Source of the DNA: Octopus vulgaris | Lineage: Eukaryota | Length of the DNA: 64,000 nt | Direction of reading: 5' to 3' | NCBI GenBank assembly: GCA_951406725.2 | Contig: OX597818.1 | Span: 19,840,001 to 19,904,000, forward strand | Part shown: positions 1-64,000 of the stretch, piece after piece | Layout: every line of letters starts with the position of its first letter | How positions within the stretch are numbered: the stretch's first letter is position 1 | The notes under the pieces: model-generated | Told to the model about the DNA's origin: nothing | Databases searched by the model: none | What the model saw: the letters and a program-made list of their open reading frames with translations, nothing else | Program-made: the position numbers and the translations under genes

Positions 1-195
1 TGACCAGTTGATCTAGCAAGCAGGGTCTCATTTCAGTGAGGGGTGCCCAATGATGCTGTCAAGAGATAGGTCCCGAAATGGCAGGCATTCTCTTCTAATG
101 GCCCCATAAACTTGCTAGCATCTGGTATGCAGAGCTTTCAACAGATAACACTTGCATTGCATGTTGTTTGCAAAAAAATATTTAAAAATATATAT

Positions 196-530
196 TCGAC
201 CCTGTGCTTGAGGAAACCTATTGAGTCAAGTACACCAACATCAAAAATCAATGGAAATTGTAGTTGTGATCCCTGTGCCAGTGGCATGTCAAAAGCACCA
301 TCTGGACGTGGCCAATGCCAGTGCCGCCTTGACTGGCTTCCATGCTGGTGGCATGTAAAAAGCACCAATCGAATCGTGGCCATTGCCAGCCTCACCTGGC
401 ACCTGTGCCAGTGGCATGTAAAAAGTACCCACTACACTCACGGAGTGGTTGGCATTATGAAGGGCATCCAGCTGTAGAAACACTGCCAGATCAGCCTTCT
501 GGTGCAGCCTTCTGGTTTCCCAGATCCGGT
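196..530 (+). mobile_element. 3' UTR fragment of the main RTE LINE family
   Basis: Contains gtggcatgtaaaaagcacc units and gagtggttggcattatgaagggcatccagctgtagaaac, matching the tails at 33190-33500 and 60330-60620. Confidence 0.8.
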
Positions 531-759
531 ATTTTAAATTTTTGTTGCATTTCTAATCTTTCTGATGTCTAAGGATGGATATTTATGCGTATGAATCTTT
601 TTCTTTTTATTTTCTTTCAAATATAATTCTAGGGAACTGAAAAAGCTGTGTACAATGCCGAGCGAATTTAGCTATTTACGATAAGCGGATGTTTACATTT
701 TAGCTATTTACATGTTTACGTTAACTACGTCACAAAATAGCTGTTTACGTCACAGTAAC

Positions 760-965
760 ACTATGCAGCTAAAGATTTCAGACCAAAACAGACAATACGA
801 TTGGTTAAAATTCGCAGATTTAAACTACGCTTAAACTTACAAAATAAAATTTTCTCAAAAAAACTAGTTGAAATTAATGTTTTCTTTTGACACATTCTAC
901 CAGTATACGAAGTTTCAAATTATTTAGTTAACTAGAAAAATCTGGCCTTCTTTTAGAAAAGATCC
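760..965. mobile_element. Non-coding dispersed repeat (probable DNA-transposon/MITE end); a second copy lies inverted at ~61860-62060
   Basis: ttgacacattctaccagtatacgaagttt...tttagtta is the approximate reverse complement of taactaaacactttcaaacttcggacactggtagaatgtgtca at ~61880. Confidence 0.5.
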
Positions 966-1273
966 TAAACATGTACACCTGTGAAAATTGTAATTCACCA
1001 TGTGACCTTATTACACGTGGTGACGTTACTGATGGAAAATGATGGCACTGCAAGCGTTGTAAAAGGAACAAATCTGTTCGTTACCGTTCATTTTTTGGAG
1101 AGAAGTCATATTTCGCCAGTGTTTATGTTGTGTAAAAAGTGTAAAGAAAAGTTGACTTATCTCCCCCTTAATTTTTATTTACTTTTTTAATCTAACCAAA
1201 CTGAACAATTACCTATGTATGTGTGTGTGTGTGTGCGTTTGTGTTTATATGTGTGTGTATATATATATGTATA

Positions 1274-1326
<53 letters not shown>

Positions 1327-1400
1327 AAATTAGGGAATAAATCCAAACTTACAGGGAAAAATCTGATTTAGGATTGAATCCAATTTTATAGTAAAATATT

Positions 1401-2017
1401 ATATTATATTAAATTAGAGACAAAACCACTATTATGCAAATCAAACAAAGAAAGACTTAAGCCAATACATAAATTAATTTATATTATTTAGAAATGTAAC
1501 AATTATTAATATCCACTACGATCGTTTCGTGTCTTCAGTCATCAAATCTTTGAGTAGTAGACATTCATCAGGTGGTTTCAGAATCTAAAATATAATCAAT
1601 ATTTTTAAGATATAAATAATCTATATAATCTAAAATAATAATTTACTTATAATAAACTCTATTATTAAATATGATTATATCGAAATCGACTATAATGTTA
1701 AATATTAACTTTAATTTATAAGGTAGAAAATCCATACTCTAATATCCATATTAGTCTATATCTACTTATATAGATATTTGAAATGACTAATATATATAAA
1801 TTATCAATGAAAATATATATAAATAAATATTATAATCAAGATCTAAAATAATCTCTATAAACGATTGTATATAATGAAAACCTAATATATTTAATTTCTC
1901 ATATTTAAAGATGAAATAGCTAATTTCAAAATAATATAAATTAATTTATGTATTGGCTTAAGTCTTTCTTTGTTTGATTTGCATAATAGTGGTTTTGTCT
2001 CTAATTTAATATAATAT
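1401..2017. repeat. 89-bp inverted repeat (1401-1489 / 1929-2017) enclosing an AT-rich segment with a hammerhead; Penelope pLTR-like
   Basis: Arms atattatattaaattagagacaaaaccact...aatttatattattt and its reverse complement. Inverted pLTR arrangements with hammerheads are typical of Penelope-like elements. Confidence 0.75.
1513..1575 (-). ncRNA. Type I hammerhead ribozyme (Penelope-type, short palindromic stem III)
   Basis: Minus strand reads CCAC-CTGATGA-atgtct...agacac-GAAAC-gatc-GTA-GTGG: complete core, stem I CCAC/GTGG, stem II TGTCT/AGACA, GUA cleavage triplet. Confidence 0.8.
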
Positions 2018-2022
2018 ATATT

Positions 2023-2210
2023 AACTGTTTCTTTTCTTTTATTTCAAGTTGATGGTCAAGGCAAAATCATCACAAGCTGAGTCAAATGCAGATACAAGAG
2101 ATTGCAGACCTGTTTCAGAATGACTGACAAGATCGCAATCATCAGCGTACAGAAGTTCTCTAATGAGTGAAGTAAAAACCTTCGTTTTGAATTTCAGTCT
2201 TGTCAAATTA
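2023..2210 (-). mobile_element. Near-identical ~185-bp duplicate of RT segment ~3736-3923 of the neighbouring RTE
   Basis: Same translation NLTRLKFKTKVFTSLIRELLYADDCDLVSHSETGLQSLVSAFDSACDDFALTINLK in ORFs 2039-2233 and 3681-4061. Confidence 0.85.
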
Positions 2211-2374
2211 ATATATATATAGAAATATTCCATTCCTAGTAATATATTATTAAATAAATACTATAAGTACTATAAACATAATTATGGATGGGAATAATTA
2301 TCTAATATAAATTATGCTATTAAATTAGACATGGCCTAAACCATCTTTAGTCGAAACATTTAAATATATATGTG

Positions 2375-2430
<56 letters not shown>

Positions 2431-2517
2431 TAATCCAAACAAGAAAACACAAAAAAATACAACAACGCGAGGACGTGGAACAAATATAGTATTATTGGAC
2501 GCTCAGGAAAGAAGGAG

Positions 2518-2554
2518 GGTTTAACGTTTCGAATGGAGCTCTTCGTCGGAAACA
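2518..2554 (-). ncRNA. Minimal variant hammerhead-like motif in a short repeat (~2428-2622) flanked by (TA)n
   Basis: Minus strand GTTT-CCGACGA-agagctccattc-GAAAC-GTTA-AAC; core variant CCGACGA and palindromic AACGTT stem III. Confidence 0.5.
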
Positions 2555-2664
2555 TAGGAGAAGGAAAGATCCAGAGAAGGGAAGACAGAGGGAAAAAAAT
2601 CACCAACGGTACACACGAGGTCATATATATATATGTATGTATGTATATATATATATATATGGTG

Positions 2665-4620
2665 ATTGTCTACTCCTTATACAGAGTTTGACCACCTCCT
2701 GTACCTACACCTTAGCACCATCATGGCATCTGATGTGCCATAGATTGCACCTCTGATTTGGACCACCGATACCTGCAGATAAGTTCTTGCTCTTTATGGA
2801 TCTTATCATGTCTTTTGAGGCCTCCATTGGATTTACAAACCTTCTGGCATATACTGCATTCAAAGGTGTGCACAGACATATAGGCAGAATAGTTGGTGGC
2901 GGTTCGTTTTCCATGCGTTCACAGATGAGATTTGAGGCCATCCAAAGACAGGCATGGTCTGTCACAGGCTGTGCACACAAAAAGGTCATTGTCATTCACC
3001 TTCTCGATCGTTACATTCTTCCTTAGATCTCTTCTGATTCTTACGCGTGTTATCCTGGCCTCTTCAAATGCTTTTATTCCACTCCATACCTTTGTTCGCC
3101 ATCCACCTTGAACTGAAGCGAGGGTTTCTATATCTTCTGGAACCATTCCAAGTAACTTCATAGTAGTCCTTATGCCGTCCTTAAACCTTTCTTTTAGGTT
3201 TATGCTGATAGCGTTTCCCTCCCTGCAAGCTCACCATAAAACAACTGTTTCAGCATGCGTTCATCTGCCATTTGAACAATATGGCCACACCATCTCAATT
3301 GGTTCCTCAAAATCATAGCTTTAATTGAGGTGATGCCTGCAGATGCAAGGACATCTGTGTTTGGGATAAAAGAACTCCATTTAATTTTTAAAATGCGATG
3401 AAGGCATTTTTGGTGGAATTGTTCTAACAGTTTAAAACGTCTTTCATAACAAGTCCAAGTTTCAAAGGAATACAACAGGGATGGTAAGACAAACGATTTG
3501 TAAAGATCCAGCTTTGTATTCTTATTTATATGTCGCTGGCACCGAAGGCATAACTCCAAGCCACCAAATGCTTTTGCTGTCCTGTGAATTCGCAGCTGTA
3601 TTTCTGTATCAAGATTTCCATCATTTTGAACAGAGCTTCCAAGGTAGACGAGTGAATCAACAACCTCAAGTAACTTCCCCTTAAGAAAAATTTAAGGGGT
3701 TACTAACAGCACTATACAAAGGTTGATGCATTACAACTGTTTCTTTTCTTGTTTTTTTCAAGTTGATGGTCAAGGCAAAATCATCACAAGCTGAGTCAAA
3801 TGCAGATACAAGAGATTGCAGACCTGTTTCAGAATGACTGACAAGATCGCAATCGTCAGCATACAAAAGTTCCCTAATGAGTGAAGTAAAAACCTTCGTT
3901 TTGAATTTCAGTCTTGTCAAATTAAAAACATTCCCTGTTGTTCGATATTTTATGTAAATACTCTCCTCAGAGTTTTGAAAAGCATGTGACAACACAAGAG
4001 CAGAGTATATTGCAAAGAGGGTGGGTGCATCAAGGTCTCCTTGCTTTACTCCATTTTCCACAGCAAAAGATTCAGAGAGCCTACCACCAAAATTAACTCT
4101 AGCTTTATATCTTTATGCAAAGCCCTGATCATGTTTACAAATTTTTCTGGGCAATCTATTTTCCTTAGAATTAGCCACAGAGCATTTCGATTAACTGTAT
4201 CGAATGTGTTGCTCAAATCAACAAAGCGATGGTATAGAGCAAAATTCTGTTCAGTGCACTTTTCTTGTAATTGTCTGGCAATAAAGATACAATTAGCTGT
4301 GCCCCTGGAGGAACGAAAACCACACCGAGACTCAGACACTCTATTTGGGACTATAAAGGTATTTAAATGTTTTAACAAAACATGGGCAAGTACCTTTCCA
4401 ACCACAGACAAATGCGAAATCCCACGAAAATTACTACAGATCCTTTGGCCCCGATTCATACAAGAAGACTAAAATGGCATCAAACCAGTTTTGAGGCACT
4501 TTCTCAGTTCTCCAACAGTGACAAATTAATATATTTAAGAGTTCGAACATTTTGTCACCCCCATATTTCAAGACTTCTGCTCAGATTCTATCAGAATCTG
4601 GAGACTCCCAAGTAAAGCTT
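2665..4620 (-). mobile_element. Degenerate 5'-truncated RTE (BovB-like) LINE
   Basis: Frameshifted RT pieces NFRGISHLSVVGK, QLQEKCTEQ, GVKQG, ELLYADD, LRWCGHI, and a C-terminal CTACDRPCLSLDGLKSH zinc-finger-like motif. Confidence 0.9.
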
Positions 4621-4639
4621 ACACTAGGTATCCGGAAAA

Positions 4640-5670
4640 GAGATGTAATGGAGTGTATGATATGAGGTAACGAGAATGGCTCTTTTGTACCACAACAAAC
4701 AACCGTTACAATAAAGAGAAATTGAATAGAACAAATGGACTTCAGCAGGGCTGTGTATTTTCCCTTTTCATAATTTCCATAATTTCCATGATTTGGATTG
4801 ATATGCGCAGCCATTGTAGAAGTATCACAATCAGTGAGTATAGGATTGGTCGACTGATATTTGCAGACGACATGGTGCCACTTTGCTCATCAGAAGGTGA
4901 TCTTCGACCTGCACTAAATGGGTTTACTGCAAGGCTTGCAAGGCAGGGATGAAAATTAGTGTTACAAAGACAGGCATTGGTCCTCTAAAACGAGTCTTCT
5001 CAGTGCACACTGCTTGTTAGAGGAACGTTACTGAGATAAGCGGTGAAGTGTAAGTATTTCGGGTCTGAATGCACAAATGATGGAAGGTAGGATGCTAAAT
5101 TGGGTGTTAGAATTCCAGGTTCTGATACAGTAATGCGCTGGCACCAGCATTCGATCCTCAGAAAAGGAGAGGTTATAAAAAAAGAGCCAAACTCGCTATC
5201 TTCATTTCGATTCTTGTACCTTTCTTCACCTACGATCGTGAGTGGTGGGTAACGACCAAAACAGTACGATTGCGAATACAGGCAACCGAAATAGGATCCC
5301 TTCGAGGAACCTCTAGAGTAACGTTACTTGACAGGGTACAAATCTCAAAGATCAGGGAGTCTCTCCAGGTTGAACTGCTACTTTTCCGCATGGAGGGATC
5401 GCAGCTCCACTACTATGGACATGTGACTAGAATGTCGCCGGAAAGAATTACAAAACGGGTTCTTCAAGCCGAGCCAATGAGCTGGAGACCTAGGGATTGG
5501 CCAGAAACAAGATGTATGGATAAAGTGCATAGCCTCAGTTGTTCTCGTTTGGGAATGCAGCCAGAAGTCTAATGAGGGTTGCCTCTGATAGGACCCTATG
5601 GAAGAGGTGCCTGGGACTCTACCCCAAACTCTCCCAGGAATAGTGATCACAGAAAAGAGAAAATAGATGG
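4640..5670 (+). mobile_element. Degenerate RTE (Expander/Rex3-like) LINE 3' fragment
   Basis: GLQQGCVFS, LIFADDMV and SQLHYYGHVTRM motifs, with stops and frameshifts. Confidence 0.8.
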
Positions 5671-6519
5671 ATGGAGGTGGATATATAATACGAGAACATG
5701 AAGCAGCAAAGGTCAATATAAAGATGTGTACAGTTGCTGCTCACTAGAATGTGAAAGGCATTTGCTGCAGGAAAAAATTTCTACAACTCTCAGGTAACCA
5801 ATTTCATCAACTCTGCCATGTCAAGTTTTGTTTGTCTTGATGTTTCTCAAAACTGACTTTGTAGCATTTTGTCAAGGCCCTTTTGAAAAAATCCTTCACA
5901 TTCACTGCCTACTTTGTTTTCAACTCCATTATTAATGTTCACATTGATATTTCCTCAATTACTTATAAATTTTGACATAAAACCGTTAACAGAAGTATCC
6001 CATTTCACAGTACAACATACATTATTTCAATTTTCATTGCATCCTGTCCCTAAAATACTAATCTTTGTTACTGTTTCTCCTCATAAATTCGTAACGTAAG
6101 ATTAGTTTTTATGATACAAGAAAAGAGAAAGCTGACTTTATGAACTGAGCCCTTTTTGTTTAAGTTCCACAAACTTAATTTGTTTACAAAAACTGCGTTT
6201 AACTGACACAGACCATACATTGTTTCTTCAAACTCTTGTTAAAAATACTTTTTATCATTCTCTATAATTTTATCTATATTAAATATATTTTATCTCTTTT
6301 TTTAAACATTTTCTTTCATAATTTTCTTGAGATGTAAATGTTTCTGCAAATAGGAAAATCAGATATTTTAATCCTGGATACTGTTTTACCTGCTTAACTA
6401 CAAAGTAGATTTAGCAGTTGTTTACAAATAATAAGATGAAAAGTAAAACCTGTGGGGATATTTTCAACTACGTCTAATGAATGAATCATCAATTTACAGC
6501 AGGTATGGATAACCTACAG

Positions 6520-6830
6520 GGAGGTGCAATGGCCCAGTGGTTAGGGCAGCAGAATCGCTGTTGGAGGATTGCGGTTTCGATTCCCAGACCAGGCGCTGTG
6601 TGTGTTTATTGAATGAAAATAGCTAAAAGCTCCATGAGGCTCCGGCAGGGGGGGGGCGACTCTTGTTGTACTCTTTCACCACATCTTTCTCTCACTCTCT
6701 CTTCTTGTTTCTTGAGTAACGCTGTGATGGACTGGCATCCCATCCAGCTGGGGGGAACACTTACACCACAGAAACCAGGAAACCAGGCCCACGAGCCTGG
6801 CTAGGCTTGAAAAGGGTGATGTTTATCGTT
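6520..6830 (+). mobile_element. tRNA-derived SINE (family 1); inverted partial copy at ~40300-40415
   Basis: A-box tggcccagtgg and B-box-like gtttcgattcc; the 3' part ccagctgggggaacac...gagcctggctaggcttgaaaagggt recurs reversed at 40.3 kb. Confidence 0.75.
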
Positions 6831-8365
6831 ATGGATAGCCTACAGCACTCAGACCACATGCAGGCTTCAATAACATTTTGTATGCTGTGATTATATAAAC
6901 CTAGCATTTTAGCACAAAATTTTAATTTCTTTTTACACCTGAATCTGTTGATTTAACAATTTTTATTTCCTCATTCAATAATGCTTTCTCTTAAGCTTTG
7001 GTGAAAGAAGACGATTCTTCAATTTATGGACCTGAAGTAAATCTCTGCCTAGATTCAACACTGGGACTTATTTATTAATTGCAGTTATGAATTTTGTAAT
7101 AAGCATGAACTGAGAACATCAAAAAGAATCTTCTCAATTAACTCATAAGACTTTTGAATTTAGCACAAAACACAGTTTGAGATTCTTTAAATAGTTTTAT
7201 TGATATGAAATATATTTACATCTTGTGAATCAAGCACACATCACATCACGCATACACACACATCACACGCTCACATACATCACACACACACATCACTCAC
7301 ACACACATACACATACATACATACATACATATATACATTCATACATACATACATACATATATACATTCATACATACATACATACATACATACATACAACA
7401 GTTCTTTGTGACATATGTACATGACAATGATTAGCAACACATCTATATCAATTATTTATGACACGCCTACAACAGTGATTTGTGACATACACATGTGTCA
7501 CCAATTTGTAACAGGTCTGTATCAGTTACTTGTGATATAAATGTATGTTTGTGTCTCAGGATTATCTGCAATGTTCCAGCAAATTGTGACACATACCATT
7601 ATTGCAGATTTATGATACAGCTCTTTACAACTTCATTTTACAGGAATTAATCTGCAATTTGCAACATACATTTACACATAATAGCAATTTTAATTTGGAA
7701 CCCTTTATAGGTAACAGGTAGCAGTAATGGAAATTTTCACACGAAATATTTACAGCTACTTGAAGATGTATAATTTAATTAAAAAATATTCCTTGTGATA
7801 AATATGTAACTGTAAATTATGATGGATATATAGCTGTAAATTGCAACAAACACTTGTAATTTCTGTTAAGCATGTATTTGTAAAATCTTTGAGCTAAAGA
7901 TATTAGAAATATTTACAGCTGTTTGCCAAATAAATGTATCTGAAATGAGAAGAAAGAAAAAATATTTAGTAAATCATTGAATGATATGTTGATGTAGTTG
8001 TGGATATTATTGTGTTATGTTTTAAAAATATAGTAAACTAATTCATTGTCTATAATATAACAAAGAATAACACTTGTGTATATAATGTTGTGTCTGGGGA
8101 GAGTCATTCTCTTTTATTGCCTTGTAATTTAACACACTCACTAGTAAAATTTCCACTTATTTCCTACTTTATTTTTCTAAAATTTTCGTTATGCCTTGCA
8201 ATCTTTTCAATAGTTTTGATTCTGTCTGTTATTCACACTGCATTCCTTTTTGTTTGTTTGTGTGCATGTCTGTGGTTTAGTGTGTGTGTATGTGTGTGTG
8301 TATACATGCATGTGTGTATGCATGTATTTATGTGTGTATGTATGTACATTCTCTATAATATATTA

Positions 8366-8600
8366 AGGCGGCGAGCTGGCAGAAACATTAGCACGCCGGG
8401 CAGCGAGATGCTTAGCAGTATTTCGTCTGTTGTTACGTTCTGAGTTCAAATTCCGCCGAGGTCGACTTTGCCTTTCATCCTTTCGGGGTTGATAAATTAA
8501 GTACCAGTTATGCACTGGGGTCGATATAATTGACTTAATCCGTTTGTCTGTCCTTGTTTGTCCCCTCTGTGTGTAGCCCCTTGTGGGCAGTAAAGAAATT
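8366..8600 (+). mobile_element. tRNA-derived SINE (family 2); further copies at ~23550-23765, ~55220-55430 and a fragment at ~18480-18545 (-)
   Basis: aggcggcgagctggcagaa...gagttcaaattccgccgaggtcgactttgcctttcatcc shared by all copies; B-box gttcaaattc. Confidence 0.8.
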
Positions 8601-8611
8601 AGATGTAAGTA

Positions 8612-8691
<80 letters not shown>

Positions 8692-10189
8692 TATATGTAT
8701 ATGTATATATATGTATATACACATGTATGTAAGCGTATGGATATGAAAGTGAACAGATCGACATACAGACAGATAGGTACATAGGTTATATGAACAGACA
8801 AGCACACATACACAAATGAAGACTGAAACACATGACCATCTATACCACACACATTTTATTTCACACAAGGACACATGAAGACACACGTCCACACATATGG
8901 AGATACATATTCATGCATACAAACACGGTACATAGTTGCAAAACACACACACACACATGCACAAAACCACACATGCACAAAACCACACAAACACGAACAT
9001 GCAAACACATGAATATGCAAAATACATACATACAAATGTACATACATACACACATAAATGCATGCTTACACACATGCATGCATACATACATACATGCATG
9101 TATATGCACACACACACATACACACACACTAGAAGTAAGAAGTTTCAACTACCCAAAATCTACCAATGCATCTACATTCACAGCACAAAAAAAAAAACCA
9201 CTCACGGATTATTTAAGTCATATAATGAATGCTTAATTGGTCCATCAATGAGGATTTCTATATCTCTGCAAAACAAACAAAAATTATACTTGTAGAAATA
9301 TTTATTGCCAGAAAGTTACCAGAAGTACAAAGTTTCTGGCACTAAATTTAGGAGCTCAAACTGTACTACATATATTGTTTTCAAGGTGTTATTGTTGTTG
9401 CAGTTGTAAATGTTGTTGCTGAGTTATCCTTGTCAACCCTGCTCAAGTAAAATTATGTATTAGGCTTAGGAGTGATTTGTGACTTCAGTGTATCAGATAT
9501 TTCAGGCTATCATTCAATATTTGGTTAAAAGAGGCCATTTTTCATTATTGTCCTTTAGAACCAAGTCAACCCTGATCTAGTTGACTTTTGAGCAATGGTA
9601 TTCCAACTATGACCATCCTGTTTTTGTATTCAGACATATCATATTATATCAAGAATACATTATTAAAAGTCTCCTTCCTTCTACTAAGTTAATATGGTGG
9701 AATTTCTAGAAAGTCAAATGATGACACAGAATCCTGCCCACATGAAGCTTCTTCATAGTTTAGTGTTATCATTCCTCTCAGCAAACTATTTTAATGACAA
9801 TGATATTATCTTGGCCTACATATATATCCAGGAATTAAACACCTCCTGATGATGACGAGGGACCAACTTGATTGAAACATAAATTGTAGATTTTATTTAT
9901 GGTCTAGTTTAATACTACCATTCAATATTTGTGTTCCTTTAACAGAGTCCACTTTGTTGAAAACATTTGTGTCACATCTCTGTATTGAGAATAACTTCTC
10001 TTCCTACCACTAATCTCAGAATCCCTCCACCCAATAAAAAATTAAAATAAGGGCTTAAAATATCACCTTTCCTTCTCCAACTAAGCAGTACAAAAAAAAA
10101 AGGTGAATTTTGTAAAATTTATACTCTAATGTGGTGGTCAATAATCTGGAAAGTCATCATCTTAGTATATTGATCAGTAGCTATATAGT

Positions 10190-10395
10190 TTAGAAGTACA
10201 AATCACCTATCCTGGAGCATAATTTGCTCGTCCTGGACTATAAATTCTTCGTCCTGGAGTACGAATCACCAACCCTAGAGTATAAAATGCCTATCCTGGA
10301 GTACAAATTGCTCCTCCTGGAGTATAAATTATTTGCCATGGAGTATTACTTCACCATCATAGCATAGTACTTCCTACCTTTGAGTACAAATTAAT
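10190..10395. repeat. Degenerate 21-bp tandem repeat (cctggagtayaaatt...), about 8-9 units
   Basis: cctgga/cctaga recurs at 21-nt spacing from about 10212 to 10340. Confidence 0.8.
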
Positions 10396-10487
10396 CCACC
10401 AGAATGTTCTACTCCACCACCTACCGGTACTAATACCCAATAAGATGTACAGCTCTCCTATCTGTAATGGTGCACATTGTTGAATCA

Positions 10488-10506
10488 TCAAAATATTTGA
10501 TGGTAC
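10488..10506 (-). CDS. Candidate terminal coding exon of membrane protein B (..K-YHQIF*); alternative acceptor at 10541 gives ..N-YYLSHGM*
   Basis: attattttag acceptor in phase 2 after exon 10702-10729. The competing acceptor tactttctgtttgtag makes the choice ambiguous. Confidence 0.35.
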
Positions 10507-10701
10507 CTAAAATAATTCACATCCCATGTGACAAGTAATAACTACAAACAGAAAGTACATTCAATCACTGAACATCTTCTCGTATCTTAATTCAATTGAT
10601 TTTACTAGATAAGTCTATACCAGTTTTCTATCATAGTACTTCTACAAACTTTCAGGGTATTAAAAGATGGTAACAAAAATTAATAAATTTTCAGGACTTA
10701 C

Positions 10702-10729
10702 TTGGGTGTCTCGCTTGCAGGAGTGATTA
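10702..10729 (-). CDS. Small cytoplasmic-tail exon of membrane protein B (VITPASETP)
   Basis: Long poly-T tract + ccag acceptor, gtaagt donor, open in phase 1. Confidence 0.7.
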
Positions 10730-11854
10730 CTGGAAAAAAAAAAAAAAAAAAAAAACATTATTGGGTATATCTTTTAAAATCAAAACATTTAGAAAAATCC
10801 ACTTGATAGTTTAATGGTGACTTTGGAGATGGATTTCTAAAGACTATACTTTGCTTCAAATTAAAATCGAAGAAACTCTATTAATGAAGGGAATGAAAGA
10901 TTCAGGAATTCCTTCTGTTAAAAGAATGAGGAGAATTTCAAAAACTAAGGATAAAAATTATGCTCTAAATCCCCTTCCTTCCCTTCCTCCTCCTCCTCCT
11001 CCTCCTTATCATCATCATCATCATCTTTTTTTTTAACATCCATTTTTGTATACTCACATGGGTTGAACAGGATATTTTGAAGCAATGGCTTACAGCCATA
11101 TGCCCTTCTCAATGCTAACCCTTTGAGTTAACTCTTATAAGCAGAAGGTATACAGTGTAACTTTTCTAACAATCAGAATATACACAATATGAATAGCATT
11201 ATTGCAAATACGACTATAATTACAAAATGCAACATGCTGTCTCAAGCTTTCTTTTGAATTTTTTTATATTCCTGTGGAATGTAGATCTAGGATTCAAAAT
11301 CAAAAAGAGTGAGATGAGCCCCATACCACATCCAGGTATTGACTATTTATTCTAATATGCAGCAATCATTATCTTTATTAAGGTACAAAATATTAAATCT
11401 GTAACCTTATTCAAAATAAATTGGACACAGAATTTCAAATGAGCAATCCTTGCTGGTATTTTTAATTTAATATTTAATTACTGAGTTATTCTTAACTTTG
11501 AAGATAATTTTCCTCCCAGTGACTATAGATTAGATATGTTTTTGATGGATTAAATACTTTTATAGATAATCATTTGAGATGGAATGATCAAGAAATTGTT
11601 TTGTGCAGAGTGTGTTGGATTAATTTAAACCACACTAAACACTTTTCCCAACTTTTGCTCCTCAGATCATTCACCCGCCTGGAATCTCTTCCTCACTCAC
11701 ATATTTCTGAAAACACCATCCTACAGTGCTCAAGTTAGCCACACCAGTCTCACACACCTGGATGGAGGACTAGTTACAAGTCATAGCTATGGCCACTGAT
11801 TAATTTATAAAAATGAAAAGTAAAATAATTTATAAATCAAAGAGAATACATTAC

Positions 11855-11887
11855 CTATTCTTGGAATAATTTTCTGAGATTTTAATT
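11855..11887 (-). CDS. 33-nt phase-1/phase-1 cytoplasmic exon of membrane protein B (ELKSQKIIPRI)
   Basis: ttttttcttatag acceptor, gtaatg donor, in frame with the TM exon. Confidence 0.65.
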
Positions 11888-12119
11888 CTATAAGAAAAAA
11901 AAATTTTAATATTTTATATCAAATATGAAATCATTTCACTTTTTTTAAAACCAAAAATACATATTTTACACATATCAAATTGTCTTATTTATTTTGCATC
12001 AATATTATAATACTTAGGACTCAGCAAGTGATTTTCCTATTCCCAACAACATAGTTGAATGTACCTTTGGTACTGTTGTGGATATATTAACTAAAAATGA
12101 GGATGTCTCAACATTTGTG

Positions 12120-13253
12120 AGCACAGTGACCTTTAAGCAAAAATACTGAAAGTACAGTTGCTAGAATATAAACTGGCTGGAGAAAGTTCAGGGAGTTATT
12201 ACCTATGTGAATAATAGAGTGAAAGGTAGGTTGTATGATGCTTGTGTATGAATAGCAATGCTACATGATAGTGAAACATAGGCCAAGAATGCAGATGATA
12301 TGCAAAGACTAGAAAGAAAAGAATCTAGTATGCTCATCTGGATGGGCAATGACAGAGTGCATGTACCACAAGTGTTAATGTATTGAGAGAAAAATTAGGC
12401 ATGAGACGCATCAAATGTAGTGTGCATGAGAGAAAACTATGCTGGGATGGTCATTTGATGGATGGGGATGAGGACAGTTGCATAAAGAAGTGCTGATCAT
12501 TAAAAATTGATGGAACCTGAAGAAATAAGAGACTCAAGGAGACACGGACAAAATATTGAAGACCATTATCACATTGTTGAGCCACATGGAGGAGATGACA
12601 AAGGATTGAGATGATTCATGATTTGTTATGCTCAAGAAGATCTGTCCATCTCAACAAAGAATGAGGTCCTAAAAGCAAATTGCTTACTGACTCTGTATCC
12701 AGTTAATACATGCCAAGCTTTCTCCACCTCTCACTTTTCTAATACCCATCCCTCCATTACTCTGCTAACTACAACACTACTTATTCAGGTGTATTTATAA
12801 GTAAAATCATGGCCATATACAGGCACGTGCTTTATAGCCATGCTCTCCTCACACACATACACATACACACACATACACACACACGCGCATGCACGCACAC
12901 ACACACAGACATACACACACACAATCTGTCCTCTGTCAATTCAAAACTCCCCCAAAACCCATCATCTTAAAGCCCCACCATCCCACCACCCATGATCACC
13001 ACCTGCTTCAGGCACCTCCACTCCCTCTCTCACATACCTGTCCACACATTCTCCATGCCCTCAACTACCTACCATACCTACCCCAGCCACTCCAATTTTT
13101 CTCACCACCACTTACAGCATTCACCTCTTCCCCCATCTCTAAACATCTCCTTTAACACTCTTATGAAACATAACCCTCTATCCCCTCTGTACCACTTATA
13201 TACCCCACCACTGTTCCATGTCGATAGATCCCAATGCATCTCCAACACTATCA

Positions 13254-13295
<42 letters not shown>

Positions 13296-13705
13296 CACTT
13301 TCGCTTTCCCTCCCATCCTCTCTCACTGTCTCCCTGTCTTTCTTTTTAGCTCTATCTCTCCATTCTCTCCTTTCTTTTCCTACTTAGGTAGCCAAATATC
13401 TCCTCCACAGTAAGAGCCGTAGCATCGCTGTTCCTCTGTTTAACCTTTAACCTCTCATCAGGCACAAAGCTATTTCCCTCAGTACTGCTCCCTCTTCCAG
13501 CCAAGAGCTCTTTGTCTGCAACTTACTTGGTGACAGTACACTCTGTAAAGTGGTTGGCTTTAGGAAGGGCATCTAGCAATAGAAACCATGTCAAAGCAGT
13601 CAATGGAGGCTCCAGCTTGGCAGCTTCTATCAAACCAACCAACCCATTCCAGAATGGAAGACAGTCATTAAAGGATGATGATGATCTTGATGATCATGAT
13701 GATGA
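12120..13705 (+). mobile_element. Old degraded RTE 3' half with long pyrimidine-rich 3' region and (GAT)n tail
   Basis: Remnants of RVKGRLYDACV/AMLH.SET at ~12215-12290; tail aagtggttggctttaggaagggcatc...gatgatg at 13548-13705. Confidence 0.7.
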
Positions 13706-14383
13706 TACATATATACATATCTACCTACCTACCTACATATATACATACATACATACGTACATACGTACATATGTACATAAATACATACGTACATACATAC
13801 ACACATACATGTGTATATACATACGATGAGGTGTTGAAAAGCTCCTGGCTTTGACAAAAGAAAATACAAGAGGATCAGTTAATTATGATATTATTCAACA
13901 TATTCCCTTTTGAGATTCACACACTTATTGCAGTAGTTCTTATATTGTTGCTATTATGCAATTATATATATATATTAATATATAGATCAATAAATGGTGG
14001 GGTTGTGTTGACTGCACGTGGAGAAATGATAAGTAAGGAAAAATTTTTTTTAAAATGCAGAATGCTCAAATGAAAGAAAATTTTAATAAAATGAGAAAAT
14101 GATAAAATATATAAATATATATATTTATTCAACCGGTTTTCGTCAATGTATGACTTGTCAAGAATATTTATGTTTTAAGAAGTTTTTTTAAAAATTAGAA
14201 AGGGGAAAAAAAGAAAATTGCAATGTTTTTTGTAAAAGAATAATGATAAAAATGTACAAAAATTAAAAAATAAGTTCTCCGATACATTGTGAGTTCGTTG
14301 TGTATCTTGAGTTTTATGGTTGTTTACCAAAAAATTACCTTGAGGTGTTAAGATCCAAAGGGATTAAGAGCATGTGATGTGTT

Positions 14384-14496
<113 letters not shown>

Positions 14497-14789
14497 TGTC
14501 TGGACTCCTCTTCCTACTCCTCGACATGGCCATGCATACTTAAGCTAGTAACCTGCCTCACTCTTGATTCCGAACTCCTTTTGCCAAGTCTGTCCGTAAA
14601 CGAAGTGATCCCAAGATAAGAAATCTTTGAACTTTAATTCATCCGTATCTCTATTTATTATTATTATTTATTAATTATTATTATTCTGATCCCCCTAGTC
14701 GCCACTCTGTTTACTATTTCAGCCTCGCCTCGTTTTTGCATATTCTGTATAATTCACTAGTTATCGTTATAGATATTTAGGTTCTATCT

Positions 14790-15795
14790 CCCTTACAGGG
14801 CTGATTAGAAATTGGCTGCCGGTTCTTCGCGGCGCGCCCGCCCTACCCACCCCCACCACCAATACCGGATATCTCTATTTTGCTCCAACTATACTGGATG
14901 TCGTTTCTCCCACCATTATAGGTGTCTACTCTTTGAACCCCTCTCTTCAATACGCTATTTCACCATGCATTACCCCTCTCTCGATATCCTACGTTCTACT
15001 TGCCTAGAACCTGTCCTCTGAACCACCCCTCCCACTGGTGCTCCCCCATATTTCTGCACCCCCCACCACCATTATAGGTGTCTACTCTTTGAACCCCCCT
15101 CTTCAATACGCTATTTCACCATGCATTACCCCTCTCTCGATATCCTACGTTCTACTTGCCTAGAACCTGTCCTCTGAACCACCCCTCCCGCTGGTGCTCC
15201 CCTATATTTCTGCACCCCCACCACCACCATTATAGGTGTCTACTCTTTGAACCCCCTCTTCAATACGCTATTTCACCATTTCACCATGCATTACCCCTCT
15301 CTCAATATCCTACGTTCTACTTGCCTAGAACCTGTCCTCTGAACCACCCCTCCCACTGGTGCTCCCCTATATTTCTGCACCCCCCACCACCATTATAGGT
15401 GTCTACTCTTTGAACCCCCTCTTCAATACGCTATTTCACCATGCATTACCCCTCTCTCGATATCCTACGTTCTACTTGCCTATTACCTGTCCTCTGAACC
15501 ACCCCTCCCACTGGTGCTCCCCTATATTTCTGCACCCCCCCATAAAAAAAAAAAGCACCATCCGAACGTGGCCGATGCCAGACCCCTCTGGCACCTGTGC
15601 AGGTGGCACGTAAAAAACACCCACTACACTCGCGGAGTGGTTGGCGTTAGGAAGGGCATCCAGCTGTAGAAACACTGCCAGACTAGACTGGAGCCTGGGG
15701 CAGTCCCGAGCTCTCCAGACCCCGGTCGAAACCGTCCAACCCGTGCTAGCGCGGAAAACGGACGTTAAACGATGATGATGATGATGATGATGATA
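14790..15795 (+). mobile_element. Non-autonomous RTE derivative: 5'-UTR segment, 4 x ~155-160-bp tandem unit, then RTE 3' tail
   Basis: gcgcccgccctacccacccccaccaccaataccggata matches the RTE 5' UTRs (reverse complements of ~30230-30250 and ~35390-35430). Units start at ~14910, 15066, 15224 and 15387; canonical tail at 15545-15795. Confidence 0.8.
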
Positions 15796-15810
15796 TATAT
15801 ATATATATAT

Positions 15811-16055
15811 ATCGTTGCTATAATGAAAAAGTGTTGGAAGTTCAAAATGTTGCTTTTTCAGAAAACGAAAAAAATAGTTTCACCATTCCATAGCAAAACC
15901 GTTGAACTACACTTTGACAATTTTTGATATCTAGGCATCTGAAGCAGCTGGAGATATGATAATTTGACCAAAAGAAAACCGGCTATTGCAAGCAAAAATA
16001 AATATTGAAAAAACCGCATTTGGCCAAATTTGGACATACGACATAATAGCAACTA
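15811..16055. mobile_element. MITE with ~15-bp TIRs inserted in (TA)n
   Basis: Left atcgttgctataatg; right cataatagcaactat (rc atagttgctattatg). Confidence 0.6.
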
Positions 16056-16069
16056 TATATATAGATAGA

Positions 16070-16225
16070 TAGGCACAGGAGTTGCTGTGTGGTAGGAAGC
16101 TTGCTTCCCAACCACATGGTTCTGGGATCAGTCCCACTGCATGGGTAAGTATTTTCTACTATACTCTCAGGCTGACCAAGGCCTTATGAGTAGATTTGGT
16201 AGAAGAAAACTGAAAGAAGCATGAT
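16070..16225 (+). mobile_element. tRNA-derived SINE (family 3); further copies at ~39967-40290 (+) and ~43500-43620 (-)
   Basis: ggagtggctgtgtggtaa...ccacatggttccgggttcagtcccactgcg...gatttggtagacggaaactgaaagaagc consensus in all copies. Confidence 0.8.
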
Positions 16226-16232
16226 GTATATA

Positions 16233-16264
<32 letters not shown>

Positions 16265-16308
16265 AGTATGTATTTGTAGGTCTGCATTTGTCCCCCTTCT
16301 ATCGCTCA

Positions 16309-16348
<40 letters not shown>

Positions 16349-16493
16349 CACATTAAGTACAGGACATCACCAACAAGTGAAAAATACATAAACACATGAC
16401 AGATAAATACAGGACAAAATACCAAGAGAAGATAACTTGCTCGTCAGTTGTCGACTGTTTTACTACTCCCTATTACAGGCAGACACACAGATT

Positions 16494-16579
<86 letters not shown>

Positions 16580-16632
16580 CAGATGTACATTATAAATTTA
16601 TTCTTGACAATGATAAAATATACTGTCCTCAC

Positions 16633-16812
16633 CAGATTCTATTTCATCTTCCTTTCTCGCTGACACTTTCCGCCAAATGCAGGCAAGTATGACTGCTAAG
16701 AGACAAATTGAAGATATGGCAGCAATAATAATGATGATGATATCTTCTTCTGGCAAAACTTTATCTCCATGATATGGTGTTGTTTCCACATAAGTCACAG
16801 TTGTATGTTCAG
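16633..16812 (-). CDS. Transmembrane exon of single-pass membrane protein B (Thr-rich stalk + TM helix + basic stop-transfer)
   Basis: Poly-T cag acceptor, gtgagg donor, 180 nt phase 1/1: EHTTVTYVETTPYHGDKVLPEED-IIIIIIAAISSICLLAVILACIW-RKVSARKEDEIES. Confidence 0.85.
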
Positions 16813-16873
16813 CTGAAAAAAAAAAAAAATTTTATCATGTTAATCTATATGTGTGTGTGTGAGTGTAAGTATT

Positions 16874-16946
<73 letters not shown>

Positions 16947-17039
16947 TAGTATATTTGAATGCATTAAAGCATATAGATACATACATACACTTGTATAAAC
17001 ACATACATTTGTATGTGTTTGTGTATACATACACATATA

Positions 17040-17965
17040 CAGGGTGCAATGGGTAAATTGTTGCCATTTTATATTTTTAATTGGTCAACTATATAGTATA
17101 GTAGGGTCAGTTGGACACCAACTGTGAGAAAAACAGCACCATGATTCAATTCACTCCGCCAGGAACTTGGAAACGGCATGCTGTACTGCTTGACATTCAT
17201 GCCAGAAGCTCCAATATGAACATTTCAGAGTATTTGGGTGTCAATCTGAGGACAGTGCAGAGGATTTGGGAAGAATTGGATGAGTCTAATGGTGATTACA
17301 AAGGTACAGCAGCTCAGAAAACTTACTCTGATTGTTCTGATACGAAAAGAACTCCTGAATTTGTTGGTGAGATCCATGCCATGATTAACAATGATCCCTC
17401 CAAGTCAATCAGGTCCATCGCCAGAGACATAGGAGTGTCTGAGTTTCTTATCAGGCAGGTAGTGCATGAAGACATTCGGTATTCCTCATACAAGATGAAA
17501 AAGGGCAAATTTTTATCCCAAGAGATCAAGGACAAGAGGAAAGACCATGCTAAGAACAAACACAAGCATCACTTCCAACTGAACATGCTTTGGTTTTTCT
17601 CAGATAAGAAAAATTTCTGCTAGGATCAAATGGTGAACACACAGAACAACTGTTGGCTTGCTGTGCCCCCAAAACATGTACCAAGAGTGATAAAAATCAA
17701 GCATCCACTCAACATCATGGTGTTTGGAGTGACCAGTAGTGATGGTGACGTTATGCCTCCATTCATCTTCCCACATGGCCTCAGACTTAACACAAAGGCC
17801 TACATCAAGTACCTGGAGGAGGTAGTGCTGCTGTGGGTCAAGAGGGTGGCTGCTGGAAGATCTTATGTCTAGCTACAGGACTCTGCACCATGCCACACAA
17901 ACAGGAGAACCCAGTCATGGCTGTCAGACAATTTCTGCAACCACACCACCCCTAACATCTGGCTA
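17040..17965 (+). mobile_element. Degenerate Tc1/mariner-superfamily transposon (maT/DD37D-like)
   Basis: TA + cagggtgcaatgggtaaatt terminus; HTH NDPSKSIRSIARDIGVS; WFFSDKKNF, IMVFGV, QDSAPCH motifs; internal stops. Confidence 0.85.
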
Positions 17966-18411
17966 CTGCTGGATTAACCCATTAAGCAAAATAAGCATGT
18001 GCTAAGGCATCAAGGATGGTGGGGTGGGGACCACAGAAATGAAAATAGTTTACGGCATGAAAGAAAGCACTTTAAACTTGCTAAAATAATATTCATAATG
18101 CCTTATCTCTACTAAGTATAGAAGCAGAAGTTTTACGTAAAATTAATTTTATAATTGAACACTTTACAATTAGAAAAAAAAAAGGAGAAAACTTTACAAA
18201 CATAAATAAAATGGAAGCATACAAGAATAAACATTATTTTCCATCTTACTGTAAATTTTGCTTCATTTTGAAAAATAAAAATTTATTTTATGGTTTATTA
18301 TCGTTTACATTTTGAATTATTTTTGTTTACATTTTGAACTATTTACATATACTTGAGAGCACCCAAACCATTTAAGTGCTTAGTACCTCTATGGGTCTTA
18401 ATCCAGCCCTG
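17966..18411. mobile_element. hAT-like MITE
   Basis: Termini gctggattaa ... ttaatccagccctg (CAGGGCTGGATTAA-type TIR). Confidence 0.5.
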
Positions 18412-18928
18412 TGGATGATGTCATAAAAAAGTGCACCCCAGATGTTCTGTAAAGTGGCTGGTATAAGAAAAGACATAGCAACAGATGAAATACCGCTAAG
18501 CATTTCGCTCAGCATGCTAACGTTTCTGCCAGCTTGCCGCCTTTGAGCTTGACTTCTACGACTGTGTGCATGGATGTATGTGTGTGAGTGGGTGGGTGTG
18601 AGTGGTTGTAGAATGATCTATTACACATTAAGATCATCATACATGCGCACACACAGAAAATACACATCACCTTTACTTCTGTAACATCTACTGTCTTTTT
18701 TTTATCTCATGATGGAGGATGGTGGGGTGGGGGTAGTTGAGGAGTGGTGGTGTTGGTGGTGGTGGTGATGGTGGTGGTGGTGGTGGTGGTGGCGGTGGTG
18801 GCGGTGGCGGTGGTGGTGGTGGTGGTGGTGGTGGTGGAGGAGTGGTGATGATGATTATGATCATGATGATAGGGGTTGTGGTGGCAGTGGTGGGTGAGGT
18901 AATAATGATGACAAGATGGTGATGAGGT

Positions 18929-18959
<31 letters not shown>

Positions 18960-19198
18960 AATGGCAATGATAATTATGGAAGGAATCTGTGTCAGAAAAT
19001 TCACTTTGTCCACCTGACACGAGAGTCAAACTCATAAATGTTGCCAGGTGAGTAATTTCTTAATTGCAAAAACTGTTTCTGTTTCTCAGAACCGGACACG
19101 TGAGGTCACTGACAGAAGTATTTTCACGTGTTCTTCAGTGTGAGAAAAAAACAGTTCAGGTTTTATCTACTGTTATGGGAACAGCATTTTCTGCTTAC

Positions 19199-19221
19199 AA
19201 ATGATAAAACATCTTGTTGCA
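19199..19221 (-). CDS. Tentative 23-nt micro-exon (phase 2 to 1; G-ATRCFII) bridging exon 21086-21152 and the TM exon
   Basis: tcatctag acceptor and gtaagc donor restore the frame, but the pyrimidine tract is weak and this may be chance. Confidence 0.3.
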
Positions 19222-19488
19222 CTAGATGACAATCAATATATATATTTAGTCACCAAACATGTTAAAATAGTTTTATAGGTAGATCAGCCTGGGATTTTTT
19301 GTTGAAATCAAGCAAGTTTCCCAGCTACGTTGCTCAGGTTATCTTTTACATTTCTTTATAAATTCACCATCGATGTGTATATGTGTGTGTGTGTATTGTC
19401 ACTTTAATATTCTTTTACTGATTTTAATCATTGGACTGTGTCCAGTAAGTAAGACAGTATTTAGAAAAACAATGTTTATATTCAAGAA

Positions 19489-19536
<48 letters not shown>

Positions 19537-19778
19537 CAGGTTTTGGCCAAAAGTCACCTGTCAGTAAATCAAAACCAATCAATTCTAAGATTAAAACAAA
19601 AAATTATTTTATATGAGACTTCGCTAATAAATAGACAAATGCTGGGGAAAAAATGGTGATTTTTCACTCACAGCATTCACTTATTAAGCGTTCATAATTG
19701 GAATAAATAAATAAAATTGAATATTAAGTATTTATGAGATTTTTATATTTACTGTCAGGTGACTTTTGGTCAACCCCA
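19537..19778. mobile_element. Tc1/mariner-type MITE with ~33-bp TIRs and TA flanks
   Basis: caggttttggccaaaagtcacctgtcagtaaat ... atttactgtcaggtgacttttggtcaacccca. Confidence 0.8.
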
Positions 19779-19823
19779 TATATATATATATATCATCATC
19801 ATCATCGTCGTCATTGTTTAATG

Positions 19824-19858
<35 letters not shown>

Positions 19859-19966
19859 CCTGCTCGCTTAGCCAGCAGGGTGGCGTCATTCGAAGGCTAA
19901 AACAATGCGAATGCATTGTGACCAGCGATGTGTAACAACATCTGATGGTCTGGTCGGTCACATGAT

Positions 19967-20037
<71 letters not shown>

Positions 20038-20462
20038 TAGGTATGTGTGTATGTATATGTGTATGTATATGTATATAAGATATGAATGGGATTAAAATCC
20101 AAGCCGTGTCCACATAAAGCACTTCTACAAACCTTAGCTATCAATTGTATAAATGTACTCTAAGAAAAAATTGGCCATACATTTGAAATTCCCAGTCAAG
20201 TGTATTAGTCATAGAGTAAGGATATATTAAAACAAAACGTGGAATTTATGACATTATTTTAAATTCTGTATTTACAATTGTTGCAACAGAACATGAGAAA
20301 TACATTTCATGTGCATAAATATTTATATTAATACAAATATAATGAATTCATAACATATATATTCTCTTTTTCTTTTTATTCTCTTAGTTGAATGTTCATG
20401 AAATGTATTCCCCATGTTGTATTGAAACAATTGAAACAAATACCAGAAATTCCTGTCTTATT

Positions 20463-20476
20463 ACATACATACATAC

Positions 20477-20507
<31 letters not shown>

Positions 20508-20604
20508 CATACATACATACATACATACATACATACATACATACATACATACATACATACATACATACATACATACATACATACATACATACATACATAC
20601 ATAC

Positions 20605-20635
<31 letters not shown>

Positions 20636-20645
20636 CATACATACA

Positions 20646-20675
<30 letters not shown>
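20463..20675. repeat. (CATA)n microsatellite, one of many (TA)n, (CA)n, (CATA)n, (GATA)n, (GAT)n and (GGT)n tracts
   Basis: Directly visible; these tracts explain most low-complexity ORFs in the track. Confidence 0.95.
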
Positions 20676-20679
<4 letters not shown>

Positions 20680-21085
20680 CACTGTTAACAATGCAGTACC
20701 CCTGCTCAGAATTTATTCTCTCAACTGATCTTAGTGTTAGATCTCTTGGTTGATGGGAGTTTGATCTCTCAGTTTATTCCCAAAATATTTCCAAATATTT
20801 GGGACTAGTTTGGATCCCTTATCAATGTAAACTGGTGCTCTTTGTTCAAATCCTGCCCACAAAGTTGAATCATACTCTACAAGCTAACAAGCTATTTGTT
20901 AATTTACTTATTTACAGCTTGGTGGAGTGGGTAGTATGAAAGTTAGATATCTTAGCCACAGACATAACACTAAGTTTACCAATCATTTAGTTGTCAAGTA
21001 TATTAAACATTTACTTCTATTGCTTATTAGATTGTGTTATATATATTGTGTTATAAAAGTAATTATCATAAATGGTTATACTCAC

Positions 21086-21152
21086 CCATCTTTATAAATA
21101 GTTTTGGTAAATCCAAAACCAGGAACCCAGGAAAGGATAACAGCTATTATTT
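21086..21152 (-). CDS. Candidate exon of protein B (E-IIAVILSWVPGFGFTKTIYKD-G), second half of a signal-peptide-like segment
   Basis: ttttaattcag acceptor, gtgagt donor; only the phase-1 frame is open. Confidence 0.55.
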
Positions 21153-21429
21153 CTGAATTAAAAATTGGTTTTAGAAAATACAAATATAATATAAATAAAT
21201 GCACTGAGTAATTAATTTCTTGATAAATCAAAATATTAATTTCTTTTTTTTTTCCTACAAAATGTCATTAAAAATGTCAAAAACTAATAAATATCTGAAA
21301 TTTGAAACTAAGTAATTCCCATTTGATGGATTTACATGGGTAGTTGACTATATACATTTGTGTATGCGTGCAGGTGTGTGTGTGTGTGCGTATATATATA
21401 TATATATATATCACATTTTAATATATATG

Positions 21430-21487
<58 letters not shown>

Positions 21488-21549
21488 ATGTATTGTATTA
21501 AAAGTTCAGCAAAAATTTAGATTCAGATGAATATGGTACTTATTGGTGC

Positions 21550-21596
<47 letters not shown>

Positions 21597-22066
21597 TATG
21601 CATTATGAACTTTCCTTTCATTAGATAATGGATGAGGGTTCAGCAATATCTTGCTGAATGAATTATCACACAGATGATTTGTTTATGGTGATCAACTGTT
21701 TGTGTTCACATAAGCTTACTTCCTCCATCAAATCAACATTACCTGGACAGTTGCACTAACTTCTGCTTTTCATGGTTAGAAGAGTCATCATGTCCTAACA
21801 GAGGTTTTATTCAGAGACATGCCCTCCCAGACTGATCAGTGGATCACATCTTGCTATAAATTTCTGGAAGGCAGCCAGAAATTTATAAAGTAACCATCTC
21901 TAAATATTGTATCATCATAGTTCAAGATAGAAAAAAAAATCAGAACACAAAAGATATTAAATAAAAATGTGCAAGGAGGCAATTTTAATATATTACCCTA
22001 TTTAAACTGTTTTAGTTAGATTAAATCTCATTTACATAAGCAAAGAATTCTGTTCTGTTCTTCCAA

Positions 22067-22830
22067 CTTAACCTGTTATGTGTTTATCACATGTTAAATG
22101 CAGGACATATTTCCCTAACATCTATGCATCATATGATACATATTCCCAAATTTTTTCAACCACTAAAGTAACTTGGAACTTATGAAAGGAAAGTAAGTTT
22201 TATGCTACTCAGAACATGACACAAAGGCTAACAAGTCTGAAAACAAATATGAAGGCTGTTTAGGACAAGCTTATGAAAATGCTTTGGATAAGCAAAGGGC
22301 TAACTTGCTGCAGAAGAATAAAACTATATTCACTCAGTTGTTATCTGAATAGTCTGTAAGAGTGATATAATAAATCTATTTGTGAACACCTTGACAGGAA
22401 GTAAGAAATAGTAGTGCAATAGAGATTACAAAGGCCTTAATATTAGTCAAATACATTTATAGTTAGTTTCAGCATAGTATAGCAATTTTCTTTCTTTGAT
22501 CTTTAAACGATGATTTTTATTTCTTTACTGCCCACAGGGAACTACACACAGAGGGGACAAACAAGGACAGACATGATGATGATTTTAAATGATGATTCTG
22601 ATATACTAAAGTGCTCTTGTTTTATTTCTTTAACCCTTTGCCTATCCTGTGTATCACATGTGAAACATGAGACATATTGCCCTGGCATCTATGTGTCATA
22701 TACAATATGCACTCTCATATTTTTTCAATCATCAGAATAACTTCAGACTTATGCAACAAAGTTTTGTTACTCAGAACATATGAAACAAGAGCTGACTAAA
22801 GATCTGGAAACAAGCATGAAAGTTTAGAGC
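22067..22830 (+). mobile_element. Two diverged direct copies of a piggyBac-like MITE (22067-22303, 22630-22830)
   Basis: Copy 2 begins ttaaccctttgcctatcc; copy 1 ends ggataagcaaagggctaa (its inverted counterpart); internal sequences align. Confidence 0.6.
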
Positions 22831-24396
22831 AACACACACGCACACTGATTCTGGTAATTGATTAATAATCAGTGTACATGATATTAAAAAGTATAAAAAA
22901 GATGGAGTAAAGTGACAATGGATGTGAAATAATTAGAAAGTTTGGAGATCATGTGCCATAAATTCCAAATATTCCTGAAAAGTATAATGTTCCTCTAAAG
23001 TCATTCTACAAGACATTCTGTGGAGTTAGCACCAAATTATTAAATACTTAATCTATCAATATTCTAGCTTATCCTCGCATCTTTCAATGTAACTCTATGG
23101 TTGCCTTATGAATATAAGGCAGAGTGTGCCATTTGGTCCCAAACCAGACTATAATACAGCTTACCTTATCTCACATTTCCTCAAATTTACACCTAACCAT
23201 CTTCAAAAGGAAGAGACACATTGGATAATGTAGTCCTAAATACACAATGCTTGGAAGAAAGACTGGATCATTGTGACCAGACTAATTTTGATAACTGGTC
23301 TGCACAGTTGGGGTTTCCTAAGGGCTAAACAGCAGGTAACCTTAGATGCCTATACTGCCACTGCATCAGTGGCCTGCTTAAACAGAATTGACCATGTTAA
23401 TGCTTAAACAGCATTAACAACAATATGAAATTATTTGTGGAACATTCCAATTGAAATTTATGTCAAGTTTAAATTTAAGTGACTTGACACAATTTTTTAA
23501 AAGAAGTTAGAAGAAAATATGCTCTGTTGGGATCAATTGCTATTAAAAGAAGGCGGCAAGCTGGCAGAATCATTAGCATGCTGGGTGAAATGCTTAGCGG
23601 TATTTCTTCTGTCTTTACTTTCTGAGTTCAAATTCCCCCAAGGTTGACTTTGCCTTTCATTCTTTTGGGGTCAATAAATTAAGTACCAGTTGCATACTGG
23701 GGGTCAATCTAATCAACTGGTCCCTCCCCTAAAATTTTGGGCCTTGTGCTTAGAGTAGAAAAGATTGCTATTAAAAGATATATAACTGTACAAATTTAAG
23801 ATTTTTTCCTAAATTTTAGCATGTAATTCTAATGTTTTAATTAAGTACTGCATTTTCTTAGTTGGAAAACTGTCATGGGTATTTTTTCTAATTATATTAA
23901 TGATGCAACAATCCAAAAATATTTGAGGTTTAGTTTTAAAAATTTGATAAACTCAAGTTTTTGTAATTCTTTCAAGGATAAATCTGATTTAGCTCCACTT
24001 GGCTTGCATTCCCTAGAAACCTTATATTAGGACAAGCTTTTTACTTGGTACCCCTTTGACTCAAGTTGTTGTGGAGGCCCACACAAAGTTAGTTTAAGGC
24101 AAGAAGCTCTGTTGGATATTTTTGTCTAAAGGTAAAAATATATATTCTAATAACCCACAATTTTATGATATATTATTATTTCATGGACCCTGAAAGTCTA
24201 AAGGTTGTTTTTTAAATATAGGGTCATTAAAATGTCTTTAGATCTGAACATCTTTAGTTCCAACTCTATCCTTATTAATTCATGACAACCAAAATTGAAA
24301 GTGAAATCTTGAAGATTAACATTATGTACAATCCTGTTAAGTTAAAAATTAACTGAAACAGATAATTAATGAAGCTTAATGTTTTAATGAACATAC

Positions 24397-24463
24397 CTAG
24401 AAAGATGAGTACCTGTATAAATCTACACAGTTGTTCTTAGTCTTCCAATGTTGCAGTCAGCAT
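24397..24463 (-). CDS. Candidate first coding segment of protein B (MLTATLED*EQLCRFIQVLIFL), with in-frame TAA at 24437-24439, inside exon 24397-24561
   Basis: atttttcag acceptor at 24562, gtatgt donor; joins exon 21086-21152 in frame to give a continuous hydrophobic stretch. Confidence 0.45.
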
Positions 24464-25559
24464 ATATTGATGAAAGAAGCAAATTCACCCAACCACTCAA
24501 TCATAGAGTCATTCAGGTCCTGAGTCCAACGACTATCATGAAATTGTTAAATATATAGCCTCTGAAAAATTGATAAATTATTCATCAGGAACTTTTAAAA
24601 CTTCTCTCTCTCTCTCTCTCTCTCTCATTCTCACACTTTTTCTGTCTTCAACTTCACTAATTAGGTTAAACATGTGACTGTAACTTTAGACCTGAAAACC
24701 TGACACCTTGGTCATGTGCTGACCAGAAGTTATTCTAGCTTATTCTATTGTTTATAATTCTCCTGGTTGTACTTTATTTCTATTATATCAAAAGCGATAA
24801 AAATATAACTGTGAGAATGAGGAAGTTTTCATTATCACAGTAAAACGATGACGTAAAAAAAAATTAATTAATGCCAAAATAAATAAATAACAATAATTGA
24901 AGGAAGAAAGAAAAATGTGTTAAAAATAGACTATCTGGGAATTATTTAATGAATAAAACAACATGAAGACATTGATCTCTAGCAAACACTTCAGTGTCGA
25001 TATTTTCTCTTTTTCCCCTCAGTAAACCCATAAAGACACACATAAAAATAATTGAAAATTTATTGTGTATTTTTCCAGCAAACTTGAACCTGATAATGGT
25101 TTTTTCACTAAGTTACAAATCTCTCATAATCCAACAAATAGGTTTCTATGTGGTCAGGCAACCAGCTTGAAATGACAGTCAAATCAACTTTCTCTCACAT
25201 ACAGCTGTTTTAGAAATTAGAGTGATGCCTTGAAAAATTTAATACTGAAATCATTGCCTTTGGATGAGGTGATCACAGCTAGATTACTTTTGATCAAAGT
25301 TGAGTTGGATTTAACTCTTTGGAATTACAACTGGTCATATCCATTCTAAATATTCTACCTGTTTTATTTTCAAACTAACCTGATCTGGCCTCTCACACCA
25401 ACCCTACAATGTCATTCTAAAGGTAAACAATCACATCATCAAAATCTCAATGAATAAACTGTCATCTAAATTATGCAAAAATGAAAATAACACTAATATC
25501 TCATTTTAACAGATATATTTACCAAAATTACATAAAAATATCTTGAAATACTAAAGAGT

Positions 25560-26278
25560 AAATTTATTCAATAAAATCTCCAATGATTTCAACCACAGCC
25601 TCCAGACGACTTCAGAATCTCCTGCAACTCTTCTGGACGATCTCCTTGTTTAAGTTGGGGAATACTGCTATAATTCTTGCCTTTAGTTCATCTTTGATAT
25701 TACGAAGAGTTTTGTTGGTCTCTCACTCAGCTGTGCCCACACATAATAATCAAGGGGGTTACAGTCTTAGGAGTTAGGTGGCCAGATATTAGGGGTGATG
25801 TGGTCACAGAAATTGTCTGACAGCCATGACTGGGTTCTCCTGTTTGTGTGACATAGTGCAGAGTCCTGTTGCCAGAAATAGGGTCTTCCAGCAGTCACCC
25901 TCTTGACCCAGGACAGCACAGCCTCCTTCAGGCACTTAATGTAGGCCTGTGTTAAGTCTGAGGCCCTGTGGGAATAAGAACAGAGGCATAATGCCACCAT
26001 GATCAGTGATCACTCCAAACACCATGATGTTGACTGGTTGTTTGATTTTTATCACTCTCAGTACATGTCTGTATTGGAGCTTCTGTTGTGAATGCCAAGT
26101 AGTACAGCATGTCGTTTCCAAACTTCTGACAGATTGAATTGCATCATGGTACTGTTTTTCCCACAGACGGTGCCTAACTGAGCCTACTATGCTCTGTAGT
26201 TGACAAAATCAAAAACAAACAATGCTCATGCACGATATTAAAAATATGAAATGCCGATAATTTACCTATCGCACCCTA
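25560..26278 (-). mobile_element. Internally deleted copy of the maT-like transposon at 17040
   Basis: Terminus rc tatagggtgcgataggtaaatt; QQDSALCH and NIWPPNS motifs. Confidence 0.85.
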
Positions 26279-26297
26279 TATGTATATGTGTGTATAT

Positions 26298-29200
26298 CAT
26301 CATCATCATCATCATCATTTAGCGTCCGTTTTCCATGCTAGCATGGGTTGGACGGTTCTGCTGGGGTCCGTGAAGCCAGAAGGCTTCATCAGGCCCAGTC
26401 AAATCTGGCAGTGTTTCTACGGCTGGATGCCCTTCCTAACGCCAACCACTCCGTGAGTGTAGTGGGTGCTTTTTACGTGCCACCCGCACTGGTGCCAGCC
26501 AGAGCTGGCAAACGGCCACGAACGTATGGTGTTTTTTATGTGCCACCGGCACGAGGGCCAGGCGAGGCTGGCAACGAACACGAAACGGGGCGGTGCTGGC
26601 AACGGTCGCGAAACAGAAGGTTCTCTTACATGCCACCGGCACTGGTAACACATCTGCAATTTCCATTGATCGATTTCCATTGATCGATTTTGATTCTGAT
26701 CCTCACTTGCCTCAATGGGTCTTCACAAGCAGAGTTTCGACATGCCACCGGCACTGGTAGCACATCCGCAATTTCCATTGATCGATTTCGATTCTGATCC
26801 TCACTTGCCTCAACACGTCTTCACAAGTAGAGTTTTGTGTCCCAAGAAGGGAAGGTATGCATACGTAGGCTGGCTCCATCCCATGTAGAAGGCCACGGGT
26901 TGTGGACTCACTTGTCCTGCCGGGTCTTCTCGCGCACAGCACACTTCCAGAGGTCTCGGTCTCTAGTCATTTCCTCGGTGAGACCTAAAGTTCGAAGGTC
27001 GTGCTTCACCACCTCGTCCCAGGTTTTCCTGGGTCTGCCTCTTCCACAGGTTCCCTCAACCGCTAGGGTGTGGCACTTTTTCACACAACTATCTTCATCC
27101 ATTCTCGCCACATGACCATACCAGCGCAAACGTCTCTCTTGCACACCACAACTGATGCTTCTTAGGTCCAGCTTTTCTCTCAAGGTACTTACACTCTGCC
27201 GAGTGTGAGTACTGGCATTACACATCCATCGGAGCATACTGGCTTCATTTCTAGCGAGCTTACGCATATCCTCAGCAGTCACGGCCCATGTTTCACTGCC
27301 ATGTAGCATGGCTGTTCGTACACACGCATCATACAGTCTGCCTTTCACTCTGTGCGAGAGGCCTTTTGTCACCAGCAGAGGTAAGAGCTCTCTGAACTTT
27401 GCCCAAGCTATTCTTACTCTAGCAGTTACACTTTCAGCACACCCGCCCCCGCTGCTGACTTGGTCACCTAGGTAACGGAAACTATCAACTATTTCTAGTT
27501 TTTCTCCCTGGAAAGTGACAGAAGTTGGTCTCAGAGCATTTTCAGTGTTTATTGTTCCTGAGCATCTGCCACATACAAAAACCATCTTCCTAGTTAGCCT
27601 TCCTTTGACATTGCTGCATCTCTTATGTGTCCATAGCTTACACTTGGTGCATCTTATAGAGTTTCTACCTACACCTTTTCTACAGATCGAGCAGGGCCAT
27701 CTACCTGAAGGTGTTTGTGATTTGTCTACCTTCCTACTGATTACGACTTTGGTTTTAGCTAGATTGACTCTGAGGCCCTTCGATTCTAATCCTTGTTTCC
27801 ACACCTGAAACTTCTCCTCCAGTTCTGATAGCGACTCAGCAATTAGAGCAAGGTCATCAGCATAGAGGAGCTCCCAAGGGCATCCTGTCTTGAATTCCTC
27901 CGTTATTGCCTGGAGGACTATGATAAATAGGAGGGGGCTGAGTACTGAGCCTTGGTGGACCCCTACCTCTACCCGGAATTCTTCACTGTACTCATTTCCA
28001 ACCCTCACCCTACTAGCGGCGTCCCTATACATGGCCCGCACAGCTCTCACTAACCATTCATCTATCCCTAGTTTTCTCATTGCCCACCAGATAAGGGATC
28101 GGGGGACCCTGTCGAAGGCTTTCTCCATGTCAACAAAAGCCAGGTACAGGGGCTTATCTTTGGCTAGGTATTTCTCCTGCAGCTGCCTTACCAGGAATAT
28201 AGCATCAGTAGTACTTTTCCCTGGCACAAACCCAAACTGCATCTCATCTAAACTAACTCTCTCTCTAATTAGTTGGGCTATGACCCTCTCCGTAACCTTC
28301 ATCACCTGGTCCAACAGCTTGATACCTCTGTAGTTGTTTGTATCTAGGGCATCACCTTTACCTTTGTAGCAGTTGACTATTATACTGCTACACCAGTCAT
28401 TGGGTATGACCCCTTTGTGTATCACCTGATTAACTATATGGGTGACTAGGCTATAGCCGACACTACCAGACATTTTGAGCATCTCTGCAGTGATTCCTGA
28501 TGGGCCTGGGGCTTTCCCTGTCTTCATGCTTCTAATTGCCTTAGCTACCACAGAACTATCAACTCGGATAGCTGGTCCCTCTGTTGGGTCAACATTCGGC
28601 AGACTCTCTTTATCCCATTCATTTTCTTCATTCAGCAACCTTTCATAGTGGCATCTCCAAACCTCTCTCTTTGCATCCTCATTTAGCGCAAGTGAACCAT
28701 CTTCCATGCGAACACACTTCTCTCCTACCACATCACGATTCTCTCTCACACACTGTCTTGCAACACGAAACACCTCCAGTCTTTGGTCCTCACGGCGCAG
28801 AACATTGGCAAATTTTTTCTTATCTGCTTCCCCTCTGGCTAAATAAACCTGTCTCCTAGCTTCTCTTTTGGCAGTCTGATACAATTCCCTGCTACCCCCA
28901 TTTTTCCAGACCTTCCAAGCCTGTCTCTTTTCTCTAATAGCCCTGTCTACAATATTGTTCCACCACCACGTTATTCTAGGTCGAGAGGGGACTTTGCACC
29001 AGCCACAGATCTGGTCAGTGGCTCTCAGCAGGTTGTCCCTTAGAAACGTCCAGCTGTCTTCTACCCCCTGTGATGCTCTATCCCCTTCTACTTCGTCAGA
29101 GGCTTCAAGTAATATGTCCCTAAATCTCTGTCCATTTGCGGGATCTTTAAGCTTCCAGATCCTTCTTCTCCATATTTGTCGTCTTCTGGTTGTCCTCCTA

Positions 29201-30660
29201 GTCCTGATCCTAAAGTCACTAACTACCAGTCTATGTTGTGGGGTACATTCTTCACCTGGGAAGGTTTTGGCATTTATAAGCAGCCATCTCTCCCTTTGCC
29301 TTGTAAGGATGTAGTCAATTTGGCTGGTATGTTGGCCCGATTGGTAAGTGACTAGGTGGCTGGTAGGTTTCCTGAAGTTAGTGTTGCAAATCATAAGATT
29401 ATTTGCATCGCAGAACTCCAGCAGCCTGGTTCCCTCCTCGTTGCGGGAGCCATAGCCGTAGCCTCCATGTACGCCATGGAAGCCCCCAGCATGTCGTCCA
29501 ACGTGACCATTGAAGTCACCAGCCACAAAGATAAGGTCTCTGTCGTTCGTCAATGAGGTAGTCTGCAGTAGAGTGTCATAGAATCGGTCTTTCTGTCCAT
29601 CGGGTAGCCCCGACTGAGGAGCATAGGCTGATATAATGGTTGCTAAACTATGATGAAGCACTAATCTAATCTTAAGTATTCTGTCACTTACTCTGATTAC
29701 CTCAATTACTTTATCTACCCATTTCTCAGCGATAAGTATACCCACGCCACCAACCCCGTCAGTATTCCCTGCCCAGAAAATCTTGTACCTGCGTTCCTTG
29801 CCTGTGAGGAACCTAGCTGATCCTCCTCTCCACCTTATTTCTTGCATGCAACATATATCCACACATCTCCGTTCAAGCATCTCGACTATCTCACCAGACC
29901 TACCTTTCAGAGTGCCAACGTTGAGGGTGCCAACCCTGAGGGTGTGGAAGGCATGGGCTCTAGAGACCCTGGGACGGTGGACAGTAGCTTCGTGTACCTG
30001 AAAAGAAAGCTCGCATTTGGCAGAATTCATGTGCAAAAAATGAAGTAGTAAAGTAGCCTTCAGTACAACCTGCATAACGCTAGTCTTTCATATTTTGCAC
30101 TGTATGAACATTACCTTACATAGGTCGAGACTAGGGGTAGGGAGGGGTAGGGATGGTGAGAGCATTTGCAGTCTTCATGGGAAGCAACCCCGGAATGGAA
30201 GAGAATAGGAACTTCCGGCATGCGTGGTGGGGGTGGGAGGGCGGGTGCACCGTAGCTGAGTAAAGAGGTTCTGTTAATCGTGAGCTAGCAAATGGGTTAG
30301 TATGAATCGGGAGACAATACTAAACGAAAAATTGAAAAATTGAAAAATCAGAGTGGCTATGAACCTGGAGACAAGTCTAAACGAAAAAAATGTTTGAGCT
30401 AGACAGGGTAATGAGGGAATACTGAAAGAATGAGGGACAATACAATGAGATGGAAATTGAAGAATAGAGAAAGAGTAAGGATAAGTGCAAGAAAGAAGGT
30501 AGTCGTAGCGAGGTTGAACGATTCACTTAACTTTTAGCCATTCATGATCTGTGCGTATTCTTTAGATATTTTGAAGCGAGTGGGGTTAACGATAAATGCG
30601 ATCGCTCTTTTATGTATGGCGATGATGGTTTTGGGGAGTGGGGGGGGGGGCATAGAGGAC
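26298..30660 (-). mobile_element. Apparently full-length RTE-clade LINE with (GAT)n tail
   Basis: Single long ORF, ~600-bp 5' UTR, structured 3' UTR ending ...ggacgctaaatgatgatg; both flanks are microsatellite. Confidence 0.92.
26908..30075 (-). CDS. RTE LINE ORF, 1055 aa: APE endonuclease + reverse transcriptase with internal PHD-type zinc finger
   Basis: EN motifs TLNVGT, MQE, SAYAP, GDFNGH, IDYI, PQH; RT motifs QFGF, FVDMEKAFD, GVHQGSVLSP, YADD, FRYLG; no stops or frameshifts. Confidence 0.95.
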   Translation of the reverse strand: MQVVLKATLLLHFLHMNSAKCELSFQVHEATVHRPRVSRAHAFHTLRVGTLNVGTLKGRSGEIVEMLERRCVDICCMQEIRWRGGSARFLTGKERRYKIFWAGNTDGVGGVGILIAEKWVDKVIEVIRVSDRILKIRLVLHHSLATIISAYAPQSGLPDGQKDRFYDTLLQTTSLTNDRDLIFVAGDFNGHVGRHAGGFHGVHGGYGYGSRNEEGTRLLEFCDANNLMICNTNFRKPTSHLVTYQSGQHTSQIDYILTRQRERWLLINAKTFPGEECTPQHRLVVSDFRIRTRRTTRRRQIWRRRIWKLKDPANGQRFRDILLEASDEVEGDRASQGVEDSWTFLRDNLLRATDQICGWCKVPSRPRITWWWNNIVDRAIREKRQAWKVWKNGGSRELYQTAKREARRQVYLARGEADKKKFANVLRREDQRLEVFRVARQCVRENRDVVGEKCVRMEDGSLALNEDAKREVWRCHYERLLNEENEWDKESLPNVDPTEGPAIRVDSSVVAKAIRSMKTGKAPGPSGITAEMLKMSGSVGYSLVTHIVNQVIHKGVIPNDWCSSIIVNCYKGKGDALDTNNYRGIKLLDQVMKVTERVIAQLIRERVSLDEMQFGFVPGKSTTDAIFLVRQLQEKYLAKDKPLYLAFVDMEKAFDRVPRSLIWWAMRKLGIDEWLVRAVRAMYRDAASRVRVGNEYSEEFRVEVGVHQGSVLSPLLFIIVLQAITEEFKTGCPWELLYADDLALIAESLSELEEKFQVWKQGLESKGLRVNLAKTKVVISRKVDKSQTPSGRWPCSICRKGVGRNSIRCTKCKLWTHKRCSNVKGRLTRKMVFVCGRCSGTINTENALRPTSVTFQGEKLEIVDSFRYLGDQVSSGGGCAESVTARVRIAWAKFRELLPLLVTKGLSHRVKGRLYDACVRTAMLHGSETWAVTAEDMRKLARNEASMLRWMCNASTHTRQSVSTLREKLDLRSISCGVQERRLRWYGHVARMDEDSCVKKCHTLAVEGTCGRGRPRKTWDEVVKHDLRTLGLTEEMTRDRDLWKCAVREKTRQDK

Positions 30661-30765
30661 CATGGCGATGATGTGTGTGTGTGTGTGTGTGTGTATGCTT
30701 ACATATATCTATCTATCTATCAATCTATCTATCTATCTCTCTATATATATATATCCTGCAACATA

Positions 30766-33523
30766 GACTGGTAGTTAGTGACTTTAGGATCAGGACTAAG
30801 AGGATGACCAACATGGAGAAAAAGGATCTGGAAGCTTAAAGATCCTGTGAATGGACAGAGATTTAGGGACATATTACTTGAAGCCTTTGATGAAGTAGAA
30901 GGGGATAGAGCATCACATGGGGTAGAAGACAACTGGACGTTTCTAAGGGACAACCTGCTGAAAGCCACTGTGGCTGGTGCAAAGTCCCCTCTCGACCCAA
31001 AATAACGTGGTGGTTGAACAATGTTGTAGACAGGGCTATTAGAGAAAAGAGACAGGCTTGGAAGGACTGGAAGAATGGTGGTAGCAGGGAATTGTATCAG
31101 ACTGCCAAAAAGGAAGCTAGGAGACAGATCTATTTAGCCAGAGGGGAAGCAGATAAGAAAAAATTTGCCTATGTTCTGCGCTGTGAGGACCAAAGACTTG
31201 AGGTGTTTCGTGCTGCAAGACAGTGTGTGAGAGAGAATCGTGATGTGGTAGGAGAGAAATGTGTTCGCATGGATGATGGTTCACTTGCACTAAATAAGGA
31301 TGCAAAGAGAGAGGTTTGGAGACGCCACTATTAAAGGTTACTGAATAAAGAAAATGAATGGGATAAAGAGAGTCAGCCGATTGTCGACCCAACAGAGGGA
31401 CCAGCTATCCGAGTTGACAGTTCCTTGGTAGTTAAGGCAATTAGAAGCATGAAGACAGGGAAAGCCCCAGGCCCATCAGGAATCACTGCAGAGATGCTCA
31501 AAATATCTGGTAGTGTCGGCTATAGCCTAGTCACCCATATAGTTAATCAGGTGATACACGAAGGAGTCATACCCAATGACTGGTGTAGCAGCATAATAGT
31601 CAACTGCTACAAAGGTAAAGGTGACGCCCTAGATACAAATAATTACAGAGGTATCAAGCTGTTGGATCGGGTAATGAAGGTTACGGAGAGGGTCATAGCC
31701 CAACTAATTAGAGAGAGAGTTAGTTTAGATGAGATGCAGTTTGGGTTCGTGCCAGGGAAAAGTACCACTGATGCTATATTCCTGGTAAGGCAGCTGCAGT
31801 AGAAATCCCTAACCAAAGATAAGCCCCTGTACCTGGCTTTCGTTGACATGGAGAAAGCCTTCGACAGGGTCCCCCGATCCCTTATCTGGTGGTCAATGAG
31901 GAAACTAGGGATAGATGAATGGTTAGTGAGAGCTGTGCGAGCCATGTACAGGGACGCCACTAGTAAGGTGAAGGTTGGCAATGAGTACAGTGAAGAATTC
32001 CGGGTAGAGGTAGGGGTTCACCAAGGCTCAGTCCTCAGCCCCCTCCTATTTATCATAGTCCTCCAAGCAATAACGGAGGAATTCAAGACAGGTTGCCCCT
32101 GGGAGATCCTCTATGCTGATGACCTTGCTCTAATTGCTGAGTCACTATCAGAACTGGAGGAGAAGTTTCAGGTGTGGAAGCAAGGATTAGAATCGAAGGG
32201 CCTTAGAATCAATCTAGCTAAAACCAAAGTCCTGATAAGTAGGAAGGTAGACAAATCACAAACACCTTCTGCTCAATCTGTAGAAAAGGTGTAGGTAGAA
32301 ACTCTATAAGATGCACCAAGTATAAGCTATGGACACATAAGAGGTGCAGCAATGTCAAAGGAAGGCTAACTAGGAAGATAGTTTTTGTATGTGGCAGATG
32401 CTCAGGAGCAATAAACACTGAAAATGCTCTGAGACCAATTTCTGCCACATTCCAGGGAGAAAAACTAGAAATAGTTGATAGCTTCCGTTACCTAGGTGAC
32501 CAAGTCAGTAGCGGGGGTAGGTGGGTGTGCTGAAAGTGTAACTGCTAGAATAAGAATAGCTTGGGCAAAGTTCAGAGAGCTCTTACCTCTGCTGGTGACA
32601 AAAGGCTTCACGCTCAGAGTAAAAGGCAGACTGTATGACGCGTGTGTTCGAACAGCCATGCTACATGGCAGTGAAACATGGGCCGTGACTGCTAAGGATA
32701 TGCGTAAGCTCGCAAGAAATGAAGCCAGTATGCTCCGATGGATGTGTAATGTCAGTGTTTATACTCGACAGAGTGTAAGTACCTTGAGAGAAAAGCTGGA
32801 CCTAAGAAGCATCAGTTGTGGTGTGCAAGAGAGACGTTTGCGCTGGTATGGTCATGTGGCGAGAATAGATGAAGATAGTTGTGTGAAAAAGTGCCATACC
32901 CCCGCGGTTGAGGGAACCTGTGGAAGAAGCAGACCCAGGAAATTCTGGGACGAGGTGGTGAAGCACGACCTTCGAACTTTAGGTCTCACTGAGGAAATAA
33001 CTAGAGACCGAGACCTTTGGAAGTGTGCTGTGCATGAGAAGACCCGGCAGGACAAGTGAGACCATAACCCGGGATGTGCCAGTCCACTTATGCATACCTT
33101 TCCTTCTGGGGACACAAAACTCTACTTGTGAAGACCTGTTGAGGCAAGTGAGAATCGAAATCGATCAACATCAATGGAAATTGCAGCTGTGATACCAGTG
33201 CCGGTGGCACGTAAAAGAACTATCCGAACGTGGCCGTTGCCAGCGCCGCCACGACTGGCCTCGTGCCAGTGGCATGTAAAAAGCACCATCCGATCGTGGC
33301 CGTTTGCCAGCCTCGTCTGGCACCTGTGCCGGCGGCATGTAAAAAGCACCCACTACACTCACGGAGTGGTTGGCAACAAGAAGGGCATCCAGCCATAGAA
33401 ACATTGCCAGATCAGACTGGGCCTGGTGCAGCCTTCTGGCTTCCCAGACCCCAGTTGAACCGTCCAACCCATGCTAGCATGGAAAGCGGACGCTAAACGA
33501 TGATGATGATGATGATGATGATG

Positions 33524-33525
<2 letters not shown>
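30766..33525 (+). mobile_element. 5'-truncated, disrupted copy of the same RTE family
   Basis: ORF pieces 31014-33059 nearly identical to the 1055-aa protein; stops and small deletions; tail ending (gat)n. Confidence 0.95.
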
Positions 33526-33580
<55 letters not shown>

Positions 33581-33615
<35 letters not shown>

Positions 33616-35560
33616 GTTTAACGTCCGTTTTCCATGCTAGCATGGGTTGGACGGTTCGACCAGGGTCTGGGAAGCCGGGAGGCTGCACCAGGCTCCAATC
33701 TGATCTGGCAGTGTTTCTACAGCTGGATGCCCTTCCTAACGTAGTGGGTACTTTTTACGTGTCACCAGCACAGGGGCCAGAGGAGGCTGGCAATGTTTAC
33801 GATCGGTTGGTGCTTTTTATGTGCCACCGGAACGGACGCCAGTCAAGGCAGCGCCGGCATCGACCACGTTCGGATGGTGTTTTTTATGTGCCACCGGCAT
33901 GGGTATCACAACTACAATTTCCATTTGATTTTTATTTTGATGTTGATGTACTTGACTCAAGCACAGCAGGTCGCCCTATGATCCAATGTACGCACAGCAG
34001 GCCATCCTGCGAGCCATGAACTAACTTCATTTGTCGGGTCTTCACAGTCTTTCCTCATTGCCTCTGTGAGGCCCAACGTTTGAAGGTATGCTTGACCACC
34101 TCATTCCATGTTTTCCTGGATTACCACTACCCTGGATTCCTTCATACTCAATCACATACTCTAACAACCTCTATCACATACCCTAACAACCTCACATACC
34201 CTAAGAACCACCCATTTCTCTGCGAGGAGTATGCCTACGCCCCCTACACCATCCATGTTACCTTGCCAGAAGACTTTATACCTATGTGCCTTGCCTGTGA
34301 GGGCCCTAGCTGAAGCTCCTCTCCATCTTACTTCTTGTATGCAGCATACATCAACCTGTCTCCTTTCAAGCATCTCTACAATCTCGCTAGACCTACCTTT
34401 CAGTGTGCCAACATTGACAGTACCAACTCTGAAAACTGGGAAGGGAATGTGGGGTGAGGTTTGGGGAGGAGGGGTGTTATTCAGCGCCTGAAAAGAAGAG
34501 GGTTGTTGTGGTGTTCGTTTTTTAGGCATGCTTCATCTATTCTCGCTTCCGACCTGACAACATTCAAGCATTCAGGCATGTTAAGATTGTTGCACCTACT
34601 GAAGGTAGGAGTCGGTGTTAACAGCGTTGAAAGCATAAGCATTATGGTCCTCGAATAATGTAGATTCAAGCGGTGTAGCAAAAATATGGATATTCCAATG
34701 TTAGGTTAGGAGGGAGTCAGCTGAAGTTGGTTGTATTTGTCCGAGTAGAGGGGGATTGCAGATAACCACCAGTGGGGAAGGGTTCAGGCAGAGAGAGAGA
34801 GAGAGGAAAAAGCTCATTCTTATATATACACAAGTGCACCCACACACAGGAACGAGTATACCACTTCATAAGGCCATAGAAATTTCTGGGTAGTTGTCGA
34901 TATGTTTCTATACAGAATGAAAATGGAACGAAAGATAGCCGGTTAAGTAGGTGGGCAGATAACCTGGTTGCGTTTGTCTCAGTAGAGAGATAAAGAGAGG
35001 GAGAGAGATAGAGAGAGTGCAGGTGATATAGGGAACAGCACCAGTGAGGAGGGGGAATTGGGAGAAGAGATAACTGGAACAAATTTCTAGACAGAACGAA
35101 ACGTAAGATAGTCGGTGAAGTGAGTGGGTGGATGAGCTGCTGGGCAGGTTGCATTTGTCCTAGGAGAGAGAGAAGTGAAAGTAATATATGGAGAACAGCC
35201 CAGTGAGAAGGAGGATGGGAGAATCGATACAGGTAATGGTGGTGGGGGAAGGGATATCCGGTGTAGATCGTGGGAAGATAGAGATATCCGGTATTGGTGG
35301 TGGGGGTGGGAAGATAGAAATATCCGGTATTGGTGGTGGGGTGGGAAGATAGAAATATCCGGTATTGGTGGTGGGGGTGAGAAGATAGAAATATCCGGTA
35401 TTGGTGGTGGGGATGGGAAAGGACGGGCGCACCACGAACAAGCAAAGTTTTGTTTGTGGACAGAAGGATGAAAATATGGTAAGAAGAAAGAGAGGTAGAA
35501 ACGAGGAGAAACGAGCAATTTCTGGGCGGACACTTCAAAAAAAAAAGAGAGAAAGAACAT
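33581..35560 (-). mobile_element. Internally deleted RTE of a related subfamily (long 5' UTR with 30-bp VNTR, EN N-terminus, fused to 3' end)
   Basis: ORF 34161-34529 has RVGTVNVGTLKGRSSEIVEMLERR; ~5 copies of ccaccaccaataccggatatttctatctt at ~35250-35410; tail at 33581-34110. Confidence 0.85.
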
Positions 35561-35589
35561 ATGGAGAGGACACTTCATCCTTGCTGTAA

Positions 35590-38460
35590 CAGGCAAGGGA
35601 AACAACAGGGTAGTGGCAGATTGCGGGCTATAAGGCATCCTTATTTGGTGAAGCAGTATGTCGCCATGGGTCATATTCGACGATGGGTGTGATTATTCAA
35701 TCGCACTGGTCAGCTACCGCTCGTCTTAAACTGGGCAGTCCCCAGTCAGTAAGGTGCTGATCCACCACGTCTGTCCGCTGCTAACGGTGTATGGAGCTAG
35801 GATAAAAACCGAAAAGCAGACGTAAAGCCCAGCACCTAACAAAAGAGGAAGAAAATTGAAATTGACCCCATTGAATCTGGGGACCTGGAATGGCAGAACA
35901 ATGACAACCGGAATGGGCATTACCGACCTGGATAAAACAGAGGACATCAGGAAAACGGCAATCATTGACAAGGAGCTCACACGGTTGAATGTAGATATCA
36001 CTGCCCTGCAAGAGACAAGACTTGCTGACTCTGGTTCCATTAGGGAAAGAAATCATACATTCTTCTGGAAGGGTCTTGAGGAAGATGAGAGGAGAATCTA
36101 TGGTGTGGGGTTCGCAGCACACAACAACTTGCTGAACAAGATCAGTACTCCTCGAGGCATATCTGAGTGCATTACTATCATGGAAATGGAGACTAAAACT
36201 GGAATCGTCCATCTCATTAGTGCCAGTGTTCCGATTCTAACAGCAGAAAATAAGAAAGATCAGTTCTACGAGGAACTTCAGGATGTGATCAACAGTGTCC
36301 CAAGGAAAGACCAACTCTTTCTCATGGGCGATTTCAATATAAGAGTAGGCACTCATCACCAAGCATGGCCCAACTGCCTTGGATAGTTTGAACTGGGGAA
36401 AATCAATGAGAATGGCCAGAGACTCTTACAATTTTGCACAAATAACAACCTGTGCATTGCAAACACCTACAATGGCAAAGACCGGCATAAAGTTTCTTGG
36501 TGCCATCCACGATCAGGTCAATGGCACCAGATTGTTTTCGTCATCGTCAGGAAAAATGATGTCAACACTGTGAAGCAAACAAGATCCTTCCACAGTGCAG
36601 ACTGTAACATAGATCATCTGTTGGTTATAGCCAAGGTAAAGATGGTCACAAAGAAAACACCAAGAGCCGAATAACCAAAGAAACCTAAGATCAACTCAAA
36701 CAACACCCAAGATCCAGCGATGAAAACCAAATTTCAAGAATATGTTGAAGAACAGCTCCAAAACTTAGATAGCTCATGTAGAACAGCATGAAATCAGCAA
36801 TATATGATTCTGTGTCGAGGGCATTTGGAACGTATCGATTTTCCAAGGAGGACTGGATCGAAGCCAATGCATCAATACTAATGTCATTACTTGAGAAAAA
36901 GTACAAGATCTTCATAAAGCACAATAAAAAGTCAACTGAAAGTACAAAGCAACAGTTACATGCTGCAAAATCCAAACTTCAAAAAGAAACTAGAAAATAT
37001 GCCAACCACTACTGGGATAAATCATGCTTAGAAATTCAACAGGCAAGTGACTTGGGTAACATCAGGAAAATGTATGAGAAGATTAGAGTTGCTATCAGAC
37101 CAACAGTGAGTAAAGGGGCACCCCTCAAGTCAGCAACAGATGACCAGCTGACGGACAAGAAGAAACAAACGGAAAGATGAGTGGGACATTACTCTCAATT
37201 GTACACAAAGGAACGAGATGTTGATAGACAGCTTGATGAGGCCATTCCTCAGCTCCCTGAAATGACAGAACTTGATATACCACCAACGGAAGAAGAACTC
37301 TCCACTGCAATCGATGAACTTGCAGGCGGAAAAGCACCCGGAAATGACAATATACCTGCTGAAGTGTTGAAAGAGAACAAAGATGCCCTCCTTCCACATT
37401 TATATAAGTTACTAAAGACATGTTGATTGGAAGTAAAAATTCACACAGGGTATGAGAGATCCCAAGATCATCACTCTCTACAAAAGTAAAGGGAACAAGG
37501 GATATTGCAATAACTACAAAGGCATCTCACTTCTGAGCATCACTGGAAAAGCTTTTGCGAGGATCATTCTGAAACGACTTCAGAAGCTAGCAGAAAGAGT
37601 ATTCCCAGAGAGACAGTGTGGTTTTAGATCTAACCGTTCAACAATGGATATGATCTTCTCCATTCGTCAACTACAAGAAAAATGCCGGGAGCAGCAATTA
37701 CGACTATATATAGCATTTGTCGATCTGACAAAGACATTCGATACAGTCAGCAGATCAGGACTGTACATGGTGCTTGGAAAATGTGGCTGTTCCCCAATAC
37801 TGCTGCAGCTCATTGTTTCGTTCCATGATGACATGAAGGCCACCATTCATTTTGACGGTTTAATATCAGATAGCTTCAACAGCGGAGTAAAACAAGGTTG
37901 TGTCTTAGCACCAATCCTTTTCAGCATTTATTTTACTGTATTACTGCAGTATGCATTTCAAGAGTCGCCGTGAGATATCTGCCTTTTTTTTTTTTGAGAA
38001 CTGATGGGTCACTCTTTGATCTTTCTAGATTTCGGGCCAAGACCAAGATCAATAGAGCAACAATAAGACTTTCTCTTCGCCGACGATGCAGCACCTGTTG
38101 CTCACAGTGAATTAACTCTACAAATAATGATGGACCACCTATCATCAGCATGTAAGGCCTTCGGTTTGGTCATCAGTGTAAAGAGGACAGTCATCCTTAC
38201 TCAGGAGGGCAATATGAAAGTCTATATCAAGCTTGATGACAAAGAGCTTGAGACAATGGACAGGTTCTGCTATCTAGGGTCTACCATTTCCTCTACTGCT
38301 TCATTTGATGGTGAGATTAACGTCAGGATAGGGAAGGCAGCAACAACTTTTGGAAGGCCATCAAAACGAGTATGGAAGAGCAAGAGATTAGACATCAAGA
38401 CAAAGATCAGGATTTATGAAACATGTGTTCTCAGCACAATCCTCTATGGATCTGAAACAT
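35590..38460 (+). mobile_element. Near-full-length degenerate RTE (BovB-like) LINE, 3'-truncated
   Basis: LGTWNGRTM, ALQETRL, MGDFN, KAPGNDNIPAE, QCGFRS, AFVDLTKTFD, GVKQGCVLAP, FCYLGS; multiple stops. Confidence 0.92.
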
Positions 38461-38784
38461 ATATTAGATATATATGTATAAGGATCCCTTCCAGGGGCCC
38501 TAATATCGTTTTTTTTTCAACAATCTGAGTATGCTATGAGGTTTCCAGACATGAGTTCTACTCACGTGTCAAGTTTCATCAAAATCGATAAAACGATGTA
38601 AGAGGAGTTAGCCAACAACTCCACAAACACACCCACAGACAGAATTCCCCACATATGTAGTATATGTATTATGTATGTATGTATGTATGTATGTATGTAT
38701 GTATGTACGTACGTACGTACGCATGCATGCATACATGTATGTATGTATGTATGTATGTATGTATGTATGTATGTATGTATGTAG

Positions 38785-39060
38785 ATATCTCCCCAAAGCC
38801 ACTGACAGAGGCAGAATATTCCACGAAGGTTTACAATAAGTGTCCTGTGAACTGCCAGTGCAACACAGTAGCCATGTTCTATAAAGCAGAAGTGGTGTCG
38901 ATTAACACTAACGGAGCGGCACATTTGCAGAAATAAGTCAGAGCAATGGAGGACCCTTTTAAGGTTAGGCTGATTGATCACATATCCCCTTTTAGAATCA
39001 AAGAGAGACGCAATGTTTACAACTGTAGCCAGCTATACATAGTGATTAAAAGAAGTAGCG
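38785..39060 (+). mobile_element. Penelope-like GIY-YIG endonuclease remnant
   Basis: CPVNCQC...FYKAEV followed by EDPFKVRLIDHISPFR, resembling the CP..G.C...VYKAEV...YIG...FK.R...H..SF pattern of Penelope endonucleases. Confidence 0.55.
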
Positions 39061-39099
39061 GCTACAAAAGTCAACTTACTGATTTTCCATTTGACAGCA

Positions 39100-39420
39100 A
39101 AGGGTGGATTGGGATGTGTTGAGGTCAATTGTTAATTCCTACTTACTTCTACGAGAATTGAATCCCACTAATTATCTTGAGGCATCTTGATCGAAGTTTG
39201 AGTTGATCCTGGTCTGAGTTGATCTTTCAATGACATATCTCCCGAACGAAACTTTGGAAACCAATTTCGCATTTGCTCGTCAGTAATAACGCCTTTGTCA
39301 AAAACACTGCAAGTTTTATCGTTGTTTCTGTGGCATTTTTCCATTCTTAAACTCCTACAACATCATATGCCGAATATACACTTTCAGTTCATCCATTTTA
39401 AAGGAGTGAAATTTAATATT
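39100..39420 (-). mobile_element. mariner transposase N-terminal (HTH) remnant
   Basis: Minus strand TCSVFDKGVITDEQMRNWFPKFRSGDMSLKDQLRPG. Confidence 0.7.
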
Positions 39421-39923
39421 AAGCTATGTTGTGCACACTTTCACTGCTTAAATGTGAACTGATGAGGATCTTTTAAAAACGGTAGTTTCCATTTCAAAGT
39501 TAAACCATAACTATGATTTGACCCATCATGAACCAGTACCTTCTAGGTGAAATGATGTGCAAACAATTGTCATGAATTATAAATGCAGATGCATCTCTTC
39601 AGATAATTTTTCACTTGAATGGTTTAAAGAACTAGAGATATAAATAGTAAATTTACACAACTAGATATAACTAGCAATTACTCAACTATCAATCCTATTC
39701 TTCTGAATAAGGCCTTAACTTTTGATATATCGAATTCGGAATTATCTAGATCAGAGATAGAAATTATATAATTATATTAGCCGCACGATGAATTATGGTA
39801 GATTTCGATGGCAAACTTTGGAGTAGATCAGAAAGGAAGATTCTTTCGATATAGGAATGGGGTCTAGTTACTCAACACAAGCCGTGGATCTAGTCAAAGT
39901 ATATATTATCTCAAATCGAATAC

Positions 39924-39967
<44 letters not shown>

Positions 39968-41338
39968 CGCAGGAGTGGCTGTGTGGTAAATAGCCTACTT
40001 ACCAACCACATGGTTCCGGGTTCAGTCCCACTGCGTGGCACCTTGAGCAAGTGTCTTCTACTATAGCCTCGGGCCGACCAAAACCTTGTGAGTGGATTTG
40101 GCAGACGGAAACTGAAAGAAGCCCGTCGTATGTATGTATATATATATATGTATGTGTGTTTGTGTGTCTGTGCCCCCCACCCCCAGCATCGCTTGACAAC
40201 CGATGCTGGTGTGTTTACGTCTCGTAACTTAGTGGTTCGGCAAAAGAGACCGATAGAAAGAATAAATCCTGGGATCGATTTCCTCGACTAAAGGCGGTGC
40301 TTCTTCCGCCCTTTTCAAGCCTAGCCAGGCTCATGGGCCCGGTTTCCCGGTTTCTGTGGCGTATGTGTTCCCCCCAGCTGGACGGGACGCCAGTCCATCG
40401 CAGCGTTACCCAACACACTGTAAAGCATTAGAACAGTAATACATTTTTAAGGAAGTTAGCTGTTATGGATTGTCATGGAGTGACCATTGGTTTAGCAGCT
40501 ATAAAGTCACCTATACTTTTAAGCACTTTACAGGTGAGTAACCAATGTCACACTGTGACCGGCCATAACATTTAAATTCCTAAAAATAATATATGTATAT
40601 ATTTACATGTACTCACACACGCAATTAGTTACAAAATATATCCATCGAATTTAAGACCTCATAATAACATCTCGTTAAACTCCTATACAATGCAAACATC
40701 AAAAGTGGAGAAAATTTCTATATATATATAAGTTGGCTGAGAGAAAAAAAATTTAGAATACTAACAAAGAAAAAGCTTTCACAGATGTTTCCGAAAAATC
40801 TTTTGAAATCTTTTTGCTTCTTTTACTTTTTTTATGCTGTAATAATTACAAAAACAGTTGTTCAAATTATACAAATTGCCATACAATTTTGCAGGCGTGA
40901 GAAAAAAAAAATACCAAGCACACCTCTCTCAAGCTTAAGTAGATCCGACCTGAAAAACGAATAACTACGATAAAAAGAACAATGAGCATACATACATACA
41001 TACATACATACATGCATGCATGCATGCATGTATACATACATACATACATACATACATACATACATACATACATACATACATACGTATGTATGTATGTATA
41101 TATTTATATATACATATATAGATTTTATGCTTTTATTTATTTTAGTAATTTAATGGCGGCCTTGCTGGAGCATCGCCTTGAAGGGTTTTAGTCGAACAAC
41201 TTGACCCCAGGACTTACGCCTAGTACTTATTCTATCGAACTCTTTTGTCGAACCGCTAAGTTACGGTGACGTAAACATACAAACATCGGTTAACAAGCGG
41301 TGATGGTGAGACAAACACAGACACAAAAACACACAGGG

Positions 41339-41398
<60 letters not shown>

Positions 41399-41454
41399 TA
41401 GCTGAAGGTGACCCGCGGGTAAGAGTGTGGTTGTTACTTTCTGTTGCTTCCTTT

Positions 41455-41772
41455 CAGCACGTAAAAAGCACCATCCGAACGTGGCCGATTGCAGCGCCGC
41501 CTTGACTTGCTTCTGTGCCGGTGGCACGTAAAAAGCACCAACTGATCGTGACCACTGCCAACCCCCCTGGCACCTGTGCCGGCAGCACGAAAAAAGCACC
41601 CACTACGCTCACAGAGTGGTTGGCGTTAGGAAGGGCATCCACCTGTAGAAACACTGCCAGATCAGACTGGAGCCTGGTGCAGCCTCCTGGCTTCCCAGAC
41701 CCCGGTCAAACTGTCCAACCCGTGCTAGCACGGAAAACGGACGTTAAACGATGATGATGATGATGATGATGA
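41455..41772 (+). mobile_element. Isolated RTE 3' tail
   Basis: Same 3' UTR units and (gat)n end as the other copies. Confidence 0.85.
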
Positions 41773-42609
41773 TTCTCCCTCTTTGTTTCTCTCTCCTTTC
41801 TCTCTCACTTTTCCCACTCTCTTACTCTTCCTTTCTCTCGGACTCTCCCTCGCTTTCTCTTACTCTCTATCTTTATCTATCTCTCTCCCATTTATAAACA
41901 ACAAAAGATCTTGAGTAAGTTGAGAAATGAAATATTTAGAAAGATCAATCATAAATATCAGGCAGTAACAATGGAAAGGTCTGCTTCAAGGCAGACAGCA
42001 AAACACTAACATTTAAAAATGACAGACGAACTTGCGAGCTGAATAAAAATAATAAAATATTGGAAACCAAAGTTTGAAGGGATAGAATGTGAGGATAGTA
42101 GAGTCACCATGGCTGGCATTTCTTAACAACGGACAGCAACGTATTGACAGTTTAACGGCTGGCGTAAAATTTTGAACTTGATGTAAAAGAAAATCCCTAA
42201 ACACCAAGTTTTGAAGTGATTCTTTCTCACGACAGTAGACTCACCATGGCAAGCATTCAAAACGTCTTCATCATGGACGGCAACACATTGACGATTAAAA
42301 GGCTGGCGCAAATTTTTTAGCTTGATGTAACAGAAAATTCTTAAACACCCGCTCCTTTAAATTTTAATCCCCTTCCAGTCCCATTTAGACCCTTTTCACA
42401 TTTTGGTTAATATAACCCGATTTCATTTGGGTCTACTGGGGCCACATTTTATAAGATGGGGAATTTTGTCCTAGAGGTCACGCCTTTCATTTGAGGGAAA
42501 AAAATAGTTGTCATGCAAACTTGCGAGCACTTTTAACATAGGTCTGCATATTTTCAGCTCAACCGACCACATAATGCACACATTATATATACACATATAT
42601 ATATATGTG

Positions 42610-42642
<33 letters not shown>

Positions 42643-43393
42643 TGGAGTCTCTCTCATACGTGAGCGTTGACACTGAATTCGACTGGTAAGCAGGTAACCT
42701 TGTCTTTGTTGAAATAGTTGTGAGCTGCTGGAGTTATTTCTCTGACGGGTAATAGGAATTTCCATATCCTCCGAGGAAATTAACTGTTGACCCAGACAAT
42801 TAGAATTAATTTTAATAGAAGCATCAATTTAAGAAAAAATAATAAAGTAGTAAAACATGAAAATTTATCACGAAAAATTTGCAGGGTTCTAAATAAATGT
42901 TAAAATGTAATAGATACGAAAAACCTACGTTATCACCAGAACACGAACGCTGGTTGGTGTGTTCTGTTTGTATTTGCTCCGTCGGCGCGTTGACAGGCAG
43001 CCAATAGAATGCGATGGCGGTGGCGATGATAATTCTCTCTATGAATGCAGACAGATACATAAAAGAAGGCCATTTGAGGAAGTGAAGGTAATGGGAATGT
43101 ATGAAACAGAGTGAGTGAAAAAGTGCTGGGAAGAGAAGAAATAGCGAGAGTGAGTTGAGGAAGACAGATACATTAAAGAACCGGAGTGGACTTGTCAAAG
43201 TGGGTTTTTTTGGCCCTAGCAACGACACCTTTTAAGATAGGGATTTCTAAGGTAGCCTACAGGCATCGTCACCTCATTTTACACGTCCCTGTAAATTTTG
43301 GAGTGAATCGGACGGGATGTAGTGGCCTTGAAAGCGATCCAAGCGGTAAAAACGCATTTCAGTTTTATATATAGAGATATACATATACCTAAT

Positions 43394-43470
<77 letters not shown>

Positions 43471-44379
43471 CACACACACACACACACACACAACACACAC
43501 ATGACGGGCTTCTTTCTGTTTCTCACCTGCCAAATCCACTCACAAGGCCTTGGTCGGCCTGAAGTTATAATAGAAAACACATGCCCAAGGTGCTATGCAA
43601 TGTGACTGAACCCGGAACCATCTTTATTTCATATAATTTGCCACAAGAGTAAGAAGCTTGTGGGCTGGACGCAGACAAAATGAGATGAAATGAAAACATA
43701 ATGATAAAGAAGAGAGGGATATCGGCGCCCAACGACCAACAAGCACATGAATACAATTTTTCCTTTACAATCAAAATATCAAACAAAAATTCAAAAAAAT
43801 ATCAATGCAAATCAATAAGGTGAAGGTCAATCCTCCTCATTGGAGCCCCCAAGCAAGTTGACAACTCTGCACCGACAAGTCGGGGCCCGTGAAGAGGAAA
43901 GCAAACTCTTTCTTGTCAAAGGTCGCTATGAGCCTCGACAGAATTTTATGCCACCTGCGGAGGCCATATTGGACTGCCTATGCAGTCTGAGTACCTACAG
44001 TCTCGGTCGCCCAGGCCGTCCAAAAATTCTCCCACAGGCCCTCCCTCGTGATAAAGGAGAACAAACGCCTCCTCCTCCTCACGGAAAGGGGCCTCAAGCT
44101 GTTCCGTCAGATAGGAAAGAGAGACAGTCTTGCACCAAATATTGAACACTGTGTAGGGTACCACTGAGTGGGAACAGAAGTGAGTGTGTGACATTACATT
44201 GACTAACAGCCATAAAATGTTGCACAGAAAGTCAACACACACATATATATATAAGGATGAAGGAAATTGTTGTATACAGTGCTCAGGTGCACTACAACTA
44301 AAAAGAAAAAAATGGCCATCAGGTGCACTGTTGGAAGATTTCAGGACACGTGGAAATTTTGAAGGATGTAGTATAGTTT

Positions 44380-45118
44380 TCGACCGACTTTCCAGGAAGT
44401 TAGGAAAATCTTAGAACTTTCCATGAATCCACGGGACTTTCCAGGAAGTTTCCGAATGATTTTCCAGGAAGTTGGGAATACCCGGAACTTTCCATGAAAT
44501 CCCCGGAACTTCCCAAGAAGTTTCCGATCAATTTTCCAGGAAGATGGGAAATCCCCTGAAATTTCCATGAAATCCACTGAACTTTCCATGAAGTTTCCGA
44601 ACGGGTTTCCAGGAAGTTGGAAATTCCCGGAACTTTCCAGGAAGATGGGAAACCCCCGGAACTTTCCATGAAGTCCTCGGGACTTTCCATGAAGTTTCCG
44701 ACCTAATTTGGAACTTTCCATCAAATCATCGGGAACTTTCCATGAAGTTTCCAAACGGGTTTCCAAGAAGTTTGGAAATCCCCGGAACTTTCCATTAAAT
44801 CTTCGGAACTTTCCAGGAAGTTTCAGACCAAATCTCCATGAAGTTGGGAAATTTTCCATGAAGTTGGGAAATCCCCGGAATTGTCCATGAAATCATCGGA
44901 ACTTTCCGATCAATTTTCCAGGAAGTCAGGAAATCCCGGAATTTTCCAGGAAATCCTCCGAACTTTCCCTGAAATCCTAGGAACTTTCCGGTCAATTTCA
45001 CAGGAAGTCGGAAAATCCCCGGAACTTTCCATGAAATCTTCGGAACTTTCCAGGAAGTTTCCGAACGGTTTCCCAGGAAGTTGAGGAATCCCCGAAATTT
45101 TCCAGGAAGTTTCCGACC
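44380..45118. repeat. ~740-bp complex tandem array of ggaactttcc / ttccaggaag / gggaaatcccc subunits (higher-order unit ~75 bp)
   Basis: Directly visible recurrent 10-11-bp subunits. Confidence 0.9.
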
Positions 45119-48100
45119 ATGTGTATATGAGGATATGGTTGTGTACACACATGTACACATATATATGCATGTGTGTGTGTGTGGATATGTGTATGTACAA
45201 GTACATATATATATGCTTGTGTGTATGTGCATATATATGTTTGCATGAGTGTATATGTATGTAGACACCGGAGGTTTTATATCTATGTATTGTGAGAATA
45301 TTGTTGCTTGTATTTTTCATATATTTTTACTACATGTTAGAGTCACTTCCCTTTTTATTCACGGTTTTTCATAGCGTATCTTGCCATTAATAGCTGACAA
45401 GAATATATTGTAGCTCTTCACTCTGACATTTGAAACTCCGAGTACTATAATGACAACCTTTTATTGTTTGTTCTAAATCATAACATGTATATATATATAT
45501 ATATATATACATACATACACACACACACACATTGTTCATCATAACTGGGGCAATCTCATTCACTCTACCATATTTTACTTGTTGCCTTAAAAAAACTACA
45601 AAATAATCGCCTTTTTGTCCACTTTTGTATGTTTGTATAGGTTGACTGGGTCCTCCCAAAGAGAGTATTCCATTGTCATCTCGTTTTGGAGGTTCAGCAT
45701 CTAGAATTCAGTTTTCTATCTTTCTTGGTCTTACTTCACTAATTTCCTTCTGTTTGGACTTCTTTACTCAACTATCATCATTCATATGCACTGCAAATCT
45801 ATACCAAAGCAGTCTCCTCCCTTCCATACATTTTATTCCTTTTATACCAAATTTCTTTCTCAATTCATCTGTGCCCTGTTCTTTTTACAAATTAACAAGA
45901 CACATCCAACAGAACTTGCTCACTTCATTTTTCTCTATCCTTTGCACAACCTCTCCATTCAATACCTATATCTTTCTATCATGCAACATTGTACTTTGTA
46001 CACAATCTAACTTTTACTTGAAGAGAGAATTTTTTTTGTTTTCAACAGAGATAAAAGATCCCCAAACTTTTCCTACCCTGTACTTATTTTGACTGCTCTT
46101 TCAGTATACTCTCTTTTACTGCTGATCAAATCATATAGTCAACAGATGTTATCAACTACTTTTATGGACCCTTCTGTGCTTAGGAAAGCATTTAGTTTAT
46201 TAGTGTTCTAACTGCAAACTCCTCTAGTACATCTGCCACATATATCTTTTTTCTCTGTCAGCTTGTATATGATTACAATATTCCTCTTGTGTACCCGTAG
46301 TTTACACTGAGTATACCATATGAATCTCCTACCTTCTGTTCTGTTTATTGAACCTGATTCTTGTCTTCTTCCCTAATTACTAAAACCTTCATTTTCAGTA
46401 AGTCTTAATAAAAACTAAGCAGGAACGATATGTTTATTGGCATATGGTTGATATTGTTTGAATCATCATATTTTTACAAATTTGCTGCCAGTCTGTTTTA
46501 TTTTTCTGTTAAGTGTCTATCTGAATGAACCTTGTTAAGCACATAACACAGTTTATAACTAACCAATTAGCTAGGGCAAAATATTGGTCCAAAGTATTCC
46601 CATCAACAACTGTGAGCTGAAGATAGTATATGAGTTTACATACCTTGACTCCATCTTCATTGATCTACCTAAAGTTTGAGATCAAGAGAGGGTGGAGAAG
46701 TGTAGCCTCATTTCTAGGTGGTATGACAAAGATAGAGTGGAAGAATAGCAAGATGACAATGTGCAATAAAATTGCTGTCTACAGAGATTGCATCCTCAAC
46801 ATACTGCATTATAAGAATGAGAATTGGAGTCACTACTTCAGTTACGAGCAATGTCACAGCACTTTCCATCTTTATATCATAAAGTAGACTGACTAAATCA
46901 CCAATAATGACTTCTGGTTTGCATCCAGATATCAAGCTTCTTCACCCAGCTTTCAAAATGATGTCTCTACTGTGAGACCCACATTCACTCATATCATATG
47001 GAATGACTTTGAAAGGTTAGGAGTTGGTAACCTGTGAAAACGTAGAAATGTAACCCTTCCTATCTTTGTTTTCAAAATGTCTGCAAGAGAGCTATATAAT
47101 CCCCGATCAGAAACCTTGAGAGGTGACACTCTTATTAGTGTCTTGAAGTAGATGAGAACTTAAAAAGATAAAGCTCGCAGCTAGAAAAAAGTGTAGTTGC
47201 TGAAAAACACACCAGGCAGTAATGACAAACAATGCCTTCAACTGCAATTATTTATTTAGCTCAAAATTATTTGAAGATGTGTCAAGTTTTTAGTTAAAAT
47301 GTTGTGTGTGTTTCATTAAAAGTTTTACCTTTTAATATCTTTTTTTTAATTTTGGCAGCCCTTAATAAAAGAAATATTGGTGAGAGAAATTGAAATTCCT
47401 TGAAGTTTTCCCTTACCCATGGCCTTATCTTTAAGCAAGCTTTATGCAAAAAAGATGTTTAAAATATCCTTTTCAGGTCAACTGAAGGAGTAAATTGAGT
47501 GCTTTTTCCCTTTCAGAAATACATGAAGATCTAGTTGGCTGTTCTCTTCTATTATATACAATTCTCCAACAGACAAAGAAAGCAACACGGTTTAGTGAAT
47601 GCCCTATTACATGCTTTTAACATAGGAATTACTTTATGATTTCTCCAATAGTGATCACTGAACTGAATTGCATTAAAAAAGAATTCCATGTCAACATAAT
47701 GTCTGCTAGATGTAGTGAATGTGTGTTGGGAATTTTTATGATGCAATATAACTGCTTTTAATGTTTGTAGTGATGAATCAATTAGAAAAAAATAGCCATC
47801 TCCTTATAAACAAGCAGATAAATTTGTCAGATAAATGTCAGATAAACAAGCAAAACATCCATAAATGTGACCATATCAAAAGAGAGGGCTTTTAACCTAG
47901 AAATGAACTGTTAAATCAAAATTTCACTTATTGTTATATTTTCTTCAGGCAAGTGTCTTTTTTTCAAACCAGAGTTTTAAATCCTTCACCAGATCATTCA
48001 TACTTTTTTATGTGAAAAGAATTGAAGAATTGAACATATACTCCTTGCTACTTTATATCTAAAGCCTAAACAAACATTAGAAGCACCTTTAGTAATTGCA

Positions 48101-48399
48101 ATGTAATCAATATTTTCATCATAATTGGAGCTGAGTCCATCTTGGGAAAGAATATAAACACTGTTTCATCATACACAAATCTATACACAGAGTTCAAATT
48201 TGTGCTTTCCAAAAGAAAACCCTTGAAATATTCAAAGCCAGAGCTTCTGAAGCTGACATATACCGTCCCTACTTTTATTAATAGAAATGCAAAACAGAGA
48301 TTTTATTCACTTAATTCTTCATCTTTTGGCAAATTTTGGAAAATTTAAAAGTTGGAAATACAATCTACATAATTTACACATAAAAATAATAATATAATA

Positions 48400-48830
48400 A
48401 AGCTAGCTCACTGATAAGCTCCTTAATTCTAGGTTAAATGCTTGCAAGATTATTTGCGTATACTTTCTACCTGTAGATGACATTTCTATTTCGTTTTTAA
48501 ACTAGTTAAAGATTTTTTTCACATCAATATGTTGAGCCAAATGGAGGCAGGATTTGTATTATTTTCTTTGAACAATTTGTGTACTGCTGAGTAGGAATAA
48601 ACTCATTCAAAAAGCTTTGAAAAACAAGATTTTCAAAGAAGTATCAGTTTTCATGCAAATAATTTCTTCTCTTAACTCTTGTAGAACTTTTTCAGTATCA
48701 TACATTGATTGATTCACTAGTTAATTGTATTTTTTATCTGGAATTTCAAAGAAGTGTTAATACTTAAACTTTCTGTCTCTTCAAGAAAGTTATTTCTGGT
48801 AATGTTTGCAATTTCTGTGGCTTCGGAAAA
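48400..48830 (-). mobile_element. hAT (Charlie/Buster-type) transposase C-terminal remnant
   Basis: Minus strand PPFGSTY*CEK...KTK*KCHLQVE...PRIKELI resembles the PFGSTYLCE..FS...KTK.R.RL dimerisation motif. Confidence 0.6.
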
Positions 48831-48984
48831 TTGTTTAATCAGAATGATATGATATGTAATTCCTTCTCAATTGCTGTTTCTTACAAAATACATAAATTTT
48901 ACCATTTTTGAGGAAGCAGATCTGAATGCTGTTCTTGGAAAGATTAAGTGAAAACAATGACTGTATCAAAGAAGTTAAGCTGGC

Positions 48985-50080
48985 TGTAGTCAAATGCAAC
49001 TCTATACATTTTGGGAAGTAAAAACCTAGAATGTACCTACTCCTTCCACAACACAAACCTTAAGAAATCTGCTGGTGAATGTGACTTTATCAACAATATT
49101 AGTCACATATGTTTTAGGCTTATTTTCTGCTGAATACTGGACTCTTGTGGCTTTATTCATAGATAAGATAAATGTAAGAGGAATTTCTATGCAGTTAGAA
49201 AATTGACTGTAGGCTTAACATAGATCAACATAAAGCCAAGAAACACCAAAAAGAAGCATATGTAGAAATAGTCCAAAACATATGGGGTTTGATATGTAAG
49301 GGCTTGATATTGTTGATAATAATGACAAGGTCATGATCACCAGCAGACTTCTTAAGGTTTGAGTTGTAGAGCAGTAGGTACATTCCAGGTTCATTTCCCC
49401 CAAAATGCATAGTGATGCACTTATCAACAGCTAACTTAAGTTGCTAGTTAACAATCCTTATGTCCAGGTTAGATTGTAGGAAAGATCTTTAGTGTATAAG
49501 ATCTATGCATTTTACTTCGAGGTACAGCTTAATGTCTGCATGTTAATATATGCAACAAAGAACAAGGACTTCAGGCATCATCACATAAAGTGCAGTACTG
49601 TGGTTAGTACCATGGCTACCTCTTTTCATACAAGAATAAAGAACTTCAACAAATTATGAAAATAAACACTCACACCCATTTCAAAGAGAATTGCCTAAGT
49701 CACTTGAGTGATACAGAATTAAAGGTTTTGATGAAGATGCAATAAGTAATAGCCACCCATTTGTAATATGAATGACGTCTTCAAGAACTTTCATAGCAGC
49801 TGGAGTGAGGGATGAATCCAAATTATGAGGATTGAATATGTTTATGAGAGTTCCAGAATGTATTCCAGATATGGGACTGCATCAGTTTAGTGATACGGCT
49901 GGTGAGACTGACTAGTTGATAATTGGCAAGTGATGTGTGGTCACTCCTTTTGAACAAGGGAATAATGCTGGCAATTTTCAAATTTTTTGTGGGTAATGCA
50001 ATTATGAAGGTAGAATTAGAAGAGGAGTAAAAGATGATATAGCAGAAAGAGCTCATTGCATTGAGAAGCAGATAAGTAAC
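48985..50080. mobile_element. CR1/L2-like LINE remnants, including an inverted pair of the same segment
   Basis: KIASIIPLFKRSDHTSLANYQLVSLTS (49823-50056, -); MHFG..N...Y.L segment at 49215-49425 (-) and 48990-49170 (+). Confidence 0.6.
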
Positions 50081-50261
50081 ACACTCAAGACTAGGGGAAA
50101 TATAGTTGCATATACTCTTGAGTTGGCATCACTACATTGTAGTTGTAATTTCAACAGATGTCATAAAATTAGGAGTCGTTAGCAGTGAAGTTGGTACATT
50201 TCGATTTTCAATAGCAAAAATGCCAGCATAGCATTTGGCAGTAAGTTCTGTACAATTTTTG

Positions 50262-51340
50262 CAAAGGCAGCTGCAGGAGAAGTACCCTACCAAAAATAAA
50301 CCTTTGTACCTAGCTTTGTTGACATTGAGAAAGCCTTTGACAGGGTTCGCCAATCCCTTATGCAAAAAGCTAGGAATAGATGAGTGGTTGGTTAGAGCTG
50401 AACAAGCCATGTACAGGGAAGCTGACAAAGTGAGGGTTGGCAATGAGTATAGTGATGAATTCAAGGTACAAGTAGGGATTCACTAAGGATCAGTCGTCAG
50501 CCCTCTCTTGTTCATCATAGTTCGCCAGGCAATAACAGAGGACACATAAGAAGTGCAGCAATATCAGAGGAAGGTTAACAGGGAAAATAATTTTTGTGTG
50601 TGGAAGGTGTGCAAGTACAATGAATAATAATGATTTACAGAAAATAGACTCCATCAAATGCTAGGGGAGAAACTAGAAGTAGTTGATAGCTTCGGCTATC
50701 TAAGTGACCAAGTCAGTGGTAGAGGTGGATGCTCCAAGAGCATAGCTGCTAGAATAAGAATAGGCTGAACAAAGTTCAGAGAACACCTATCTCTATTAGT
50801 AACTAAGGGCCTCTCCCACAGAGTGAAAGGCAGACTGTATGATGTCTGTGTATGAATGGCCATGCTACACAGCAGTGAAGCATGGGCTGTGAATGTCGAG
50901 TACATGCATAAGCTTGAAAGAAATAAAGCAAGTATGCTTTGCTGGATGTGCAATGTCAGTGTGCACGTACAACAGTGTGTAAGTGTCTTGAGAGAAAAGT
51001 TGGGCATAAGAGACATCAGATGTGGTATGAAAGAGAGACAACTATGCTGATATGATCATGTGATGCATATGGATGAGGACAGCTGTGTAAAAAAAGTGTC
51101 ACACTCTAACTGTGGAGGGAACCTGTGATAGAGGTAGACCCAGGAAGTCATAGGATAAGGTGGTAAAGCATGATCTTCAAACATTGGGCTACATGAAAAC
51201 AATAAGTGACTGAGACTTTTAGTGATATGTTGTGCTTGATAAAATGTGTCAAGCCAAGAGAAACTGTAGTCATGGTTGATGCTGGTGTCACGTAACTGGT
51301 ACACATGGTAGTGGCACATAAAAAGCACCTGCTTGATATA
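50262..51340 (+). mobile_element. Older degraded copy of the main RTE family with internal deletion
   Basis: RQLQEKY, KLGIDEWLVRA, AMLHSSEAWAV, LREKLGIR. Confidence 0.85.
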
Positions 51341-52103
51341 GCTGGATGCTTTATTGTAGTTCCTCTCCCCACCTGCCCTACACATTTTTTGACATTCAGG
51401 AACTTTTCATATTTCCAAGCCTCTTTGTTCTTAGTGGCAGTGAAAATAAGTATACATCTGTTATTTCAAATACAGTTCCCACCCCCACCTCCCACGAGAT
51501 ATACTGTTTCACATTATAGAACATCTCAGAATTCTGATCCTCTCATTACAGAGCATTGGCAAATCTCCTGAGTGCAGTTACTCTCCATGTTATGTGAACT
51601 TGACACCTTGCTTCCTTTCTTATTACTTGGTATTATTCCTAAGGCAAAACATTTGTCATTTGGACATCAATGTAATTTTTTTTCACCAAACTCTACCTTT
51701 ACCTCTAATCTCATCTCAGAAATAACTTCAAATTTGGATATCTATGTTAACCAGAATTAGATAATTCTTAACATGTCTGAGTGGTTTACATCTAAATCAA
51801 CACTGGTAATTCAAGACAAAACAGCAGAAGTTCACAAGGGAGATTGATCTCAGAATATATATTTTCTAACAATATATATATCTATATCTTTTTATAAATA
51901 AAGCATCCGCTACACTCTCAGAGTGGTTGGCGATGGGAAGAGCATCCAGCTGTAGAAACACTGCAAGATCTGATTGGAGCCTGATGTGGCCTCCTGGCTT
52001 GCCAGTCCCTGATCAGACCGTCCAACCCATGCCACCATGGAAAACGGATATTAAACAATGATGATGATCTATATATATTTATATATATTTATATATATAT
52101 ATA

Positions 52104-53801
52104 TCATCATCATCATTTAGCGTCCGCTTTCCATGCTAGCATGGGTTGGACGGGTCAACTGGGGTCCGTGAAGCTGGAAAGCTTCGTCAGGCCCAGTCAG
52201 ATCTGGCAGTGTTTCTACGGCTGGATGCCCTTCCTAACGCCAACCACTCCGCGAGTGTAGTGGGTGTTTTTTACGTGCCACCTGCACAGGTGCCAGACAG
52301 AGCTGGCAAACGGCCACGAACGGATGGTGCTTTTACGTGTCACCGGCACGGGGGCCAGCCGAGGCTGGCAACGGACACAAACGGATGGTGCTTTTACGTG
52401 CCACCGACACGGGGCCAGACAGAGCTGGCAAACGGCCACGAACGGACGGTGCTTTTATGTGTCACCGGCACGGGGGTCAGCCGAGGTTGGCAACGAACAC
52501 GAACGGATGGTGCTTTTACATGCCACCGACACGGGGCCAGACAGAGCTGGCTAACGGCCACGAACGGACGGTGCTTTTACGTGTCACCGGCACAGGGGCC
52601 AGCCGAGGCTGGCAACGGACATGAACAGATGGTGCTTTTACGTGCCACCAACACGGGGCCAGACAGAGCTGGCAAACGGCCACGAACGGACGGTGCTTTT
52701 ACGTGTCACCGGCACGGGGCCAGGCGAGGCTGGCAACGAACACGAACGGATGGTGCTTTTACGTGCCACCGACACGGGGGCCAGACAGAGCTGGCAAACG
52801 GCCACGAGCGAATGGTGCTTTTACGTATCACCGACACGGGTGCCAGACAAGGCTGGCAGCGGACACGAACGGATGGGTCACTTAACCCCTGCTTTCCGAT
52901 ATATGATTTGATTTTGATTGTTCTCACTGGTCTTGCCGGGTCTTCTGACACACAGCATACTTCCATAGGTCTCGGTCTCTGGTCATTTCTTTGGTGAGAC
53001 CTAGAGTTCGAAGGTCATGCTTCACCACCTCGACCCAGGTTTTCCTGGGTCTACCTCTTCCACAGGTCCCCTCAACTGCCAGGGTGTGGCACTTTTTCAC
53101 ACACCTATCTTCATCCATTCTCGCCACATGACCATACCAGCGCAATCGTCTCTCTTGCACACAACATCTGATGCCTCTTAGGTCCAACTTTTCTCTCAAG
53201 GTACTTACACTCTGTCGACTATGAACACTGACATTACACATCCAACGGAGCATACTAGCTTCATTTCTCGCAAGCTTACGCATGTCCTCAGCAGTCACGG
53301 CCCATGTTTCACTGCCATGTAGCATGGCTGTTCGTACACATGCATCATACAGTCTGCCTTTTACTCTGAGCGAGAGGCCTTTATTCACCAACAGAGGTAA
53401 GAGCTCCCTAAACTTTGCCCAGGCTATTCTTACTCTAGCCGTTACACTTTCAGCACACCCACCCACACTACTGACTTGGTCACCAAGATAACGGAAGCTA
53501 TCCACTACTTCTAGTTTTTCCCCCTGGAAAGTGACGGAAGTTGTTTTCTGCAGATTTTCAGAGGTTATGCTCCTGAGCATCTGCCACATACAAAAACCAT
53601 CTTCCTAGTTAGCCTTCCTATGACATTACTGCACCTCTTATGTGTCCATAGCTTACACTTGGTGCATCTTATAGAGTTTCTACCTACACCTTTTCTACAG
53701 ATCGAGCAGGGCCATCTACCTGAAGGCGTTTGTGATTTGTCTACCTTCCTACTTATTACAACTTTGGTTTTAGCTAGGTTGACTCTAAGGCCCTTCGATT
53801 C
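52104..53801 (-). mobile_element. 5'-truncated RTE copy with 3'-UTR ~61-bp unit expanded to about 10 copies
   Basis: ORF 52924-53589 is the RTE C-terminus; array at 52260-52880; flanked by (TA)n on both sides; tail-to-tail with a degraded tail at 51900-52070. Confidence 0.93.
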
Positions 53802-53886
53802 TATATATATATATATCTATATATATATATATATATATACATATGTAAGAAATTCACAATGCATATTAGATTCTTCCTGCTACTTT

Positions 53887-54005
53887 TTAATTCTTGAATA
53901 TGATTAGAGCAATTATGATTCCCAGGAGAAGGTTTGTGCATGGTCTGAATATGTAAAACCCTGAGTCAGTATCATCATCAGTTTTTACTCCTGGTGAAGC
54001 AGCAC
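53887..54005 (-). CDS. Terminal exon of Ig-like protein A encoding a GPI-signal-like tail (C-AASPGVKTDDDTDSGFYIFRPCTNLLLGIIIALIIFKN*)
   Basis: atctttgcag acceptor, phase 1 matches the upstream exon; small-residue omega-like DSG, spacer, terminal hydrophobic stretch, TAA. Confidence 0.75.
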
Positions 54006-55887
54006 CTGCAAAGATAATCAATATAATACATAACTTAGTATTTATTAAAAATAAGTATATTTGTGTAATTTAAGAGGTTCCAATTAGCCAAATGAGTTTT
54101 ATTTAGTCTGAAGAAACGTACTGTTTATAAAATTTTTACTTCTGGACTCAGGAATAGGGTTAATTGGATGAAGTTATAGATTAATTTGGATCTTTGGATA
54201 CAATCATGTTGACTCAGTTTAGTGACTGAGTGGAAAATACAGAAATGTGGAGTTTCATGTTGTTGAATTTATGGGAGAAATGATTGGGCAATGTGTTGAG
54301 AATAGTGTTTAGATATAAAATGAATGGTTTATTTAAGTGTAGCTTTTCGACTACAAGTTATAATGAACAGGTGTTGTTGTAGTGATATTAGAAGTCCTAT
54401 GGTAGAAGCCTATTAGAAGATGATTTTGGTAGACTAATGAGGTTGAGGGATATGAAAAAGTATCATGGTAAGGAGCAATGATAGAGTAGAGTCAGTAGGT
54501 GGTCACAAGGTAGAGGTTTGCAGTATAGATTATGGTAGACTACAGCGGGTACATGGTTAATGAGTAGAGGGTAGTGAAAAGTATCATGGCTAGCTATGGT
54601 AGATTACACTTGATAGATAGCAAATGAAATAGAGGGATGTAGAAAGTTATGGTCTATAGGAAATGGCTGGTATAAACAAATTACCATAACAGAAGAGTGT
54701 ATATCTAGGATAATATTATCTAATATCACCCTTCATTTTTAAGATGTCAGGATGTGATAGGAGGTATTTCTAATCAGTGATTACACTGGTGCTTCTTTGC
54801 TGGCTCTAAAAGTATATTATAGAGAACTAAGTGATATTTAAGCCAATTAACTTTCTTATTGTAGATGGAGCATAGTAATTACTTCTACTACCATTCAAAG
54901 TTTCTATTCACAACTGCTCATGGAAACATAAATCTGCTCTAGATTCCATATTTAATTGCCAATGGTACAAGTATCACTTCTACTATTTTAATTCTTGTCA
55001 TATCTAAAGCACCTTACTACATATGTTTCAATGACCATGATGTACATTGCTGTCCTATATGCACAAAAAGATGACAAATGTCTTTTTTCTTATCTCCTAA
55101 CATACATAAATCATTCCAAAGGTTAGGGTTAGGGTTAGGTTAGGGTTCCTTAATATTTGGAGAGTTATTAAGCCTTATTATTTAGAGAGTAACAATTTCA
55201 TAATATAAAGAGAGTAGCAACGGTGGTGAACTGGCAGAATCATTAGCATGCCAGGCAAAATGTTTAACAGCATTTTGTCTGTCTTTACATATTGAGTTCA
55301 AATGCTGCTATGGTCAACTTTGCCTTTCATTCTCTCAGGGTTGGCAAAATAAGAACCAGCTGAGTACTGGGCGCGATGTAATTGATTCACCCCTGCCCAA
55401 AAATTACTGGCCTTGTGCCAAAATGTGAAACCAATATAAAGAGACTAGTAGATCTTTAATATTTACAGAATAACAGAGTTCCATAATATTTTGAGAGTAA
55501 TATATATTTGATATTTGAAGAGTAACAGATCCTTAATATTTGAGAACTAACAGCTCCTTAATATACAGAGAGTATTAGACCCTTAATTTTTAGAGAGTAA
55601 CAGATCCTTACAAGTATTTAAATGAGATCGCAGATCATTTTAATATGATTCTTTTAAGGAAGATTTAATAGTGTTTATAGCAGTAGACATAAAAGCACAT
55701 TATGAGTGACACTAATATCAGGATCATCCAATTTACAATAAATATATTAATTATGAAATAACACACAAAATATATTTTAAGGAAGTTGAGAATGATACAA
55801 AAAGTTTACAGTCAATATATTTAAGCATTAAAAAATTAAACACAATTTTCAATATAATTTATAAACATTATGAAAATACTCCCTTAC

Positions 55888-56050
55888 ATTGAAAGTCTAT
55901 AAATCGTTTCTCCTTGAATAAATCTTTCATAGTGAAAATACATTCCACTTTTCCAGTAGCTGAAGAACTAACATTTAGTATAACATCATTGGTGACAGTT
56001 TTCCCATCAGGACATGTATTTCTTTGGATTGCAATAAATTCAGTAGGAAT
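55888..56050 (-). CDS. Exon of protein A, second half of Ig-like domain (IPTEFIAIQRNTCPDGKTVTNDVILNVSSSATGKVECIFTMKDLFKEKRFIDFQ)
   Basis: Strong pyrimidine tract + cag, gtaagg donor, 163 nt phase 0 to 1, open; beta-strand pattern with G-x-V-x-C. Confidence 0.8.
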
Positions 56051-56073
56051 CTGAGAGGAAAAAAAGAAAAGCT

Positions 56074-56108
<35 letters not shown>

Positions 56109-57110
56109 CAGAGACAGAGAGAGAGAGAGATGGTTAGAGAGAACGAGAGAGAAGATAATTAAAAAGCATCAGGAAGTACACTTTTATTCTCTCACATTCA
56201 TTTCTCTATTCATTTCTAATTAAATTTCTTGACTTATTAACATAATTATTTGATACAATATTATTAGGATACTCTAACAAGTAACCAGAACTAACTATGG
56301 CACATGAAAGACCTACATGGATGACTTACTTGATATTATGAATAAGTTCTTCGCTGATATAGTATAAGAGAAGTTGATAGAACAAGCATTGAACACAGTT
56401 CTAAATATACAACACTTTTATTCCAGAAACCATCTTCTGCAACTAAGTGTTATCACACAAAATTTGTTGACTTTGTCAAAGTATATCTTTCATTAACTAA
56501 AAGGACTTGGAGATATTCTGAAATTTGAGTTTGACATTTTAGTTTTATTCCACTATACTGAAAAACATGACACAAATCAAGGAAACACACACAACATCCT
56601 TACCATTCCTAAACAACACACAATTAAGCTTTTGCACATTCTCTATGAATTTTAGGTTATACTGTCTCTTAGAACCTCTCATTGTAGTTTCTACAAATAC
56701 CAGATAACCAAGACTGCATCACTAAAACTGTTTCCTTTTAAGGATCAAAAATATTGGAGTAGAAATAAAAAATTCTAAAACTTATATAAGGCTCAAGTCC
56801 TAGAGAAATACAGATGGAATTATAGATGTTATTACACCCAAAGACTGCAATCCAATATGATTACAATAGTTAAAAAGGAATCCAGAATCAAAAACAATGA
56901 TTGTGTAGTAAAGTAGTAGCTAGACAAGTGACCACATAGTCCATCAGTTCAAATTTTACTGAAGTCCTTGTGCTGTGCTCCTGACCAAGGCACATAATTA
57001 TGCTTGTTCCAAATTGTTTGTCTAATATAAATATTCCACTCCTTACCCCAAAGTTGAGTAGGTTAATGGTACAAAGATAAACACAGATAAAAAGAATTCT
57101 GTTTACTTAC

Positions 57111-57211
57111 CTTTCTAATGTAACATTCTATACGTGTCGCAGGTAAAGAACATTGTGCTGTTACATTGTATATACAATTTCTTATTACCTTGATCTCCAA
57201 CTTTGGTTTCA
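57111..57211 (-). CDS. Exon of protein A, first half of Ig-like domain (KPKLEIKVIRNCIYNVTAQCSLPATRIECYIRK)
   Basis: attttacag acceptor, gtaagt donor, 101 nt phase 1 to 0; V-x-P-x-L start and P-A-x-x-I pattern of C2-type Ig domains. Confidence 0.8.
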
Positions 57212-57290
57212 CTGTAAAATATGTCACAAATATGATTACATGTGAGTATAGGCAACCATCCCACACTTATAAATTCTTCTTCATAAGAAG

Positions 57291-60200
57291 ATAAGGTAAT
57301 CGAGGTAGTCAGAGTAAGTGATAGAGTACTTAAGATTAGATTAGTGCTTCACCATAGGTCAGCTACCATCATCTCGGCATATGCCCCTCAACCAGGGCTA
57401 CCGGAAGGACAGAAAGACCAATTCTACGACACCCTATTGCGGACTACCTCGTTGACAAATGACAGTGACCTTCTCTTTGTGGCAGGTGATTTCAATGGAC
57501 ATGTTGGACGGCATGTCGGGGGCTTCCATGGCGTTCATGGAGGCTATGGTTTTGGCTCTCGAAATGAGGAGGGAACCAGGCTGCTGGACTTCTGCGATGC
57601 AAATCACCTTATGGTTTGCAATACCAACTTCAGGAAACCCACCTCTCACCTAGTCACCTACTGTTCTGGTAGACACACTAGTCAGATTGACTACATCCTC
57701 GCCAGAAAGAGGGAAAGAGGGCTGCTTATAAATGCCAAAACCTTTCCAGGCGAAGAATGTACTCCTCAACATAGATTAGTAGTTAGCGACATCAGGATCA
57801 GAGCTAAATGGTTGCCCAGAAGAAGACCAGCTTGGAGGAGAAGGGTCTGGAAGCTTAAAGATCCTGCAAATGGACAGAGATTTAGAGACATACTACTCGA
57901 AGCCTTTGATGAAATAGAAGGGGATATAGCTTCACTTAATGTGGAAGACAACTGGAGATTTCTACGGGACAATCTGCTGACAGCCACTGACCAGATCTGT
58001 GGATGGAGCAAAGTCCCATCTCGACCCAGAGTAACGTGGTGGTGGAACAATGTGGTTGACAAGGCTATTAGACAAAAGAAACAGGCTTGGAGGGACTGGA
58101 AGAACGGTGGTAGCAGGGAATTGTATCAGACAGCCAGAAGGGAAGCTAGGAGACAGGTGTATTTAGCCAGAGGGGAAGCGGATAAGAAAAAATTTGCCAA
58201 TGTTCTGCGCCGTGAGGATGAAAGACTTGAGGTGTTTCGTGTTGCAAGACAGTGTGAGAGAGAATCGTGATGTGGTAGGAAAGAAATGTGTCCGCATGGA
58301 TGATGGTTCACTTGCACTAAATGAGGATGCAAAGAGAGAGGTTTGGAAATGCCACTATGAAAGGTTGCTGAATAAAGAAAATGAATGGGATAAAGAGAGT
58401 CTGCCAAATGTCAACCCAACAGAGGGACCAGCCATCCAAGTTGATAATTCTTTGATAGTTAAAGCAATTAGAAGCATGAAGACAGGGAAAGCCCCAGGTC
58501 CATCAGAAATTACTACAGAGATGCTCAAAATATCTGGCAGTGTGGCTATAACCTAGTCACCAGTATAGTTAACCAGGTGATACACGAAGGAGTCATACCC
58601 AATGACTGGTGTAGCAGCATACTAGTCAACTGCTACAAAGGTAAAGGAGACGCCCTAGATACAAATAATTACAGAGGTATCAAGCTGTTGGATCAGGTAA
58701 TGAAGGTTACAGAGAGGGTCATAGCCCAACTGATTAGGGAGAGAGTCAACTTGGACGAGATGCAGTTTGGTTTCATGCCAGGGAAAAGCACCACTGATGC
58801 CATATTTCTGGTGAGACAGCTGCAGGAGAAATACCTAGCCGAAGATAAGCCCCTGTACCTGGCTTTCGTTGACATGGAGAAAGCCTTTGACAGGGTCCCC
58901 TGATCCCTTATCTGGTGGTTAATGAGGAAACTAGGGATAGATGAATGGCTGGTGAGGGCTGTGCAAGCCATGTACAGGGATGCCGTAAGTAAGGTTAGGG
59001 TTGGCAACATGTACACAGAAGAATTCAAAGTAGAGGCTGGGGTCCACCAGTGTTCAGTACTCAGCCCCCTCCTATTTATCATAGTCATACCAGGCAATTA
59101 CGGAGGAATTCAAGACAGGTTGCCCCTGGGAGCTCCTATATGCTGATGACCTTGCTCTAATTGCTGAGTCACTATCAGAACTGGAGGAGAAGTTCCAGGT
59201 GTGGAAGGAGGGTCTAGAATCGAGGGGCCTTAGAGTTAACCTAGCTAAAACCAAAGTACTAATAAGTAGGAAGGTAGACAATCCACAAATGTCTTCAGGA
59301 AGATGGCCCTGCTCGATCTGTAGAAAAGGTGTAGGTAGAAACTCTATAAGATGTACCCAGTGTAAGCTATGGACACATAAGAGGTGCAGCAATGTCAAAG
59401 GAAGGCTAACTGGGAAGATAGTTTTTGTATGTAGCAGATGCTCGGGAGCATTAACCTCTGAAAATCTGCAGAAAACAACTTTCATCACTTTCCAGGGGGA
59501 AAAACTAGAAGTAGTTGATAGCTTCCGTTATCTTGGTGACCAAGTCAGTAGTGGGGGTGGGTGTGCTGAAAGTGTAACGGCTAGAGTAAGAATAGCCTGG
59601 GCAAAGTTTAGGGAGCTCTTACCTCTGCTGGTGACTAAAGGCCTCTCGCTCAAAGTAAAAGGCAGACTGTATGATGCATGTGTACGAACAGCCATGCTAC
59701 ATGGCAGTGAAACATGGGCCGTGACTGCTGAGGACATGCGTAAGCTTGCGAGAAATGAAGCCAGTATGCTCTGATGGATGTGTAATGTCAGTGTGCATGC
59801 TCGACAGAGCGTTAGTACCCTGAGAGAAATGTTGGACTTAAGGAGCATCAGTTGTGGTGTGCAAGAGAGACGATTGCGCTGGTATGGTCATGTGGCGAGA
59901 ATGGATGAAGATAGGTGTGTGAAAAAGTGCCAATCCCTAGCAGTGGAGGGAATCCGTGGAAGAGGTAGACCCAGGAAAACTTGGGACGAGGTGGTGAAGT
60001 ACGACCTTCGAACTTTAGGTCTCACTGAGGAAATGACCTGTGACTGAGACCTTTGGAAATATGCTGTGTGTGAAATGACCAGGCAGGACAAGTGAGTCCA
60101 GCTCACTTATGCATGCCTTTCCTCCCTTGGACACACAAAGACCTGTTGAGGCAAGCGAAGTCGATATCGAACCTCATCCGACGACAGGCACCTTATGCAT

Positions 60201-60631
60201 GCCTTTCCTCCCTTGGACACACAAAGACCTGTTGGGGCAAGTGAAATCGAAATCGGAATCGAAATTGAACCAATCCTATGACTGGCAACTGGCAGATGCC
60301 AGGACCCCTGGACTGGAGATACGTAAAAAGCACTATCGGAATCGTGGCTGATACCAGCACCGCCTCGACTGGCTTCCGTGCAGGTGGCACATAAAATGCA
60401 CCAATCCGACCGTGGCCGATGCCAGCCTTGCCTGGCTCCAGTGCAGGTGGCACGTAAAAAGCACCCACTACACTCACGGAGTGGTTGGCGTTAGGAAGGG
60501 CATCCAGCTGTAGAAACATTGCCAGATAAGACCGGAGCCTGGGGCAGCCTTCTGGCTTCCCAGATCCCCGGTCGAACCGTCCAACCCATGCTAGCATGGA
60601 GAACGGACGTTAAACGATGATGATGATGATG
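57291..60631 (+). mobile_element. 5'-truncated disrupted RTE copy in an intron of gene A (antisense)
   Basis: ORF pieces 57344-60047 match the 1055-aa protein; frameshifts and stops; (gat)n tail. Confidence 0.95.
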
Positions 60632-60785
60632 CTGAATGTAGTAGAACATTTGTCTTTTGACTTAGAGACCAAAGGTAGCTTTTCTTTGATGACCTTTGCA
60701 CCTTTTTCTCAATGCATAAAAAATAACTTCAAAAAGCTGACGTATCCTGTGCATGTGTGTGTGTATGATCATATGTATGTGTGTG

Positions 60786-60818
<33 letters not shown>

Positions 60819-60859
60819 ATTGGTACCTTGACTTACAAGTGTTCTAACTAATGAGATTT

Positions 60860-61860
60860 TTGAGATACAAGCTGTCTCTCGGCCGAATTTTTGCTTTGAG
60901 TTGTGAGCTAAAATTCGGGTTATGAGCCATTTTCAGATACCCCATTGCTAGTTGGCATAGCGAATGCCACAGTGAATGCTCTAACATCTGCTCAGCATTC
61001 TGTGTCTCACTCGATAGCTGGACAAACATTCATGTTAGCAAGTACAAAGCTCATTAGTAGATGGATAACTAGACAGACGTGTGTGTTAGCAAGTGTGAAG
61101 ATTGTTAGTGGAATGTTAGCTGGACAGGTGATAAAATGCTTACTTAGTCATTGCAGGGTACAGAAGCATCAGTGTTATGCTTGCAATTTTGCTTGCAGTT
61201 ATTTTGCAAAACTTCATTTTTCCAATCACAAGTCGAAAGAAAGTGAATGCAAAGGACAGTGCCAAGAAGAATTGGATGATGTGCATTGAATTGAAGAGAG
61301 AAATTATCAAAAGAGATGACCATGATGATGTGTATAGTCAACTTGGCAAAGCAGTATGAGCATAGCACTTCTATAATGTGCACCATACTGAAGCAGAAGG
61401 AACCAAAGGCATTAAAATAATTTCTAAACAGCAGATACCTATCCATGAAAATATGGAGAAGCTACTGATGGTGTGGTTGACAGAGAAACAGCTGATAGGA
61501 GATACCATGACGGAGACTATAATCTGCGAGAAGGCACGAGCTATTTACACTGATTTGCTGCAGCAGACCCCAGGCATTGGTTTGGATGAGGCATAAGGTG
61601 AGCCATTTAAAGTCAGTCAGGGCTGGTTCGAGAATTTTAAAAAGAGGACTGGCATTCACTCTCTTGTCAGGCATAGTGAGGCAATGAGCGCAGATATGAA
61701 GGCACTTTTGCCGGAATTATAGCAGCTGAAGGAAATATCCCCAAGCAAGTCTTCAACTGTGATGAGACAGGACTTTTTTGGAAGATGCCAAGAAAGACTT
61801 ATATAATGGCAGAGGAGAAGAGGATGCCTGCCACAAACCCATGAAGGATAGATTAGCTGA
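60860..61860 (+). mobile_element. Tigger/pogo-like transposase remnant
   Basis: IELKREII (psq HTH), MEKLLMVWLTEKQ...IICEKAR (CENP-B HTH), GWFENFKKR, QVFNCDETGLFWK. Confidence 0.88.
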
Positions 61861-62656
61861 TCGAGAAATTAATTTTTTGTAACTAAACACTTTCAAACTT
61901 CGGACACTGGTAGAATGTGTCATATAAAACATCTTTTACTCTTAGTGTTGTTGAGAAAAGTTTATATTTTCAAAGTTATTTCATGTTAAAGTTGTCGTAT
62001 TTCAGTAATTTCAACCAATCAATGACGTGTATTCAGCTGATTAAAATTACTGCCGTTGTTTGTCAACAACAACTATCAGCGGTGAACAAAATCCTTAGGT
62101 CCTACTCACTCATGGATGCATGTCAGATATTATTGCCAGAGGGCTTCAGAGTAAATACTGGATAAGGGTCTGTGCCTAAAATGTCTAGAGCAAGGCTATC
62201 AGGGGTTGCAACCTACAGTCCTTAAGCAACATTGTAAAGTTTAATAATAGAAAGAAAAAAAACAGCTAAGTTTACAGTGATACTGTAAACTTAGCACCTC
62301 TTGATTCTAGTTCTTGTCTCCATCTCTGGAATTTATTCTCTAAATCTTCTACTTACTTGCTATAAGGACTAAATCATCATTATAAAGGAGTTTACATGAA
62401 CAGCTGGTCTTAAATTCTTGTTTGTACCTGGAGGATTTCATTGGGCTACATAGACAGTGGTGCATTGGTATTTCTGATACTATTCAAATTTTTTTTTTTT
62501 TTTTTTTGTCACAAATATGATACCAGAAATTGTCAAACATTTGTATAGAAATTAAGTAGTAACTTAGACTGGTGACCACTGAAACATGGCCAGGATATTA
62601 GAAAGATAATACAACAATTAAACTAATTCATTTGGTTAAGTATCCAACAAGAGATA

Positions 62657-63893
62657 CAAGGGTGGGCTGAAAAGTTCATAGGTTGACTATGAAGATGTGA
62701 TGCATTAATTTCAACACTTCTTATTAATAACCACATTGTTTCTTTCCACGTAACTGAAATATAACTATTCAAAGAAGATTTAAATGTGACTAGTAGCAAC
62801 TCCTCTTGAAAATGGACAGAATATTGCATCATGGTGTTATCAAGAAGGGTTTAGCCCACAAAAGCATTCATGCTGACATGGTTGCTACATTAGGGAATGA
62901 TACTCCAACTTTATCAACAGTACAAAAAGAACAGGGCAGCTGAATTTAGGAGGGGAAGGGAGAGTTCTGAAGATGACCCAATGTCTGGAAGCCCTGCAAC
63001 TGCCACCAGCAAGGAAAACATTGATCATGTTCACTTCATGGTGATAGATGACAGGTAATTGAGTATAAATCAAATAGCCATTGCTATTGCCATATCCTGT
63101 GAGAGGGTTCAGAATATTCTGCACTATGAACTTGGCATGGTGAATGTTTCTGCTTGGTGAGTGCCACATCTGACACCTGATCAAAAATGCACCATGCTGA
63201 TTACATCACAGGAAAATCTGACATTGTTTGGGGCAGATCCAGCTGGTTTTCTTGAAAATCTCCCAACCCAGGATGAGTATCAAGTTCAACATTTTGAGCC
63301 AGAGACAAAGGGATAAACCATGTAGTGGAAACACTCCCTCCTAGCCTGCACCAAAGAAGGCCAAGGTTGTTTCATCTGCAGGGAAGGTGATGATCTCAGT
63401 TATGGGGAATGCAAAAGGCATCAGAAGAGCTACACCATCAATGGAAAGTATGCCAACTTGCTGAGGTAGTTACAAATGCTATCAAGACCTAACGCCCAGG
63501 AAAACTGATGAAAGGGTCTCGTTTCATCAAGACAATGCTCCAGCACACAAGTCTTCGGTTTTAATGGCTGCTGTGAGTGTATTTGGCTTTGAACTGGTTG
63601 ATCAGCTTCCCTGTTCTCCTTATTCAACCTCATGTGACTAATTATCTGTTCCTCAACATGAAAACCACATGGCTGGGAGCTAGAATTGCAGTGACGATGA
63701 TGTCATATCTAGTGTTTTTTACTTTTTACTTTTTTACTAATAGGATGAAAGCTTTTTCACCAATGGGATTCAAGCACTGCAACACCAATGGAAGAAATGT
63801 GTAGCCTGCAAGGGGGCTAAGTTGAAAAATCTCATTTGGTCACGTTCCATGAGAGTATCTTGGTCAGCTTATGAACTTTTCAGCTGGACCTCA
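62657..63893 (+). mobile_element. Full-span degenerate mariner element (~1.24 kb) with both TIRs and TA flanks
   Basis: ta-caagggtgggctgaaaagttcatag ... cttatgaacttttcagctggacctca-ta; remnants of VPH, FEPETK, PKKAKVVSSAGKVM, FHQDNAPAH. Confidence 0.88.
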
Positions 63894-64000
63894 TATTATG
63901 GGGAAAAGAAATTAGCTATACCGAAGAAAACCTTGAAATAGATAAATTAGAAACTTTGATTTTGCTTTGATATTATAAAATACTTGCTCCATGATTATTA

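What the first reader, a model, noticed from the sequence alone, without database searches (positions are those of the whole stretch)
44380..45118. Tandem array composed of NF-kB, STAT and ETS-like sites between two surface-protein exon groups
Seen: canonical kB sites GGGACTTTCC (44433, 44679) and GGGAAATCCC (44546, 44866), many GGAACTTTCC variants, roughly ten TTCCAGGAA plus TTCCCGGAA/TTCCATGAA (TTC-N3-GAA, the STAT GAS consensus) and overlapping AGGAAGT (ETS core), on a ~10-11-bp period close to one helical turn. Inference: a satellite or transposon-borne repeat that could act as an immune-inducible enhancer or factor sink. The alternative is a DNA-transposon subterminal repeat where the motif match is a by-product of GGAA/TTCC composition.
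Basis: partly seen in the sequence, partly recalled or inferred. Interest (0 to 1): 0.7.

Follow-up and report, generated by a model that had tools for sequence, protein, structure and literature searches.

The report
Transposon-borne repeat resembling immune enhancer
This stretch is a fast-changing tandem repeat left behind inside a broken copy of a jumping DNA element that occurs at many places in an octopus genome; its STAT- and NF-kB-like motifs are really there, but they are likely a by-product of the repeat unit, not a working immune enhancer.

Summary
The motifs are real and at the stated places: 23 GAS and 11 kB-consensus positions, far above shuffles. But they are copies of one 73-bp unit made of 23-, 29- and 21-bp subunits, not a 10-11-bp lattice. 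The array is the central tandem repeat of a non-autonomous, hAT-type DNA transposon. Of 26 complete copies (1.7-9.3 kb, imperfect 15-bp TIRs), 25 have 8-bp target duplications with at most one mismatch and 19 carry the array. The window holds only a relic, 264 bp of left arm plus array, with no ends. The array is central, not subterminal. It changes faster than the arms, its kB G's are among the least conserved positions, and motif density is family-wide. Best reading: transposon-borne minisatellite, likely inert here. Binding and accessibility could not be tested, so a mobile STAT/Rel platform is not excluded (about 12%).

The parts
44109..44372 (+). Relic of the left arm of the non-autonomous hAT-type element (arm positions about 1392-1654); this cargo is the C-terminus and 3' flank of a CR1-type LINE lying on the minus strand
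   Evidence: 94% to arm reference copy; 667 candidates in genome, scored copies 89-96% identical; RT-type translation of sister copies (the CR1 label is recalled); same arm-array junction in six other loci
44375..45120 (+). Tandem array, about 10 degenerate 73-bp units of three subunits (23, 29, 21 bp), each ending in TTTCCA(G/T)GAA
   Evidence: 622 candidates in genome, 40 scored
44433..44442 (+). kB consensus match GGGACTTTCC (a variant of the unit's GGAACTTTCC)
44546..44556 (.). kB consensus match on both strands (present in the 73-bp family unit)
44679..44688 (+). kB consensus match GGGACTTTCC
44866..44876 (.). kB consensus match on both strands
53887..57212 (-). Context, not part of the element: last three exons (57212-57108, 56050-55888, 54005-53887) of a 253-aa predicted surface protein with a hydrophobic C-terminus
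7906..16815 (-). Context, not part of the element: five exons of a 113-aa single-pass membrane protein; start exon not located

Best explanation
The array is the central tandem repeat of a non-autonomous DNA transposon with short imperfect inverted ends and 8-bp target duplications, likely moved by a hAT transposase; the window holds an end-less relic of it, and its STAT/NF-kB/ETS-like motifs are likely a by-product of one amplified GGAA/TTCC unit with no regulatory role here. Shown: the element's ends, TSDs, cargo of other repeat fragments, central array, many internal deletions, and the relic state of the window copy. Inferred: a hAT transposase elsewhere in the genome moved it in trans. Slippage between the three internal TTTCCA(G/T)GAA repeats reshuffles and re-expands the array, giving the 21/23/29/52/73-bp periods. 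Deletions erode the unique arms, so the array survives in the middle while neighbouring arm sequence is lost.
For: 26 elements with both ends among 70 stretches examined; 8-bp TSD exact in 19 of 26, at most 1 mismatch in 25 of 26, against 2 of 650 non-cognate pairs; TIRs match at 9-12 of 15 positions; array in 19 of 26. Left end 450 and right end 330 candidates. 27 of 52 array-selected loci, window included, abut arm sequence in the same orientation. 16 of 29 other loci retrieved by the left flank alone carry the array within 1.5 kb. Window versus six same-junction siblings: arm 88-94% identical, first 330 bp of array 79-86%, unit order not colinear. In 736 units from 52 loci, GAS core positions are 0.80-0.95 conserved, like many non-motif positions (0.87-0.94), and two kB G's are only 0.53 and 0.59. 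Some arrays have no kB site at all. Counted as one unit, a GAS plus a kB match arises in 3.2% of dinucleotide, 5.8% of trinucleotide and 18% of 4-mer shuffles. Five complete main-family copies lack the array.
Against: No autonomous partner found: none of the top 30 of 150 scored hAT-domain loci had these ends within 1.5 kb, so hAT membership rests on the ends and TSDs. 25 of 52 array loci do not abut the arms. The window copy is in the upper range of motif density (rank 4 and 6 of 49, a set chosen partly by likeness to the window). The mean of GAS core positions (0.883) exceeds the mean of other non-CpG positions (0.812), and no GAS position is bimodal; this may only reflect that GAS lies in the part shared by all three subunits. 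All three motifs together arise in only 0-0.9% of di/trinucleotide unit shuffles. 'Inert' is untested: no chromatin, binding or expression data were obtained.
Confidence: 0.78

Rival explanations
1. The array is a functional cluster of STAT and Rel sites that the transposon spread through the genome; this copy, or some copies, act as cytokine- or infection-inducible enhancers or factor sinks.
For: 23 perfect GAS sites in 746 bp. 5 of 22 neighbouring GAS pairs lie 20-21 bp centre to centre, the commonest spacing of mouse STAT5 tetramer sites (PMC4990345, Introduction). Two Rel-homology gene loci exist in the genome. Precedent: MER81 and MER41B carry RELA/STAT1 sites (PMC12212084, abstract and passages). 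The window copy is motif-rich.
Against: kB positions decay and many arrays lack them. The array changes faster than the arms. The nearest located coding exons are 8.8 and 27.6 kb away and the genes have no known immune annotation. The motifs descend from one unit. Transposon repeats are often silenced (recalled).
Confidence: 0.12
2. The array helps the element itself: it is an internal binding platform (host factor or transposase) or a template-switch hot spot, so array-bearing copies are preferentially made or moved.
For: Array kept in 19 of 24 complete main-family copies, whereas arm bases next to it are kept in 1-4 of 24. 22 of 46 distinct deletion junctions have one end in the array, although it is about 10% of element length at the median.
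Against: Five complete copies with intact TSDs lack it. Any part of a central 2-kb right-arm window is kept in 16 of 24. Founder subfamilies share junctions. An array that re-expands would absorb deletion ends without any function. Folding is unremarkable (z -1.2).
Confidence: 0.12
3. The array is an independent dispersed minisatellite older than this element, captured by several carriers; the hAT-type element is only its main vehicle, and the window piece may have been moved by a second carrier.
For: 25 of 52 loci lack abutting arms; some join a 28S rRNA fragment, a 34-bp tandem repeat or other shared flanks. Three loci with the same arm-array junction as the window lack the left TIR and share a different right end that looks Helentron-like by eye.
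Against: This concerns origin and last move only; the window's junction is also found in three copies with the left TIR, one of them complete with TSD. No large native satellite block was seen; the longest array was 5.1 kb. No Helentron-like end lies in the window.
Confidence: 0.2

Closest known systems
Non-autonomous hAT elements (hAT features as in PMC3942097, passages read)
   Same: Short TIRs (15 bp), 8-bp TSDs, internal-deletion derivatives keeping both ends
   Different: Up to 9.3 kb; no transposase sequence; interior is cargo from other repeats plus a tandem array; partner not found
TE-borne satellite arrays: Xstir in Xmix, miDNA4 (review PMC9659126, passages), Cg_HINE of oyster (PMC7492417, passages)
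   Same: Tandem array in the middle of a non-autonomous DNA element, dispersed genome-wide, variable in length
   Different: Main carrier has 8-bp TSDs and multi-kb arms, unlike HINEs; unit is a modular 73-bp quasi-palindrome
Multicopy Pack-TIRs (PMC8277862, abstract and section 9 read)
   Same: Same chimeric interior at many loci with distinct TSDs; repeats as likely template-switch sites
   Different: Cargo identified here is LINE/SINE fragments and a minisatellite, not host gene pieces
MER81 and MER41B TE-derived RELA/STAT1 enhancers (PMC12212084, abstract and passages)
   Same: A transposable element carries NF-kB/STAT motifs to many loci
   Different: Those have ChIP, reporter and deletion evidence and few motifs per copy; here dozens of motifs per copy and no functional data

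Membership tests
hAT superfamily (non-autonomous) | Short TIRs of 10-25 bp | tested here: met
   15-bp ends match at 9-12 of 15 positions in 26 of 26 complete copies; definition PMC3942097
hAT superfamily (non-autonomous) | 8-bp target-site duplication | tested here: met
   19 of 26 exact, 25 of 26 within one mismatch; control 2 of 650. P, Merlin and some Mutator elements also make 8-bp TSDs (recalled)
hAT superfamily (non-autonomous) | A hAT transposase in an element with the same ends | tested here: inconclusive
   Genome has hAT transposases (803 candidates, 150 scored); none of the 30 fetched loci has these ends within 1.5 kb; no transposase ORF seen in copies
hAT superfamily (non-autonomous) | The window copy itself has TIRs and TSD | tested here: not met
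   Only 44109-44372 matches the arms at high identity within the window plus 10 kb each side; no end found. It is a relic
Foldback/Galileo-type elements | Long TIRs made of tandem repeats at both ends | tested here: not met
   Array is central and mostly in one orientation, 248-2821 bp and 321-8062 bp from the ends; inverted segments only inside some arrays
HINE (non-autonomous Helentron) | No TSD; subTIRs, microsatellite and 3' palindrome | tested here: not met
   Main carrier has TSDs. A minority group of five loci shares another end with a GACA microsatellite; its subTIRs and palindrome were not tested
Multicopy Pack-TIR | Captured host (non-TE) sequence between TIRs, copied with distinct TSDs | tested here: inconclusive
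   Distinct TSDs met; identified cargo is LINE/SINE-derived; parts of the arms remain unidentified
rDNA spacer subrepeat | Present in the tandem rDNA unit | tested here: not met
   No array in 6 of 6 ten-kb stretches of the rDNA cluster, which include one whole unit
TE-derived inducible enhancer (MER41/MER81-like) | Consensus motifs present in the element | tested here: met
TE-derived inducible enhancer (MER41/MER81-like) | Motif positions preferentially conserved | tested here: inconclusive
   GAS core 0.883, no higher than the best non-motif positions but above the mean of others (0.812); kB G's 0.53-0.59
TE-derived inducible enhancer (MER41/MER81-like) | Stimulus-dependent binding, accessibility and effect on a gene | not testable with these tools
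   No chromatin or binding data available
TE-derived inducible enhancer (MER41/MER81-like) | Copies enriched near immune genes | not tested
   No genome annotation on hand; only the window's two neighbours were identified

The most novel reading that the evidence does not exclude
A DNA transposon scattered a self-expanding cassette of dozens of perfect GAS sites, some at STAT-tetramer spacing, plus kB sites over scores of loci in an octopus genome. Some copies are bound after cytokine or infection signalling and act as inducible enhancers or STAT sinks whose strength varies with array length: an invertebrate, VNTR-tunable counterpart of MER41/MER81.
Probability: 0.12. Interest if true: 0.65.

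Novelty: new member of a known kind. Interest (0 to 1): 0.25.

Why it matters
As it stands, this is a new octopus example of a minisatellite riding in the middle of a non-autonomous DNA transposon, and a caution that dense motif clusters can be one repeat unit counted many times. If STAT or Rel binding were shown, it would give a ready set of scores of natural reporter loci for JAK/STAT and NF-kB signalling in a cephalopod and an invertebrate case of transposon-spread immune enhancers.

Tried and rejected
rDNA spacer origin: suggested by two loci joined to a 28S fragment; rejected, no array in the rDNA unit. Array added at the 5' end of LINE retrocopies, or a LINE 5' UTR: suggested; rejected when the 'LINE flank' proved to be cargo ending at a TIR with TSDs. 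Foldback-type TIR array and subterminal repeat: rejected. Coding repeat: the 183-aa frame over the array has no Pfam match, and 73 is not a multiple of three. Structured RNA: no Rfam match; fold z -1.2. Autonomous partner: not found (one search was dominated by SINE/LINE noise and its output was cut). STAT gene search in the genome: no match and nothing in controls, uninformative. Viral and metagenome collections: 0 matches to a 27-nt array pattern. Sequencing runs: no RNA holder listed for 46200-56150; no reads were laid, so expression, exon joins and insertion polymorphism stay open. Literature searches (listings only, apart from the six papers cited) showed no description of this element or array; Repbase and Dfam were not available and no supplements were read, so it may already be in a repeat library.

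Full report
Observation. The sequence at 44375-45120 is as described. It has 23 TTCN3GAA sites, 11 kB-consensus positions (both strands, some overlapping), 11 GGAACTTTCC and 10 AGGAAGT. In 200 dinucleotide shuffles GAS had mean 1.5 (max 6) and kB mean 1.2 (max 6); in trinucleotide shuffles GAS had mean 4.3 (max 11). The period is not 10-11 bp: TRF gives 73 bp x 9.7, and the family unit has three subunits of 23, 29 and 21 bp, each ending in TTTCCA(G/T)GAA. Across 1456 neighbouring GAS pairs in all arrays the commonest distances are 23, 29, 52 and 21 bp.

The right null. Since the array is one unit amplified, its motifs are about one draw. Shuffling the unit as a circle gives at least one GAS plus one kB site in 3.2% (dinucleotide), 5.8% (trinucleotide) and 18% (4-mer) of 5000 shuffles each. 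All three motifs appear in 0%, 0.9% and 10%. This is unusual, but not remarkable for one repeat family among many. GAS, ETS and the kB-like GGAA-N2-TTCC all follow from alternating GGAA and TTCC (direct from sequence).

A dispersed family. The genome (2.8 Gb; a protein encoded in the window is named by its source as Octopus vulgaris) gave 622 candidates for the array; 40 were scored, mostly 65-76% identical. The 264 bp left of the array are also repeated (667 candidates, 89-96% identity) and in sister copies continue into a reverse-transcriptase frame ('CR1-type' is my recalled label). Of 29 other loci retrieved by that flank alone, 16 carry the array within 1.5 kb.

The carrier. Followed outward, the shared flank ends sharply at CAGTGGCCCAGCAAC on the left (450 candidates) and GTTCCCGGGCCCTTG on the right (330 candidates), with GGGGGTGCA-like motifs inside both ends. 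Among 70 stretches examined, 26 held both ends (1.7-9.3 kb). The 8-bp duplication was exact in 19, within one mismatch in 25, within two in 26; non-cognate pairs matched in 2 of 650. Short TIRs and 8-bp TSDs define hAT elements (PMC3942097, passages). No copy showed a transposase. The genome has hAT transposases, but none of the 30 loci fetched (of 150 scored) had these ends within 1.5 kb, so the partner is unidentified. Two of the 26 belong to a sister family with the same ends, different cargo and no array.

Place of the array. It lies between left-arm and right-arm cargo in 19 of the 24 main-family copies, 248-2821 bp from the left end and 321-8062 bp from the right: central, not subterminal. 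Arm retention is U-shaped, falling to 1-4 of 24 next to the array. Distinct junctions number 22 arm-array, 19 within an arm and 5 across the centre (7 other junctions were left out as inserts or unclear). Of 52 array-selected loci including the window, 27 abut arm sequence and 25 do not. Some of the latter join a 28S fragment, a 34-bp tandem repeat or other shared flanks. The rDNA unit has no array.

The window copy. Only 44109-44372 matches the arms at high identity within the window plus 10 kb either side; no TIR, TSD or right arm remains. Its arm-array junction recurs in six loci: three with the left TIR (one complete with TSD) and three without it that share another, Helentron-like end judged by eye. 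Which carrier made the last move cannot be told.

Tests of function. (1) Against the six siblings the arm is 88-94% identical but the first 330 bp of array only 79-86%, with unit order lost; non-orthologous units may be aligned. (2) In 736 units from 52 loci, GAS core positions are 0.80-0.95 conserved (mean 0.883), many non-motif positions 0.87-0.94, all other non-CpG positions mean 0.812, and two kB G's 0.53 and 0.59. There is no clear motif-specific constraint for kB; for GAS the result is ambiguous, since it lies in the part shared by all subunits. (3) The window ranks 4 of 49 for GAS and 6 of 49 for kB density (arrays of 300 bp or more; 3 shorter ones left out; set chosen partly by likeness to the window); several arrays have no kB site. 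(4) Folding is unremarkable (z -1.2). In favour of latent binding: 5 of 22 GAS pairs in the window lie 20-21 bp apart, the commonest STAT5 tetramer spacing (PMC4990345, Introduction), and two Rel-homology loci exist. The STAT gene search was uninformative.

Context. Both neighbours are on the minus strand and uncharacterised. A 253-aa predicted protein (no clear Pfam match; Ig-like and GPI-like only by eye) stops at 53887, 8.8 kb away. A 113-aa single-pass protein has its first located coding exon 27.6 kb away. No reads were laid, so transcription is unknown.

Mechanism and verdict. Shown: transposon anatomy, central array, relic state. Inferred: mobilisation by a hAT transposase in trans; slippage between the three internal repeats reshuffles and regrows the array while deletions erode the arms; the motifs are incidental and the copy is likely inert. 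The enhancer reading has a precedent in MER81 and MER41B (PMC12212084, abstract and passages) but no data here. Seven literature searches showed no description of this element; repeat libraries and supplements were not seen. New member of a known kind; interest 0.25.

Noticed in passing
L062:5290-6300 and L071:2720-3120: Two loci share one junction between an internal point of 28S rRNA and a short array piece followed by a 34-bp tandem repeat; a single chimera copied at least twice.
   Followed up: partly
L069, L070, L071, L080, L092, L343: A 34-bp tandem repeat that resembles a segment of an abundant SINE-like repeat (by eye) is interleaved with the array; two of these loci (L070, L092) lie within 150 kb of a contig end.
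   Followed up: partly
L074, L078, L087, L088, L089: These array loci share a different right end with a GACA microsatellite, Helentron/HINE-like by eye; it seems to have captured part of the hAT-type element.
   Followed up: partly
L316, L331: Sister elements with the same TIRs and 8-bp TSDs but different cargo and no array.
   Followed up: partly
L097:5131-6673: An 86-bp tandem repeat containing the octamer ATTTGCAT abuts an array.
   Followed up: no
window 55888 and 16815: The donor after exon 56050-55888 and the acceptor of the membrane exon are both phase 1 and in frame, so the two predicted genes could be one receptor with alternative anchored and transmembrane ends; the array would then be intronic.
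   Followed up: no
window 43720-44108: GC-richer stretch abutting the relic; no match among fetched loci, no Pfam match.
   Followed up: partly
window 26908-30087: Uninterrupted 1059-aa endonuclease/reverse-transcriptase frame on the minus strand, a young LINE copy.
   Followed up: no
window 52269-52876 and 14910-15540: Other tandem arrays: 61/122-bp (SINE-like by eye) and 156-bp x 4.
   Followed up: no
L131, L132 (G000:C20:23.95-24.07 Mb): Assembled rDNA cluster with an 18.3-kb unit, 190-bp and 141-bp spacer repeats and a 362-bp repeat between 18S and 5.8S.
   Followed up: no
G000, one search list: About ten hAT-domain matches lie in 720-aa open frames with identical scores, a young, possibly active hAT family; its ends were not compared in full.
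   Followed up: no
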